NCBI GenBank assembly: GCA_900617105.1
Contig: UYFQ01000143.1
Coordinates: 1 to 64,000, forward strand
Direction of reading: 5' to 3'
Origin: Hydrurus foetidus
Taxonomy: Eukaryota
DNA length: 64,000 bases
Made by a program: the position numbers and the translations under genes. The number at the start of each line of letters is the position of its first letter. Position 1 is the first letter of the stretch. This document shows, in pieces, positions 1 to 64,000 of this stretch. Below the pieces are notes generated by a model. That model made no database searches and had not been told where the DNA came from. It saw only the letters and a list, made by a program, of their open reading frames with translations.

Positions 1-505
1 ATATTCATCTTGAATAAGCGTTGGAAGTGTATCGACATGTGAAATGCACGACACAACATCCGGTAGGTTTAAAATGTCAGATGGATCAACATCATAATCA
101 TTTATACCTTGATTTTGTCCCGCTGAATCGGAAGACGAGTTTGGTCCCCTGGGGTGGGTTGTATTTACCCCCACGGGGGTTTTTCCCTTGGTAACCCCTA
201 CCAGCATTCTGGTTACCCTTTCGTTCAACGTATCATTAACAGTTCAGTTAATCGACAAACAAATGCAAGTCCTGCTTCGATGCAAATATTCATCTTGAAT
301 AAGCGTTGGAAGTGTATCGACATGTGAAATGCACGACACAACATCCGGTAGGTTTAAAATGTCAGATGGATCAACATCATAATCATTTATACCTTGATTT
401 TGTCCCGCTGAATCGGAAGACGAGTTTGGTCCCCCCTGGGGTGGGTTGTATTTACCCCCACGGGGGTTTTTCCCTTGGTAACCCCTACCAGCATTCTGGT
501 TACCC
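1..505. repeat. Direct duplication of the gypsy gag/protease junction (1-218 ~ 286-505) separated by a ~62 bp filler
   Basis: 1-218 is near-identical to 286-505. The filler 219-282 matches integrase-coding DNA at ~9512-9574. Confidence 0.85.
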
Positions 506-2641
506 TGGTTATTACCCTGGTTACCATAACCTTGATTTTGGTTACCGCGGTTATTACCTTGGTTACCGGTTTACCCTGGTTGTTTTGGTTACCCTGGTTA
601 TTACCTTGGTTACCGCGGTTATTACCTTGGTTTCCTTGGTTGGGGTTGTTTTGGTTACCCGACCCATGGTTATTCTTTGATTTCTTGTTAGTGAACATCA
701 AGAAGGGAGGGGAACCAGCGGGGTGGTGCCGCTGACGGTTTTCGTAACCAGGAAGGATTAACCTTTCCTGCCACATGGACTCACCATTTGCTAACCATGC
801 CTGCCCCACAGCTGATTCAGACCATTGAATGGAGTGATCGTTGTTTGTGTCAGTGTAATATAACACAGGGCATGCAGGAAGCATGTGTGCAGGATTGCCA
901 CACGAGCGGCAGACTCGAGGAGCCACTGGGGGTACCTCCAAGGAAGTACGAACCGCTAGGGTGCTTTTGCCGCTCGGCGGGTCCACATCGCGAATCGCGA
1001 GTGTACTCTCCCTCTTCTGTGATGCACGTAGAGGGGGTACTGCTGTACTCGGAAACGAGTAGATGAGATCAGGATTGCCGTAGCTCCTGCTCATTCGAAT
1101 CGCCTCACGCGCAGCAGAGACGACAGAGATGAGGCGCATCATGGCGGACTCCCATGTCGGAGGTGACTGTGTGTCGACCCTCTTAGACTCAAAGTAGTCT
1201 GATTGGATACGACTGCCACGAGCAAGTCGCTTCTCCAAAATCGATATCAACTCCGCCTGTTGGTTGGGAGTGATACGGCGTGTACGCTCGTAATTGGTTA
1301 CCAATTCCTTGTACGCCATGTACGTGCTCAACTCTTCCTCATCGGAATTTAATGAGTAATGGAATGGTACCTTAGCGAAAAGTTCCGCGAGGGTATGATC
1401 TGCATGGTCTCGTTGTTTATTCGAGCCAAAATACTGCATGATTAGTTTCGCAACATAATCAATGTCAAGTAGAGTCTGCCACTCGAACTTCTGTTCTATT
1501 GTCAGAGACGAGGGAGCGGAGTCCGTCATAATCTTGACGTGAAGCAAGTCAATCGCTTGACGTTGCATGCATTCATTTATGCGTAAGCGAGGCAGCCGCT
1601 GAGCTTGCTCAAAGAAGCTCTCAGCGTCTTGCGGAGTGATGTAATCGCCTTTTAGGACGAATATCTCTCGCTGCATCTGCATAGTCTGTGGGAACAGTAT
1701 AGTCTGTGCCACTGACGACTGTGAGGTTTGGGTGGCATTTAAAATACCCCCGTCCTCTTCTAGCACTTCCTCTTCCTCAGTGTCAACTCCTGGAGGATGT
1801 TCGATGAGGTTACCCTCATCGTCGTAGCGAGGGTAAGATGCTTCTTCGTCATCGGCCATGGTATATGACTTCGAGACGTTATAATTCCGTCAAAGTCTAA
1901 GCAACGAAGGGATCTCGGCGTCAAAATTTTTTGCCAGAGCTTCGCCTTGTTAGCTTTGAGGGTACTTTACGCAAGTAACAGCGAATAAGTTGATTTCAAC
2001 CAACTCTTGTCGAGAAAATCTCTTAGGCGTGAAAGCCAATTTTTGAGTGGTGAAGATTTTTGGTGTCCGTAAAGGATGAAGGAAGTAATTCCCACCAGCC
2101 AAAAGAAGTCGTTAGACTAATTTGGTGTCGGTAGCAATGAATCCAATGTTCAAATTGCTACCCGACGAGTTTGAAATGTCGAGTGGTGAAGGCTTTCGCG
2201 AATTCAACCAACTACGAACTTTGGAGACACCAATAATGGGTTCCAAGAGGAAAGAGGCTAAGCCCAACTTTCGCTAACTTAAAGCTAAGTTCTTGGAGCG
2301 TAGCTCAGCAAGAATACGACTCCGCAGATGTCGTGGGTAATAATACCCAGGTGGTGGAAGTCGTAACTAAAGTTGGGACGAGTAGAGGGGAATTAGAGGC
2401 AGCAGAAAATTTCCCGAGGATAATAGTACTATTGTGGTCGGGCAAATGTAGAAAGGGGGGCGAGAAGAGGTAGGCTTAGTTACAGGTGTCTATGCTAGAA
2501 GCTAGGTTAACTTCTAAGTGGACGCTGTAGATGGCTACGACGATACGACAGCCTAACTGTAGTGTACAGTAGTAGTACCCGGTAGGATCCGGTAGAGTCG
2601 GTACCCGGTAGGATCGGGAACCTGGACCCGGTACTATCACA
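286..2641 (-). mobile_element. Ty3/gypsy LTR retrotransposon (family 1), truncated: LTR, leader and gag
   Basis: Reverse complement of 4199-6330. LTR begins TGTGATAG at 2641 on the minus strand and the gag ORF follows. Confidence 0.85.
387..1859 (-). CDS. Gag-like protein with CCHC zinc knuckle and NQG-repeat tail (probable frameshift within the repeats)
   Basis: CRSCGNPAHMLPAC knuckle and NQGN repeats. The homologous copy lies directly upstream of protease/RT at 6417-9797. Confidence 0.8.
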   Translation of the reverse strand: MADDEEASYPRYDDEGNLIEHPPGVDTEEEEVLEEDGGILNATQTSQSSVAQTILFPQTMQMQREIFVLKGDYITPQDAESFFEQAQRLPRLRINECMQRQAIDLLHVKIMTDSAPSSLTIEQKFEWQTLLDIDYVAKLIMQYFGSNKQRDHADHTLAELFAKVPFHYSLNSDEEELSTYMAYKELVTNYERTRRITPNQQAELISILEKRLARGSRIQSDYFESKRVDTQSPPTWESAMMRLISVVSAAREAIRMSRSYGNPDLIYSFPSTAVPPLRASQKRESTLAIRDVDPPSGKSTLAVRTSLEVPPVAPRVCRSCGNPAHMLPACPVLYYTDTNNDHSIQWSESAVGQAWLANGESMWQERLILPGYENRQRHHPAGSPPFLMFTNKKSKNNHGSGNQNNPNQGNQGNNRGNQGNNQGNQNNQGKPVTKVITAVTKIKVMVTRVITRVTRMLVGVTKGKTPVGVNTTHPRGDQTRLPIQRDKIKV

Positions 2642-3930
2642 GACCTTGCCATGAGCTATGTGTGTGCCACTATGTCGTTTAATTACAATAGTGTGATAGG
2701 CACCTCCCCATACAACATGCTAACTAAAAAACATCTCGAACATCTCCACGCTTTCTGGTCCAAGTGCTGGGTCCACATACCAACCAAGGACGCAGGCGGT
2801 AAAGTCGGTCACCCCCGAGCATACCAAGCCAGGTTCATTGGATATGACATGACGACCACACTCGAGCCGACCTACAAAGTCATCGAGATATGAGACAAGG
2901 GAAAATATGGCGCAGTAAGGATCAGCAAAGAAGTCATTTTCGACTTGCCTGAAGAGATAGTGCAACAAATGGAAGCCGCAACAGCAATTGAGCCACCCCA
3001 GCAACATGAGGCAGCCCAAATGTCTGTCCCAGCACCACAAGCGGCACACAATCAGACAACTGCTAGTGCACAATCCAACATGCATGCACCCAGCCAGGTC
3101 GACCCCAACCACAGCGTGCGACGACGAAGTGATGCGAATGCAGTCACAACTCCAGCTGATCCCCACCCAATGGCGCATAGCGGTTCACCCAAGAGGGCCT
3201 CACCACCATGCACACCTGATGGTGCACCAATACACCCTGCGAATACCGTCGACTCGATCGGTGCAAACACACCAATAGTGTCATGGGAAACAGAGGATGC
3301 TGTATATTGGTACGCAATCCAGGCCACATATCCGGAGCAACTGATGACCGTAATTGAGACGTCTCACTATGATCAGATAAAGACACTCCCGGATGCCGGC
3401 ATTCCCAAATCGTTCTGGAAAGCGATGAAGGACCCACCATGGGCCAAAGCCATCGATACTGAGCTGACGAAGTTTGAAGTCAACTCATGCTTCAACATCG
3501 TCCCTTTTACTGGACAGCACCTAGTTCCAATGATGTGGCTGTTCAGTGTCAAGAACGATAGGACGAAGAAGGCTCGACTGGTCGGCAGAGGGGACAAGAT
3601 GATTCCCAACGTTGACTACGACCCCGAAGCTGTGTATTGTGGAAACGTAGCAGCTTGCTCGATCAAGCTGGCCATGGTCATAGAGGCGACATACAAGCTC
3701 GTTATGAGAGGCGGTGACCTTGTAGGTGCATACCTCATCACAAGAGCAAACAAGGACTTCCCAGTGTTCATCAGAACACCCCAAGGTTATGGTGTACCAC
3801 TCGGTTTCTGCATCCAAGAAGTAGGAAACCTATATAGGTTCCCTCCAGCCGGACAGAACTTCTCCGTCGAGTTCGACTAATGACTTAGGGAGTGATGGTA
3901 TAAGAACACACCATGGGACCTCAAGTGGCC
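2642..3930 (+). pseudogene. Ty1/copia pol fragment (integrase C-terminus followed by RT N-terminus)
   Basis: SPY..LHAFWSKCWVHIP..FIGYD, then PKSFWKAM..WAKAIDTEL..KARLVGRG..DLVGAYL. Integrase-before-RT order is copia-type; in-frame stops present. Confidence 0.85.
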
Positions 3931-3982
3931 TCTGAAGACAACAACTCGGATATTGGTACCAAGCGGGTAACATTACCCATCT

Positions 3983-4042
3983 TGTGATAGTACCGGGTCC
4001 AGGGTCCCGATCCTACCGGGTACCGACTCTACCGGATCCTAC
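3983..4042 (+). repeat. Partial copy of the family-1 gypsy LTR 5' end
   Basis: TGTGATAGTACCGGGTCC... near-identical to 4199-4258. Confidence 0.8.
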
Positions 4043-4198
4043 TTTTATTTTGTCTCATATTTTCGATTTTGTAAATTTTTGTATCTTTTCTTTTTCGAGT
4101 AAGTTATATAATAAGTTTTGCAAAGAAACGGGGGTTTCGATTTAGTTTAGATTTAGCTTAGATTTTTTTTCGAAAGAAAGAAAGATAAGTGGGGGTAA

Positions 4199-7100
4199 TG
4201 TGATAGTACCGGGTCCAGGTTCCCGATCCTACCGGGTACCGACTCTACCGGATCCTACCGGGTACTACTACTGTACACTACAGTTAGGCTGTAGTATCGT
4301 CGTAGCCATCTACAGCGTCCACTTAGAAGTTAAACTAGCTTCTAGCATAGACACCTGTAACTAAGCCTACCTCCTCTCGCCCCCCTTTCTACATTTGCCC
4401 GACCACAATAGCGCTATTATCCTCGGGAAATTTTCTGCTGCCTCTAATTCCCCTCTACTCGTCCCAACTTTAGTTACGACTTCCACCACCTGAGTATTAT
4501 TACTCACGACATCTGCGGAGTCGAATTCTTGCTGAGCTACGCTCCAAGAACTTAGCTTTAAGTTAGCGAAAGTTGGGCTTAGCCTCTTTCCTCTTGGAAC
4601 CCATTATTGGTGTCTCCAAAGTTCGTAGTTGGTTGAATTCGCGAAAGCCTTCACCACTCGACATTCTCAAACTCGTCGGGTTGCAATTTGAACATTGGAT
4701 TCATTGCTACCGACACCAAATTAGTCTAACGACTTCTTTTGGCTGGTGGGAATTACTTCCTTCATCCTTTACGGACACCAAAAATCTTCACCACTCAAAA
4801 ATTGGCTTTCACGCCTAAGAGATTTTCTCAACAAGAGTTGGTTGAAATCAACTTATTCGCTGTTACTTGCGTAAAGTACCCTCAAAGCTAACAAGGCGAA
4901 GCTCTGGCAAAATTTTTGACGCCGAGATCCCTTCGTTGCTTAGACTTTGACGGAATTATAACGTCTCGAAGTCATATACCATGGCCGATGACGAAGAAGC
5001 ATCTTACCCTACGACGATGAGGGTAACCTCATCGAACATCCTCGGGTTGACACTGAGGAAGAGGAAGCGAAGAGGACGGGGTCACCTCTTCGGTGGCACC
5101 TATATTCCCAGTGCTAAGATGCAGCGAGAGATATTCGTCCTAAAAGGCGATTACATCACTCCGCAAGACGCTGAGCTTCAGCGCTCAGCGGCTGCCTCGC
5201 TGCATTAATGAATGCATGCAACGTCAAGCGATTGACTTGCTTCACGTCAAGATTATGACAGACCCGCTCCTCGTCTCTGACAATAGAACAGAAGTTCCTT
5301 GATTGATTATGTTGCGAAACTAATCATGCAGTATTTTGGCTCGAATAAACAACGAGACCATGCGATCATACCCTCGCGGAACTTTTCGCTAAGGTACTAC
5401 TCATTAAATTCCGATGAGGAAGAGTTGAGTACATGGCGTACAGGAATTGGTAACCAATGCGACGCATCATCTTGATCGATTTTGGAGGAAGACTGACTTG
5501 CTTGGCAGTCGTATCCAATCAGACTACTTTGAGTCTAAGAGGGTCGACACACAGTCACCTCCTACATGGGAGTCCGCCATGATGCGCCTCATCTCTGTCG
5601 TCTCGCGCGTGAGGCGTATTCGAATGAGCAGGAGCTACGGCAATCCTGATCTCATCTACTCGTTTCCGAGTACCGCAGTACCCCTCTACGTGCATCACAG
5701 AAGAGGGAGAGTGCGATTCGCGATTGGACGCCGAGCGGCAAAAGCACCTAGCGGTTCGTACTGGAGGTACCCCCAGGCTCCTTCTGCCGCTCGTGTGGCA
5801 ATCCTGCACACATGCTTCCTGCATGCCCTGTGTTATATTACACTGACACAAACAACGATCACTCCATTCAATGGTCTGAATCAGCTGTGGGGCAGGCATG
5901 GTGGCCAACGAAATGGTGGTCGGTAATTAACCTTCGGTTCAGCGGACAGCCTCGGCCCCTTCCCTTCTTGATGTTCACTAACAAGAAATCAAAGAATAAC
6001 CATGGTCGGGTAACCAACCCAACCAAGGCAGGTAATACCGCTAACCAAGGTAATCCAGGTAACCAAAACAACCAGGGTAATTCATCGGAATAACCGCGGT
6101 AACAAAGGTTATGGTAACCAAGGTAATAACCAGGGTAACCAGAATGCTGGTAAAGTACGGCCCCCGTTAAATAACCCACAGGAAACTCGTCTTCCGATTC
6201 AGCGGGACAAAATCAAGGTATAAATGATTATGATGTTGATTCATCTGACATTTTAAACCTACCGGATGTTGTGTCGTGCATTTCACATGTCGATACACTT
6301 CCAACGCTTATTCAAGATGAATATTTGCATGACCCGTCTACCCTTCCTCTAATTACTTAAACGTTACTGTTTCGGTACAGGATAAGGATAAAGGCCAGAC
6401 TAGCGTACGACGCATTGTGGGCAAGGCCGTGTTGGACACCGCCAATTATTCTGAGGATTTTATTTCTTTCATTATGATTCAAAAACTAAATGCTATGCAT
6501 CTCTGTTATGAGGCTCCTAAAGCCATAACTGTTTGCTCTGGTCTTGATGGCCATTGCTATATAAATAACGAAATTATTAATTTGACTCTCCAGTTTCATT
6601 CTTATGATGGCGAATGTCACAAAATCCTTTTAACCTTGCGAGTTAATCGGAATACAGATATTGAACTTTTGTTAAGTCGCAACACTGTAAATAAATATGA
6701 TTTTATGTCATTAACACCTTTTGCTTTTGGTATCTCTCCTGAGCTCAGTGCGGAGAACAAAAGGAAAAGGGATATTCGTTGGCGCGAATTTGAAGAAAGG
6801 GAAGCAATAACAAAGCTTGACCCACTTCACTGGAGCAAATACACCAGGCGTATGATATCGGAGGGATTCCAACCCGAAGAACCAGAGGTAGAGTCGATTA
6901 CCCCAACATATGATTTGTTGAAGGGAATCACACAGACTAAACTCGCTCTGAAAAGAGAACCATACGGCCTTTGCCCGAAGCCAAAACCAAAGGCCATTTT
7001 GCACGCACCTTTAACCGAGGAAGTCGTGGGGTCAGGTTGTCATGCAACGTTCACGTGTAGCGTTACCCAGGTTGGTTCCGAGGGAGTCATGACCCAAAGT

Positions 7101-9693
7101 CCATGTGGTGATGTGGGTTGTGAGCGACTGGCTAGTGTCACGACTAGACTCGCAAAACGTACGGGTGATACCCCGCACCTAGGTGGTGACTCGATTCCCA
7201 CCCTCACACATACCTCTGGGGACTCTGTTACATCAGACTATGACGTGGAAGCCGTATGGCCAAGCGGTGTCGCACTCTCCGTTGACGAGATTGACAATGA
7301 CAAGACTGACACTTTCGCACCTTTCTTGCGTGACAAGACGTGCCGAAATGTACCGCCCAATGGGCCGGATGATTTTTGTCACAAATTCATTTTGAGGGAG
7401 ATGAAAGCCTTCAGAAGATTTTGCGTACTCTCTGTTCAGAATTCGCTGATATTTTCAGTGATAAGCTAGCCCCGCAAGCTGCACATCTCAAGCCTTTTGA
7501 GATCAATTTGCCTAGGCAAAATGGGAGGTTCCATCGAACCGCACACCAGTGCGCCCACAATCCTCTAAAAGGAACATTACCTCCGCACTTCAATTGAAGA
7601 GATGCTGGAGGATGGTGTGATCGAGAGGTCGAACGCTGCATACTACAGTCATCCTGTAATGGTAAATAAGACAGCCGATACGTATCGAACCTGCATCGAC
7701 TATCGTGCACTCAATGAATGCATTGAGCCGGCCTCCTTTCCCTACCCAATATCAAACACCTCTTTGAGAGGATCGGTAATAAAAACCGGATATTTACGGA
7801 GTGATGGATTTAACCGCGGGTTACCACCAAGCACCTCTGTACACACCCCACCGAATCTATACCGCATTTATATGTTTCATGGGGGTGTTTCAGTTCACGA
7901 GATTGCCTTTTGGCCCTTGTCGAGCCCCCTCTTACTTTCAAGAGCAGATGGTGACAATGGTCCTTTACGGTCTTATATACCGCTGTTGCGAGATGTATCT
8001 CGATGACTGTATTGTATATGGCCGGGGCGAAGCAGAGTTTCTCAAGAATCTGCGCAGCGTTTTTGAAAGATTTCGCCTTAAAAATCTTAAGCTCAAAGCA
8101 AAGAAATGCAGATTCGGTCTCAAACGTATCGAATACGTGGGACGAGTCATAGACAAAGATGGGTTATCCATGTCTAAAGAAAAGATTGAGACAGTACTCA
8201 ACTTCCCTCTTCCTAAAGAAGTAACATCCCTTCGTGGATTTCTTGGCTTAGCCAACTACTTTCGTCAATTTGTACCGTTTCATTCGGACATTGTCAAACC
8301 ACTTCAAATGATGGTGGACCCAAAGGCACTTAAACGTTCCCCAATATATTGGACCCCCGAGGGGACTTTAGCATTTAATGAGACTAAAATCGCGGTATCG
8401 CGTTGTCCTTTAATGTACTTCATCAATGATGATTCACCCATCAGATTATATACTGATGCATCCGACTATGGCATCGGTGGTGTACTCTTCCAAATTGTCG
8501 ACACCGTGTGGAGACCAATTGCCTTCATCAGCAAATCTCTCTCGGCAACACAAATTAATTGGTCGACAATACAGAAAGAAGCTTATGCTATCTTTTTCTG
8601 TTGCCAACAACTCGATTATCTCATTCGAGACCGTAAGTTCACTATTCATACGGATCATATGAATTTGACTTATATGAAACAAAACCCTACCTCAATGGTA
8701 ACACGGTGGTTCATTGCAATGCAAGAACTTGATTTTACCGTACACTTTGTCAAGGGGACAGATAATGAACTTGCCGATGCTCTGTCACGGTTATGTCCAA
8801 ACCTTACCGAAATTGCTCTGCCTAAGACAATCAGGTCCGAGGGTGATACTCCACCATCATCTTCTTCATCGTCATCTTCTGCAGTTTCGGCTTTAACGGT
8901 TATTGAACCGCCGACAGATGAACAGAATGTTTACATTCAAATGTGCCACAATGCAATTGTTGGTCACAACGGTGTCGATCGTACCCTCACTCGACTCTTT
9001 AGTCTTAACCACGTGTGGAAAAATATGAAACAGCACGTACGCTCGTTCATACGAAACTGCCCATGCTGTCAGAAATTGAGCGCAGTTGATACAAATATCA
9101 GCGCTGCTCATTTTTCAACTTCAACGCATGCTATTTTCGATACATTAAATATCGATTATATTGGCCCATTCCTGATAAAGGGTATATCCTTGTCATAATC
9201 GACACCTTCTCCAGATGGACAGAAATGTTCTGGTGTAAGGATGCTACGGCTCAGTCTGCATGTGAATGCTTACTGACTCATTTTGGTCGATTCGGATCGC
9301 CAAATATGATTAGATCCGATCGAGGATCCCACTTCGCTAATGATCTCATCAAAGAGTTCTTAGACCTTACGGGGACACCCCATAATCTCACTTTGGCTTA
9401 TTCCTCACAAGAGAATGCCATTGTAGAAAGGGTCAACAAAGAAGTGAATAGACACTTACGCGGTCTTGTGTTTGATACACCATCTCTTGAACACTATGCT
9501 GAATGCATACCTTTCGTTCAACGTATCATTAACAGTTCAGTTAATCGACGAACAAATGCAAGTCCTGCTTCGATTTTATTCGGCAATAAACTTGATTTGA
9601 ATCGGGGTATTTTAACACCTCATCTATTACCAACGTTGACATCTTCGAATTCAACATATATCACAGATCTCATCGGTATACAGGACAAGGTCC
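4199..9693 (+). mobile_element. Ty3/gypsy LTR retrotransposon (family 1), degenerate and 3'-truncated
   Basis: Purine tract AAAGAAAGAAAGATAAGTGGGGG precedes TG at 4199. Leader, deletion-riddled gag (4981-6200), then PR-RT-RH-IN order. LTR 3' boundary uncertain. Confidence 0.9.
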
Positions 9694-9797
9694 TTGAAGA
9701 CAACAACTCGGATATTGGTACCAAGCGGGTAACATTACCCATCTTCACCAAACTAACGTCCCAAATTGTTGATAGGATACTCAGAAATTATTTATAA
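6417..9797 (+). pseudogene. Gypsy pol (protease, RT, RNase H, integrase) broken by several frameshifts
   Basis: VLDTA (PR); CIDYRALN, LPFG, YLDD (RT); YTDAS, TDH, ADALSR (RNase H); H..H..CPCCQ and SDRGSHF..VERVN (integrase), spread over ORFs 6417, 7376, 7602, 7801 and 9225. Confidence 0.92.
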
Positions 9798-9975
9798 ATA
9801 TCTTTTGTAAACTTTTGCGTATTAATTAATATTTTACAATGCATTTTGTAACTTTTTAGTATTCTACTCACACAGTAGTCTATAATTTTTTACAATTTGT
9901 TATTTGTATTATATTATTTATAGCTCATTAGCAAACATGCACTCATAAACATACATACATCTTCACTACAGGGGG

Positions 9976-10409
9976 TGTCAGACTAACCACTAACGTAGTT
10001 ACATCTGTTGTATAGCAGCAGATATAGTAGTATAGATACACGTTAGGTAGTACTGTATACATATATGCGTAACCGTACGTACACCATAGAACGTACACCG
10101 TACATACCAGATATGGCCGTTGGCGATACATCCCATATTCGAAAGCATCCTTTCAGTTCCAACAACTGCTATGATCTTTCTTGCAACGCCACACATGATT
10201 TCACCTCTACTTTGTTCGCTACCTCGTTTGCCAGGTAGCCAATCATATGTTAGTTGCATATGCAGATTGCCAACTGCAGATCTTCTGTATCTTGTAAACC
10301 TAAGCAGATCTTAATCGATATAGCTTGCAGATTCGCCGAAACAGCGTTCTAGCCGAGTCTTGGAGTTCTACTGCAGTAGCCTCCACACCAGTTGGACTAT
10401 ACGTCAACA
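9976..10409 (+). mobile_element. Candidate copia-type LTR (434 bp)
   Basis: Preceded by PPT-like ACTACAGGGGG; starts TGTCAG and ends TCAACA. Confidence 0.6.
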
Positions 10410-10454
10410 GGTGATATCCTTTAGCCAGATCCACAATTACTTCTCCAGATCCAG

Positions 10455-11292
10455 AGTTGAGTACGTACATGGCGTATAAGGAGCTAGTATCCAACTACGA
10501 GCGTACCCGCCGTATCACTCCCAACCAACATGCGGAGTTGGTAAAGATTTTGGAGAAGCGACTTGCTCGCGGCAGTCATATCCAATCAGACTATTTTGAG
10601 TCTAAGCGGGGCGACTCGTTGTCACCTCACACGTGGGAGACCGCCATGATGCGCGTGATCACTCTCGTCTCCGTCGCGAAGCAATCCGCATGAGCAGGAG
10701 CTACGGCAATCCTGACCTCATCTACTCGTTTCCGAGTACCGCAGTACCTCCTCCCCGTTCGTCGAAGAACACGCGAGGCGGAACCGCCAGGTGGCAAAAG
10801 CACCCTAGCAGTTCGTACCTCGTTGAACGTACCTCTGATAGCTGCTCGAGTTTGCCGCTCGTATGGAAATCCTGCACACATGCTTCCTGCATGCCCCGTG
10901 TTATATTACAGGGACACTAACACCGATCACACCTGTAACTGGTCCGACTCGGTCGTAGGTCAGACGTGGTTGACTAACGGTGAAGTCATGTGGCAGGAAA
11001 GGTTAATCCTACCCGGTAATGAAATCCGTCAAAGGTACCACCCCGCGGGTTCTCCACCTTTCTTGATGAATACCAACAAGAAGGCCAAGAATAACTATGG
11101 GTCGGGTGACCAAAGTAACCCCAACCAAGGTAACCAAGGTAATTTCAACCGAGGAAACCAAAACCAAGGAAACCAAGGTAACTACGGTAACCAAGGAAAC
11201 CAAGGTAACCAAGGTAATTTTAACCGAGGAAACCAAAACCAAGGAAACCAAGGTAACTACAGTAACCAAGGAAACCAAAACCAAGGTAGTCT
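10455..11292 (+). pseudogene. Internal gag fragment of a diverged family-1 gypsy relative
   Basis: STYMAYKELV..SYGNPDLIYSFPS..HMLPACPVLYY..NQG repeats; homologous but not identical to 387-1859; frameshifted. Confidence 0.85.
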
Positions 11293-11325
11293 AGGTAACT
11301 GTGGATCTGGCTAAAGGATATCACC

Positions 11326-11759
11326 TGTTGACGTATAGTCCAACTGGTGTGGAGGCTACTGCAGTAGAACTCCAAGACTCGGCTAGAACGCTGTTTCGGC
11401 GAATCTGCAAATTATATCGATTAAGATCTGCTTAGGTTTACAAGATACAGAAGATCTGCAGTTGGCAATCTGCATATGCAACTAACATATGATTGGCTAC
11501 CTGGCAAACGAGGTAGCGAACAAAGTAGAGGTGAAATCATGTGTGGCGTTGCAAGAAAGATCATAGCAGTTGTTGGAACTGAAAGGATGCTTTCGAATAT
11601 GGGATGTATCGCCAACGGCCATATCTGGTATGTACGGTGTACGTTCTATGGTGTACGTACGGTTACGCATATATGTATACAGTACTACCTAACGTGTATC
11701 TATACTACTATATCTGCTGCTATACAACAGACGTAACTACGTTAGTGGTTAGTCTAACA
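11326..11759 (-). mobile_element. Candidate copia-type LTR (434 bp), inverted copy
   Basis: Minus strand reads ACTACGGGGAG-TGTTAG...TCAACA. Confidence 0.6.
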
Positions 11760-12196
11760 CTCCCCGTAGTGAAGATGTATGTATGTTTATGAGTGCATGT
11801 TTGCTGACGAGCTATCAATAATATAATACAAATAATAAATTGTAAAAAATTATAGACTACTCTTCTTTCAAAAACTTATCTTTCCTGGTACGCTCGTGCT
11901 GTACATGTCACAGATTGGGTAATATGACGAAGACAGAATGCAACACACTTAACAATTTTAGTTGCTTCAAGCGTCACCAAGCAAGCCCTTGCTTCAAGTC
12001 AGTTTCACGTTTCACACACGCACGGTAGTAGGTTTTAGTTTTGGATTGTCGGTTATAGACAATTTCTAAAATTCAAAATTCAAATATGCTTCTTAACATG
12101 ATGGTGGCACAGTTCAGAAGTCTTCACCTGCTTGCCATCTCATTTTGCCATTGGGCTGTTATTGGACCTCTTCATTATCTGACCTACCAGGCTAAG

Positions 12197-15100
12197 ATGC
12201 CACTTCTTTCTGTAAATGGAATAAATGTCGACTTTCCGAAGGAACCCTACCCATGCCAAGTAGACTACATGCGGAGCACGATCAATGCAATCATGGACAG
12301 TACTAATGCATTGTTGGAGAGCCCAACAGGAACAGGGAAGACTCTATCGTTACTGTGCTCAACTCTTGCATGGCAGGCACATGCAAGATCTATGAATCAA
12401 CGTGTCACGCACAAGCTCGAATACAGTGCTGGCCCAACGAATCCTGCAATTGCAGGTAATCTCGTTGCGGTTGAAAAGAATGGCCCGAAGAAGAAGTTCA
12501 CGTCAGTCCCATGCACAATTGTGTACGCATCTCGGACGCACAGTCAGCTTGCCCAAGTTGTTGAAGAATTGAAGAGCACAAATTACAGGCCCCGCATGAC
12601 AGTACTCGGGTCGCGCGATCAGCTCTGTATTCATGAGAAAATATCAAAGCTAAAGTCTGGGGCTCTAAATCATGCATGTAATACATTGAATACTCAAAGG
12701 GGGTGCTCTTTCAAGAACAATCTTGAAAAGTACAGCGCGGTTACAGAAGGTACCGCTTCGGCTGTGATGGATATTGAAGAAGTCAAGAGAATGGTGGGGC
12801 AGACAGATAGAGCGTGTCCATACTTCTACACTCGTGAGCTATCATCAAGCGCTGACTTGGTTTTGGTGCCGTACAACTATCTTCTGGACAATTCTATCAG
12901 AGCGACTTTGAAGTTGGACTGGCAGAACTCTGTCATCATTTTCGATGAAGCTCATAATTTAGAGAGAGTTGCTTCTGATGCCGCGTCATTCACACTGACA
13001 TCTACTGACCTCGCTGGGTGTATCATGGAGTTGCAGAACGTTCTTCGGTCTTTAAAAGCGAAGAAAGACAATGCTGGAGATGCTAACATTGAGTCTGAAG
13101 AGACCGGCAATGATAAGATACAAATAATAGCTGGAGGAAGTAATTCTAATAATGGTGGCAAAGAACCACCTTCACTGAAGGTCTGTCAGTGGTTGTCGTT
13201 ATTAATTATTGGCTTCTCCGTTTCTATGCATTAATACTGACTCGTATGTACGTACGTACGTCATATGATATTCTTTCCTAGGGAGCAATCAGAATTCTGA
13301 CAGCACTATTCGCACTGGAAAAGAAAATAGACCAAGTACCCCTGAGCCCGGACGGACCGGGTCGGACCCCATCGAACGTTCTGCCAGGAGCATGGCTGTG
13401 TGACGTTTTGGAATCTGTGGGACTGCAACACACCATGGTACGACAATATGTGAGACATAAAAGATAGGAGGCTGAGATAGATAAGATGTAAGATAGATAG
13501 CTGGGATAAGATAGATGAGATGGATACAGATACAGGTACAGAGATAGAGTGAGTCGTGTTGCAGAAATCAAGCGACTCTGATCGACTGGAGGGGTACGGA
13601 AATCTATGACATAGCCTCCGAACACACAGTGTCTGTTTCTAATCAACAGCATGACACCTATTCTTGCAGGCATCAGTGAACATAGACGAGATAAAGCGGT
13701 GTGCAACCTACTTGTTAGATGAAGCAGAGAACGCAGCTAGCGGTGGACAGTCTATCCCTGAGCCCAAGTTAGTGGCTCTCTCAGGGTGTTTGAACCGGGT
13801 ATTTCGAGGACGCACATTAGCAGAGAGCAGCAAGGCAGTAGCTGACTACAAAGTGTTCATCTGTGAAGAAGAGGCAGCGAAGAAGCCAGGGTACACCGCA
13901 TTACAGACACAGAAGAGAGCATCGGGAGTGTGGGTTAATGGTGGTGACACCTCCTCCACGTCTCAGAAGAAAAAGGTTCTTAACTTCTGGGCTTTCAGTC
14001 CGGGAATCGCAATGGAAGATCTGAAGAAATTAGGCGTGAGGTCCATCATTCTCACCTCAGGAACCCTCTCTCCTATGGCGTCCTTCAAAGAAGATATGAA
14101 ACTGCCATTTCCTGTTCAATTAGAGAACAAGCATGTGATTGAAGACAAGCAGATTTGGGTGGGGTGCATCACCACTGGCATATCAGGCAAGCAGTTGAAC
14201 TCTTCATTTAAAGTCAGAGAGACACCAGAGTACAAGGACGAGGTAGGGGGAAGCATCCTCAACATAGTGCGTACCATGGCGGGACAGGGAGGAACTGGGA
14301 CCATTGGTTCCGGAATGCCACCAGGTCCAGAGTTGAAGGGAGGTATACTCGTTTTCTTTCCGTCCTACGGTGTGATGGATAACTGTGTGGAGAGATGGCA
14401 AGCCACTGGCTTGCTCGAGAAGTTGAGAAACGTTGGAGGAGAGGTGGTAGTTGAACCTAAGGGCAGTGGGACAGCGAGTGTGTCTGCTCGGGACAAAGGC
14501 GGAGGAGGCAGAGACAAAGACAGGCCTATTGCAGGCAGACAGAGGGATAGGTGGTCAGAAAGCAGTACCACAGATGCTAGTACAGCAGGGTTTGGTTTCG
14601 CCTCCACTAGCAGCACGAAGATCATGGATGAGGATGATGGGACCCTAGGGGAGGGGAGGGGAGGGCCTCATTGGGAGGGGTGATCAAGGAGTTTGAAGCC
14701 ACTCTGGCTAGTAGAGGACGATGCGTTCTATTGGCGGTGTGCAGGTGAGTTGGGGTATTATTAAACTGAGGTAGATGTCTAGATGCATACTGTAACAGAG
14801 GTGAGATATCGCCTAAAACTGCTGTGGATGGCTTTACTGACTGACTAGTGACTATCCTTCAACCGGGGCACAGAATGGGATGTCTCCAGTTGGGTATTAA
14901 AGGCTGCTTTTTATTTTCCCTCCATACCGTGTCGTGTCCGTCTTCCATCCGGTCTCGGTTGGCCTCTCCTCCCTCCACCACTCCTCCTCCTCCTCATCCC
15001 TCATCCTCCTCCTCCTCCTTCCTCCTCCTCCTCCTCCTTCCTCCTCCTCCTCCTCCTCCCTCCCTCATCCCTCATCCTCTCTCATCACGTCCCATCCTCC

Positions 15101-16441
15101 TCCTCCCTCCTCCTCCTCCTCCTCCCTGTCCCTCCTCATCCTCCTCATCCTCCTCCTCCTCCTCATCCTCCTCCTCCTCATCCTCCTCCTCATCATCCTC
15201 CTCCTCCTCACCCTCTTTCCTTCCCCCACCACCCTTCTACTCCTTTCACCCTTCATCTCCCTCCTACCACCTACCCCACTTTCACTATTCTCCTCATTTA
15301 CACGGTTACACTTACTCCCACTCCCACCATTCCCTCACTCCCACCTCTACTAACTTTCAGAGGCAAAGCGTCAGAGGGAATTGACTTCAGAAACAACAAG
15401 GGTCGAGTTGTGATCGTCACAGGTGAGTGGGGTCGATTATTCTACGTTTCCTTGTTGCGGGACCTTACACGATAATATTGGAGACAAGGTTGGGCTAGAC
15501 TTCACATCTGAAGTTGGACTAAATGTTTCCCTATGAAGCGTAGATTGTATTAAGCGCTATCTCAAGCTGTGAAATAGAGCACACACGCATGTGGATTCCT
15601 CTCGCTCGCTATCACGCACCGACTAGCCTCAACCCATGCTAATAACTGCACACTCGACATACGTCATTCAGGCATTCCATTCGCCCCCCCTATGGACCCT
15701 TGGGTGGTTCTGAAGAAACAGTATTTAGATGAAAAGTGCCTCAAACAACTCCCCCCCAAGGACTCAGGACCCTCCATTCCAAGATCCAATGTGATCAGAA
15801 ATGATGCCAGAGTGGTGTATGGGACGACCGGTGGGTTCTCCAGTGCTGCTGCTGTCTCCGCCTCTAGTACGTCAGCACCATACCCACCGTACAAGCCGTA
15901 CGTTCCTAGTGCGTCTGCTAGCTATGATGAGGTGTGCAAACAGACGGCAGCAGCATGGGCGGGGAAGTTCACCTCTTCTTCTTCTTCCTCCTCCTCCGCA
16001 TCTTCACTGTTACTGCCCATGACATCCAGCACGTACGGCAGCAGCAGTAAGTACGAGTCCTACGGTACGTACGTTAACAGCAGCGGGAGTGGGAGTGGGA
16101 GTGGAGCAGCCGTGAAAACTCATTTCTTGGATGGACAAGGGTGGTACAACCAAGTGGCAAGTCGAGCCGTCAATCAAGCAATAGGCCGTGTCATCCGGCA
16201 TAAGAAGGACTGGGGAGCCATATTCCTCCTAGACGACAGATTTCAATACGACAAACAAGTATCGCAGTTAAGTTCTTGGGTTCGTCCAAGACTGAAAAAG
16301 TACGCACAGTTTCCCTCTGCGCTCTCTGACTTCAGAAGATTCATTACCACTGCCATGGCGGACCCAGACCTCAAGATTCCAGTGCCTGTTGCAGTGTTTG
16401 AGAGCAGGACTTCAGGGTACTTGCAGAGTGTAGCTGCAAGA

Positions 16442-16474
<33 letters not shown>

Positions 16475-18173
16475 GCTACTGCTGCTGTGTTGGCTGGAGA
16501 GAAAGAAGGGGCACCACCGGTCATGAGGGTGGTGGCTATACGGGAGAGCGATCTCAGCAGTGCGGATGGCTCATCCCAAAGGGGTGGAGATGGAGATGGG
16601 GAGGGAGACGGTCAGGTATCCTACATCGACCCTGCACTACTCTTGACACAGCCGGTGGATGCTGAGCCATCCAGAGTGATACCAAGGTGAGGTGCATGTT
16701 TGACTTGTGAATCGATCTCATTCTCATACTCGACCGGCAGACACCTGGCTGAACATGCCCTCGATGTCCTCTTACGGCAGCACTGGCTCACATCAATCTG
16801 CTACACCCTCTTCACGCAGACGTGCAGACCATGAAAAATCCACAAATTTGCCATGTACTGCCAGTCAGGGTGGCGGTTTCGGATTTGGATTGAATAATAT
16901 TCCTTGTAAGAAGAGCAATGACAGCTACAACAACAGCAGCAGCAGCAGCAGCAGTGTTGTCTCTAAGCCTCCAGCCAGCTCTGGTCTTAGTGCGTTCCTG
17001 AGGGCCCAAGCTGTCCCCTCGAAATCCAAGCCACCTTCTTCCTCTTCCATCTCCTCTTCATCTTCATCTTCTTCTTCTTTCTCCTCCTCCTCCTCTACTT
17101 CTTCTTCTTCTTCTTCTACAGCTTCCTCTTTAGTTTCATCTCACAGCAACTCATCAGGACCAACCGGTTCATCGGGTCAGAGAGTGACAGATAGAAGACC
17201 TTCTGTACCCCCTTTCATTAGACCTGATGCCGACAGCAGTGCAATACCGTCAGTGAAGCATGTGAGGGAGAGTGCGAGAGATAAGGAGAATGTGAGAGGC
17301 GTTGCACATGATGCCACTCGCAATCAGCATCAGCCTACCATGAAGAACACCAAACCATCACAGTCACAGTCACAGAATCAGAGCTGCAGGGAGAGGGAAA
17401 TGGAGAACGATAGCATTAAACGGAAGATACTGATGTCATCATTTTCTCAAATGAGTGACGTCAGCGATAAACCGGTTGAAAGAATGAAGAAAATGAGCGC
17501 AGATTGTAGTCCAAGCATCAGTGCGCATGTCAAAAGTGTTCCTAATAGTGCTATGAATACTGCTGCTGTTGCTTGTGTTCCTGCCAGTAGTGGCAATAGA
17601 ATCAGCACTAGTATTAATAGTACTGACAGTGGCGCTAGTAGCAGTCGTAGCGAAACTGCTGCGGGGAGTAGAAATAAGAGTAATAGCAGTGGTAGCAGCA
17701 GCAGCAGCAGCAGCAGCCAAGGTGTGGATGCCAGTCAATCCACAGACCAAAGAAGTCTGAACGGCTACAATTACTCTGAGAGCTTCTCGCAGGTGGATCA
17801 AGTGGGACCAGACCAAGCCTCCCAGCCCTCCAAAAGGGCCCGCATGATGCTCCAAGCAGCTTTACAGCCAGCTGTAGTGGCCAGGAAGGACATCTCAGGG
17901 CTGCTCGCTAGCATCAATGCCAGTAAGGCAAGGAGTGTGGGTGCTGGTGTTGTGAAGGGGGTGGGTACTGTGGGGGTGGGTGGTGAGAGGAAGAAGAAGT
18001 ACGTGTGTGCGGTGTGCAAGAGTGTCGCAGAGGAGCCCTGTGCAGCGCGGTGTGGACACATATGTTGCGAGACGTGTTGGACCCAATGGTTGAAGAGACA
18101 GCAGACTTGTCCTTGCTGCCGAGCACCTACTACACTGCAGCAAATCAAAAAGATAACTATTCTCAGAAGCTGA
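12197..18173 (+). CDS. RTEL1: RTEL1-like XPD/Rad3-family Fe-S helicase with C-terminal RING; exons ~12197-13180, 13282-13437, 13670-14744, 15361-15422, 15672-16686, 16781(or 16820)-18173
   Basis: ESPTGTGKT, YASRTHSQL, CPYF, DEAH, TSGTLSP, VFFPSY, RGKASEGIDF, RAVNQAIGRVIRH; GT-AG junctions in phase. One apparent frameshift in the G-rich tract ~14645-14680. Confidence 0.88.
14965..15215. repeat. (TCC)n-rich microsatellite in an RTEL1 intron
   Basis: Pyrimidine triplet tract between donor 14745 and acceptor 15360. Confidence 0.9.
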
Positions 18174-18512
18174 TTCACAAGTTTCGAACTGTTTGCTATT
18201 GATAAAATTTCTATGAATAACCAAACATTCCAACTTTTAAAGCGTATTTTCTCTATGCGGTACGCCGAAGATTGCTGATAATTCCCACTACTAGGTCTAC
18301 GGTCCACGATCCTTGTGTGGGCAATGGAAATGACCGTTACACAACTCACAACTCATCTCCTGAAGACCCGAGAGAAGGAAGGATTCATGCACGATGCACG
18401 ACATAGAGCACCAAGAACATTTCAGTGCCAAGTTGAAGTCAATCAGACATCTTCAAAATTTGGAGTAGGGAAGGCAGTGATTGTTTTCGCTGCTAATTGA
18501 CGCTCCTTTGAT

Positions 18513-19755
18513 ATGTTTCGCAACACTTACCAGTCTGGATTTCTTTCCATTCTATATTCCATCGGGTATGGCGTATGCTTTCCTCGAAATACTCACTACT
18601 CCTCTCCAAGCTATTCCAGATTGCTAATTTAACACATTTTACTTTACATTCAGGAGTAAGCCTCTACAAATATGGGATAAGAAAGGTGATTTTGCGACTC
18701 TCTGCAATGAACTTGAACTTGTTTCGATTGCAGTCGCAATGACTGATTGAACAACAACTGAGCTTCATTTCAACATCGATCATCGATAATTGCCAGTTCG
18801 GAATGGTCACATAAAGAGAATAACAGACCCAGATATTCAGTCATCAGTCTTGGAGATCATGGGAACCAATGTCAGCACAACATATATCCAATGCCCAGCG
18901 GATCCTAAGAAAACACTCGCTATTAAGCTCCCCTTCCTTGTGATGATAATCAAGAATGTGAGATAAACACGAATTACTCTGTTGCATTGACAGCACTCTA
19001 CTGATATCTTTGAGAAGACAATTTTCTTTCACCCCAACGGATTCTGACTTGTTCACTGCACAATTCCTTCACAGTTAAGAAAATATTTCACCTTCGAGGT
19101 GATGGTGCTGGACGACAAGAACGTCAGACGGAGATTCCGAGCATCCAATTATCAGGTGAGGCCACACAATTTACATAGGACCAGATAAGATTGCATCTTC
19201 CATCGCCGATAGCAACTACTTATTTCTCCAATGTTCTTTATGTCAGTCGACCACAAGAGTGAAACCGTTTATATGTACGATGCCAATGAGACTGGATGAA
19301 GGCTGGAATCAAATTCAATTCAATTTATCAGATTTCACTAGGAGGGCATATGGAACCAATTACATTGAAACATTAAGGTGAGTAAACTAGATCGTCTGTT
19401 CTTCGTCATCTATTTGAAATAGCACGTAACTTCTTCCTTCATATACCCATGGGGGGGTCTTGGATTGTTCTGACTGCTGTGTTGATTAGCAATCGGAATC
19501 CTGCATCTCAATCTGTTTCTGACTAGTCCTACAGGTTGTCCTAGTGCCCCTTCACTCTTCTATTCTCTCTTCCTTCCTATCTTCATCCAACCAATTGGCA
19601 GAGTTCAAATACATGCGAATTGTCGCATCCGTCGCATATATTTCTCTGACCGCCTTTACTCGGAAGACGAGTTGCCGCCAGAATTCAAATTGTTCCTCCC
19701 CATAACGCAGCAGAACAATGTCGGGGGGCAGGATGTGGGAACCCATCAAGGATGA
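18513..19755 (+). CDS. CFAP20: CFAP20/BUG22; exons 18513-18565, 18654-18685, 18797-18957, 19075-19155, 19247-19377, 19602-19755
   Basis: Manual splicing gives [145 protein letters not shown]. Missed by the ORF track. Confidence 0.96.
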
Positions 19756-20470
19756 CGGTGCAGAGCTATCAACCATTTGTGATGAGTAGTGACTCAAGAG
19801 GCGCTTGCTGTTTATGCAGTTGAGTTACGTGTTCGTGACAGTTAGTGCTCTCTCTCTCTGTCTTTTCAACGTATTTCGAGCTGTTCGAAGTATGTGACTG
19901 CTGTGTGTCTTGTGGGGACAGAGTTACAATAGATCACCAGTGGTCCAGACGCATGACGTCAAAGCCGTGGAGGGACTGTGGACTCGCTCAATGCGTCAAG
20001 GATTCAATGACCTCCACTCATGAACATGTGGGTACTCATGACCACGTACTTGCGCAAGTTTATCACACGCCAACCAGGTCGTGTGTGCATTTAGCGACGT
20101 CACGCGCTACGGATGAACCGTCAGAGGCGTTATGTGACATACTGTTTTTAGTGTATTCGTGGTGTTCCTGTTGACGTTTGTTGTACATAGGAGATAGATG
20201 CTGCGTCTTTTGCGTCTTAGTCTAACGTATCAGTTTCGCCGATACATCTCGTGACAATGGCGCATACTCTTCGAGTGTAACTCACCTGCTCCGTTGGAGT
20301 CGTGACGAGAAAAAAAAGTGTGATTTTCTTTGTCAGGATGCATTATAGCATTATTGCGCGACAGACATGAAGAGTTGACAAGGCAAGTAATCAACGCGGA
20401 GCAGAGGCTATGATACTGTCCGACAAGTTGGTCAAATAGCATGTAGTGCATTAAAGTGGTAAAGGGCAGC

Positions 20471-23400
20471 TCAGCTCTGGTTGCACAGGTCCAACGCAAG
20501 TCCGCTGCGACCAAGAAGCAACTGTATAGTACATAGAAGAATAGACTGGATGAGAGAAGACTGCATAAAAATGACAGTTGAAATGACAGTGAAGAAAAGT
20601 GATTGTGTCGTGGAAAATGGGACTGCTACGATAGAATGTGCGTTCATCGAGGTACTGTGATACAACTCAAACAAGAGGTGTCAGAAATTACCGATTTCGT
20701 CATGGCAGTGAGGGAGATACATCTACGACATAAGGTACGGCATCATTGGCTTCAATTACCTCGGTCACGTGGTCTGCGTCCAAAAAGGAGTCCACATAGT
20801 CGGAAGTCTCGCTGCTTCCGTCACCCGCACGGATGGATCTGCGCGAAGTTGGAATTGCGAAGAAAAGGGTCAGTGACGATATCAAGTTATATGAATGTAC
20901 ATCAAGTTAGAAGATTCACGAATGGCGCGATACCATGCAGTGTAGAATAGATTTTATTCACCAAGTCCAGTCCGTCATACATTTTGTAAATAATGTTTTC
21001 AACAATCGGACGAATCCTTTCAGTGGATTGACAGATTATTAAGTTTTGAAATCATCGGACACACAGGAAAATAACGACCAAAACAGGCGTTCATGCATGT
21101 TGCATGAATATTGAGCAGGCATGAGGGTGATTGTCCTCACTTATTAATGGCATTTATCGATCAGAGGATTCAGAAAAGACTAATCATAATTGAATCATCG
21201 GACGCAACGCACATGCTTGCTGTTCCATATTCAGGACACGCACACATGCACGTATGCACGAAGAGGAATTGTACGGTCAAATAGATAGATAGATAGATAG
21301 ATAAATAAATAGATAGACGGTATCCTCATCATAAATGTTTTTTATGCTCTCGTCACGTACTTGTGATATCGGAAAGACTAATCGATTTTACAGTCATAGG
21401 ATACATCGCAGGAAGGGTATGTATACTCTACTACAATCAGGTGCATTAAGACAGATGGAGTACGATGCGATGGGATGTGATGTAGGGAGCGTTGGGATAG
21501 AAACAAGCATACGGCTGGTGAGCTACACTTTTTTCAGCTTTCGCCTCTGTGTGGTAATATTTCCGGCCAAAGCAACTAATAACCCTCATGGACTGGGGGT
21601 GCGTTTAACGATCGGAGTTGCACTTCACTTCAACATTCGCCTCATTTCATTGTGTGTGTCCTATCTACTTGCAAGCGCATGGTCACTAGGACACGCTCTT
21701 TCTCCCTCCCGCCCTTCCTTTGTCTCCCTCTATCTCACCTGTAGTTAGCTGCCTTGGGGCTGCCGTACCCGAGAAACACATCGTGCAGCCATGACGGTAT
21801 CGCTTGGCTCAGGGCTGGCGTGTTCATCAAGTCGCGGATGGTCTCGAGCACGGCCTTGAAGTTGTTCTCTTTCGGCTTACGACGCACCAAGAGATTCAGA
21901 CGACTGTAGCAGTCGTGTCCGTCCTGATCGCGCAGAAAGGATGATTTTAAGTCAGTGTGTGCAGTTGTGGGGAGTATCGGGATTGGTATGTATTCAGGTT
22001 CAAATAAAAGCGGGCGGCGGCGAAGAAAAGGTAGCAAATGATACGATGTGATGGGATGTGATGTAGGGAGCGTTGGGATAGAAACAAGCATACGGCTGGT
22101 GAGCTACACTTTTTTCAGCTTTCGCCTCTGTGTGGTAATATTTCCGGCCAAAGCAACTAATAACCCTCATGGACTGGGGGTGCGTTTAACGATCGGAGTT
22201 GCACTTCACTTCAACATTCGCCTCATTTCATTGTGTGTGTCCTATCTACTTGCAAGCGCATGGTCTCTACAATACTCTCTTTCTCCCTCCCTTTGTCTCC
22301 CTCTATTTCACCTGTAGTTAGCTGCCTTGGGGCTGCCGTACCCGAGAAACACATCGTGCAGCCATGACGGTATCGCTTGGCTCAGGGCTGGCGTGTTCAT
22401 CAAGTCGCGGATGGTCTCGAGCACGGCCTTGAAGTTGTTCTCTTTCGGCTTGCGACGCACCAAGAGATTCAGACGACTGTAGCAGTCGTGTCCGTCCTGA
22501 TCGCGCAGAAAGGATGATTTTAAGTCAGTGTGTGCAGTTGTGGGGAGTATCGGGATTGGTATGTATTCAGGTTCAAATAAAAGCGGGCGGCGGCGAAGAA
22601 AAGGTAGCAAATAATACGATGTGATGGGATGTGATGTAGGGAGCGTTGGGATAGAAACAAGCATACGGCTGGTGAGCTACACTTTTTTCAGCTTTCGCCT
22701 CTGTGTGGTAATATTTCCGGCCAAAGCAACTAATAACCCTCATGGACTGGGGGTGCGTTTAACGATCGGAGTTGCACTTCACTTCAATAATTTGTGTCCC
22801 AGTTTCTCGTGCATATTCTCCCTTACTTATGAGCTTCGCACCAGTCTACTCACCCTCATGTCAGCGTAGTATTGGGCAGGATCTAGTCGGACACGAATCC
22901 TCCTCTTGTTGCCCACTCGACCGCTACTTCTCTCATCGGGCCTGAAGAGGAGGAAGGAGAAAGATTGACACAATGGAAGCTCAGTCGATAAAAGAGGGAG
23001 GCGGGTCATTGCTGAGGTGACACGTGGCAAGTGGCGTCGCATCGACGTCACTTGAATGAGTAAGTATGAGTGGAACAAAGTAATGCATAGGTGCTGTCGG
23101 CTCAGGTTAGTTACGTGGTTATCACCAGACACGTTTGTGTTGTAAGACAGGGATAATTGTTGGAATATCATCACCGACAGCTCGTATACAGACGTCGTCA
23201 ATAGAAGAGGGTAAGGTCAGGCAAAGCAGTGCTGTGTCGTATCTTCGCACGGTCGGTTCACTGTAAAGTGTCACCATACTCACAAGTGAAGTGAGGAAGT
23301 TAAAATCGTTTCTCACATCATCACCGATTGAATGCCATGATGAGCAGTGCAGTGCATGTAGGACATGGTTGCAAGACAAATATATCATGTGGAGAGACAT

Positions 23401-24000
23401 GTTCAGATGTGGAGTAGGATCGACAAGAAAAATATGAATGGGAAACAGAGAGCAGTGCGGTATGGTGTCGCTGCTTGGGAGGGGTGGTTGTAATGGGTGA
23501 GTCCTAAGTTTGTGGATAATCAGCTTTCGTCAAGAAGATTCAGAGGATTGGCATCTGATTGTTTCTGTCATCATCGGATTCACTCACACTCCCAAAATCA
23601 CACTTATATATTGTCAGCAAACAGCGCCACTCTTGTACTTTCTCAGTGCACGGACTTACTTGAACGGGTCGTTCAGCACCACATTGTCTTCGTCGCGCAT
23701 CTCGAACACTTCGCCTCCCCTCACATATTTCACGCCTTCAGTGAACAGAGAAGTTGTTGGTATCATTTAGTTGGGGGCATGTATGACAATAGTAACAAAA
23801 GGAGTAGTTGCGTTCATCGGCTCAGGTTAGTTACGTGGTTATCACCAGACACGTTTGTGTTGTAAGACAGGGATAATTGTTGGAATATCATCACCGATTA
23901 CGAGTGTCAGTCACAGCATTAGCGCTTACCTTTTTCGTATGTCTTGTGGCAGGGCGGCTGCGACCGAGTAAGATTGTTATCAAGTGAGGTATGAGATGAC
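20471..24000 (-). pseudogene. AQR-derived partial duplicate (exons 6-9, exon 8 doubled) with unique flanks; probable non-coding snoRNA host
   Basis: 20603-23898 near-identical to 27250-29958 with substitutions. Unique donor AAG|GTAAGC at ~23929 and unique acceptor TATACAG| at ~20522. Confidence 0.6.
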
Positions 24001-24404
24001 TAATGTGTCTCTACATTATTTCCGTTAAGCGATTGGTGCGTCGTCCTTCTTCACCGCGTTTAATATTTGCTGTATGAAGCAAGTCCCAGTCGAAGACAGA
24101 CTTGGGTAGGATGCTTCAAGTAGCCAGCTCTCGTTGATGCAGTCAGTCATTCTATATCAATGTGCAGGTGACAACTTCCGCGGTGATATAATAGTTATCT
24201 TACAGATCAGGTAAGAGCGCCATGTAAGTGTCATATTTCAGGAGGGACGGATGGATTGAAAGCATGTTACAGCTCTGGAGAGTTGAGAGTACGGACATGC
24301 AGGGGGATAAGGATTGGGGCATTACCAATGTTTGTCATCATCTCATGTCGACACTGCATGGTTAGTGTGTGGATCAAGGCTAAGAACCATATGGATGAAA
24401 GCGA

Positions 24405-27400
24405 TTACGCGGTCATGTTCTGCGATTGCTGCACCATCTGATACACCAACACACCCATGGCGGTGACACCATCTACATTCAGTATTAGGGACGGGTCGAT
24501 GATGTCGCTGGTCCCTCTCTTGGTGGGATGGCTCTCGCCCCCTACTAATTGCAGCTGAGAGGGTTTCGACAGCAGCAACTTGAAGGCAGGCCCCAACTCG
24601 TAGCAGTTGGCGAATAGTGCCTTCCTGCAGAATACATACATGCCCAGTCTGGCTCTACTCAGCGCTACTACCAAACGGCGGATATCTCTGACGTGACCCA
24701 CGGATTCGGTGCGCACCATGGACAGCAAGATGTAATCGTTCTGTTGACCCTGGTATTTGTCGACTAGAAATGGGTAGGTTGATAATTAATGAATATGACT
24801 TCGAGTATTCATTTGATGCAATGTAAATGGGTGATTGCGACGGTTGCTTACCGGTGGTGATGCTAGCGGGGCGCCCGAAGATAGGACTGCGGCAGCGTTG
24901 ATTGATGACATCTCTGATTAGGTGTTTCTGACCGTTGTAGGTGGTGATGATGCTGATCTTCTCAGCGGGATACCCGAGAAGTCTCATGTACTGGAATACC
25001 GCTACAACGTATTCAGCCTCGCCGAGATTCTGATAGAAGTGCGTGGTGGGACAGAACTCTCCCTTCCCTTGAAACTCCGGCACATCAATCAGTTGGAAGG
25101 TGTTGACGAAGCCAGAGTTACCCACTTTGTAAGCTGGGTCCTCTGATACAACTGGAAGATCACCCAGTCCATCGTGGCCACCGACGCCTGAGTATCTCCA
25201 GCTGTACAAGGCTGCAATTTCCGGTCTAGCTCTGCCTTGCTTGTTGAGCAGCACGGCAGGTACTCCTAGACGTACGAACCGTGTGAAGAGAGATTGGTCC
25301 AGATGTGCGTGTTTCTGGAATGCCATGTGCTTCACTACAGGAGGCAATTGAAAGTGGTCTCCGATGAGGACGATTCTCTTCAGGCGACACCCGGAGGTGC
25401 TCTCCTCTCCATTGCTGCTGTGGGTCACCTCAGGGTTCTGAAGCAGCATCGGGATGAAGGTCTCGATCTCCAGGATCTGAGCAGCCTCCTCCATCACAAG
25501 ACTGCAAGCAAGAATAGGAATGAAAAGGAGGTATTTATGAGGTGTTTTAAGTCTGTTGGGAAGATCTTTTGTGGTGGTAGATTTGCGGTCATCGGCTCAG
25601 GTTAGTTACGTGGTTATCACCAGACACGTTTGTGTTGTAAGACAGGGATAATTGTTGGAATATCATCACCGATACAGCGGCATAATAAGTACATCGTGCG
25701 ATGTAGGTTGTTTGTCTGTTTTGTTACCTGTCGTACTGAAAGCCTATTTCGACAAGGCGCCTCCTTGTCATCGCAGCGTGCGTGCAAGTCATTGCTACGA
25801 TGCGAGCCTAACGAGGTTAGAAAGTTGTGAGAGTGGGGATGCTAAATTAATCATTTCTGTGGTGAGTTGGAGAGAGAAGTAGAGGTTTGTGATGAGGTTG
25901 GTGTGGGACTGCTACGATAGAATGTACGTTCATCGAGGTACTGTGATACAACTCAAACAAGAGGTGTCAGAAATTACCGATTTCGTCATGGCAGTTGAGG
26001 AGGAAAAAACGAGATATTCTCTAGAAAGGGGTTAAAGAGCAGAGTCGTGGATATCCTACCTGCTTCGTTAGGAGATAGTCCGATCTGTGACCCTGGGTGC
26101 GTAATAACTCGAATGCCCTGTAGTCTCCCAACTCTTCGAATAGCTTGGAGATGTGGCGGAAACAACCTTCAGCTGACGCCAAGTCGCTGGCATGATCCCC
26201 AGTGAAGAGGGGCTTGGGGGTGTCAGAGAAGTACGCCATGAAGGGGAAAGCTCTTTGCACGGCGGATATGGTAGGGATGCCTTCAGTTGGAGTAGTGGTA
26301 GCTACAGACAGGTCGATGAAGAATTTCTCCATCCTGCTCTGAATGTGCTCCAGTCGGAAGTACTCAGCGGTCTCACAGGTGTAGCCAACATCTCCAGTGA
26401 CATTAATAGTGCCTGCCAGGTGCTGCACTTGCTCCAGCAGTTGCATGCGTCTGGAAAGAGTCCAGTCCACTCTGCCCTGTTTACTAAAAGCCTCGCCCTG
26501 CCCTCTTCCTCCTCCACCGGCACCTGACGCTGCTAGAGTCTCTCTCAGATCTTTCTCACCGCTGCCAAGTCGAAGGAGATGGCGGGGATCAACATTCCTC
26601 TCCATGATCTTCTCAAACAAGTCGTTTAGAGCAGCATTACTGTGAGTCACCAGTAAGATCTTCTGAGTGGGGTAGTTGTGATACAGCGCGGATATGATTT
26701 GTACTGCCACGTCAGTTTTGCCGGTACCGGGTGGTCCCACAACCATCGTTAGACCCTATTGGAATAAAAAAGAAGAATCACATTGATGTAAGGATTGATT
26801 GAATAAAAGTGTTTTTGACAGTGAAAGATACAGGCAACGTTGGATGCTATTTATTGCCGACTAACCGGGTTGATGCCAGACCGCACTGCCTCTATTTGCA
26901 CAGGGGTGAAGCGCACTGTGTTCTGAGGGGGTTGATCTTCGGGGTATGGACCGGGATTAGGGGGGTCATAGTGCGTCACTATCACGTCCTCGACAGTGGT
27001 GGATAAGACCGCCTCTGAATCCGAGTCTTTGCGCTTGTTGGAAGAAGAGGGAGTGGACTTCCTCATCTCTATCTTGTAAGGGGGTCCGGGTAGAGGAGTG
27101 GTAGGTGAGGACATTAGAGCGGCACCGGAGGCATCCTCAAATATCACTTTGCGTCCAGGAAATGACTGGCGGCAAAACGGAAATATAAGATGAGAAAGAA
27201 CGCCTCAAACATGAGATATCATGAGAGGAGGAAATATCGACGGCAATAATTGTGTCGTGGAAAATGGGACTGCTACGATAGAATGTGCGTTCATCGAGGT
27301 ACTGTGATACAACTCAAACAAGAGGTGTCAGAAATTACCGATTTCGTCATGGCAGTGAGGGAGATACATCTACGACATAAGGTACGGCATCATTGGCTTC

Positions 27401-30400
27401 AATTACCTCGGTCACGTGGTCTGCGTCCAAAAAGGAGTCCACATAGTCAGACGTCTCGCTGCTTCCGTCACCCGCACGGATGGATCTGCGCGAAGTTGGA
27501 ATTGCGAAGAAAAGGGTCAGTGACGATATCAAGTTATATGAATGTACATCAAGTTAGAAGATTCACGAATGGCGCGATACCATGCAGTGTAGAATAGATT
27601 TTATTCACCAAGTCCAGTCCGTCATACATTTTGTAAATAATGCTTTCAACAATCGGACGAATCCTTTCAGTGGATTGACAGATTATTAAGTTTTGAAATC
27701 ATCGGACACACAGGAAAATAACGACCAAAACAGGCGTTCATGCATGTTGCATGAATATTGAGCAGGCATGAGGGTGATTGTCCTCACTTATTAATGGCAT
27801 TTATCGATCAGAGGATTCAGAAAAGACTAATCATAATTGAATCATCGGACGCAACGCACATGCTTGCTGTTCCATATTCAGGTCACGCACACATGCACGT
27901 ATGCACGAAGAGGAATTGTACGGTCAAATAGATAGATAGATAGATAGATAGATAAATAAATAGATAGACGGTATCCTCATCATAAATGTTTTTTATGCTC
28001 TCGTCACGTACTTGTGATATCGGAAAGACTAATCGATTTTACAGTCATAGGATACATCGCAGGAAGGGTATGTATACTCTACTACAATCAGGTGCATTAA
28101 GACAGATGGAGTACGATGTGATGTAGGGAGCGTTGGGATAGAAACAAGCATACGGCTGGTGAGCTACACTTTTTTCAGCTTTCGCCTCTGTGTGGTAATA
28201 TTTCCGGCCAAAGCAACTAATAACCCTCATAGACTGGGGGTGCGTTTAACGATCGGAGTTGCACTTCACTTCAACATTCGCCTCATTTCATTGTGTGTGT
28301 CCTATCTACTTGCAAGCGCATGGTCTCTACAATACTCTCTTTCTCCCTCCCTTTGTCTCCCTCTATTTCACCTGTAGTTAGCTGCCTTGGGGCTGCCGTA
28401 CCCGAGAAACACATCGTGCAGCCATGACGGTATGGCTCGGCTCAGGGCTGGCGTGTTCATCAAGTCGCGGATGGTCTCGAGCACGGCCTTGAAGTTGTTC
28501 TCTTTCGGCTTGCGACGCACCAAGAGATTCAGACGACTGTAGCAGTCGTGTCCGTCCTGATCGCGCAGAAAGGATGATTTTAAGTCAGTGTGTGCAGTTG
28601 TGGGGAGTATCGGGATTGGTATGTATTCAGGTTCAAATAAAAGCGGGCGGCGGCGAAGAAAAGGTAGCAAATGATACGATGTGATGGGATGTGATGTAGG
28701 GAGCGTTGGGATAGAAACAAGCATACGGCTGGTGAGCTACACTTTTTTCAGCTTTCGCCTCTGTGTGGTAATATTTCCGGCCAAAGCAACTAATAACCCT
28801 CATGGACTGGGGGTGCGTTTAACGATCGGAGTTGCACTTCACTTCAATAATTTGTGTCCCAGTTTCTCGTGCATATTCTCCCTTACTTATGAGCTTCGCA
28901 CCAGTCTACTCACCCTCATGTCAGCGTAGTATTGGGCAGGATCTAGTCGGACACGAATCCTCCTCTTGTTGCCCACTCGACCGCTACTTCTCTCATCGGG
29001 CCTGAAGAGGAGGAAGGAGAAAGATTGACACAATGGAAGCTCAGTCGATAAAAGAGGGAGGCGGGTCATTGCTGAGGTGACACGTGGCAAGTGGCGTCGC
29101 GTCGACGTCACTTGAATGAGTAAGTATGAGTGGAACAAAGTAATGCATAGGTGCTGTCGGCTCAGGTTAGTTACGTGGTTATCACCAGACACGTTTGTGT
29201 TGTAAGACAGGGATAATTGTTGGAATATCATCACCGACAGCTCGTATACAGACGTCGTCAATAGAAGAAGGTAAGGTCAGGCAAAGCAGTGCTGTGTCGT
29301 ATCTTCGCACGGTCGGTTCACTGTAAAGTGTCACCATACTCACAAGTGAAGTGAGGAAGTTAAAATCGTTTCTCACATCATCACCGATTGAATGCCATGA
29401 TGAGCAGTGCAGTGCATGTAGGACATGGTTGCAAGACAAATATATCATGTGGAGAGACATGTTCAGATGTGGAGTAGGATCGACAAGAAAAATATGAATG
29501 GGAAACAGAGAGCAGTGCGGTATGGTGTCGCTGCTTGGGAGGGGTGGTTGTAATGGGTGAGTCCTAAGTTTGTGGATAATCAGCTTTCGTCAAGAAGATT
29601 CAGAGGATTGGCATCTGATTGTTTCTGTCATCATCGGATTCACTCACACTCCCAAAATCACACTTATATATTGTCAGCAAACAGCGCCACTCTTGTACTT
29701 TCTCAGTGCACGGACTTACTTGAACGGGTCGTTCAGCACCACATTGTCTTCGTCGCGCATCTCGAACACTTCGCCTCCCCTCACATATTTCACGCCTTCA
29801 GTGAACAGAGAAGTTGTTGGTATCATTTAGTTGGGGGCATGTATGACAATAGTAACAAAAGGAGTAGTTGCGTTCATCGGCTCAGGTTAGTTACGTGGTT
29901 ATCACCAGACACGTTTGTGTTGTAAGACAGGGATAATTGTTGGAATATCATCACCGATATAGGGTATCGCATCAAAGGCATTGTTCTGTCGCCTCTGAAC
30001 TCACCATATCGTGTTGTGAAATTTAGATCTTCTTCCATTTTCTCCGCGTAGTTGTTCTTCTTGGGAACTTGACCCATGGACATCTCCCTTCTCTCTCTGG
30101 AGTGCACATCGCGAGATGAAGTTAAATTTTGCTGACGATCTCACAACAGATACTTCGGTAAGGCTTGTTATTGTGATGTGACTTACTTTTCAAAGTCCTT
30201 GAGATTGGTGGATGCGTCTGGTTGGGGGTCTTCTATCCCAACCAGGAACAACACTGTATGAAAGAAAATAATTTGAGAAGTGAAATGCTTTATTCAGTGT
30301 CAAGCGGTGCAAGATAAGTTTATTGATCGGGCATCTACGCACCATCGTGATCGCGCAATCCTTCCCACTCCTCTCGGATAACTCCTGTGAATCTAGAGAT

Positions 30401-32471
30401 GTCTACTTCGATGGTGCAGTGCACGTGACCGGGTATTGTCTCTCCAAGCTGAGGTTTGGAGATCTGAAGCATGAAGAAAAGTAGTACAGGTGACTTATTC
30501 GATATCTCGTCAATGTGGGTGTGAATCATCGTGCTCTTTCCTCACCTCATCGATGCTCACTGATACGATAGGCAGTGCCATTCTAGCCCATCCTCCGAAG
30601 AGCGTATTTCCCTTTAGGCCGCATCTCGGACCCATTCTTTGAATAGAGTCGATCAAGTCTTCTCTTATTTCAAAAGCACTCTCAAGTCGAAACAGCTCGA
30701 AGTTACGCAGGAGATAGTCATGTACGGTCAGGAACTGGAGATTTAGTTTGGGGAGTGCGAGAGGGCGGTCGCTGGAGTATGTGTTGCCGATAGGAACCTG
30801 GTATTGATCCCACAGCAGCTCTTCAGATGGATACAATGACAGTCTGTTGAGTGCTTCAAGCTGACTCCTCCTTGCTGACAATGAGTCAACCAGCACATCC
30901 ATGAGGAAGCTTCTCTGAGGGGTGTCCTCGAGGAACTCCACTGGGGAAAGGATCACGGAAGATTTAACTACCACTTCTTCACTGATGCTCGGTTCGGGTG
31001 CGCCACCAAACACCTCTACATCACGAGCAGATATTCGACAAAGTTTACTTGCGATGTCAGCGAGCTGCTGTGTTGTGAGCAATTGGAAGTGCTTCTTGAG
31101 AGTGTCCGACTTCGCAAGCTCTCCGGTCGAGGAGAAGACGAGATCTTTGAGAACGGAGTTATAGTGTGAGAAGGCGAGCGTCTGCAATTTATGTGTGCGG
31201 TTGTTCTGCACGGTCATCATGTCCTGCGAGCTCATAGCTCTTCCCGTTTGATCGTGCACCTCGAAGTGCATACACGCGTCGATCATACCCACTAGCTGAG
31301 AAAACAGTTTGCCGTCAGCGTGGTAGAAGATAGACGCACGCCTGCATCTCACAATTAGGTGCATGTCGTCTAGTAAAGTGTTTAAGAACCGTCTTGTTGG
31401 CAACTGAGAAAGAAGGTCCACGATGAACTCCGCGAATCTTTCGAGGTATCTCATGATGGGTGCGGCGGCCTTCGTGCGAAGGGCGTCAGTTGCGTCTAAA
31501 GATATGTCCTCGACGGTTTTCAAGAAGACTGTCACGAGACCAAATACCCAGGTGCTATCACTGGAGTCCACAACTTTCTTGAGGGCGACGGGTGTGGCAA
31601 TGGTGGGTGCTTCGGCTTTTTTGGCGGCACCTTTCTTCTTCTTCGCCGGACCTTCTGTTGATGTGGGGGGCGCGTCGTCCTTACTCTTTGAAGACGAAGA
31701 TGGCGCGGTTGACAAATCGGACAGGGCAATTTTTACTTGATTCTGTAGGAACTCCCAGTGTCTTCTGATCTGTGGTAACTTCTCCAACTCCTCTTTTCTT
31801 CTAGACTCGGTCAGACTACCCCACAGAGGAAGGGAAAAGTATCGTAAAGTACTGCTGCGAACGACAGGGTCCTCTAAACTCCGGAACATATTCACGAGGA
31901 AGTGAATGTAGATGACATACTGCTTGACGAGTTGTTCATTTTCCGCTGCGCACAGAGGTATATTGAACATGTCCGCCATCGATACAACCGCTTTGAAGAA
32001 AGTCTGAAATTTAGACGGGTCAACAGTCAAGACTTCAAAGACTGGAACACCCTCGCGGAATTTCTCGTTCACCATCATCAAAATGGAGAAAGTGTGTTCG
32101 AAGCAGCAGTCTTCGTCAAAATGTTTCCAAAGATAGTTTTCTAGATATCCGCTGAGTTCGAGTATCTGTAACCTTGTGTGCTCTCCGCTCAGCAACTCAT
32201 CTCTGAATAGCTTGCAGACCAGCTCCATGTCATATTTCCCTGCTTTAGGGCCCTGGAAATAAAATTGCGAGTTTTTAGAGGTTTGCTTCCTTATTTCGGT
32301 TGTTAGAATTAGAATTACCTCAGCTCCAGGAGCCCAGTATTCACTCGCGATCCGTGTGATATGGTGACCTACGATATCTGCGACACTGGAGGCACTTTTT
32401 TTTGCACTGCTGGAGCTGGAAGATTTTGCACTTCTGCTATTTGCCACATTGGGTGTTTTTGGGTCGCTCAC
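24405..32471 (-). CDS. AQR: Aquarius/IBP160 spliceosomal helicase, ~14 exons: ?-32319, 32252-30546, 30463-30343, 30253-30187, 30096-30005, 29795-29720, 29001-28914, 28556-28372, 27485-27407, 27165-26866, 26755-26060, 25807-25728, 25501-24852, 24763-24405
   Basis: [106 protein letters not shown]; all junctions GT-AG and in phase. The true 5' end is better represented near 38543. Confidence 0.93.
25591..25673 (-). ncRNA. Box C/D snoRNA, snR38-like (copies also at 23094-23180, 23816-23898, 29154-29240, 29876-29958, 35172-35258, 35894-35976)
   Basis: GTGATGA ... CAATTATCCCTGT-CTTA ... GTGATAA ... CTGA with terminal stem. Guide is complementary to conserved LSU ACAGGGAUAA. Intronic and sense to AQR. 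Confidence 0.85.
25908..25995 (-). ncRNA. Box C/D snoRNA, snR48-like (copies at 20622-20709, 27269-27356, 33277-33364)
   Basis: ATGACGA box C; guide TTTCTGACACCTCTTG complementary to LSU AGAGGUGUCAGAAA; TTGA D'; ACTGC/GCAGT stem; box D degenerate. Confidence 0.75.
27617..27707 (-). ncRNA. Box C/D snoRNA guiding SSU GGAUUGACAGAUU (copies at 20970-21060, 33625-33715)
   Basis: GTCCG-ATGATTT ... AATCTGTCAATCC-A-CTGA ... ATGA-CGGAC; 13-nt complement of a conserved SSU segment. Confidence 0.82.
27780..27850 (-). ncRNA. Box C/D snoRNA guiding LSU AAAGACUAAUC (copy at 21133-21203)
   Basis: GTCCG-ATGATTC ... GATTAGTCTTT-T-CTGA ... GTGA-GGAC. Confidence 0.75.
27971..28055 (-). ncRNA. Box C/D snoRNA guiding LSU AAAGACUAAUCGA (copy at 21320-21404)
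   Basis: GTATCCT-ATGACTG ... TCGATTAGTCTTT-CCGA ... GTGACGA ... ATGA-GGATAC; 6-bp terminal stem. Confidence 0.82.
28677..28846 (-). ncRNA. Unidentified ~170-nt intronic element, possibly an H/ACA-type RNA (copies ~28112-28273, 21465-21633, 22045-22213, 22617-22786 and in the 33-38 kb copy)
   Basis: Near-identical in two adjacent introns; hairpin GCAACT/AGTTGC, ATATTA (ANANNA) hinge, 3' ACA. Confidence 0.45.
29275..29387 (-). ncRNA. Box C/D RNA with complementarity to the SSU 3' end (copies at 23215-23327, 35293-35405)
   Basis: Canonical GTGATGA and CTGA ~105 nt apart; ACGATTTTAACTTCCTC follows box C. Confidence 0.6.
29559..29641 (-). ncRNA. Box C/D snoRNA candidate guiding LSU AGGAUUGGC (copies at 23499-23581, 35577-35659)
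   Basis: ATGATGA ... GCCAATCCT-CTGA ... TTGACGA ... CTTA; imperfect terminal stem; guide only 9 nt. Confidence 0.6.
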
Positions 32472-33019
32472 TGCTCCGAGAGGGTGGGCGCAAGTGGCAG
32501 AGGTTCAGCAGCCAAAATTGCCCTCTTCTGCTCCACCGGCACCTAGGCGCTAGAGTCTCTCTCAGATTTTCTCACGGGAGGAGTCGCAGAATGGCGGGGA
32601 TCAACATTGTCCTCTACATGATCCTATGAGGAGAAAGCGATTCTTTTCGAAAAATGAAGGGGGAAGTAAATCTTCTCTGTGGGCTAGTTGTAAGATACAG
32701 CGGGATAACGTGTGACTTCTACTACTTTTCCCTACCGGGAAATTCCCCCAACCATCGTTAGGCCCATATGCAAAATTGAAAAACATTGATGTAAGGATTG
32801 ATTGAATAAAAGTGTTTTTGACAGTGAAAGATACAGGCAACGTTGGATGCTATTTATTGCCGACTAACCGGGTTGATGCCAGACCGCACTGCCTCTGAAA
32901 ACATCAGGGGTAGCCATTCATCGATCACGTTATCAGGGGGTCTCCATCTTCTTGCAAAGCGACCAGTGTTTCTGACGGGTCCATTCAAGTTCACTGCCGT
33001 CCTCTGTCAGTGGTCGAAA

Positions 33020-36000
33020 GACCGCCTCTGAATCCGAGTCTTTGCGCTTGTTGGAAGAAGAGGGAGTGGACTTCCTCATCTCTATCTTGTAAGGGGGTCC
33101 GGGTAGAGGAGTGGTAGGTGAGGACATTAGAGCGGCACGGAGGCATCCTCAAATATCACTTTGCGTCCAGGAAATGACTGGCGGCAAAACGGAAATATAC
33201 TGGATGAGAAAGACGCCTCAAACATGAGATATTGAGAAGGAAATATGACGGCAATGATTGTGTCGTGGAAAATGGGACTGCTACGATAGAATGTGCGTTC
33301 ATCGAGGTACTGTGATACAACTCAAACAAGAGGTGTCAGAAATTACCGATTTCGTCATGGCAGTGAGGGAGATACATCTACGACATAAGGTACGGCATCA
33401 TTGGCTTCAATTACCTCGGTCACGTGGTCTGCGTCCAAAAAGGAGTCCACATAGTCAGACGTCTCGCTGCTTCCGTCACCCGCACGGATGGATCTGCGCG
33501 AAGTTGGAATTGCGAAGAAAAGGGTCAGTGACGATATCAAGTTATATGAATGTACATCAAGTTAGAAGATTCACGAATGGCGCGATACCATGCAGTGTAG
33601 AATAGATTTTATTCACCAAGTCCAGTCCGTCATACATTTTGTAAATAATGTTTTCAACAATCGGACGAATCCTTTCAGTGGATTGACAGATTATTAAGTT
33701 TTGAAATCATCGGACACACAGGAAAATAACGACCAAAACAGGCGTTCATGCATGTTGCATGAATATTGAGCAGGCATGAGGGTGATTGTCCTCACTTATT
33801 AATGGCATTTATCGATCAGAGGATTCAGAAAAGACTAATCATAATTGAATCATCGGACGCAACGCACATGCTTGCTGTTCCATATTCAGGTCACGCACAC
33901 ATGCACGTATGCACGAAGAGGAATTGTACGGTCAAATAGATAGATAGATAGATAGATAGATAAATAAATAGATAGACGGTATCCTCATCATAAATGTTTT
34001 TTATGCTCTCGTCACGTACTTGTGATATCGGAAAGACTAATCGATTTTACAGTCATAGGATACATCGCAGGAAGGGTATGTATACTCTACTACAATCAGG
34101 TGCATTAAGACAGATGGAGTACGATGCGATGATGTGATGTAATCGGAGCGTTGGGATAGAAACAAGCATACGGCTGGTGAGCTACACTTTTTTCAGCTTT
34201 CGCCTCTGTGTGGTAATATTTCCGGCCAAAGCAACTAATAACCCTCATAGACTGGGGGTGCGTTTAACGATCGGAGTTGCACTTCACTTCAACATTCGCC
34301 TCATTTCATTGTGTGTGTCCTATCTACTTGCAAGCGCATGGTCTCTACAATACTCTCTTTCTCCCTCCCTTTGTCTCCCTCTATTTCACCTGTAGTTAGC
34401 TGCCTTGGGGCTGCCGTACCCGAGAAACACATCGTGCAGCCATGACGGTATGGCTCGGCTCAGGGCTGGCGTGTTCATCAAGTCGCGGATGGTCTCGAGC
34501 ACGGCCTTGAAGTTGTTCTCTTTCGGCTTGCGACGCACCAAGAGATTCAGACGACTGTAGCAGTCGTGTCCGTCCTGATCGCGCAGAAAGGATGATTTTA
34601 AGTCAGTGTGTGCAGTTGTGGGGAGTATCGGGATTGGTATGTATTCAGGTTCAAATAAAAGCGGGCGGCGGCGAAGAAAAGGTAGCAAATGATACGATGT
34701 GATGGGATGTGATGTAGGGAGCGTTGGGATAGAAACAAGCATACGGCTGGTGAGCTACACTTTTTTCAGCTTTCGCCTCTGTGTGGTAATATTTCCGGCC
34801 AAAGCAACTAATAACCCTCATGGACTGGGGGTGCGTTTAACGATCGGAGTTGCACTTCACTTCAATAATTTGTGTCCCAGTTTCTCGTGCATATTCTCCC
34901 TTACTTATGAGCTTCGCACCAGTCTACTCACCCTCATGTCAGCGTAGTATTGGGCAGGATCTAGTCGGACACGAATCCTCCTCTTGTTGCCCACTCGACC
35001 GCTACTTCTCTCATCGGGCCTGAAGAGGAGGAAGGAGAAAGATTGACACAATGGAAGCTCAGTCGATAAAAGAGGGAGGCGGGTCATTGCTGAGGTGACA
35101 CGTGGCAAGTGGCGTCGCGTCGACGTCACTTGAATGAGTAAGTATGAGTGGAACAAAGTAATGCATAGGTGCTGTCGGCTCAGGTTAGTTACGTGGTTAT
35201 CACCAGACACGTTTGTGTTGTAAGACAGGGATAATTGTTGGAATATCATCACCGACAGCTCGTATACAGACGTCGTCAATAGAAGAAGGTAAGGTCAGGC
35301 AAAGCAGTGCTGTGTCGTATCTTCGCACGGTCGGTTCACTGTAAAGTGTCACCATACTCACAAGTGAAGTGAGGAAGTTAAAATCGTTTCTCACATCATC
35401 ACCGATTGAATGCCATGATGAGCAGTGCAGTGCATGTAGGACATGGTTGCAAGACAAATATATCATGTGGAGAGACATGTTCAGATGTGGAGTAGGATCG
35501 ACAAGAAAAATATGAATGGGAAACAGAGAGCAGTGCGGTATGGTGTCGCTGCTTGGGAGGGGTGGTTGTAATGGGTGAGTCCTAAGTTTGTGGATAATCA
35601 GCTTTCGTCAAGAAGATTCAGAGGATTGGCATCTGATTGTTTCTGTCATCATCGGATTCACTCACACTCCCAAAATCACACTTATATATTGTCAGCAAAC
35701 AGCGCCACTCTTGTACTTTCTCAGTGCACGGACTTACTTGAACGGGTCGTTCAGCACCACATTGTCTTCGTCGCGCATCTCGAACACTTCGCCTCCCCTC
35801 ACATATTTCACGCCTTCAGTGAACAGAGAAGTTGTTGGTATCATTTAGTTGGGGGCATGTATGACAATAGTAACAAAAGGAGTAGTTGCGTTCATCGGCT
35901 CAGGTTAGTTACGTGGTTATCACCAGACACGTTTGTGTTGTAAGACAGGGATAATTGTTGGAATATCATCACCGATATAGGGTATCGCATCAAAGGCATT

Positions 36001-38564
36001 GTTCTGTCGCCTCTGAACTCACCATATCGTGTTGTGAAATTTAGATCTTCTTCCATTTTCTCCGCGTAGTTGTTCTTCTTGGGAACTTGACCCATGGACA
36101 TCTCCCTTCTCTCTCTGGAGTGCACATCGCGAGATGAAGTTAAATTTTGCTGACGATCTCACAACAGATACTTCGGTAAGGCTTGTTATTGTGATGTGAC
36201 TTACTTTTCAAAGTCCTTGAGATTGGTGGATGCGTCTGGTTGGGGGTCTTCTATCCCAACCAGGAACAACACTGTATGAAAGAAAATAATTTGAGAAGTG
36301 AAATGCTTTATTCAGTGTCAAGCGGTGCAAGATAAGTTTATTGATCGGGCATCTACGCACCATCGTGATCGCGCAATCCTTCCCACTCCTCTCGGATAAC
36401 TCCTGTGAATCTAGAGATGTCTACTTCGATGGTGCAGTGCACGTGACCGGGTATTGTCTCTCCAAGCTGAGGTTTGGAGATCTGAAGCATGAAGAAAAGT
36501 AGTACAGGTGACTTATTCGATATCTCGTCAATGTGGGTGTGAATCATCGTGCTCTTTCCTCACCTCATCGATGCTCACTGATACGATAGGCAGTGCCATT
36601 CTAGCCCATCCTCCGAAGAGCGTATTTCCCTTTAGGCCGCATCTCGGACCCATTCTTTGAATAGAGTCGATCAAGTCTTCTCTTATTTCAAAAGCACTCT
36701 CAAGTCGAAACAGCTCGAAGTTACGCAGGAGATAGTCATGTACGGTCAGGAACTGGAGATTTAGTTTGGGGAGTGCGAGAGGGCGGTCGCTGGAGTATGT
36801 GTTGCCGATAGGAACCTGGTATTGATCCCACAGCAGCTCTTCAGATGGATACAATGACAGTCTGTTGAGTGCTTCAAGCTGACTCCTCCTTGCTGACAAT
36901 GAGTCAACCAGCACATCCATGAGGAAGCTTCTCTGAGGGGTGTCCTCGAGGAACTCCACTGGGGAAAGGATCACGGAAGATTTAACTACCACTTCTTCAC
37001 TGATGCTCGGTTCGGGTGCGCCACCAAACACCTCTACATCACGAGCAGATATTCGACAAAGTTTACTTGCGATGTCAGCGAGCTGCTGTGTTGTGAGCAA
37101 TTGGAAGTGCTTCTTGAGAGTGTCCGACTTCGCAAGCTCTCCGGTCGAGGAGAAGACGAGATCTTTGAGAACGGAGTTATAGTGTGAGAAGGCGAGCGTC
37201 TGCAATTTATGTGTGCGGTTGTTCTGCACGGTCATCATGTCCTGCGAGCTCATAGCTCTTCCCGTTTGATCGTGCACCTCGAAGTGCATACACGCGTCGA
37301 TCATACCCACTAGCTGAGAAAACAGTTTGCCGTCAGCGTGGTAGAAGATAGACGCACGCCTGCATCTCACAATTAGGTGCATGTCGTCTAGTAAAGTGTT
37401 TAAGAACCGTCTTGTTGGCAACTGAGAAAGAAGGTCCACGATGAACTCCGCGAATCTTTCGAGGTATCTCATGATGGGTGCGGCGGCCTTCGTGCGAAGG
37501 GCGTCAGTTGCGTCTAAAGATATGTCCTCGACGGTTTTCAAGAAGACTGTCACGAGACCAAATACCCAGGTGCTATCACTGGAGTCCACAACTTTCTTGA
37601 GGGCGACGGGTGTGGCAATGGTGGGTGCTTCGGCTTTTTTGGCGGCACCTTTCTTCTTCTTCGCCGGACCTTCTGTTGATGTGGGGGGCGCGTCGTCCTT
37701 ACTCTTTGAAGACGAAGATGGCGCGGTTGACAAATCGGACAGGGCAATTTTTACTTGATTCTGTAGGAACTCCCAGTGTCTTCTGATCTGTGGTAACTTC
37801 TCCAACTCCTCTTTTCTTCTAGACTCGGTCAGACTACCCCACAGAGGAAGGGAAAAGTATCGTAAAGTACTGCTGCGAACGACAGGGTCCTCTAAACTCC
37901 GGAACATATTCACGAGGAAGTGAATGTAGATGACATACTGCTTGACGAGTTGTTCATTTTCCGCTGCGCACAGAGGTATATTGAACATGTCCGCCATCGA
38001 TACAACCGCTTTGAAGAAAGTCTGAAATTTAGACGGGTCAACAGTCAAGACTTCAAAGACTGGAACACCCTCGCGGAATTTCTCGTTCACCATCATCAAA
38101 ATGGAGAAAGTGTGTTCGAAGCAGCAGTCTTCGTCAAAATGTTTCCAAAGATAGTTTTCTAGATATCCGCTGAGTTCGAGTATCTGTAACCTTGTGTGCT
38201 CTCCGCTCAGCAACTCATCTCTGAATAGCTTGCAGACCAGCTCCATGTCATATTTCCCTGCTTTAGGGCCCTGGAAATAAAATTGCGAGTTTTTAGAGGT
38301 TTGCTTCCTTATTTCGGTTGTTAGAATTAGAATTACCTCAGCTCCAGGAGCCCAGTATTCACTCGCGATCCGTGTGATATGGTGACCTACGATATCTGCG
38401 ACACTGGAGGCACTTTTTTTTGCACTGCTGGAGCTGGAAGATTTTGCACTTCTGCTATTTGCCACATTGGGTGTTTTTGGGTCGCTCACTGCTACCGAGA
38501 GGGTGGGCGCAAGTGGCAGAGGTTCAGCAGCCAAAATTGGCATTTCTGCTGCGATGGGAGGCAC
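33020..38564 (-). repeat. AQR: Near-identical tandem copy of the AQR 5' part (exons 1-10), period ~6018 bp; contains the probable start region (ATG at 38543)
   Basis: ORF 36528-38564 equals ORF 30510-32471; junction 32480-33020 is a mosaic. Confidence 0.85.
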
Positions 38565-39249
38565 ACTAGGCGCGCGAGTGGCCGAGGTTTTCGACGGGAG
38601 GAGTTGCAGAATAGGCTGGGATTGTGATTGTGGGAGTACATTTCCTATGAGGAGAAAGCGATTCTTTTCGAAAAATGAAGGGGGAAATAAATCTTGTGGC
38701 TCTGTGGACGCTTTTACCGTAAGCTACCCAAAGGGATAACGTGTGATTCTACTACTATTCCCTATGGGGAAATTCCCCCGTTTATTTCCTGCGTAGGCCC
38801 ATATGCAAAATTGAAAAAAATTATATAGGCAATATGCACCGTTTTCAATGCTGGTGCGTATACCGTCGCCGACCCTATGTTTGCGGATTTCCTGTGACTT
38901 AGGACCCTTTTACGTCCAATTTTTAGTTACCATGAAAACATCAAACAGTAGCCATTCATCGATCACGATATCAGTCAACTCTCCATCTTCTTGCAAAGCG
39001 ACCAGTGTTTCTGACGAGTCCATTCAAGTTCTCTGCCGTCCTCTGTCAAAAAATTCGAAAGGTGAAATTTGATCGAAAAAATCGTGATGCCGCGACATCA
39101 ACCACTTTTTGACACAAGCATGTTTGGGACTCAATAATGAGAAATCGTTTGGCTCGAGCAACCTCTAGCGACGATTTATGCGTTTGTTAGTACATCTAGT
39201 TAGATAATCGATGTTGTCCGGCAGGCCTGCATATCTGCATCGCTCCTGA

Positions 39250-41912
39250 ATGCGAATTTCTAACTATTATATCCGATTACTGCAGATGGTATCTCTATCG
39301 GTAGAATTGTGCGCTTTCTCAGTCGCCATAGCGCTCGTTTGTCGTCCTAGTAAGCCTGCAAATCACCAGTGGTCGATCGGTTCTCTTAGCGCTGAGCTGC
39401 GGATGATGGATCACTACGAAGACCACAACTTCAGATTCGATGCGTTGGCCTTGCATCAAGGTTTGAGCATCTTCAAGAAGACCATCGAGCAATTTGGTTG
39501 CAGCGTCATTAGTATTAGCTCCAAGGGAGAAATGAGAACGGAAGCTTTCATGGACTTGGCGGCAAGGAGCAGGGGAACAGATATAAAGTTCGGGACAAAT
39601 CATCTGAATGATGATAAGTCACGTGACTACTTAGTTACAGAAATTACAAGTACTGCTAACACATTGCTAAGTAAAACATGCAAAGTAGATTCAAAGTATG
39701 TGTCAATCAGTGAGATTTACGGTTTATTATGGTTAAATCAGCTGGACGTCAATAATGCAAAGTCTGAATCGTTCAAACGGAGAAAGAAAGGTGACGAAAT
39801 CGGTGAGAGGCAGATGGGAAGATACGCAAAAGAAGTATATGAGTTCGTGTCAAATAGCATTTGCGCTGCTAATGAGTCACCAACAATATACATCAATGCT
39901 GCAGTAAAAGAATCTGCATCTCGAAGCGCTGGTGCTTTAGAAGCTGTACGGCGAAAGATATTCGACGACGATGACGTTGATGATACTGTGACAATATCAC
40001 AGATAGTAAACCATCCCGCTGTCCACCAAATGCTGGGAAAGTTTCCTAATAGAAATATAAGATTCAAATTGCATGAGATACAGTTGGTTATCTCACTATT
40101 TGATACTATAATTACAGCTCGCAGTGAGTTAGAGGGTGAAAAATACAGAGCTAATAATATTGTGACAGCTACTCACACCAAGGAAATTTTAATTAAACAT
40201 GCAAGATATTCTGAACTTGTTGTGGAAACAATAGTGAGGTGGGTAGTCAAAAGGGATGTGGTGAAAAAAACATGTGGGAGAAAGATCTCTGTGGAATTCG
40301 AGGCTGATGTCTGGGGTAATTTAATGATATGTGAATTTGAGCAAAAAATGTAAGTATCATCAAAATTCACCGTGATACATCATTTTATTACATCAAATAA
40401 TCTGTTATCATTTTTGTGAGTGATCTGCATCTTACTATGCAGTAATGTATATGCACGTTTTGCTAACTCAAATACTAAGATATCGAACGTACGTACGTGT
40501 GTCTATCTTGATAGGTTGAGGGTGTCCTCACCAACGTTCCACGTATCCTGGTCAGTGTCGTTTACACTTATGCAATAATCGAACAAGCTGCAAAGACTGT
40601 TCAAGCGAGTGATAGGTGGATTAATGATGATAAAATACAAGCTCTTGAGTTCAGTTCAAAATGGGTTCGAAAATTTTTGACGCGGGCAAACATGCGTAGA
40701 AGAAAGATAACGACTGATGATAAAAATGTACCATCAGATGAAGAAATAAAGAGGATAATGGAAATCGGTCAAACAATGTACAAAGACTTTGGACACACCA
40801 GAGATACAACAATAAATATGGATGAAACAGCTTTTACCTACGCGATAGGCCCGGAATACATGTACTGTCCACCCGACCAACAACGCGCTCAGAATATTGG
40901 TATACCTAATACGATGCTTCGCATAACAGCGGTTGTTGCGGTAAGTGGTAATGGTGAGTTTGTGCCTTTATTCATTATCATTAAACACTCAGTTAGCTCA
41001 GAAGAAAGACCAGACCAATCAGGGATGAGGGTTATACAGGACCTCCATAAAAAGAATAAAGGATTTGGTGTAGATGATGAATGGGATCTAATTAAGTGGA
41101 CAAAAGAGTTGACAATAAAAGGTGTGACAAATACTCATGCATGTTACTATATTATTAACAAAGTTACAGGTCATGTTATAACTAGTCAGTTCAAGGCATG
41201 GAACGATACAGTTAGAATGATCATGTGGTTAGAAACTGTCGTAAAACCACTGAAATCAAGGCTAGGAAAGTTAATGATATGGTTTGACAATTGTGGATGC
41301 CACAAAACAAATATGGTTGATGAGGTAATCAGTGAGTTAGGTGTACAAATAGCTTGTTTGCCCCCCAATATGACAGGTGTTCTACAAGTATTAGATTTGG
41401 TTGTTAATGGGCCTCTGAAAGCACACACAAGAAATTTGAGAGGAGCTAGAATAGTGGAAAGTTTCCAGGCTTTTAAAAAAAAGTACGAAGAAGAATCAGC
41501 AAAAGATGTACATGAACGTACGTTACCTGTCTTTCAACCCCCTAAACCCGAGATGCTCCAAGGCATCCAAGATCTATTCGATCTTTTAGCTGGTGGATTC
41601 AAAGAGATAAAATTTGCTGAAGGAGTAAAAAGGTCATTCATTAGTACAGGTTGTGTTCCATTAGATGATAGCGATGTGTCACAACCAATATTTCAACCGT
41701 ACTCAAAACATAATTTATGTGGCACAATGAAGGTTATACCTACTGGGACTTCTGCAACCTCCAGTCATAACAGCGTTGACTTTAGTGACATTGCGTTGGA
41801 TGAGACAAATGGAGAAATACCTGCGATCAATTTTATGTTAGAATATGATAGTGCCATGTTAGAATACGATCATGAGATAACAGAGGCAATGAATTTTATA
41901 GAGTGTTTGTAA
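39250..41912 (+). CDS. pogo transposase, two exons (~39250-40349, 40515-41912)
   Basis: FSSKWVRKFL..R (CENP-B-type HTH), NMDET, WFDNCGCH-35 aa-QVLD (DD35D). The splice junction is 1 nt out of phase at an A6 run (error or mutation). Confidence 0.88.
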
Positions 41913-41927
41913 TTTAATATCGCCAAA

Positions 41928-42297
41928 TTGCACTCCACTTTTCGTATTTTTTTCTCACTAATATGTTACACATACGTATAGGACATTGATTTCAAGAAAA
42001 AATAATAATATTGCACGTACGGTTTACATGTACTCACTGCCACTAAAACGGTCATCATCTCAGCAGTAGTTATAGCGATAGCCTAACACATAACTTGCGC
42101 TCTACTTTTCGTATTTTTTTCTCACTAATATGTTACACATACGTATAGGACATTGATTTCAAGAAAAAAAAATAATATTGCACGTACGGTTTACATGTAC
42201 TCACTGCCACTAAAACGGTCATCATCTCAGCAGTAGTTATAGCGATAGCCTAACGCACAACTTGCACTCTACTTTTCGCATTTTTTCTTCACTAATA
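41928..42297. repeat. 167-bp tandem repeat (~2.2 units) between the two convergent genes of the pogo element
   Basis: TTTTCG(T/C)ATTTTTT recurs at 41939, 42106 and 42273. Confidence 0.9.
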
Positions 42298-42417
42298 TAT
42301 CTTATACAAACATGTATTATAAAAAACAATTATTAATTACATGCAAGTAATTCGGTTCAAACTGAATAAACCAGTGCTTATCAGTCAAGTCACAGAAATG
42401 CAGGGTACAAGAATTAG

Positions 42418-43223
42418 TCAGTACTGTGACTGAGAGTCACTGAAAAAGGATGAGAGTTTTAGATTGAATTCAGTTGTATTGCTACTGACTACAAAAATTC
42501 TCAATGCGTAACCATTTCTGGCGTGCGATGTGTCTCCATCATACAAACAGCAGTCAAAAGATACAGAAGACAACGTATCAGTTTCGATTAGCATATCTAA
42601 TATGGGAGCAAGCAATGCCGCCCATTCCCTCCGCAGATTTCCTATGTGCTCACCAGGGTCATAAAACCCTTTGTTACCGCCCTCCATATCATCAGGGGCG
42701 AGCACTTGGATACAGTTCGCATCTAATAATCAGCAAAAAAAAACATGGTATCAGTAAGAGCACAATAATTAACGGGTCGTAAGTCTACAGCACAAATGAC
42801 TGTGGTAGCAGATAAGTTGTTGTTGAGAAGTGAGGGATGTCTCGGTAGAGTGCTAGGTGTTCAGCAGTTCTGACTATACAGGGAATACTGAGGAACTCTT
42901 CGTCGAATACTGACGTAGCATTTAAGCTGCTAGAAACTATAAGTAAGAGAAATAGAGAAAATTTGGGCAGCGATTCACCTCGCACCTTATCTAGTGTAAA
43001 TTGTCAGCATCAATCAGCATTCAGAAAATAAGCATGTACTTGGCAGAAAATATTCTTGGTGAGGACATCAAGTAAAGTTCACTTCCACTTTGATAGGACG
43101 CTCACCGTGCAGATTGTTGAAGTTACGCTTCAACCTGCAAGTAGACCCTTTCTTGACCTTGATTCTCTTATCCAAGGCGAAAAGCCCACTCGCTGTGCAA
43201 TCGATAGTCGCAATCAGCGGCAT
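42418..43223 (-). CDS. Stand-alone HIRAN-domain-like protein, 140 aa; exons 43223-43106 and 42722-42418
   Basis: G|GTGAGC...TTTTTGCTGATTATTAG|AT splice gives MPLIATIDCTASGLFALDKRIKVKKGSTCRLKRNFNNLHDANCIQVLAP..GEHIGNLRREWAALLAPILD. Confidence 0.75.
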
Positions 43224-44447
43224 GACTAAAAAACAAGGTAATTGGAGGACATGTCAATTTTGAAATCAAGTAGACCTCGTGGCCTGCCGGACAAAACGGA
43301 TTCTGTTTTTATACATTAATCTTGAGGTCGATTAGCTGACAGTTCTGCAGATTGGGCTATCCCTTAAAAAATATTCAGCTGCTTACGGACCGTGTCGAAA
43401 TTGATGATGGCTCCGTGCAAAATCTCCTGCGATGCGATCAGGTCTTCAGCGAATAGAACCTGTTGCACGAGGAAAGAACAAAACTTAAGTGACGGAATGC
43501 ACCACTCAGAATTGCAGGAGAAGCAATTTTGAATTTGTAGTTGTGCTTGGAGTGCAGAAGGTCCAATAAGTATGATCTCCTATTCCTCGGACAAAAAGAG
43601 GTCCTATGTCACGGGTATACTCTCAACTCCCCCGCAAACATAGGGTCGGCGACGGTATATGCAACATATGCATGCAACGCACTTACGGTACGTTCACTCG
43701 TAAGTACTTCGCGGCGTGCTGGCGGTATGTGGCCAGCCACATACGGCCAATTCTACTGTCTTAAAGCGAGCGGACTACTCACTAGTTGTAAATTGTAAAT
43801 TGTGAAGGTTATAAACTCGTAAAAATATGCTGCCTCTGAGGAAAGTATCCTCATCGTTGTTGATCACAGTAAAACTGTGGCATTGTTGCTAAACGTTGAA
43901 GACGATGTTGTCAAATGTCAACAGTTCATAATTAATCAAACTCTGCACAGCAATGACTTGCAGTTGTGCAATTAAGCCTAATATAGAGGGGAAATGGTGG
44001 AGAATAGCAGGAATATGCATTTTGCATATGTAGAACGTCTTGCATATATATTCGTATATATATGCATTTATACGGTTTGCATATATATGCACATATGCCT
44101 ATGGGCCTACGCAGTTTATTTCTCCCTAGCACCGGTTGCACGATCGTCCGACCGGGTTCACACTCAAAGTGGAATATTTGATCCCGCCAAATGGAACTCA
44201 ACATTGATAGCTCGAATCAATCGACATTCAGCACAATTACACAATATGGAATCCGCCAGCTGGACACAAGGTGTTGTCTGCTCGACCAATTCGGCCATGG
44301 TGAGTTTACTGGTGACGTTTTCGCATCATCAAATCTCTTCTGCGACTCGCTAGTTGAGTCTGAAATCTTACATCCCTAAAATTATTTCATCATCGGTGGC
44401 CATTTCTCCACAACCAGAGAAGTTGGCGGTGATTAAAGCACTGATTC

Positions 44448-47400
44448 TTGCTCCATGAACTGCCTAGAAACTTTTATAATATGACTACTTGTATACTTGC
44501 GAACACCCAAAACCAAAAATTTGATCCCGCCGACCTACATATTTTTCATCCTCAGATTTCTACTGTCAACTCGAGAGAGGACAGTACCTTTAGAGTCACT
44601 TTAAGTGAGTTCGATTCAGTGATGAAGAGGATTATTATCTGCTTATCTACTGAGAACTGTACAGAAAAATTTAAGAATTCAGTGGCTATTTCGACAAGAC
44701 AAATAAGTCTATTCCTTTGTAGAGAGTGCGAGGAATTTGGTAGGACAAAAGAAATATATGATGCACTAATGAGTTATAAAAAAGCTAAGAAAGCAAAATA
44801 TGAGAATTTGTTGATAAGCGGGAATTTCTATTTCGAAGGGAGAAACAACTATAATACAAAAATGATTGTGCTAACAGTAGGCAATGGCAGTACAATCCTC
44901 AGTTCACAAATTCCGCAAGAATGGTTAAGAGATGATTCCATAGTCGTAGACAGGGAAGTAGAAGATCATTCTGCAATCGTAGAGGTAGATTTAGCAATTG
45001 GGGCGAAGAGGAAAATAGCGCCAAGCAGGGGTCCTGGAAATAAGGATTTCAAAAGTATTAAACCAGCAAATGCTTTATCTAAAATGCTATCTGATACTAT
45101 AATAGAAATCATGAATAATAAACTTAATGATTATAGTGTAATTAAAAAGAAAAAAGTGAGAGAAGGCATTATTCTGAATATAAAAAAGCAATACAATTTG
45201 CATGACAGGAATTCGGCAAACTACAATAAGATTAATAATCAAATAGTGAAGTCGCTAATAGAATATCTCAGCGGACTAAAAAATCGTGGTGGCAAATATG
45301 AACTTGTAGAATCCACGATTGAAATTTTACTGGCAGCTGTATCGGTCGAAAGTTCGAATAGTACCGAAGTCGGGAAAACTCTTGGAATATCAAGGAAAAG
45401 AATATCGGCCGCGAAAGAAAAAAGGATGTTATTTAATTCAGCTATTGATAAAAAAAAATTGGAAGAATATCAAATAGAAAAAGATGATATCATTGAAAGT
45501 GACTCCGAATCTGGGGAGTCAAGTGGTAGTTCAGAAATTGATGAATATGAATTCCATTACAATAGTGAAGACGATATGATAAGCGATACTTCATCTGATG
45601 AGAGCGATGTGGACAAAGACGATATGGAAATTGGCAATTCTGATAATGGAAATAAAGAACTAAAGAAGAAAGAGAAAAAGAATATTTTTTTCCTCGCTAT
45701 ATCACCTAAAATACGGAAGACAAGGAAAGATAAGCTAAATCTCGATGTTGTTCGCGACTTTTGTCACGATATATGTCGACTTGATACATTCGCCACGGCC
45801 AAAATATTTGTGCACAACTACGATGGGTCGCGATCCTACCATCAAGTGCATGTTAAGAGTCAGTCTTTGAAAGATTATTATAAGGCATTTCAAAATACAA
45901 GTGAATATTACAATTGGCAAAACGAAAATATGAGAACAACAATTTCTAAAAAAAATACGATTAAAACTATGAGGAAGCCTACGATAAAATTTCGCACCTT
46001 TACAAATGCATTCTGTCCGTGCTGTCTTAACCAGAAACAACGCGACTGTGCGAACCACATTCAGGTTAATTTACTAAATGCATTAAAGGCATTGGGAAAC
46101 TTAATGTCTATCCTCCAGGCCGTCCACCCGGTAGGACGTTTGTCCGACCGGTAGGACAATTTTGACCCATATGAAATATCTCTCAATTTGATGAGTTCGA
46201 TGCAATATCTCAGTGAATTCAGCAGCTTATGATGTGCTGATCAAAGGCATAACTTCAGGTCTCCAAACGGACACGAATTGCCTGAGATATCGTAGAAGCT
46301 AGCTGGTCAAGTAGGCACTTTGCAGCACTTTGGCGATAAGAGATGAAAGGCCTCAAACTCGATTCTAGAGTCGAAGGCATCGCTAAGAGGTATCAAGGAT
46401 GGGATGGTATCATCATTGATATCATCCAAGAGGGGAAGAAAAAGTTGTATAAAGTTCGGTGGACAAATGGCAGAGAAATTCTACACGCAGCGCAAGCGCT
46501 AAAATTATGGGGTGCCCCAGTTGTCGTCAGAGGTCCAAACTTGGAGCAGGCAGCATTTCGAGCAGTTCCGATTGCGGCCCCTCGTGCTGTCGACAATTGG
46601 GAATATAACCCCGAGGTTGATGGGGATGACGATGCTGGCAGCGTGAATACTGGCAGTCAAGACAGCAGGTGCTCAAATTTTTGGCGATAATTGTGAAATC
46701 AATTTTTTTGCAAATTTGATCCACCTGATGATCGTCCTGCAACAAACAGCATATCCTTGGAGAGCGACAGGACAGTGGAACAGAATGCAATCCCTGATGG
46801 GCCCGGCGGTGCAAATTTTGGTGGGGAAAACGATTTTTTTAGGGAAGAAAACATGCCTGACGCACCATACCAAGCTGAAGCTCCCGTTGTACCACCGATA
46901 AATCCTCTTCTGAGACCTCATGGACAAGTGTGGAAGGATGAAGGGGAAGTGACCATTGACGTTGGAATGTCAAATCGGCGCACGAGGTTACTTTGGCCGG
47001 GGCAATTGAACCAGCTATATGATGGAGTCGCGAAGAAGGAGTTGGAGTACTTCAAACTAATGTTTCCCATGTCAGTGATGCAAACATTGCTGACTCACAC
47101 CAACGAGCAGCTTGGACGTTTCAATAAGTCGACCACAACATCGCAAGAAATGTTGCAATATTTTGGGATACGGCTGAACATGACGCTTGACAAGATAGGG
47201 TGTCCGATAGTAGATTTCTGGATGACGGATCAAGAGGAGGGATCAACATTTGTTCCACCTAATTACTGTCGCTTCGGTATGTCGCGTCATCGGTTTCAAG
47301 CACTGTCTCGTTGTATGCGTTTTGCAGATTACGATGAAGGCGTCATCAGTGAGGTAGTAAAGCTTATTCAAACTTCCCCTACTTTACTCCACCACATAAC

Positions 47401-50400
47401 ACAACTCTTTTTCTATCAGGACCCTTGGACCCCTATCCGTCCATTCATCGACGCATTCAACAGAACCAGAGAGAAGAATATCTATGCTTCGGGAAACATG
47501 GTAATTGACGAATGCATGAGCGCGTGGAGAGGCTTCGAATCGTTCGAGTGTATCTTTGTCTTACCACACAAGACCAAGATTATCAGGAAACCTGAGGGTG
47601 TTGGAGCGGAGATCAAGAGCTTGTGCGACGGCGAGTCAGGAATCCTTCTTCATTTGGAAGTAATGGAAGGAAAGGATGCCCAAGCAGCTAAAGAATTCAG
47701 TGACGCGTATCCATCATCTATCGCTCTTACCCTACGGATCACGAAGAAGTACTTCGGTACTGGCATCACTGTCCACGCTGATAGTGCCTTCGGCAGCGTA
47801 TCATGTGCTGCCGCACTAGCTTCTCGCGGACTGTATTTTATGGGGTGTGTCAAGACAGCTACAAAGAAGTTTCCAAAGGGGTTCCTAAACTTGTGGGCGC
47901 AACCAGACAACGTAGCAAGGGGAAGCCACAAGACACTGAAGTCTACTATTCTATTGGAGGACAATGTCACAGTGATGCCTATATTTGCTGTTGCTTGGAA
48001 GGATTTGACCGTGAAATAAATCGTTTGTACGAGAGGTCTCACTGCCGTACAAGGGAATCCGTCCACGCGCCATAGACGAAGAATTGTCGAGATGGAGTAT
48101 GGTCATGAGAATGACAGGTACATGCTTGAGATTCCGCGTCCTCAGGCGATCGAGATGTTCTACTCGTGCTTCTCGAATATTGATGTTCATGACTATTACA
48201 GGCAAGGCTCGCTTGCATTCGAGAGAAGCTGGAGCACCAAAACCTGGTGGCACAGACTCTTCATGACAATGTTCGGAATGATATGTACAGACGCATACTT
48301 TGGTTACCGGCTGGAATACAACAACCGCAACAATGACGACGAGGGTTCCATGCTTACATACAAGAAGTTTCTATATCGTCTCGCATATCAGCTGATACAT
48401 TCTCATGATGAAGTGAGAAATCTGAGAAGAAGGCGGGGGGGGTGATGACTCATCAAGTGATGATGATGATCGTCCCCATCAAGCTCACAACCTGAGACCA
48501 CTGAGTCAAAGTGCACATTACGAGAATCTCAAGAATCCTGGAAACAAAAATAAGCGGGCTGTGAGGAGATGTCATATCAAAGATTGCGGACTCAAAACTG
48601 CCTACTATTGTGAACAATGCAGTAGCCTAGTACACCCAATAAAGTATGTTTGTGTGTGCAACCCTTTTCATAAACGAGGATCAACTTGCTACTCAACACA
48701 TTGTGAGAAAGATGACGTGTAATTAACTCTAAACAATAAGATTCAATAGTTTCTGATGAAAAAACGCCTTAGAATTCTACCAAAAAATAAGATTCTACCC
48801 AAATTATATTGTCCTACCGGTCGGACAGTGCCCATGTCCACCGGTCGGACAAACAGCTGGAGTGTAGACATTAAGACGTTTTCATGGCATATCAGTTCCC
48901 ATCAAGACATGTGGATGCAATGGTCATAGGAATATGAATTACTTACGATGCGCAACATCTTTGGGCAATTTCTTGGAAGCAATACATTGCCCGAAAACTC
49001 CATATTCATATTTATCTGCGGATAGTGACACATCAGAAAGTATTGAAAATCAGCAAAATATGAACATAAAGGCTTCTGCTGAAAAAGATGAAAAATTCAA
49101 TGAATGCACGGTAAAAAAAGAGAATTGGAATGCAAAGCGAGAGAGCGCTGCAAGACAATCCAAAAGTATTCCACTACTTAATTGGGGACCATTATTCTGT
49201 TGTTACTCGAAGAAATGTGCTTACCAGAATTGTAATGAATGTGGTATCAAGAAATTCTTCCACGAATCCAACCTCTGTAACATTGAAAGAAATGCCGACA
49301 TTGAAGTAATAGTTAGGAAGTATGAAAATGTCCAAGGAAGATCGCGAGGTATGCAAATGGAAGTAGTTGAAGTGAAGATGAATGGGGATCAATTAATGGA
49401 CCACTTAATTCATTGCGCACTACTAGCTGTGCCACATGAATGGAATGTTACTTGGAATGCACATGCTAGAACGATCTGTGTCAATACATCAACGCCAAAA
49501 GTGTTGAATCTGATGACAGACTTTTCAGCAGTGCTAGATCATGACGTACAAGACAAGTTGAATACTGCTATACCTTGTCGTTCAAATCAGTGTATATTTT
49601 TGGCGACCCATAGTCCAAGGGATGTCACACTTGAAAATTCTGTTAGTAAGAGGGTACAAGAGAATGACATATGGCATTTCTGGTCAGCGCAAGGTGGTGT
49701 ACTCGAGGCAAACAGTTACTATCACAGCGTCTGTACACGGCATATAATGGAAAAGTACTCTAACTTGCCACTCAATAGGGTAAACATTTTTACCGATGGA
49801 TGTGCGGAGCAATATAAAAGTCGTCGTAATGCGTATTTTGTGGCAGCACTAGCAGGAGATACAGGCATGACAGTTACACATAACTTTGCTCCTACTGCAT
49901 CGTTCAAAACAATGGTAGATGGACAGGGAAACGTCACTAAAGCTTTTTACAGAAAATTAGAAAGGAGTGAGGAAGAAGGGACAAGATGCCCAACAACATA
50001 TCAGCTGTTCTTGTTATTTGCGACGAGGTACCCTCTCACTCCTGCAGATGTTGAAGATTCGAAAAAAAATCCAATGACAAAAACTGGCCGCTTCCATCGC
50101 TACCTTATCGACGTTAGTGATGCTACACCTGAAATGATACGTAGAGCAGCAGTAGAAAAAGATGTCATTATCACGGATTATATTGGAGAAAGATGGGATG
50201 CACCAGCATTAAAAGGAATCAAGTCGCTATTCAGCTTAGTTGCACAAGTAGAAGACGGAAAAGTCAATTTTCAGAGCAGGGAACATACGTGCTTTTGTAA
50301 GCACTGCATCGAAGGGAACTTTGCAGGCTGCCTCCACGCTGACATATCTGGAGCATTAAAGACAGAATTGTTTATAAAGTTGCCATTCAAGGAAGTTTCT

Positions 50401-50895
50401 TTGAAGAAGAGCTGTGTAAATGAAGACATACTGAGGATTAATTTCTTTAAGGGTGCAATGCCATTAAACGGTGCAACGCCAATTATGATAGCAATTAACA
50501 GAGAAAGACTCGATGTAAATGACGAGCCGTTTGTACTAGGCATCATGACTAGAAACATAAAAGAGACAACGAAAGAAACTGAGTGTGAGTACACAATATC
50601 GGGTACAAAAAGCAAAACTGTCATAAAAAAAGGAAAATGGTGCGTAACAATAAAAATGTTATTCTGTAAAAACGTTGTTGAAAATACATATTATATTCCA
50701 AATAAAGCAAAAGAGTTAAAAATTCCAATTTCTGATGTATATTATCCCGGTGAAGTAGCGGACTTATCACGAGAAAACTACTTAATTTGTACAGTTCAAA
50801 GTGAAGTACAGGACAACAATCAAGTCAACAATGTGTATATTATAGATAGCGATAGCATCGAAACATTAAGAAGTTCTATGACAAATGAAATATGA
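44448..50895 (+). CDS. ~1200-aa transposase split by a piggyBac insertion (44448-46104 joined to 48875-50895); start codon uncertain
   Basis: Removing the insert plus one TTAA restores frame (..ALGNL-RRFHGIS..NMNYLRC). Motifs TDFS, FTDGCAEQYKSR, HNF....FK..VDGQG..K and Cys clusters. Confidence 0.8.
46105..48870 (+). mobile_element. piggyBac-family transposon
   Basis: TTAA at 46101-46104 and 48871-48874; imperfect 14-bp TIR TGTCTA..CTCCAG; perfect 20-bp subterminal IR TGTCCGACCGGTAGGACAAT. Confidence 0.93.
46343..48722 (+). pseudogene. piggyBac transposase; introns 46669-46749 and 47354-47419; nonsense codon at 48017 and frameshift at the G-run ~48435
   Basis: MSRHRF, VIDECM, RKPEGVG, ADSAFGS, NIDVHD, WWHRLF, and a C-terminal Cys-rich domain CHIKDC..YCEQC..C..C...H. 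Confidence 0.88.
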
Positions 50896-52607
50896 AGGCT
50901 TAGATATAAATAACATTTTGTAAATGCAATTATCTTCACTAATGCACTTGGAATCTTACTCACTTTGTTCTACTCAAGTTCCTCGATTTCGTATACGCTT
51001 CTATAAATAATGGTTATCGATTACGTTATCGAATCCAGTAGAGATGATGGTAGTATAAGATCGGTCGGGAGGACATCGAGTCCAGTTACTGCAGTAATAC
51101 TAAGTTTGCTTCGGTGATACAAACCTTATTAAGAGCACCGAATAGGTAAGCAGGTAAAGCTAATAAGTAAGCAAGAAAGAAAAGGACTTGACATAGACGG
51201 TCATTTCTGAATCATCTAATTGCTCTGACAGCAAATCTCGTGTCAGTCTGAGCAGACCATTGCCTCCTCTCTCGAGTTGACAGTAGAAATCTGAGGATGA
51301 AAAATATGTAGGTCGGCGGGATCAAATTTTTGGTTTTGGGTGTTCGCAAGTATACAAGTAGTCATATTATAAAAGTTTCTAGGCAGTTCATGGAGCAAGA
51401 ATCAGTGCTTTAATCACCGCCAACTTCTCTGGTTGTGGAGAAATGGCCACCGATGATGAAATAATTTTAGGGATGTAAGATTTCAGACTCAACTAGCGAG
51501 TCGCAGAAGAGATTTGATGATGCGAAAACGTCACCAGTAAACTCACCATGGCCGAATTGGTCGAGCAGACAACACCTTGTGTCCAGCTGGCGGATTCCAT
51601 ATTGTGTAATTGTGCTGAATGTCGATTGATTCGAGCTATCAATGTTGAGTTCCATTTGGCGGGATCAAATATTCCAAAATTGGTAGCACGATCGTGCAAC
51701 CGGTGCTAGGTTCTCCACACCTTGGCGAACATCGAGGAACATGGTCTATAATAAAAGGTATTGTTATCATACGTTTGGTCGCGCTTGCGCGCCTATGGCT
51801 TCACGATCCATCCCCTGCCCCCGCTCTCTTCATTCTCAATCGAGGTTTGCGGTCAGGGGGAGGACCGTGGGTCAGATTCCACTTCACAATCTGACATAAG
51901 CATTTGTATGCCCCATGCCAAAAATTGGCCATTTTTAGCAGGATTTTGCCTACCATTTTGCCAGTATTCGAAATATCATCTCAAAACATCTTGGACTTGA
52001 AATCTGAATATGAGAAACGATCAGGTCAGTGGCCAAACGTCCAAGAACACAATAATATAAGGTGTCGTGGCTTGCAACGCCCGATGATATGAGATATTAC
52101 AGTACGAACGGTTGACGCCCGTACTGATATCACGAGCTTATGGTTGAATTTCCCTCCGGTATACCCGGTAAAATTTTAAATTTCACGGTATAGTAAATTG
52201 GCTGGCAGATTTGTACGGATTTACGGTCTACAAATTGGTGAAAATAGGCCTAATATTGGCCTAATATGACTTCTGACGAATTGGCACAAGTTCTGGATAG
52301 TTGCCAGAAGCAGCTAATTCTCGCTTTTACGTTCTTTGCCAGAAAGGCTCTTTTTTTTGCCAGGTGTACAGATGCCTAATCTGACATGCAAGCGGAGCAG
52401 AAATCCAGCTCGCGACCAAGCCCCGTGAGCCAGCATTTTTTTTTCCGTATAAAAATTTTTCTTACACGGTAACGCACACCGGACGGACAGTAAGATGTTC
52501 CAGTTCCCTCCAAATTGAGATGATCATTCAAAACCTCGCAACAACATCAGCTATCACTCAACACATCTCCTGTCATTTTTCTACCTTCGAAGCACAACTT
52601 AAACGTA

Positions 52608-53949
52608 ATGATGTCTTATGTCAGTAACTTTGAGAGTAGCTCAACCGTTGTTTCATCGGATGCTTGTACTGCGGTGCTTCACAAGTCAGATCAAACGGCT
52701 TTTACCGCTCTTGCAGCAGCCCGAAAGCTTCCTCACCAACCTGACTGTGATCAACGTGAAGTCAACTTCTTTGATGGAATCGATCTTACGCCGATTGGCG
52801 AGACCGAAATGGCGGGCCTACGCGACCTCCTTTGTGGCGTCTTGTCAGTTTGTGACAAGCGAACATGGTCGAGCAATGGCAAAAGAAGTGCAGTTAATAA
52901 CTTGACGACATATTTGGGTACAAATTCTAACTACATATCTCCTGCGACTACTTAAATTCAACAGCCCTTTGCTTGCAACTTTTGGAATCTAGCACGCTGT
53001 TCTAGAAGTGGGAAAGCAGTAAATAAGGACGTTGTTAGAAATTCTAGAAGATCGTCAAAATGCGGCTGCCTCGCAAAATTTTGTTTCGACTCCGAGCTGG
53101 GAATCATTTCACCTATGCTTGACATTGGATGAAAAGGAATTTCAAAGGAAAGGATACGTGAAGAAGAATTTACAAAGTCCAGAGAAGCAAGCCGGTTTCG
53201 AAGACTTAGCCGTTATCTGTCTCTCGGATTGGGGATCTAACTCGTCGAAAGTGTCACAAATCATAGAAAAAGAAGTAATGAAAAAGGGTTATTCTCTTTC
53301 CAACAATGACAATGTCCCACCACCACAGAGCTTCATAAGAAGTATAATTCAAAGTGGAAAGAAAAAATTACATAGCTCTATAAATCCGAAAGATAAAGTC
53401 GCAAAATTGCTAGAATGTCTGATGGAGAATGGTATGAAGCACTCTTTCCTCCAAGATGACATGGGATGCATCACAGCAATTTACTTCTTTGACCCAGTCC
53501 TTGCACCGACTCCTATGTGCAGTGTACACTTCTGATGTTACATTTGGTATCACAGACCAGATCAGTGGGATCAGCAAATGGCCTTTTTTTAGTTGACAGA
53601 CTGCAGGTAAAAATCAAGATTCCAATTGCACTCCACAAATGTGATATGAATCCTCACTTTAACTTCATTCACAGGGAGAGAGAATGTAATATTGATGTCT
53701 TCTGGCATCGTCAGCGAGGACACTAGGACGTTTGCCCATATATTCGACTTGGTTCTTGAAGTTACACCCCAACTTGCAACCGACGTATTTGTACTCCTAC
53801 TCGATGGAGATCGGGCTACTTGGCAAGCTGCCAAACACAAGTTCAAAAATGTCGTAATTGTATTATGTCTTTTCCATGCGAGTGAAAACATGCGAAAAAG
53901 ATTCGGTCCGCTCTGCAGGAGTCGTCAAAGCAGTAGGTACATGTCTTGA
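52608..53949 (+). pseudogene. Mutator/MULE-like transposase relic
   Basis: SDVTFG (after a frameshift) and LLDGDRATWQAAKHKF....LCLFHASEN; intron ~53607-53673; stops present. Confidence 0.7.
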
Positions 53950-54036
53950 TGTAGCCTTGATGCTCATTGCGCTCTACTCATAATTCATTAATTACATTTC
54001 CTCTCCTCCGTTCTCGCAGTAGTAGTCGATGCATAT

Positions 54037-54821
54037 CGCCATGCCAGTGGGGGGCATAACTGTCGCCGCTACCATCTAAAAGAATGTTAATTCATCTATT
54101 ACACATCGGTCTACGTATTTGATGAGTGTTCCTGAAACTAGAGAATATTCTGCACATGACAGTCACAACAGAAATACAAAATATTTCTTTTTTGGTGATG
54201 ATAATAATTCCGGGAAAAAGTGTCTTTTTTTGTCGCAGAATTTGGAAGGTCCAGGATCCACACAGTGACAAAGTATTTAGTCCCCCTAATTTTGAGATCG
54301 ATAAAGTAGCTATGCATCAACATCCATGAATTTTTTCAAGGTCTATCGAGTTGCTCTTAGCCACAATTTTAGCAATGGAAAGCTAATTTTGGCTACATTT
54401 CCACCGTACGTTCGCAGAGAAAACTTGAAAATGTACGGATTATTGGCCTCAAAAATGCTACTCAGTGAAAGAATTGGTGGCTAAGAGCAACTCGATAGAC
54501 CTTGAAAAAATTCATGGATGTTGATGCATAGCTACTTTATCGATATCAAAATTAGGGGGACTAAATACTTTGTCACTGTGTGGATCCTGGACCTTCCAAA
54601 TTCTGCGACAAAAAAAGACACTTTTTCCCGGAATTATTATCATCACCAAAAAAGAAATATTTTGTATTTCTGTTGTGACTGTCATGTGCAGAATATTCTC
54701 TAGTTTCAGGAACACTCATCAAATACGTAGACCGATGTGTAATAGATGAATTAACATTCTTTTAGATGGTAGCGGCGACAGTTATGCCCCGGCGACAGTT
54801 ATGCCCCCCACTGGCATGGCG
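54037..54821. repeat. Fold-back/MITE-like element: ~330-bp inverted arms with ~110-bp spacer
   Basis: 54037-54365 is the reverse complement of 54477-54821; mirrored ORFs 54126/54512; no clear TSD. Confidence 0.85.
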
Positions 54822-55301
54822 TAGAATTCCCCAAGCTCGTCTGTTGAGGTCTTCACAACTGATGTAGCATGTTCGATTTGCCGTAGCAGATCTCCAGAGA
54901 TCAACTCGTACGTTAGGAGATGCACTCCCGACTCAACTACTGATGACGTTGTCTCCATGATGAAAATAGCTAAGGTACTTTTCTAAGCTCGCGAAATCGA
55001 ATAGTTCTGCGAATGATGTGTCGAGTGAATAAGTACTTGACAAGCTTGTTTCACAGGCGATTACTTCTTCACTCCGGTCAGCGGTCCTTGCTCCTTGCCG
55101 CTCCAGAGAACCCATACTGCCGCATCGGCATCCTCTAAGAGGACAAGCATACTTACGCGTTTGGGCAGAATTCCCGTAGCATACCTTGTACAGACTACAG
55201 ACTAGGGGGGAACACAGTTCATTCAGTACGTATACTATCTATTTTGCATCGAATCTGTATATGACCGCCAATGAAATGACGCGGTCACTGTTTGAACATG
55301 A

Positions 55302-58300
55302 TGTGACCCGAACACCCGTACGGGCTGTACGGGTACAGGCGTACGTCCGGTTCGGATCGAGGACGATCCGATCCACACGATTCATTGCCATGATATCTGC
55401 TGTGTTTACCTGTAAGCTAACCACTTTGCTATCATAGCTTTAGCCCCACAGCATCTTCCCTTTGTCCACGCGCCCTCAGACCTCCGCTCCCGTTGCCCTG
55501 AGACCTAGCAAGGCCACAATACCGGTATTTGGAACCAACTAGGATCTCCTTCAGAGACCAGTTTCCAAAATCAACAGAAAAATCTTGCCGCGACCGTCAA
55601 ACAGTCGTGCCAAACAAAAGCGAGTAACTTTTTTAAGTGAAAACAACGTCTAACGACACTACAAAGGCTCTGTTAAATCGACAGCCTCCAGAACGCCCTC
55701 GTTTAGAAGTTCGTTCCGACGACTTTTAACGACATCTCCTCGAGCTCTTCAGAAAACGAAGGCCGACAAAAGAGAGTAACTTGCAAGCAAGTGAAACCAA
55801 ACAAATCGTTTCTAAAACGAAAGCTCCAACGCGCACGCCCAACTTCGTTGCCCACGAAGCCGTCCAACGCCCCCAACTTTCGACGCGATTTCCTCCCGAA
55901 ATCGCACGAAAGTAACCCAATCCCCCTGACTTCTACTGCCACACTCTTAACCTACCAGTCTCCATCCTCGACGAACCTACTCCTCATTTCCCTAAATCAC
56001 CGCGTCCGAGTTCCGTCGCTGTCGAAGACGCTCAGTTCCATCCAAATAAGCCCCGACCAAAATTCACGATGACAAAGAGCCAAAAAGACAAGAGACAGAG
56101 CTCTAACTCAATCATCTTCAGCTCTTCGCTCCTAGAAGATGAACGCTTAACCCTCAAATGGGAAAAGGAACGCCTCAAACAAGTCGCCAAGCGGCGCGAG
56201 GCAAATATCGCCGCTTCGACGGCGGCGCTCAGTCAAAAAGCCATCAAGGCTACAGACACTGAAAGCCGCATCGAAGACGAACAAAAAGCCCACAAGGCAA
56301 AACAAGCCGAGAGGCATAACACGCGCATGGCAGAGCGCAAACGTCTCTCCATATTGGAGGGCGAGACAGAAGAAAAGGAAAAAGCAGACGATGATCAAAG
56401 TCTTTCCGAATTCATGTCGATCATGGGCGAGGTCGTTTCACATAGTGAACCCGCCACCTTATCACCGGACAACCTCGACAACATCGACAAGGAGGAAAAC
56501 CAAGGTGGCAATCCGACCCAACAGAATGACGAGGAGGGAGACGGCAATAAGGACGATCAAACAGCCGACGGCAAAGTGACATCGGACTCCCACCCTGAAT
56601 CAGACAAGGAGGACGGGGAGGATGAAACCGGTGAGGAAGACGAGGACGAGGACGATGAAAACTACATCGAACTCTCATCGGATGAAGGTAGTCAAGTCCC
56701 GTCCGACTCCGAAGATCCGTTCACAGCCAAACTCGACACCAACAAGCCCGCAGAGGCCAAACCACCTGCCAAAAGACGCTCCCCCGAGTAGTCAAACCCA
56801 CACCAGAGCAACCACCCTCAAACAGCACAGCCAAACCTGCCAAACGCACTGCTAAAGCACCAGCGAAAAAGGTCCCGGCTTCGAAACCGAAGGCCGTGGA
56901 GAACCCTATACGCAAACGCAAAACAGAAGATGCGGGCATCGAACAACCCCAACGCAACCAAATCCCGCGTCACCAAAACATGACGACCTCCCTTTTTAAC
57001 ATGAAGGAGGCGTTCTACATGGGTAGGGACGTACTGTTGAAGGACATGGACGGGTCCGCCCGCCTGTTCTACCAACAGGCACACCGACCTGGTTTCAGCG
57101 CGGGTTGGCAGTCGCTGATAGAGGATGAGGCACTCGACACCATTCGTGATGGACTCTTGCAAAACACGAAGCTCGTCGGGTACACCCCCGCGCAATGTAT
57201 GGCGTGGCCGGAATTACCGGATGGTGAGCTCACTCTGAAAGAAATGGCAGAAGATCTTAAAACAATCTACTTCATTAACAGACGTACGCAATCCACATAC
57301 GACTTCGACCTCAAACTGAGGAGATTTCAGTTCAAATTCAGTTGGCTGAACGGTGCACTGGAACACACTTCCATCGCCGCGTTCCGCGACATTATCCTGG
57401 GGTTCTACAACAAGTATGACAACATCGATAGTGATCGCCAGGACGATATCTGCAAGATATTCTACAAAAAGCTCCCACCAGGCAACAAGTTCACTGAAAA
57501 TTTCATGGACTTGACCAAAGTGGCAGCCAAAGAAAGGAAAAAGGACAACATCAGGGAAATGCTCGCCCGTCTTGTCATCTGTCTCCAAGCGTCACGCGAG
57601 ACAGTTACGGACGCTGACAAGATGGGGGACTAAGCTATACCTTCACCACCAAGCTTACCCCTGAAGAAGATCCCGACACCCAACTGTCCACATCCGCGTC
57701 CACTGGCCCATCCGCATCATACAAGACCATTCCCAAACGTCGTCCCGACAACGAAGGCATTAGCCGAACAACAGACGTATGTCACACGTGCGGAATGACA
57801 ACTCATAATCGGTACAATTGTCCGCTCTTTATGAACCCGCACTGCAACAACTCCCACGCCACATGGAACGCTTCTTCCATTGGGCAGGATTTCAAACGCA
57901 TCGGGCATTCCCACTTTAAACCCGACATCTACGTCAACAACGAGAAAACCCACCTCACCAACTACCCAGGTGCGTCGACGTACGTCTACCCAGTCGACGA
58001 GGTTGAGATGGACATGGGACCACCTAAGACCCAAGACCCACGCCGCCCAAACAACAACAATAACAAGAACAACAACAATAAGTCCAACAACCGCAACAAC
58101 GATCGTCAGTCAGACGATCGCAACAGCGAGCGTGGCAACAAGCCAAGTGGTTCCCACGCGAGCTCAAACTACAAAGGCAAAAGTAAGTTACACCTTACAG
58201 CTACGCATGTACAAAAACTCGACGAAAGTCGCAGTACACCCACCATGCAAATGTTACTTTCCGCAGTACTGCCTGAAAATATAGAGGATTACTTACAAGT

Positions 58301-59238
58301 ACACATATCTCTTCCACAGACCCGATCGCAAACTTCCGGCCCAACCATCGCAACGACAGTCACTCCGACAGTCGCGACCGCGACTCTAGCCGCAAAGACG
58401 ACTCGCGCAACACGGAAAAAGAGAAAGACGTCTCCAACCGCGACAGAGATTTCTCCAACCGCGACCGAGACTCCAATACCAGCTCCTCGTCGTCCTCAAA
58501 GTACGCTCCAAAGTGAGGGAATCGACGCACTCGCCCAAATCGACACCGGATGCCAGGTCGGGGACGTAATCAACCGTAGAGTCCTCCGGGACCTACGGGG
58601 CGAACCCCACCTGCGCCCAACAGACACTCCCTTATGGATGTGCTCGGGTTTAAACAACCAATGTATTGAATCAACACGTGTGCTTGATATTATTGTATCA
58701 TTTAAAAAGAACTCTTTTCAACACACTTTTTCTCTTCCGGTGCGAATTGCAGAAGATTCAAAAGTCGACTTAATCTTAGGATTACAGACTATTAAAACAT
58801 TAAATTTAGTCAAACTTATTCCGGAATTCTTCCAAAATCCGGAAAATATAGTAACAGATAAAACAATGACACACATGTCAAAAATGCAAAGACTCGACCA
58901 GTCCACAAACATGGTGATAAACCAAGTGGACGTTCCACTCCTGCTAGACGCAGAGTCGGACACAGTCACGAGCATTACAGATCCAACCATACCTCCGGTT
59001 ATAACTAGCCGGGAGGGGACAAAACCCTCAGACGCAGACAGTCGATGGCAAGACGACCTGGTGGCTCGAGGTGCTTGTACAAGCAAGACATGCACTCCTT
59101 CATGTGGGTGTCCCACAGGTTCAGCTGCGGCAGCGGCTAAACTAGATTCTGATGAGTTCATTTTGCACTCTACGGTCGAGGCAGCAGTTTTGTTGTCACC
59201 TCCCCGACAAAATGATTTAGGTGTAACAACCGACAGGA
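55302..59238 (+). mobile_element. Ty3/gypsy element A (family 2): LTR, gag and protease; frameshifted and interrupted by element B
   Basis: TGTGACCCG start; ORFs 56069, 56896 and 57795 are collinear with 60008-63478; CHTCGMTTHNRYNC knuckle; IDTG. Confidence 0.88.
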
Positions 59239-60007
59239 TGTGACCCGTACACCCGTACGGGCTGTACGGGTACAGGCGTACGTTCGGATCGGATCGAGGA
59301 CGATCCGATCCACACGATTCATTGCCATGATACCTGCTGTGTTTATCTGTAAGCTAACCACTTTTGCTATCCATAGCACCAGCCCCATCACCCCCTTTCC
59401 TTCGCCCGCGTTCCAGCAGCCCTCCGTTCCAGCCCAGAGTCCTAGTGAGACCACAATACCGGTATTTGGAATCAGCTAGGATCTCTCTACGAGACCAGCT
59501 TCCAAAAACATCCAAAAAAAGTCGGCAGCGTCCTTTTCAAAGGCGTGCCGCACCAAGCGAGTAACTTTTATAAGTGAAAATATCATAAAAACACACTACA
59601 AAGGCCCTGTCAAAGCGACAGCCTCTGAAACGCTTCCAGTAAAAAGTTCGTCTCGACGACTTTTTCCGACTTAAATCGTTGCTCCATTCAAAACTTGAAG
59701 GACAACGCAAGCGAGTAACTTGTAAGCAAGTGAAAACATCAAATTCGTTCGTAAACGAAAGCCTACAGACGTCGCGCCCAACTTCGTGTCCTGCGAGCTC
59801 CACCGTCCGATTCAACTTTCCATCAATTTTCTCCCGAAATCGGGGGGAAAGCATCTTAATCTAATCTTCACTTTTTACAGCCGCCAACATACCACCAACA
59901 GCTCTTTAGAAGGAGCACATCCTACTGATCATTTAGCATAGCGTCCGAGTTCCGTTGCTGACCAAGACAGGAAGCGCCATCGATCCAACTGCCGACGACT
60001 TTTCAAG

Positions 60008-63478
<3,471 letters not shown>

Positions 63479-64000
63479 TTGCTGCTCTACTCCGGGAGCG
63501 TGAAGAACTCCCGGAGGTTCAACCCTTCGGACCCGAAGAGATTGACTACAAGTCGAAGGATACCTTCGCTCCTTTCCAAGACAATCCAACAGAGGATAAA
63601 TTGTACCTCATCGATTTAATACACATCGATGGTACCCCTGACCAAATAGCAAAAATAAGAGCAATCTGTGTCAAACACATTAAGCTTTTCAACAACAAAC
63701 TCGGGCCGGAACCTGCACGTATTCCACCGTTTGGACTACCCGTACGGGATCCAGAATGGAAAGTATTCAGGAATCGTGTAGCACCCCGACCAACGTCAAT
63801 ACGGAAACAAATTGAAATCCGTAAACAAGTTGATACTATGCTAGAACAGGGTATAATAGTCAAATCAGAGGCATCATACTACTCACAAGTTACACTTGCG
63901 TCTAAGCCAGACGGTTCATACCGATTCTGTATTGACTACCGTCACCTCAACGATGCAACAGAGTCAGCAAGCTGGCCAATCCCTAATATTAGACAAATGT

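What the first reader, a model, noticed from the sequence alone, without database searches (positions are those of the whole stretch)
42418..43223. pogo transposon carries a second, spliced HIRAN-domain gene
Seen: between perfect TIRs and convergent with the transposase, two exons join in phase into an open 140-aa protein. The junction itself builds the motif L.R...N.HD.N.I.V, followed by IG.L.R..AA.LAP.LD. Established: this pattern is typical of HIRAN, which in HLTF/Rad5 binds 3'-OH ssDNA ends at stalled forks; pogo elements normally encode only a transposase. Inference: an accessory factor that could couple transposition to replication forks or protect 3' ends, or simply a captured host fragment. 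The ORF track shows only the second exon.
Basis: partly seen in the sequence, partly recalled or inferred. Interest (0 to 1): 0.8.

Follow-up and report, generated by a model that had tools for sequence, protein, structure and literature searches.

The report
Pogo transposon with HIRAN helper gene
A 4.8-kb cut-and-paste jumping gene of the pogo type carries, besides its transposase, a second conserved two-exon gene whose protein is predicted to fold like the DNA-end-binding HIRAN domain and likely helps the element handle the DNA ends it cuts, a design not found in the papers searched.

Summary
A 4,795-bp TA-duplicating pogo element (38861-43655; DD35D; 24-bp perfect TIRs; empty site seen in other runs) carries a convergent two-exon gene, open for 140 aa across a GT-AG intron (43105-42723). 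Splicing is inferred from conservation: 6 distant relatives read through the intron in frame and keep both exons; 37 of 38 relatives fit the same phase-1 acceptor. A model of one read-through relative matches the HLTF HIRAN domain (Z 14.9, rmsd 2.0 A, 117 residues). The gene forms a family of 68 clusters (29-94% identity). At least three diverged element families keep it between transposase and right TIR, so it is a selected accessory gene, not a recent host fragment. The counterpart of HLTF's 3'-OH-reading Asp is kept, but other pocket residues differ, and the family adds a 12-residue insert and invariant Cys/His. Most likely it caps the short 3' overhangs made by excision (inferred, about 50%); the replication-fork link is untested. 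This copy's transposase lacks one base relative to other copies. No paper searched holds both 'HIRAN' and 'pogo'. This scan's notes report the same design in other genomes.

The parts
38861..38862 (.). TA target-site duplication, left
   Evidence: Sequence; empty-site joint 38860->43656
38863..38886 (+). left terminal inverted repeat, 24 bp perfect
39250..40349 (+). transposase exon A (start at 39250 or 39403 not settled; no credible Pfam family); this copy is one A short near 40342, which puts exon B out of frame
   Evidence: ORF; junction test; extra A in contigs of 4 of 4 runs; Pfam
40350..40514 (+). transposase intron (GT..AG, 165 nt), inferred
40515..41912 (+). transposase exon B: end of a weak HTH_Tnp_Tc5 match and a DDE_1 domain, DD35D (codons at 40821, 41286, 41394)
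   Evidence: Pfam DDE_1 E 1e-8, over cut-off; HTH_Tnp_Tc5 E 0.12-0.6; spacing
41924..42298 (.). 167-bp tandem repeat, 2.2 copies, between the 3' ends of the two genes
42418..42722 (-). HIRAN-fold gene, exon 2
42723..43105 (-). 383-nt phase-1 GT..AG intron, position conserved across the family (inferred from homologs)
43106..43223 (-). HIRAN-fold gene, exon 1
   Evidence: matches the N-termini of 6 read-through relatives
43632..43655 (-). right terminal inverted repeat
43656..43657 (.). TA target-site duplication, right

Best explanation
This is a two-gene pogo transposon whose second gene is a conserved, element-borne protein predicted to have the HIRAN fold, and it likely works as a 3'-end cap for the short single-stranded overhangs that the transposase makes. 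Shown: element limits, gene structure in the DNA, family conservation, and linkage to transposase and TIR in diverged families. Predicted: the HIRAN fold (on a 37%-identical relative). Inferred: splicing and expression; binding of the last two bases and the 3'-OH as in HLTF; action on the excised element ends and/or the donor break. There it would shield the ends from nucleases or quick end-joining and favour repair from the sister chromatid, which restores the element at the donor site and raises copy number.
For: Fold: the AlphaFold2 model of relative P0118 (pLDDT 76.6; only the intron-derived residues 40-70 are under 50) matches HLTF HIRAN by Foldseek (E 2.9e-5) and VIA-align (Z 14.9, rmsd 2.0 A, 117 residues, HLTF 57-174; next unrelated fold Z 4.9). 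The Atlas's own model gives HLTF/Rad5 HIRAN first. The window's spliced protein scores 14.3 bits on a profile of 13 bacterial HIRANs against 3.2 (exon 2) and 0.0 (exon 1); 0 of 500 exon-1 shuffles reach it; profile-profile probability 92%. Selection: 68 clusters at 29-94% identity and 95 representatives (one a cadherin false hit). DNA likeness of diverged families stops at the splice sites (43104, 42724). Linkage: single contigs join the transposase end (41896-41899) to the cargo exons, and exon 2 to the right TIR, in at least three families; P0191 holds a transposase piece (50% to the window's, E 2e-30) and a family piece in one frame. Pocket: the D94 counterpart is Asp in 37 of the 38 relatives (of 68) that reach it; the N91 counterpart is Asn in 7 of 7 exon-1 sequences. 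HLTF HIRAN holds a 3'-terminal dinucleotide (PMC4666394, PMC5773155, passages). Sleeping Beauty and mariner excision leaves 3-nt 3' overhangs on element and donor, repaired by end joining or homologous recombination (PMC7827188, passages).
Against: The fold was modelled on P0118, not on the window's own protein. The Y93 position is His, and in direct register HLTF R71/Y72 fall on Phe/Ala (an invariant Phe15 may stand in for Y72). The window's subfamily has Asn where 61 of 66 relatives and HLTF have His (position 68). A 12-residue insert (25 versus 12-13 residues between the Asp and the I-G motif) and invariant Cys/His residues not seen in the 13 bacterial HIRANs used could mean a changed function. 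There is no helicase or nuclease partner in the protein. Most pogo elements move without such a gene (PMC7386202 section 8). P0191 has the two pieces on the same strand, unlike the window, and is one contig.
Confidence: 0.5

Rival explanations
1. Fork-coupling factor: the protein binds nascent 3' ends at stalled or reversed replication forks and brings the transposase there, so that excision happens behind the fork or insertion at it.
For: This is the natural substrate of HLTF HIRAN (PMC5773155 passages). The best structural matches are eukaryotic HLTF/Rad5 domains, aligned over the whole domain including the last helix.
Against: It needs a second contact, to the transposase or the element, for which there is no evidence here; no insertion-site data were available.
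Confidence: 0.17
2. Decoy: the free HIRAN domain competes with host HLTF/Rad5 for 3' ends and so blunts a host restriction of transposition.
For: HLTF restricts HIV-1 through its HIRAN domain (PMC6511057, passages). A standalone domain without helicase is the expected form of a dominant-negative competitor.
Against: No paper seen reports HLTF/Rad5 restricting DNA transposons. The family's own invariant residues (C43, D103, H106) suggest a function beyond mimicry.
Confidence: 0.12
3. Protein-binding regulator: the fold has been reused, perhaps with a Cys/His metal site, to bind and tune or inhibit the transposase rather than DNA.
For: Altered pocket, insert and invariant C43 (41 of 41), H65 (65 of 67), C97 (61 of 67), H106 (65 of 66). 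Bacterial HIRAN proteins beside HipA kinases are predicted antitoxins (PMC11706625 passages).
Against: The Asp and Asn counterparts of the 3'-end pocket are as conserved as any residue, which is hard to explain without DNA-end binding.
Confidence: 0.15
4. Neutral passenger: a captured piece of a host Rad5/HLTF gene, or a host gene family that lies in this element by chance.
For: The closest structures are host-type HLTF/Rad5 domains. Genomic context is known for only about four families, not for most of the 68 clusters.
Against: Only 15-19% identity to HLTF; open frames and own motifs over 29-94% divergence; exons conserved where introns do not align, and linkage kept in diverged families; longest contigs short (median 1.6 kb, 62 of 68 under 5 kb), as for repeats.
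Confidence: 0.06

Closest known systems
pogo superfamily, DD35D groups Passer and Fot/Fot-like (Gao et al. 2020, PMC7386202)
   Same: TA duplication, short TIRs (40 bp or less), DDE_1 transposase with DD35D and a weak HTH_Tnp_Tc5, length within 1.2-5.2 kb.
   Different: The survey describes one or two ORFs encoding transposases and never mentions HIRAN (0 occurrences in the main text); here a second unrelated spliced gene lies convergent inside the TIRs. The group within pogo was not determined by a tree.
HIRAN domain (Pfam PF08797): human HLTF, yeast Rad5, standalone Lactobacillus lp_0118 (PDB 3K2Y)
   Same: Predicted fold over the whole domain (Z 14.9 HLTF, 11.4 lp_0118, 10.2 Rad5); Asp and Asn of the 3'-end pocket kept.
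   Different: Standalone in a eukaryote and carried by a transposon; 12-residue insert; invariant Cys/His set; Y93 is His and R71/Y72 are not clearly kept; 15-19% identity.
Multi-gene Tc1/mariner relatives of ciliates: TBE and Tec
   Same: Extra ORFs inside the TIRs; the TBE ones are under purifying selection and proposed as accessory factors (PMC12242761, PMC7325037, passages).
   Different: Those are DD34E elements with a zinc-finger/kinase protein, a small unknown protein or a recombinase; none is described as HIRAN in the passages read.

Membership tests
pogo superfamily | DDE_1-type transposase with DDxD triad (DD29-56D; DD35D in Passer and Fot/Fot-like) | tested here: met
   Pfam DDE_1 35.5 bits over cut-off 22; 35 residues between the last two Asp
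pogo superfamily | Terminal inverted repeats and TA target-site duplication | tested here: met
   24-bp perfect TIRs; empty-site joint in 2 of 4 runs fixes a TA duplication
pogo superfamily | N-terminal HTH_Tnp_Tc5-type DNA-binding domain | tested here: inconclusive
   E 0.12-0.6, under cut-off, for the half in exon B; the domain is split by the intron
pogo superfamily | Placement in the pogo clade and in a named group by a transposase tree | not tested
   No reference transposases were on hand
HIRAN domain (PF08797) | Six-stranded barrel with two helices, superposable on HLTF HIRAN | tested here: met
   Model of relative P0118: Foldseek E 2.9e-5; Z 14.9, rmsd 2.0 A, 117 aligned; Atlas. Shown on the relative, carried over by homology
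HIRAN domain (PF08797) | Score over Pfam's curated cut-off (24.7 bits) | tested here: inconclusive
   Exon 2 alone 14.9 bits; 43 of 52 mostly partial members hit at E<=0.1, best 6.8e-5; 1 of 16 longer representatives (P0175, 31.3 bits) passes. The whole spliced protein was not scanned against Pfam
HIRAN domain (PF08797) | 3'-OH pocket residues of HLTF (D94, N90/N91, Y93, Y72, R71) | tested here: inconclusive
   D94 and N91 counterparts kept; Y93 is His (as in 6 of the 13 bacterial HIRANs); R71/Y72 register uncertain
HIRAN domain (PF08797) | Binds 3' single-stranded DNA ends | not testable with these tools
   Needs a binding assay

The most novel reading that the evidence does not exclude
A widespread, undescribed lineage of two-component pogo transposons has domesticated a host fork-repair domain (HLTF/Rad5-type HIRAN) as its own end-capping factor, steering repair of the excision break toward copying the element back and making cut-and-paste transposition replicative in effect.
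Probability: 0.3. Interest if true: 0.85.

Novelty: new variant of a known kind. Interest (0 to 1): 0.7.

Why it matters
Tc1/mariner-type elements are held to need only a transposase (PMC12242761, passage). An old, selected second gene with a 3'-end-binding fold points to a step at which these elements act on their own breaks or on host repair. It makes a standing question testable with a 140-aa protein: how a cut-and-paste element tips donor-site repair in its favour. It is also a case of a transposon taking over a host DNA-repair domain, the reverse of the usual domestication, and a possible add-on for mariner/pogo gene-transfer tools.

Tried and rejected
No RNA holder listed among the sequencing runs, so the junction could not be looked for in RNA; no spliced joint appeared in the contig runs laid. 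The model of exon 2 alone (pLDDT 65.6) gave no match in Foldseek or the wide VIA search (best Z 4.9); it lacks the first strands of the barrel. phmmer of P0129 against PDB sequences gave only chance hits; the exon-2 profile gave HLTF HIRAN alone but at E 0.13. Exon 1 alone has no Pfam hit. Context searches failed: the metagenome scan returned one spurious bacterial locus (L001); the genome scan one spurious 19-residue match (L002); viral scans with the cargo, the transposase and the TIR gave none. A search for longer forms (257-2000 aa) found none among 7,995 scored candidates, which is weak evidence; P0181 is a cadherin-repeat false hit. No whole genome is held. Rfam gave nothing in 38500-44500. 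dN/dS could not be computed: the read tables list only part of the differences. Of 7 listed exon differences, 5 are silent when taken one at a time, one is N36D (all runs carry D) and one is R20G, which shares its codon with a silent one; this is too few to weigh. No complex prediction was run, since no protein-protein binding is claimed. The host lineage was not determined.

Full report
1. Observation. The minus strand from 43223 to 43106 and from 42722 to 42418 joins over a 383-nt GT..AG intron (phase 1) into one open frame of 140 aa. The intron has a GTGAG donor, a T-run and a branch-like CTGAT before TAG. Openness alone does not prove it: 23 donor/acceptor pairs in this stretch give an open frame.

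2. The element. A 24-bp perfect inverted repeat lies at 38863-38886 and 43632-43655, each flanked by TA. Contigs in 2 of 4 runs join 38860 to 43656, skipping 4,795 bp; this is the empty site and fixes a TA duplication. The + strand holds a transposase in two exons (39250-40349 and 40515-41912) with Pfam DDE_1 over its cut-off, a weak HTH_Tnp_Tc5 and DD35D spacing. These features fit the pogo superfamily as set out in PMC7386202 (section 8 read in full; passages). The window's copy is one A short near 40342; contigs of all 4 runs carry the A, which by arithmetic puts the exons in frame, so this copy is either dead or has an assembly slip. Twenty listed runs from 14 studies hold half or more of the sampled words, mostly freshwater, sediment and air metagenomes; six were laid. 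In runs X1 and X11 the contigs over the cargo gene have depth 926-1,110 and those over the transposase 1,067-1,471, against 160-168 on the flank. Depth is no copy number, but the cargo is as amplified as the rest of the element, about six-fold. The host has spliceosomal introns and an Aquarius gene next door; its lineage was not determined.

3. The gene is old and selected. Exon 2 finds 16 clusters by itself and 68 with a profile, at 29-94% identity; the all-protein search finds 95 representatives (one is a cadherin false hit). All are unnamed or hypothetical but for one stray label, and lie on short contigs (median longest contig 1.6 kb; 62 of 68 under 5 kb). Conservation starts exactly at the exon-2 boundary. 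In 37 of the 38 clusters that extend upstream of it (30 of 68 start later), the residue before the Asp is one that a YAG phase-1 acceptor can spell; background is 0.51, though the clusters are related and not independent. Six relatives happen to read through the intron in frame and carry an exon-1 match: P0118 and P0129 (2 of 68; E 2e-10 and 1e-12) and P0209, P0165, P0159, P0218 (4 of 85). Their exon-1 parts end at the same place, followed by the Gly that a G|GT donor spells. A loose end in runs X1 and X2 reads, in register, D-N-P-H followed by a GT donor at the same position (translated by hand). Splicing is thus inferred from conservation, not seen.

4. It travels with the element. In one search single contigs of diverged families join the transposase end to the cargo: 41899 to 43104 (X6; the exon-1 piece has 43 differences in 184 bases), 41896 to 42689 and 41899 to 42501 (X6), 41899 to 43251 (X2); others join exon 2 to the right TIR (42724 and 42609 to 43632; sides of 26-27 bases, so weaker). 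By depth these are at least three families. Their likeness to the window stops at the splice sites (43104, 42724), as purifying selection on exons would give. P0191, from a subfamily about 33% identical to the window's protein, holds a transposase piece (50% to the window's over 104 residues, E 2e-30) and a family piece (81% to P0131) in one frame; it is one contig and has the pieces on the same strand. Context for most clusters could not be fetched.

5. It has the HIRAN fold. Exon 2 alone is weak (Pfam E 0.023), but HIRAN is the recurring hit: 15 of 17 members at E<=1, 43 of 52 at E<=0.1, and P0175, which lacks the insert, passes the cut-off (1 of 16 longer representatives scanned). On a profile of 13 bacterial HIRANs (14 matches, one not extracted), the spliced protein scores 14.3 bits against 3.2 and 0.0 for its exons; 0 of 500 exon-1 shuffles reach it. 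Removing the intron-derived stretch lifts P0118 from 3.9 to 13.2 and P0129 from 4.7 to 17.8 bits, and the family profile meets the bacterial one at 92% probability. The model of unaltered P0118 is confident except over the intron-derived residues 40-70 and matches HLTF HIRAN (Foldseek E 2.9e-5; Z 14.9, rmsd 2.0 A, 117 residues, with lp_0118 at 11.4, Rad5 at 10.2 and the next fold at 4.9). The Atlas's own model ranks HLTF/Rad5 HIRAN domains first, which suggests an ancient origin from the eukaryotic repair gene (inference; no tree).

6. How it most likely works. In HLTF, D94 reads the 3'-OH and Y72 and Y93 pinch the last two bases (PMC5773155, passages); the cavity holds one dinucleotide and N90/N91 were the residues mutated to test it (PMC4666394, passages); R71 is also mutated to disrupt binding (PMC6511057, passages). 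Using the HLTF stretch printed, Asp40 is D94 (37 of 38), Asn37 is N91 (7 of 7), His39 is Y93, position 68 is the His of the G-H-L motif (His in 61 of 66, Asn in the window's subfamily) and position 71 is Lys/Arg in 64 of 67; that these last two touch DNA in HLTF is recalled, not read. R71 and Y72 have no clear match, though Gly13 and Phe15 are invariant in 7 of 7. The family adds a 12-residue insert and invariant C43, H65, C97, D103, H106. Sleeping Beauty and mariner excision leaves 3-nt 3' overhangs on both the element and the donor, repaired by end joining or homologous recombination (PMC7827188, passages); that pogo does likewise is assumed. A free 3'-dinucleotide binder carried by such an element therefore most likely caps these ends (0.5). 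Rivals: fork coupling (0.17), a regulator of the transposase (0.15), a decoy for host HLTF/Rad5 (0.12), neutral cargo (0.06).

7. What is known. Tc1/mariner elements typically encode only the transposase; ciliate TBE and Tec are the named exceptions (PMC12242761; PMC7325037; passages). HIRAN is known standalone in bacteria and tied to phage replication (PMC4666394; PMC3417536; PMC11706625; passages). Searches of the held library: 'HIRAN' + 'pogo', 0 papers; 'HIRAN' + 'transposase', 12 papers, 11 listed, none on such an element by title and abstract start; 'HIRAN domain' + 'transposable element', 5, likewise; one search returned 2,355 papers, apparently swamped by words that begin with 'hiran' (25 listed); two searches listed nothing on this design. 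The two pogo surveys have no 'HIRAN' in their main text. I did not open their supplements, where element tables might note a second ORF, and subscription journals and repeat databases were not searchable. Unchecked notes of this scan describe pogo or mariner elements with a HIRAN-like partner in other genomes; none matched this DNA or P0118 by sequence.

8. Verdict. Real, and well supported as a two-gene pogo element with a selected HIRAN-fold accessory gene: a new variant of a known kind. The function is inferred. Interest 0.7.

Noticed in passing
window 41924-42298: The 167-bp tandem unit between the two genes has summed contig depth in the tens of thousands in runs X1 and X11 (flank about 165) but 0-30 in the metagenome runs: possibly a satellite amplified from, or caught by, this element in one strain.
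   Followed up: no
window 38789-44114: The pogo element sits inside a roughly 530-bp non-coding element with 15-bp terminal inverted repeats and an 8-bp target duplication (38781-38788 / 44115-44122), itself multi-copy by depth.
   Followed up: partly
window 44125-51710: An element with 457-bp terminal inverted repeats whose long ORFs (44445-46154, 48868-50895) have no credible Pfam hit, interrupted by a piggyBac-like element with DDE_Tnp_1_7 at about 46100-48875.
   Followed up: no
window 26499-38822: A 6.3-kb tandem duplication at 96% identity that includes part of an Aquarius (spliceosomal helicase) gene, ending at the outer element.
   Followed up: no
window 39250-40349: Transposase exon A gives about 315-367 residues ahead of the helix-turn-helix with no credible Pfam family, a long N-terminus for a pogo transposase.
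   Followed up: partly
protein P0191: One reading frame that fuses a pogo transposase piece to the C-terminal half of a HIRAN-family gene on the same strand; a rearranged copy or a family with tandem gene order.
   Followed up: partly
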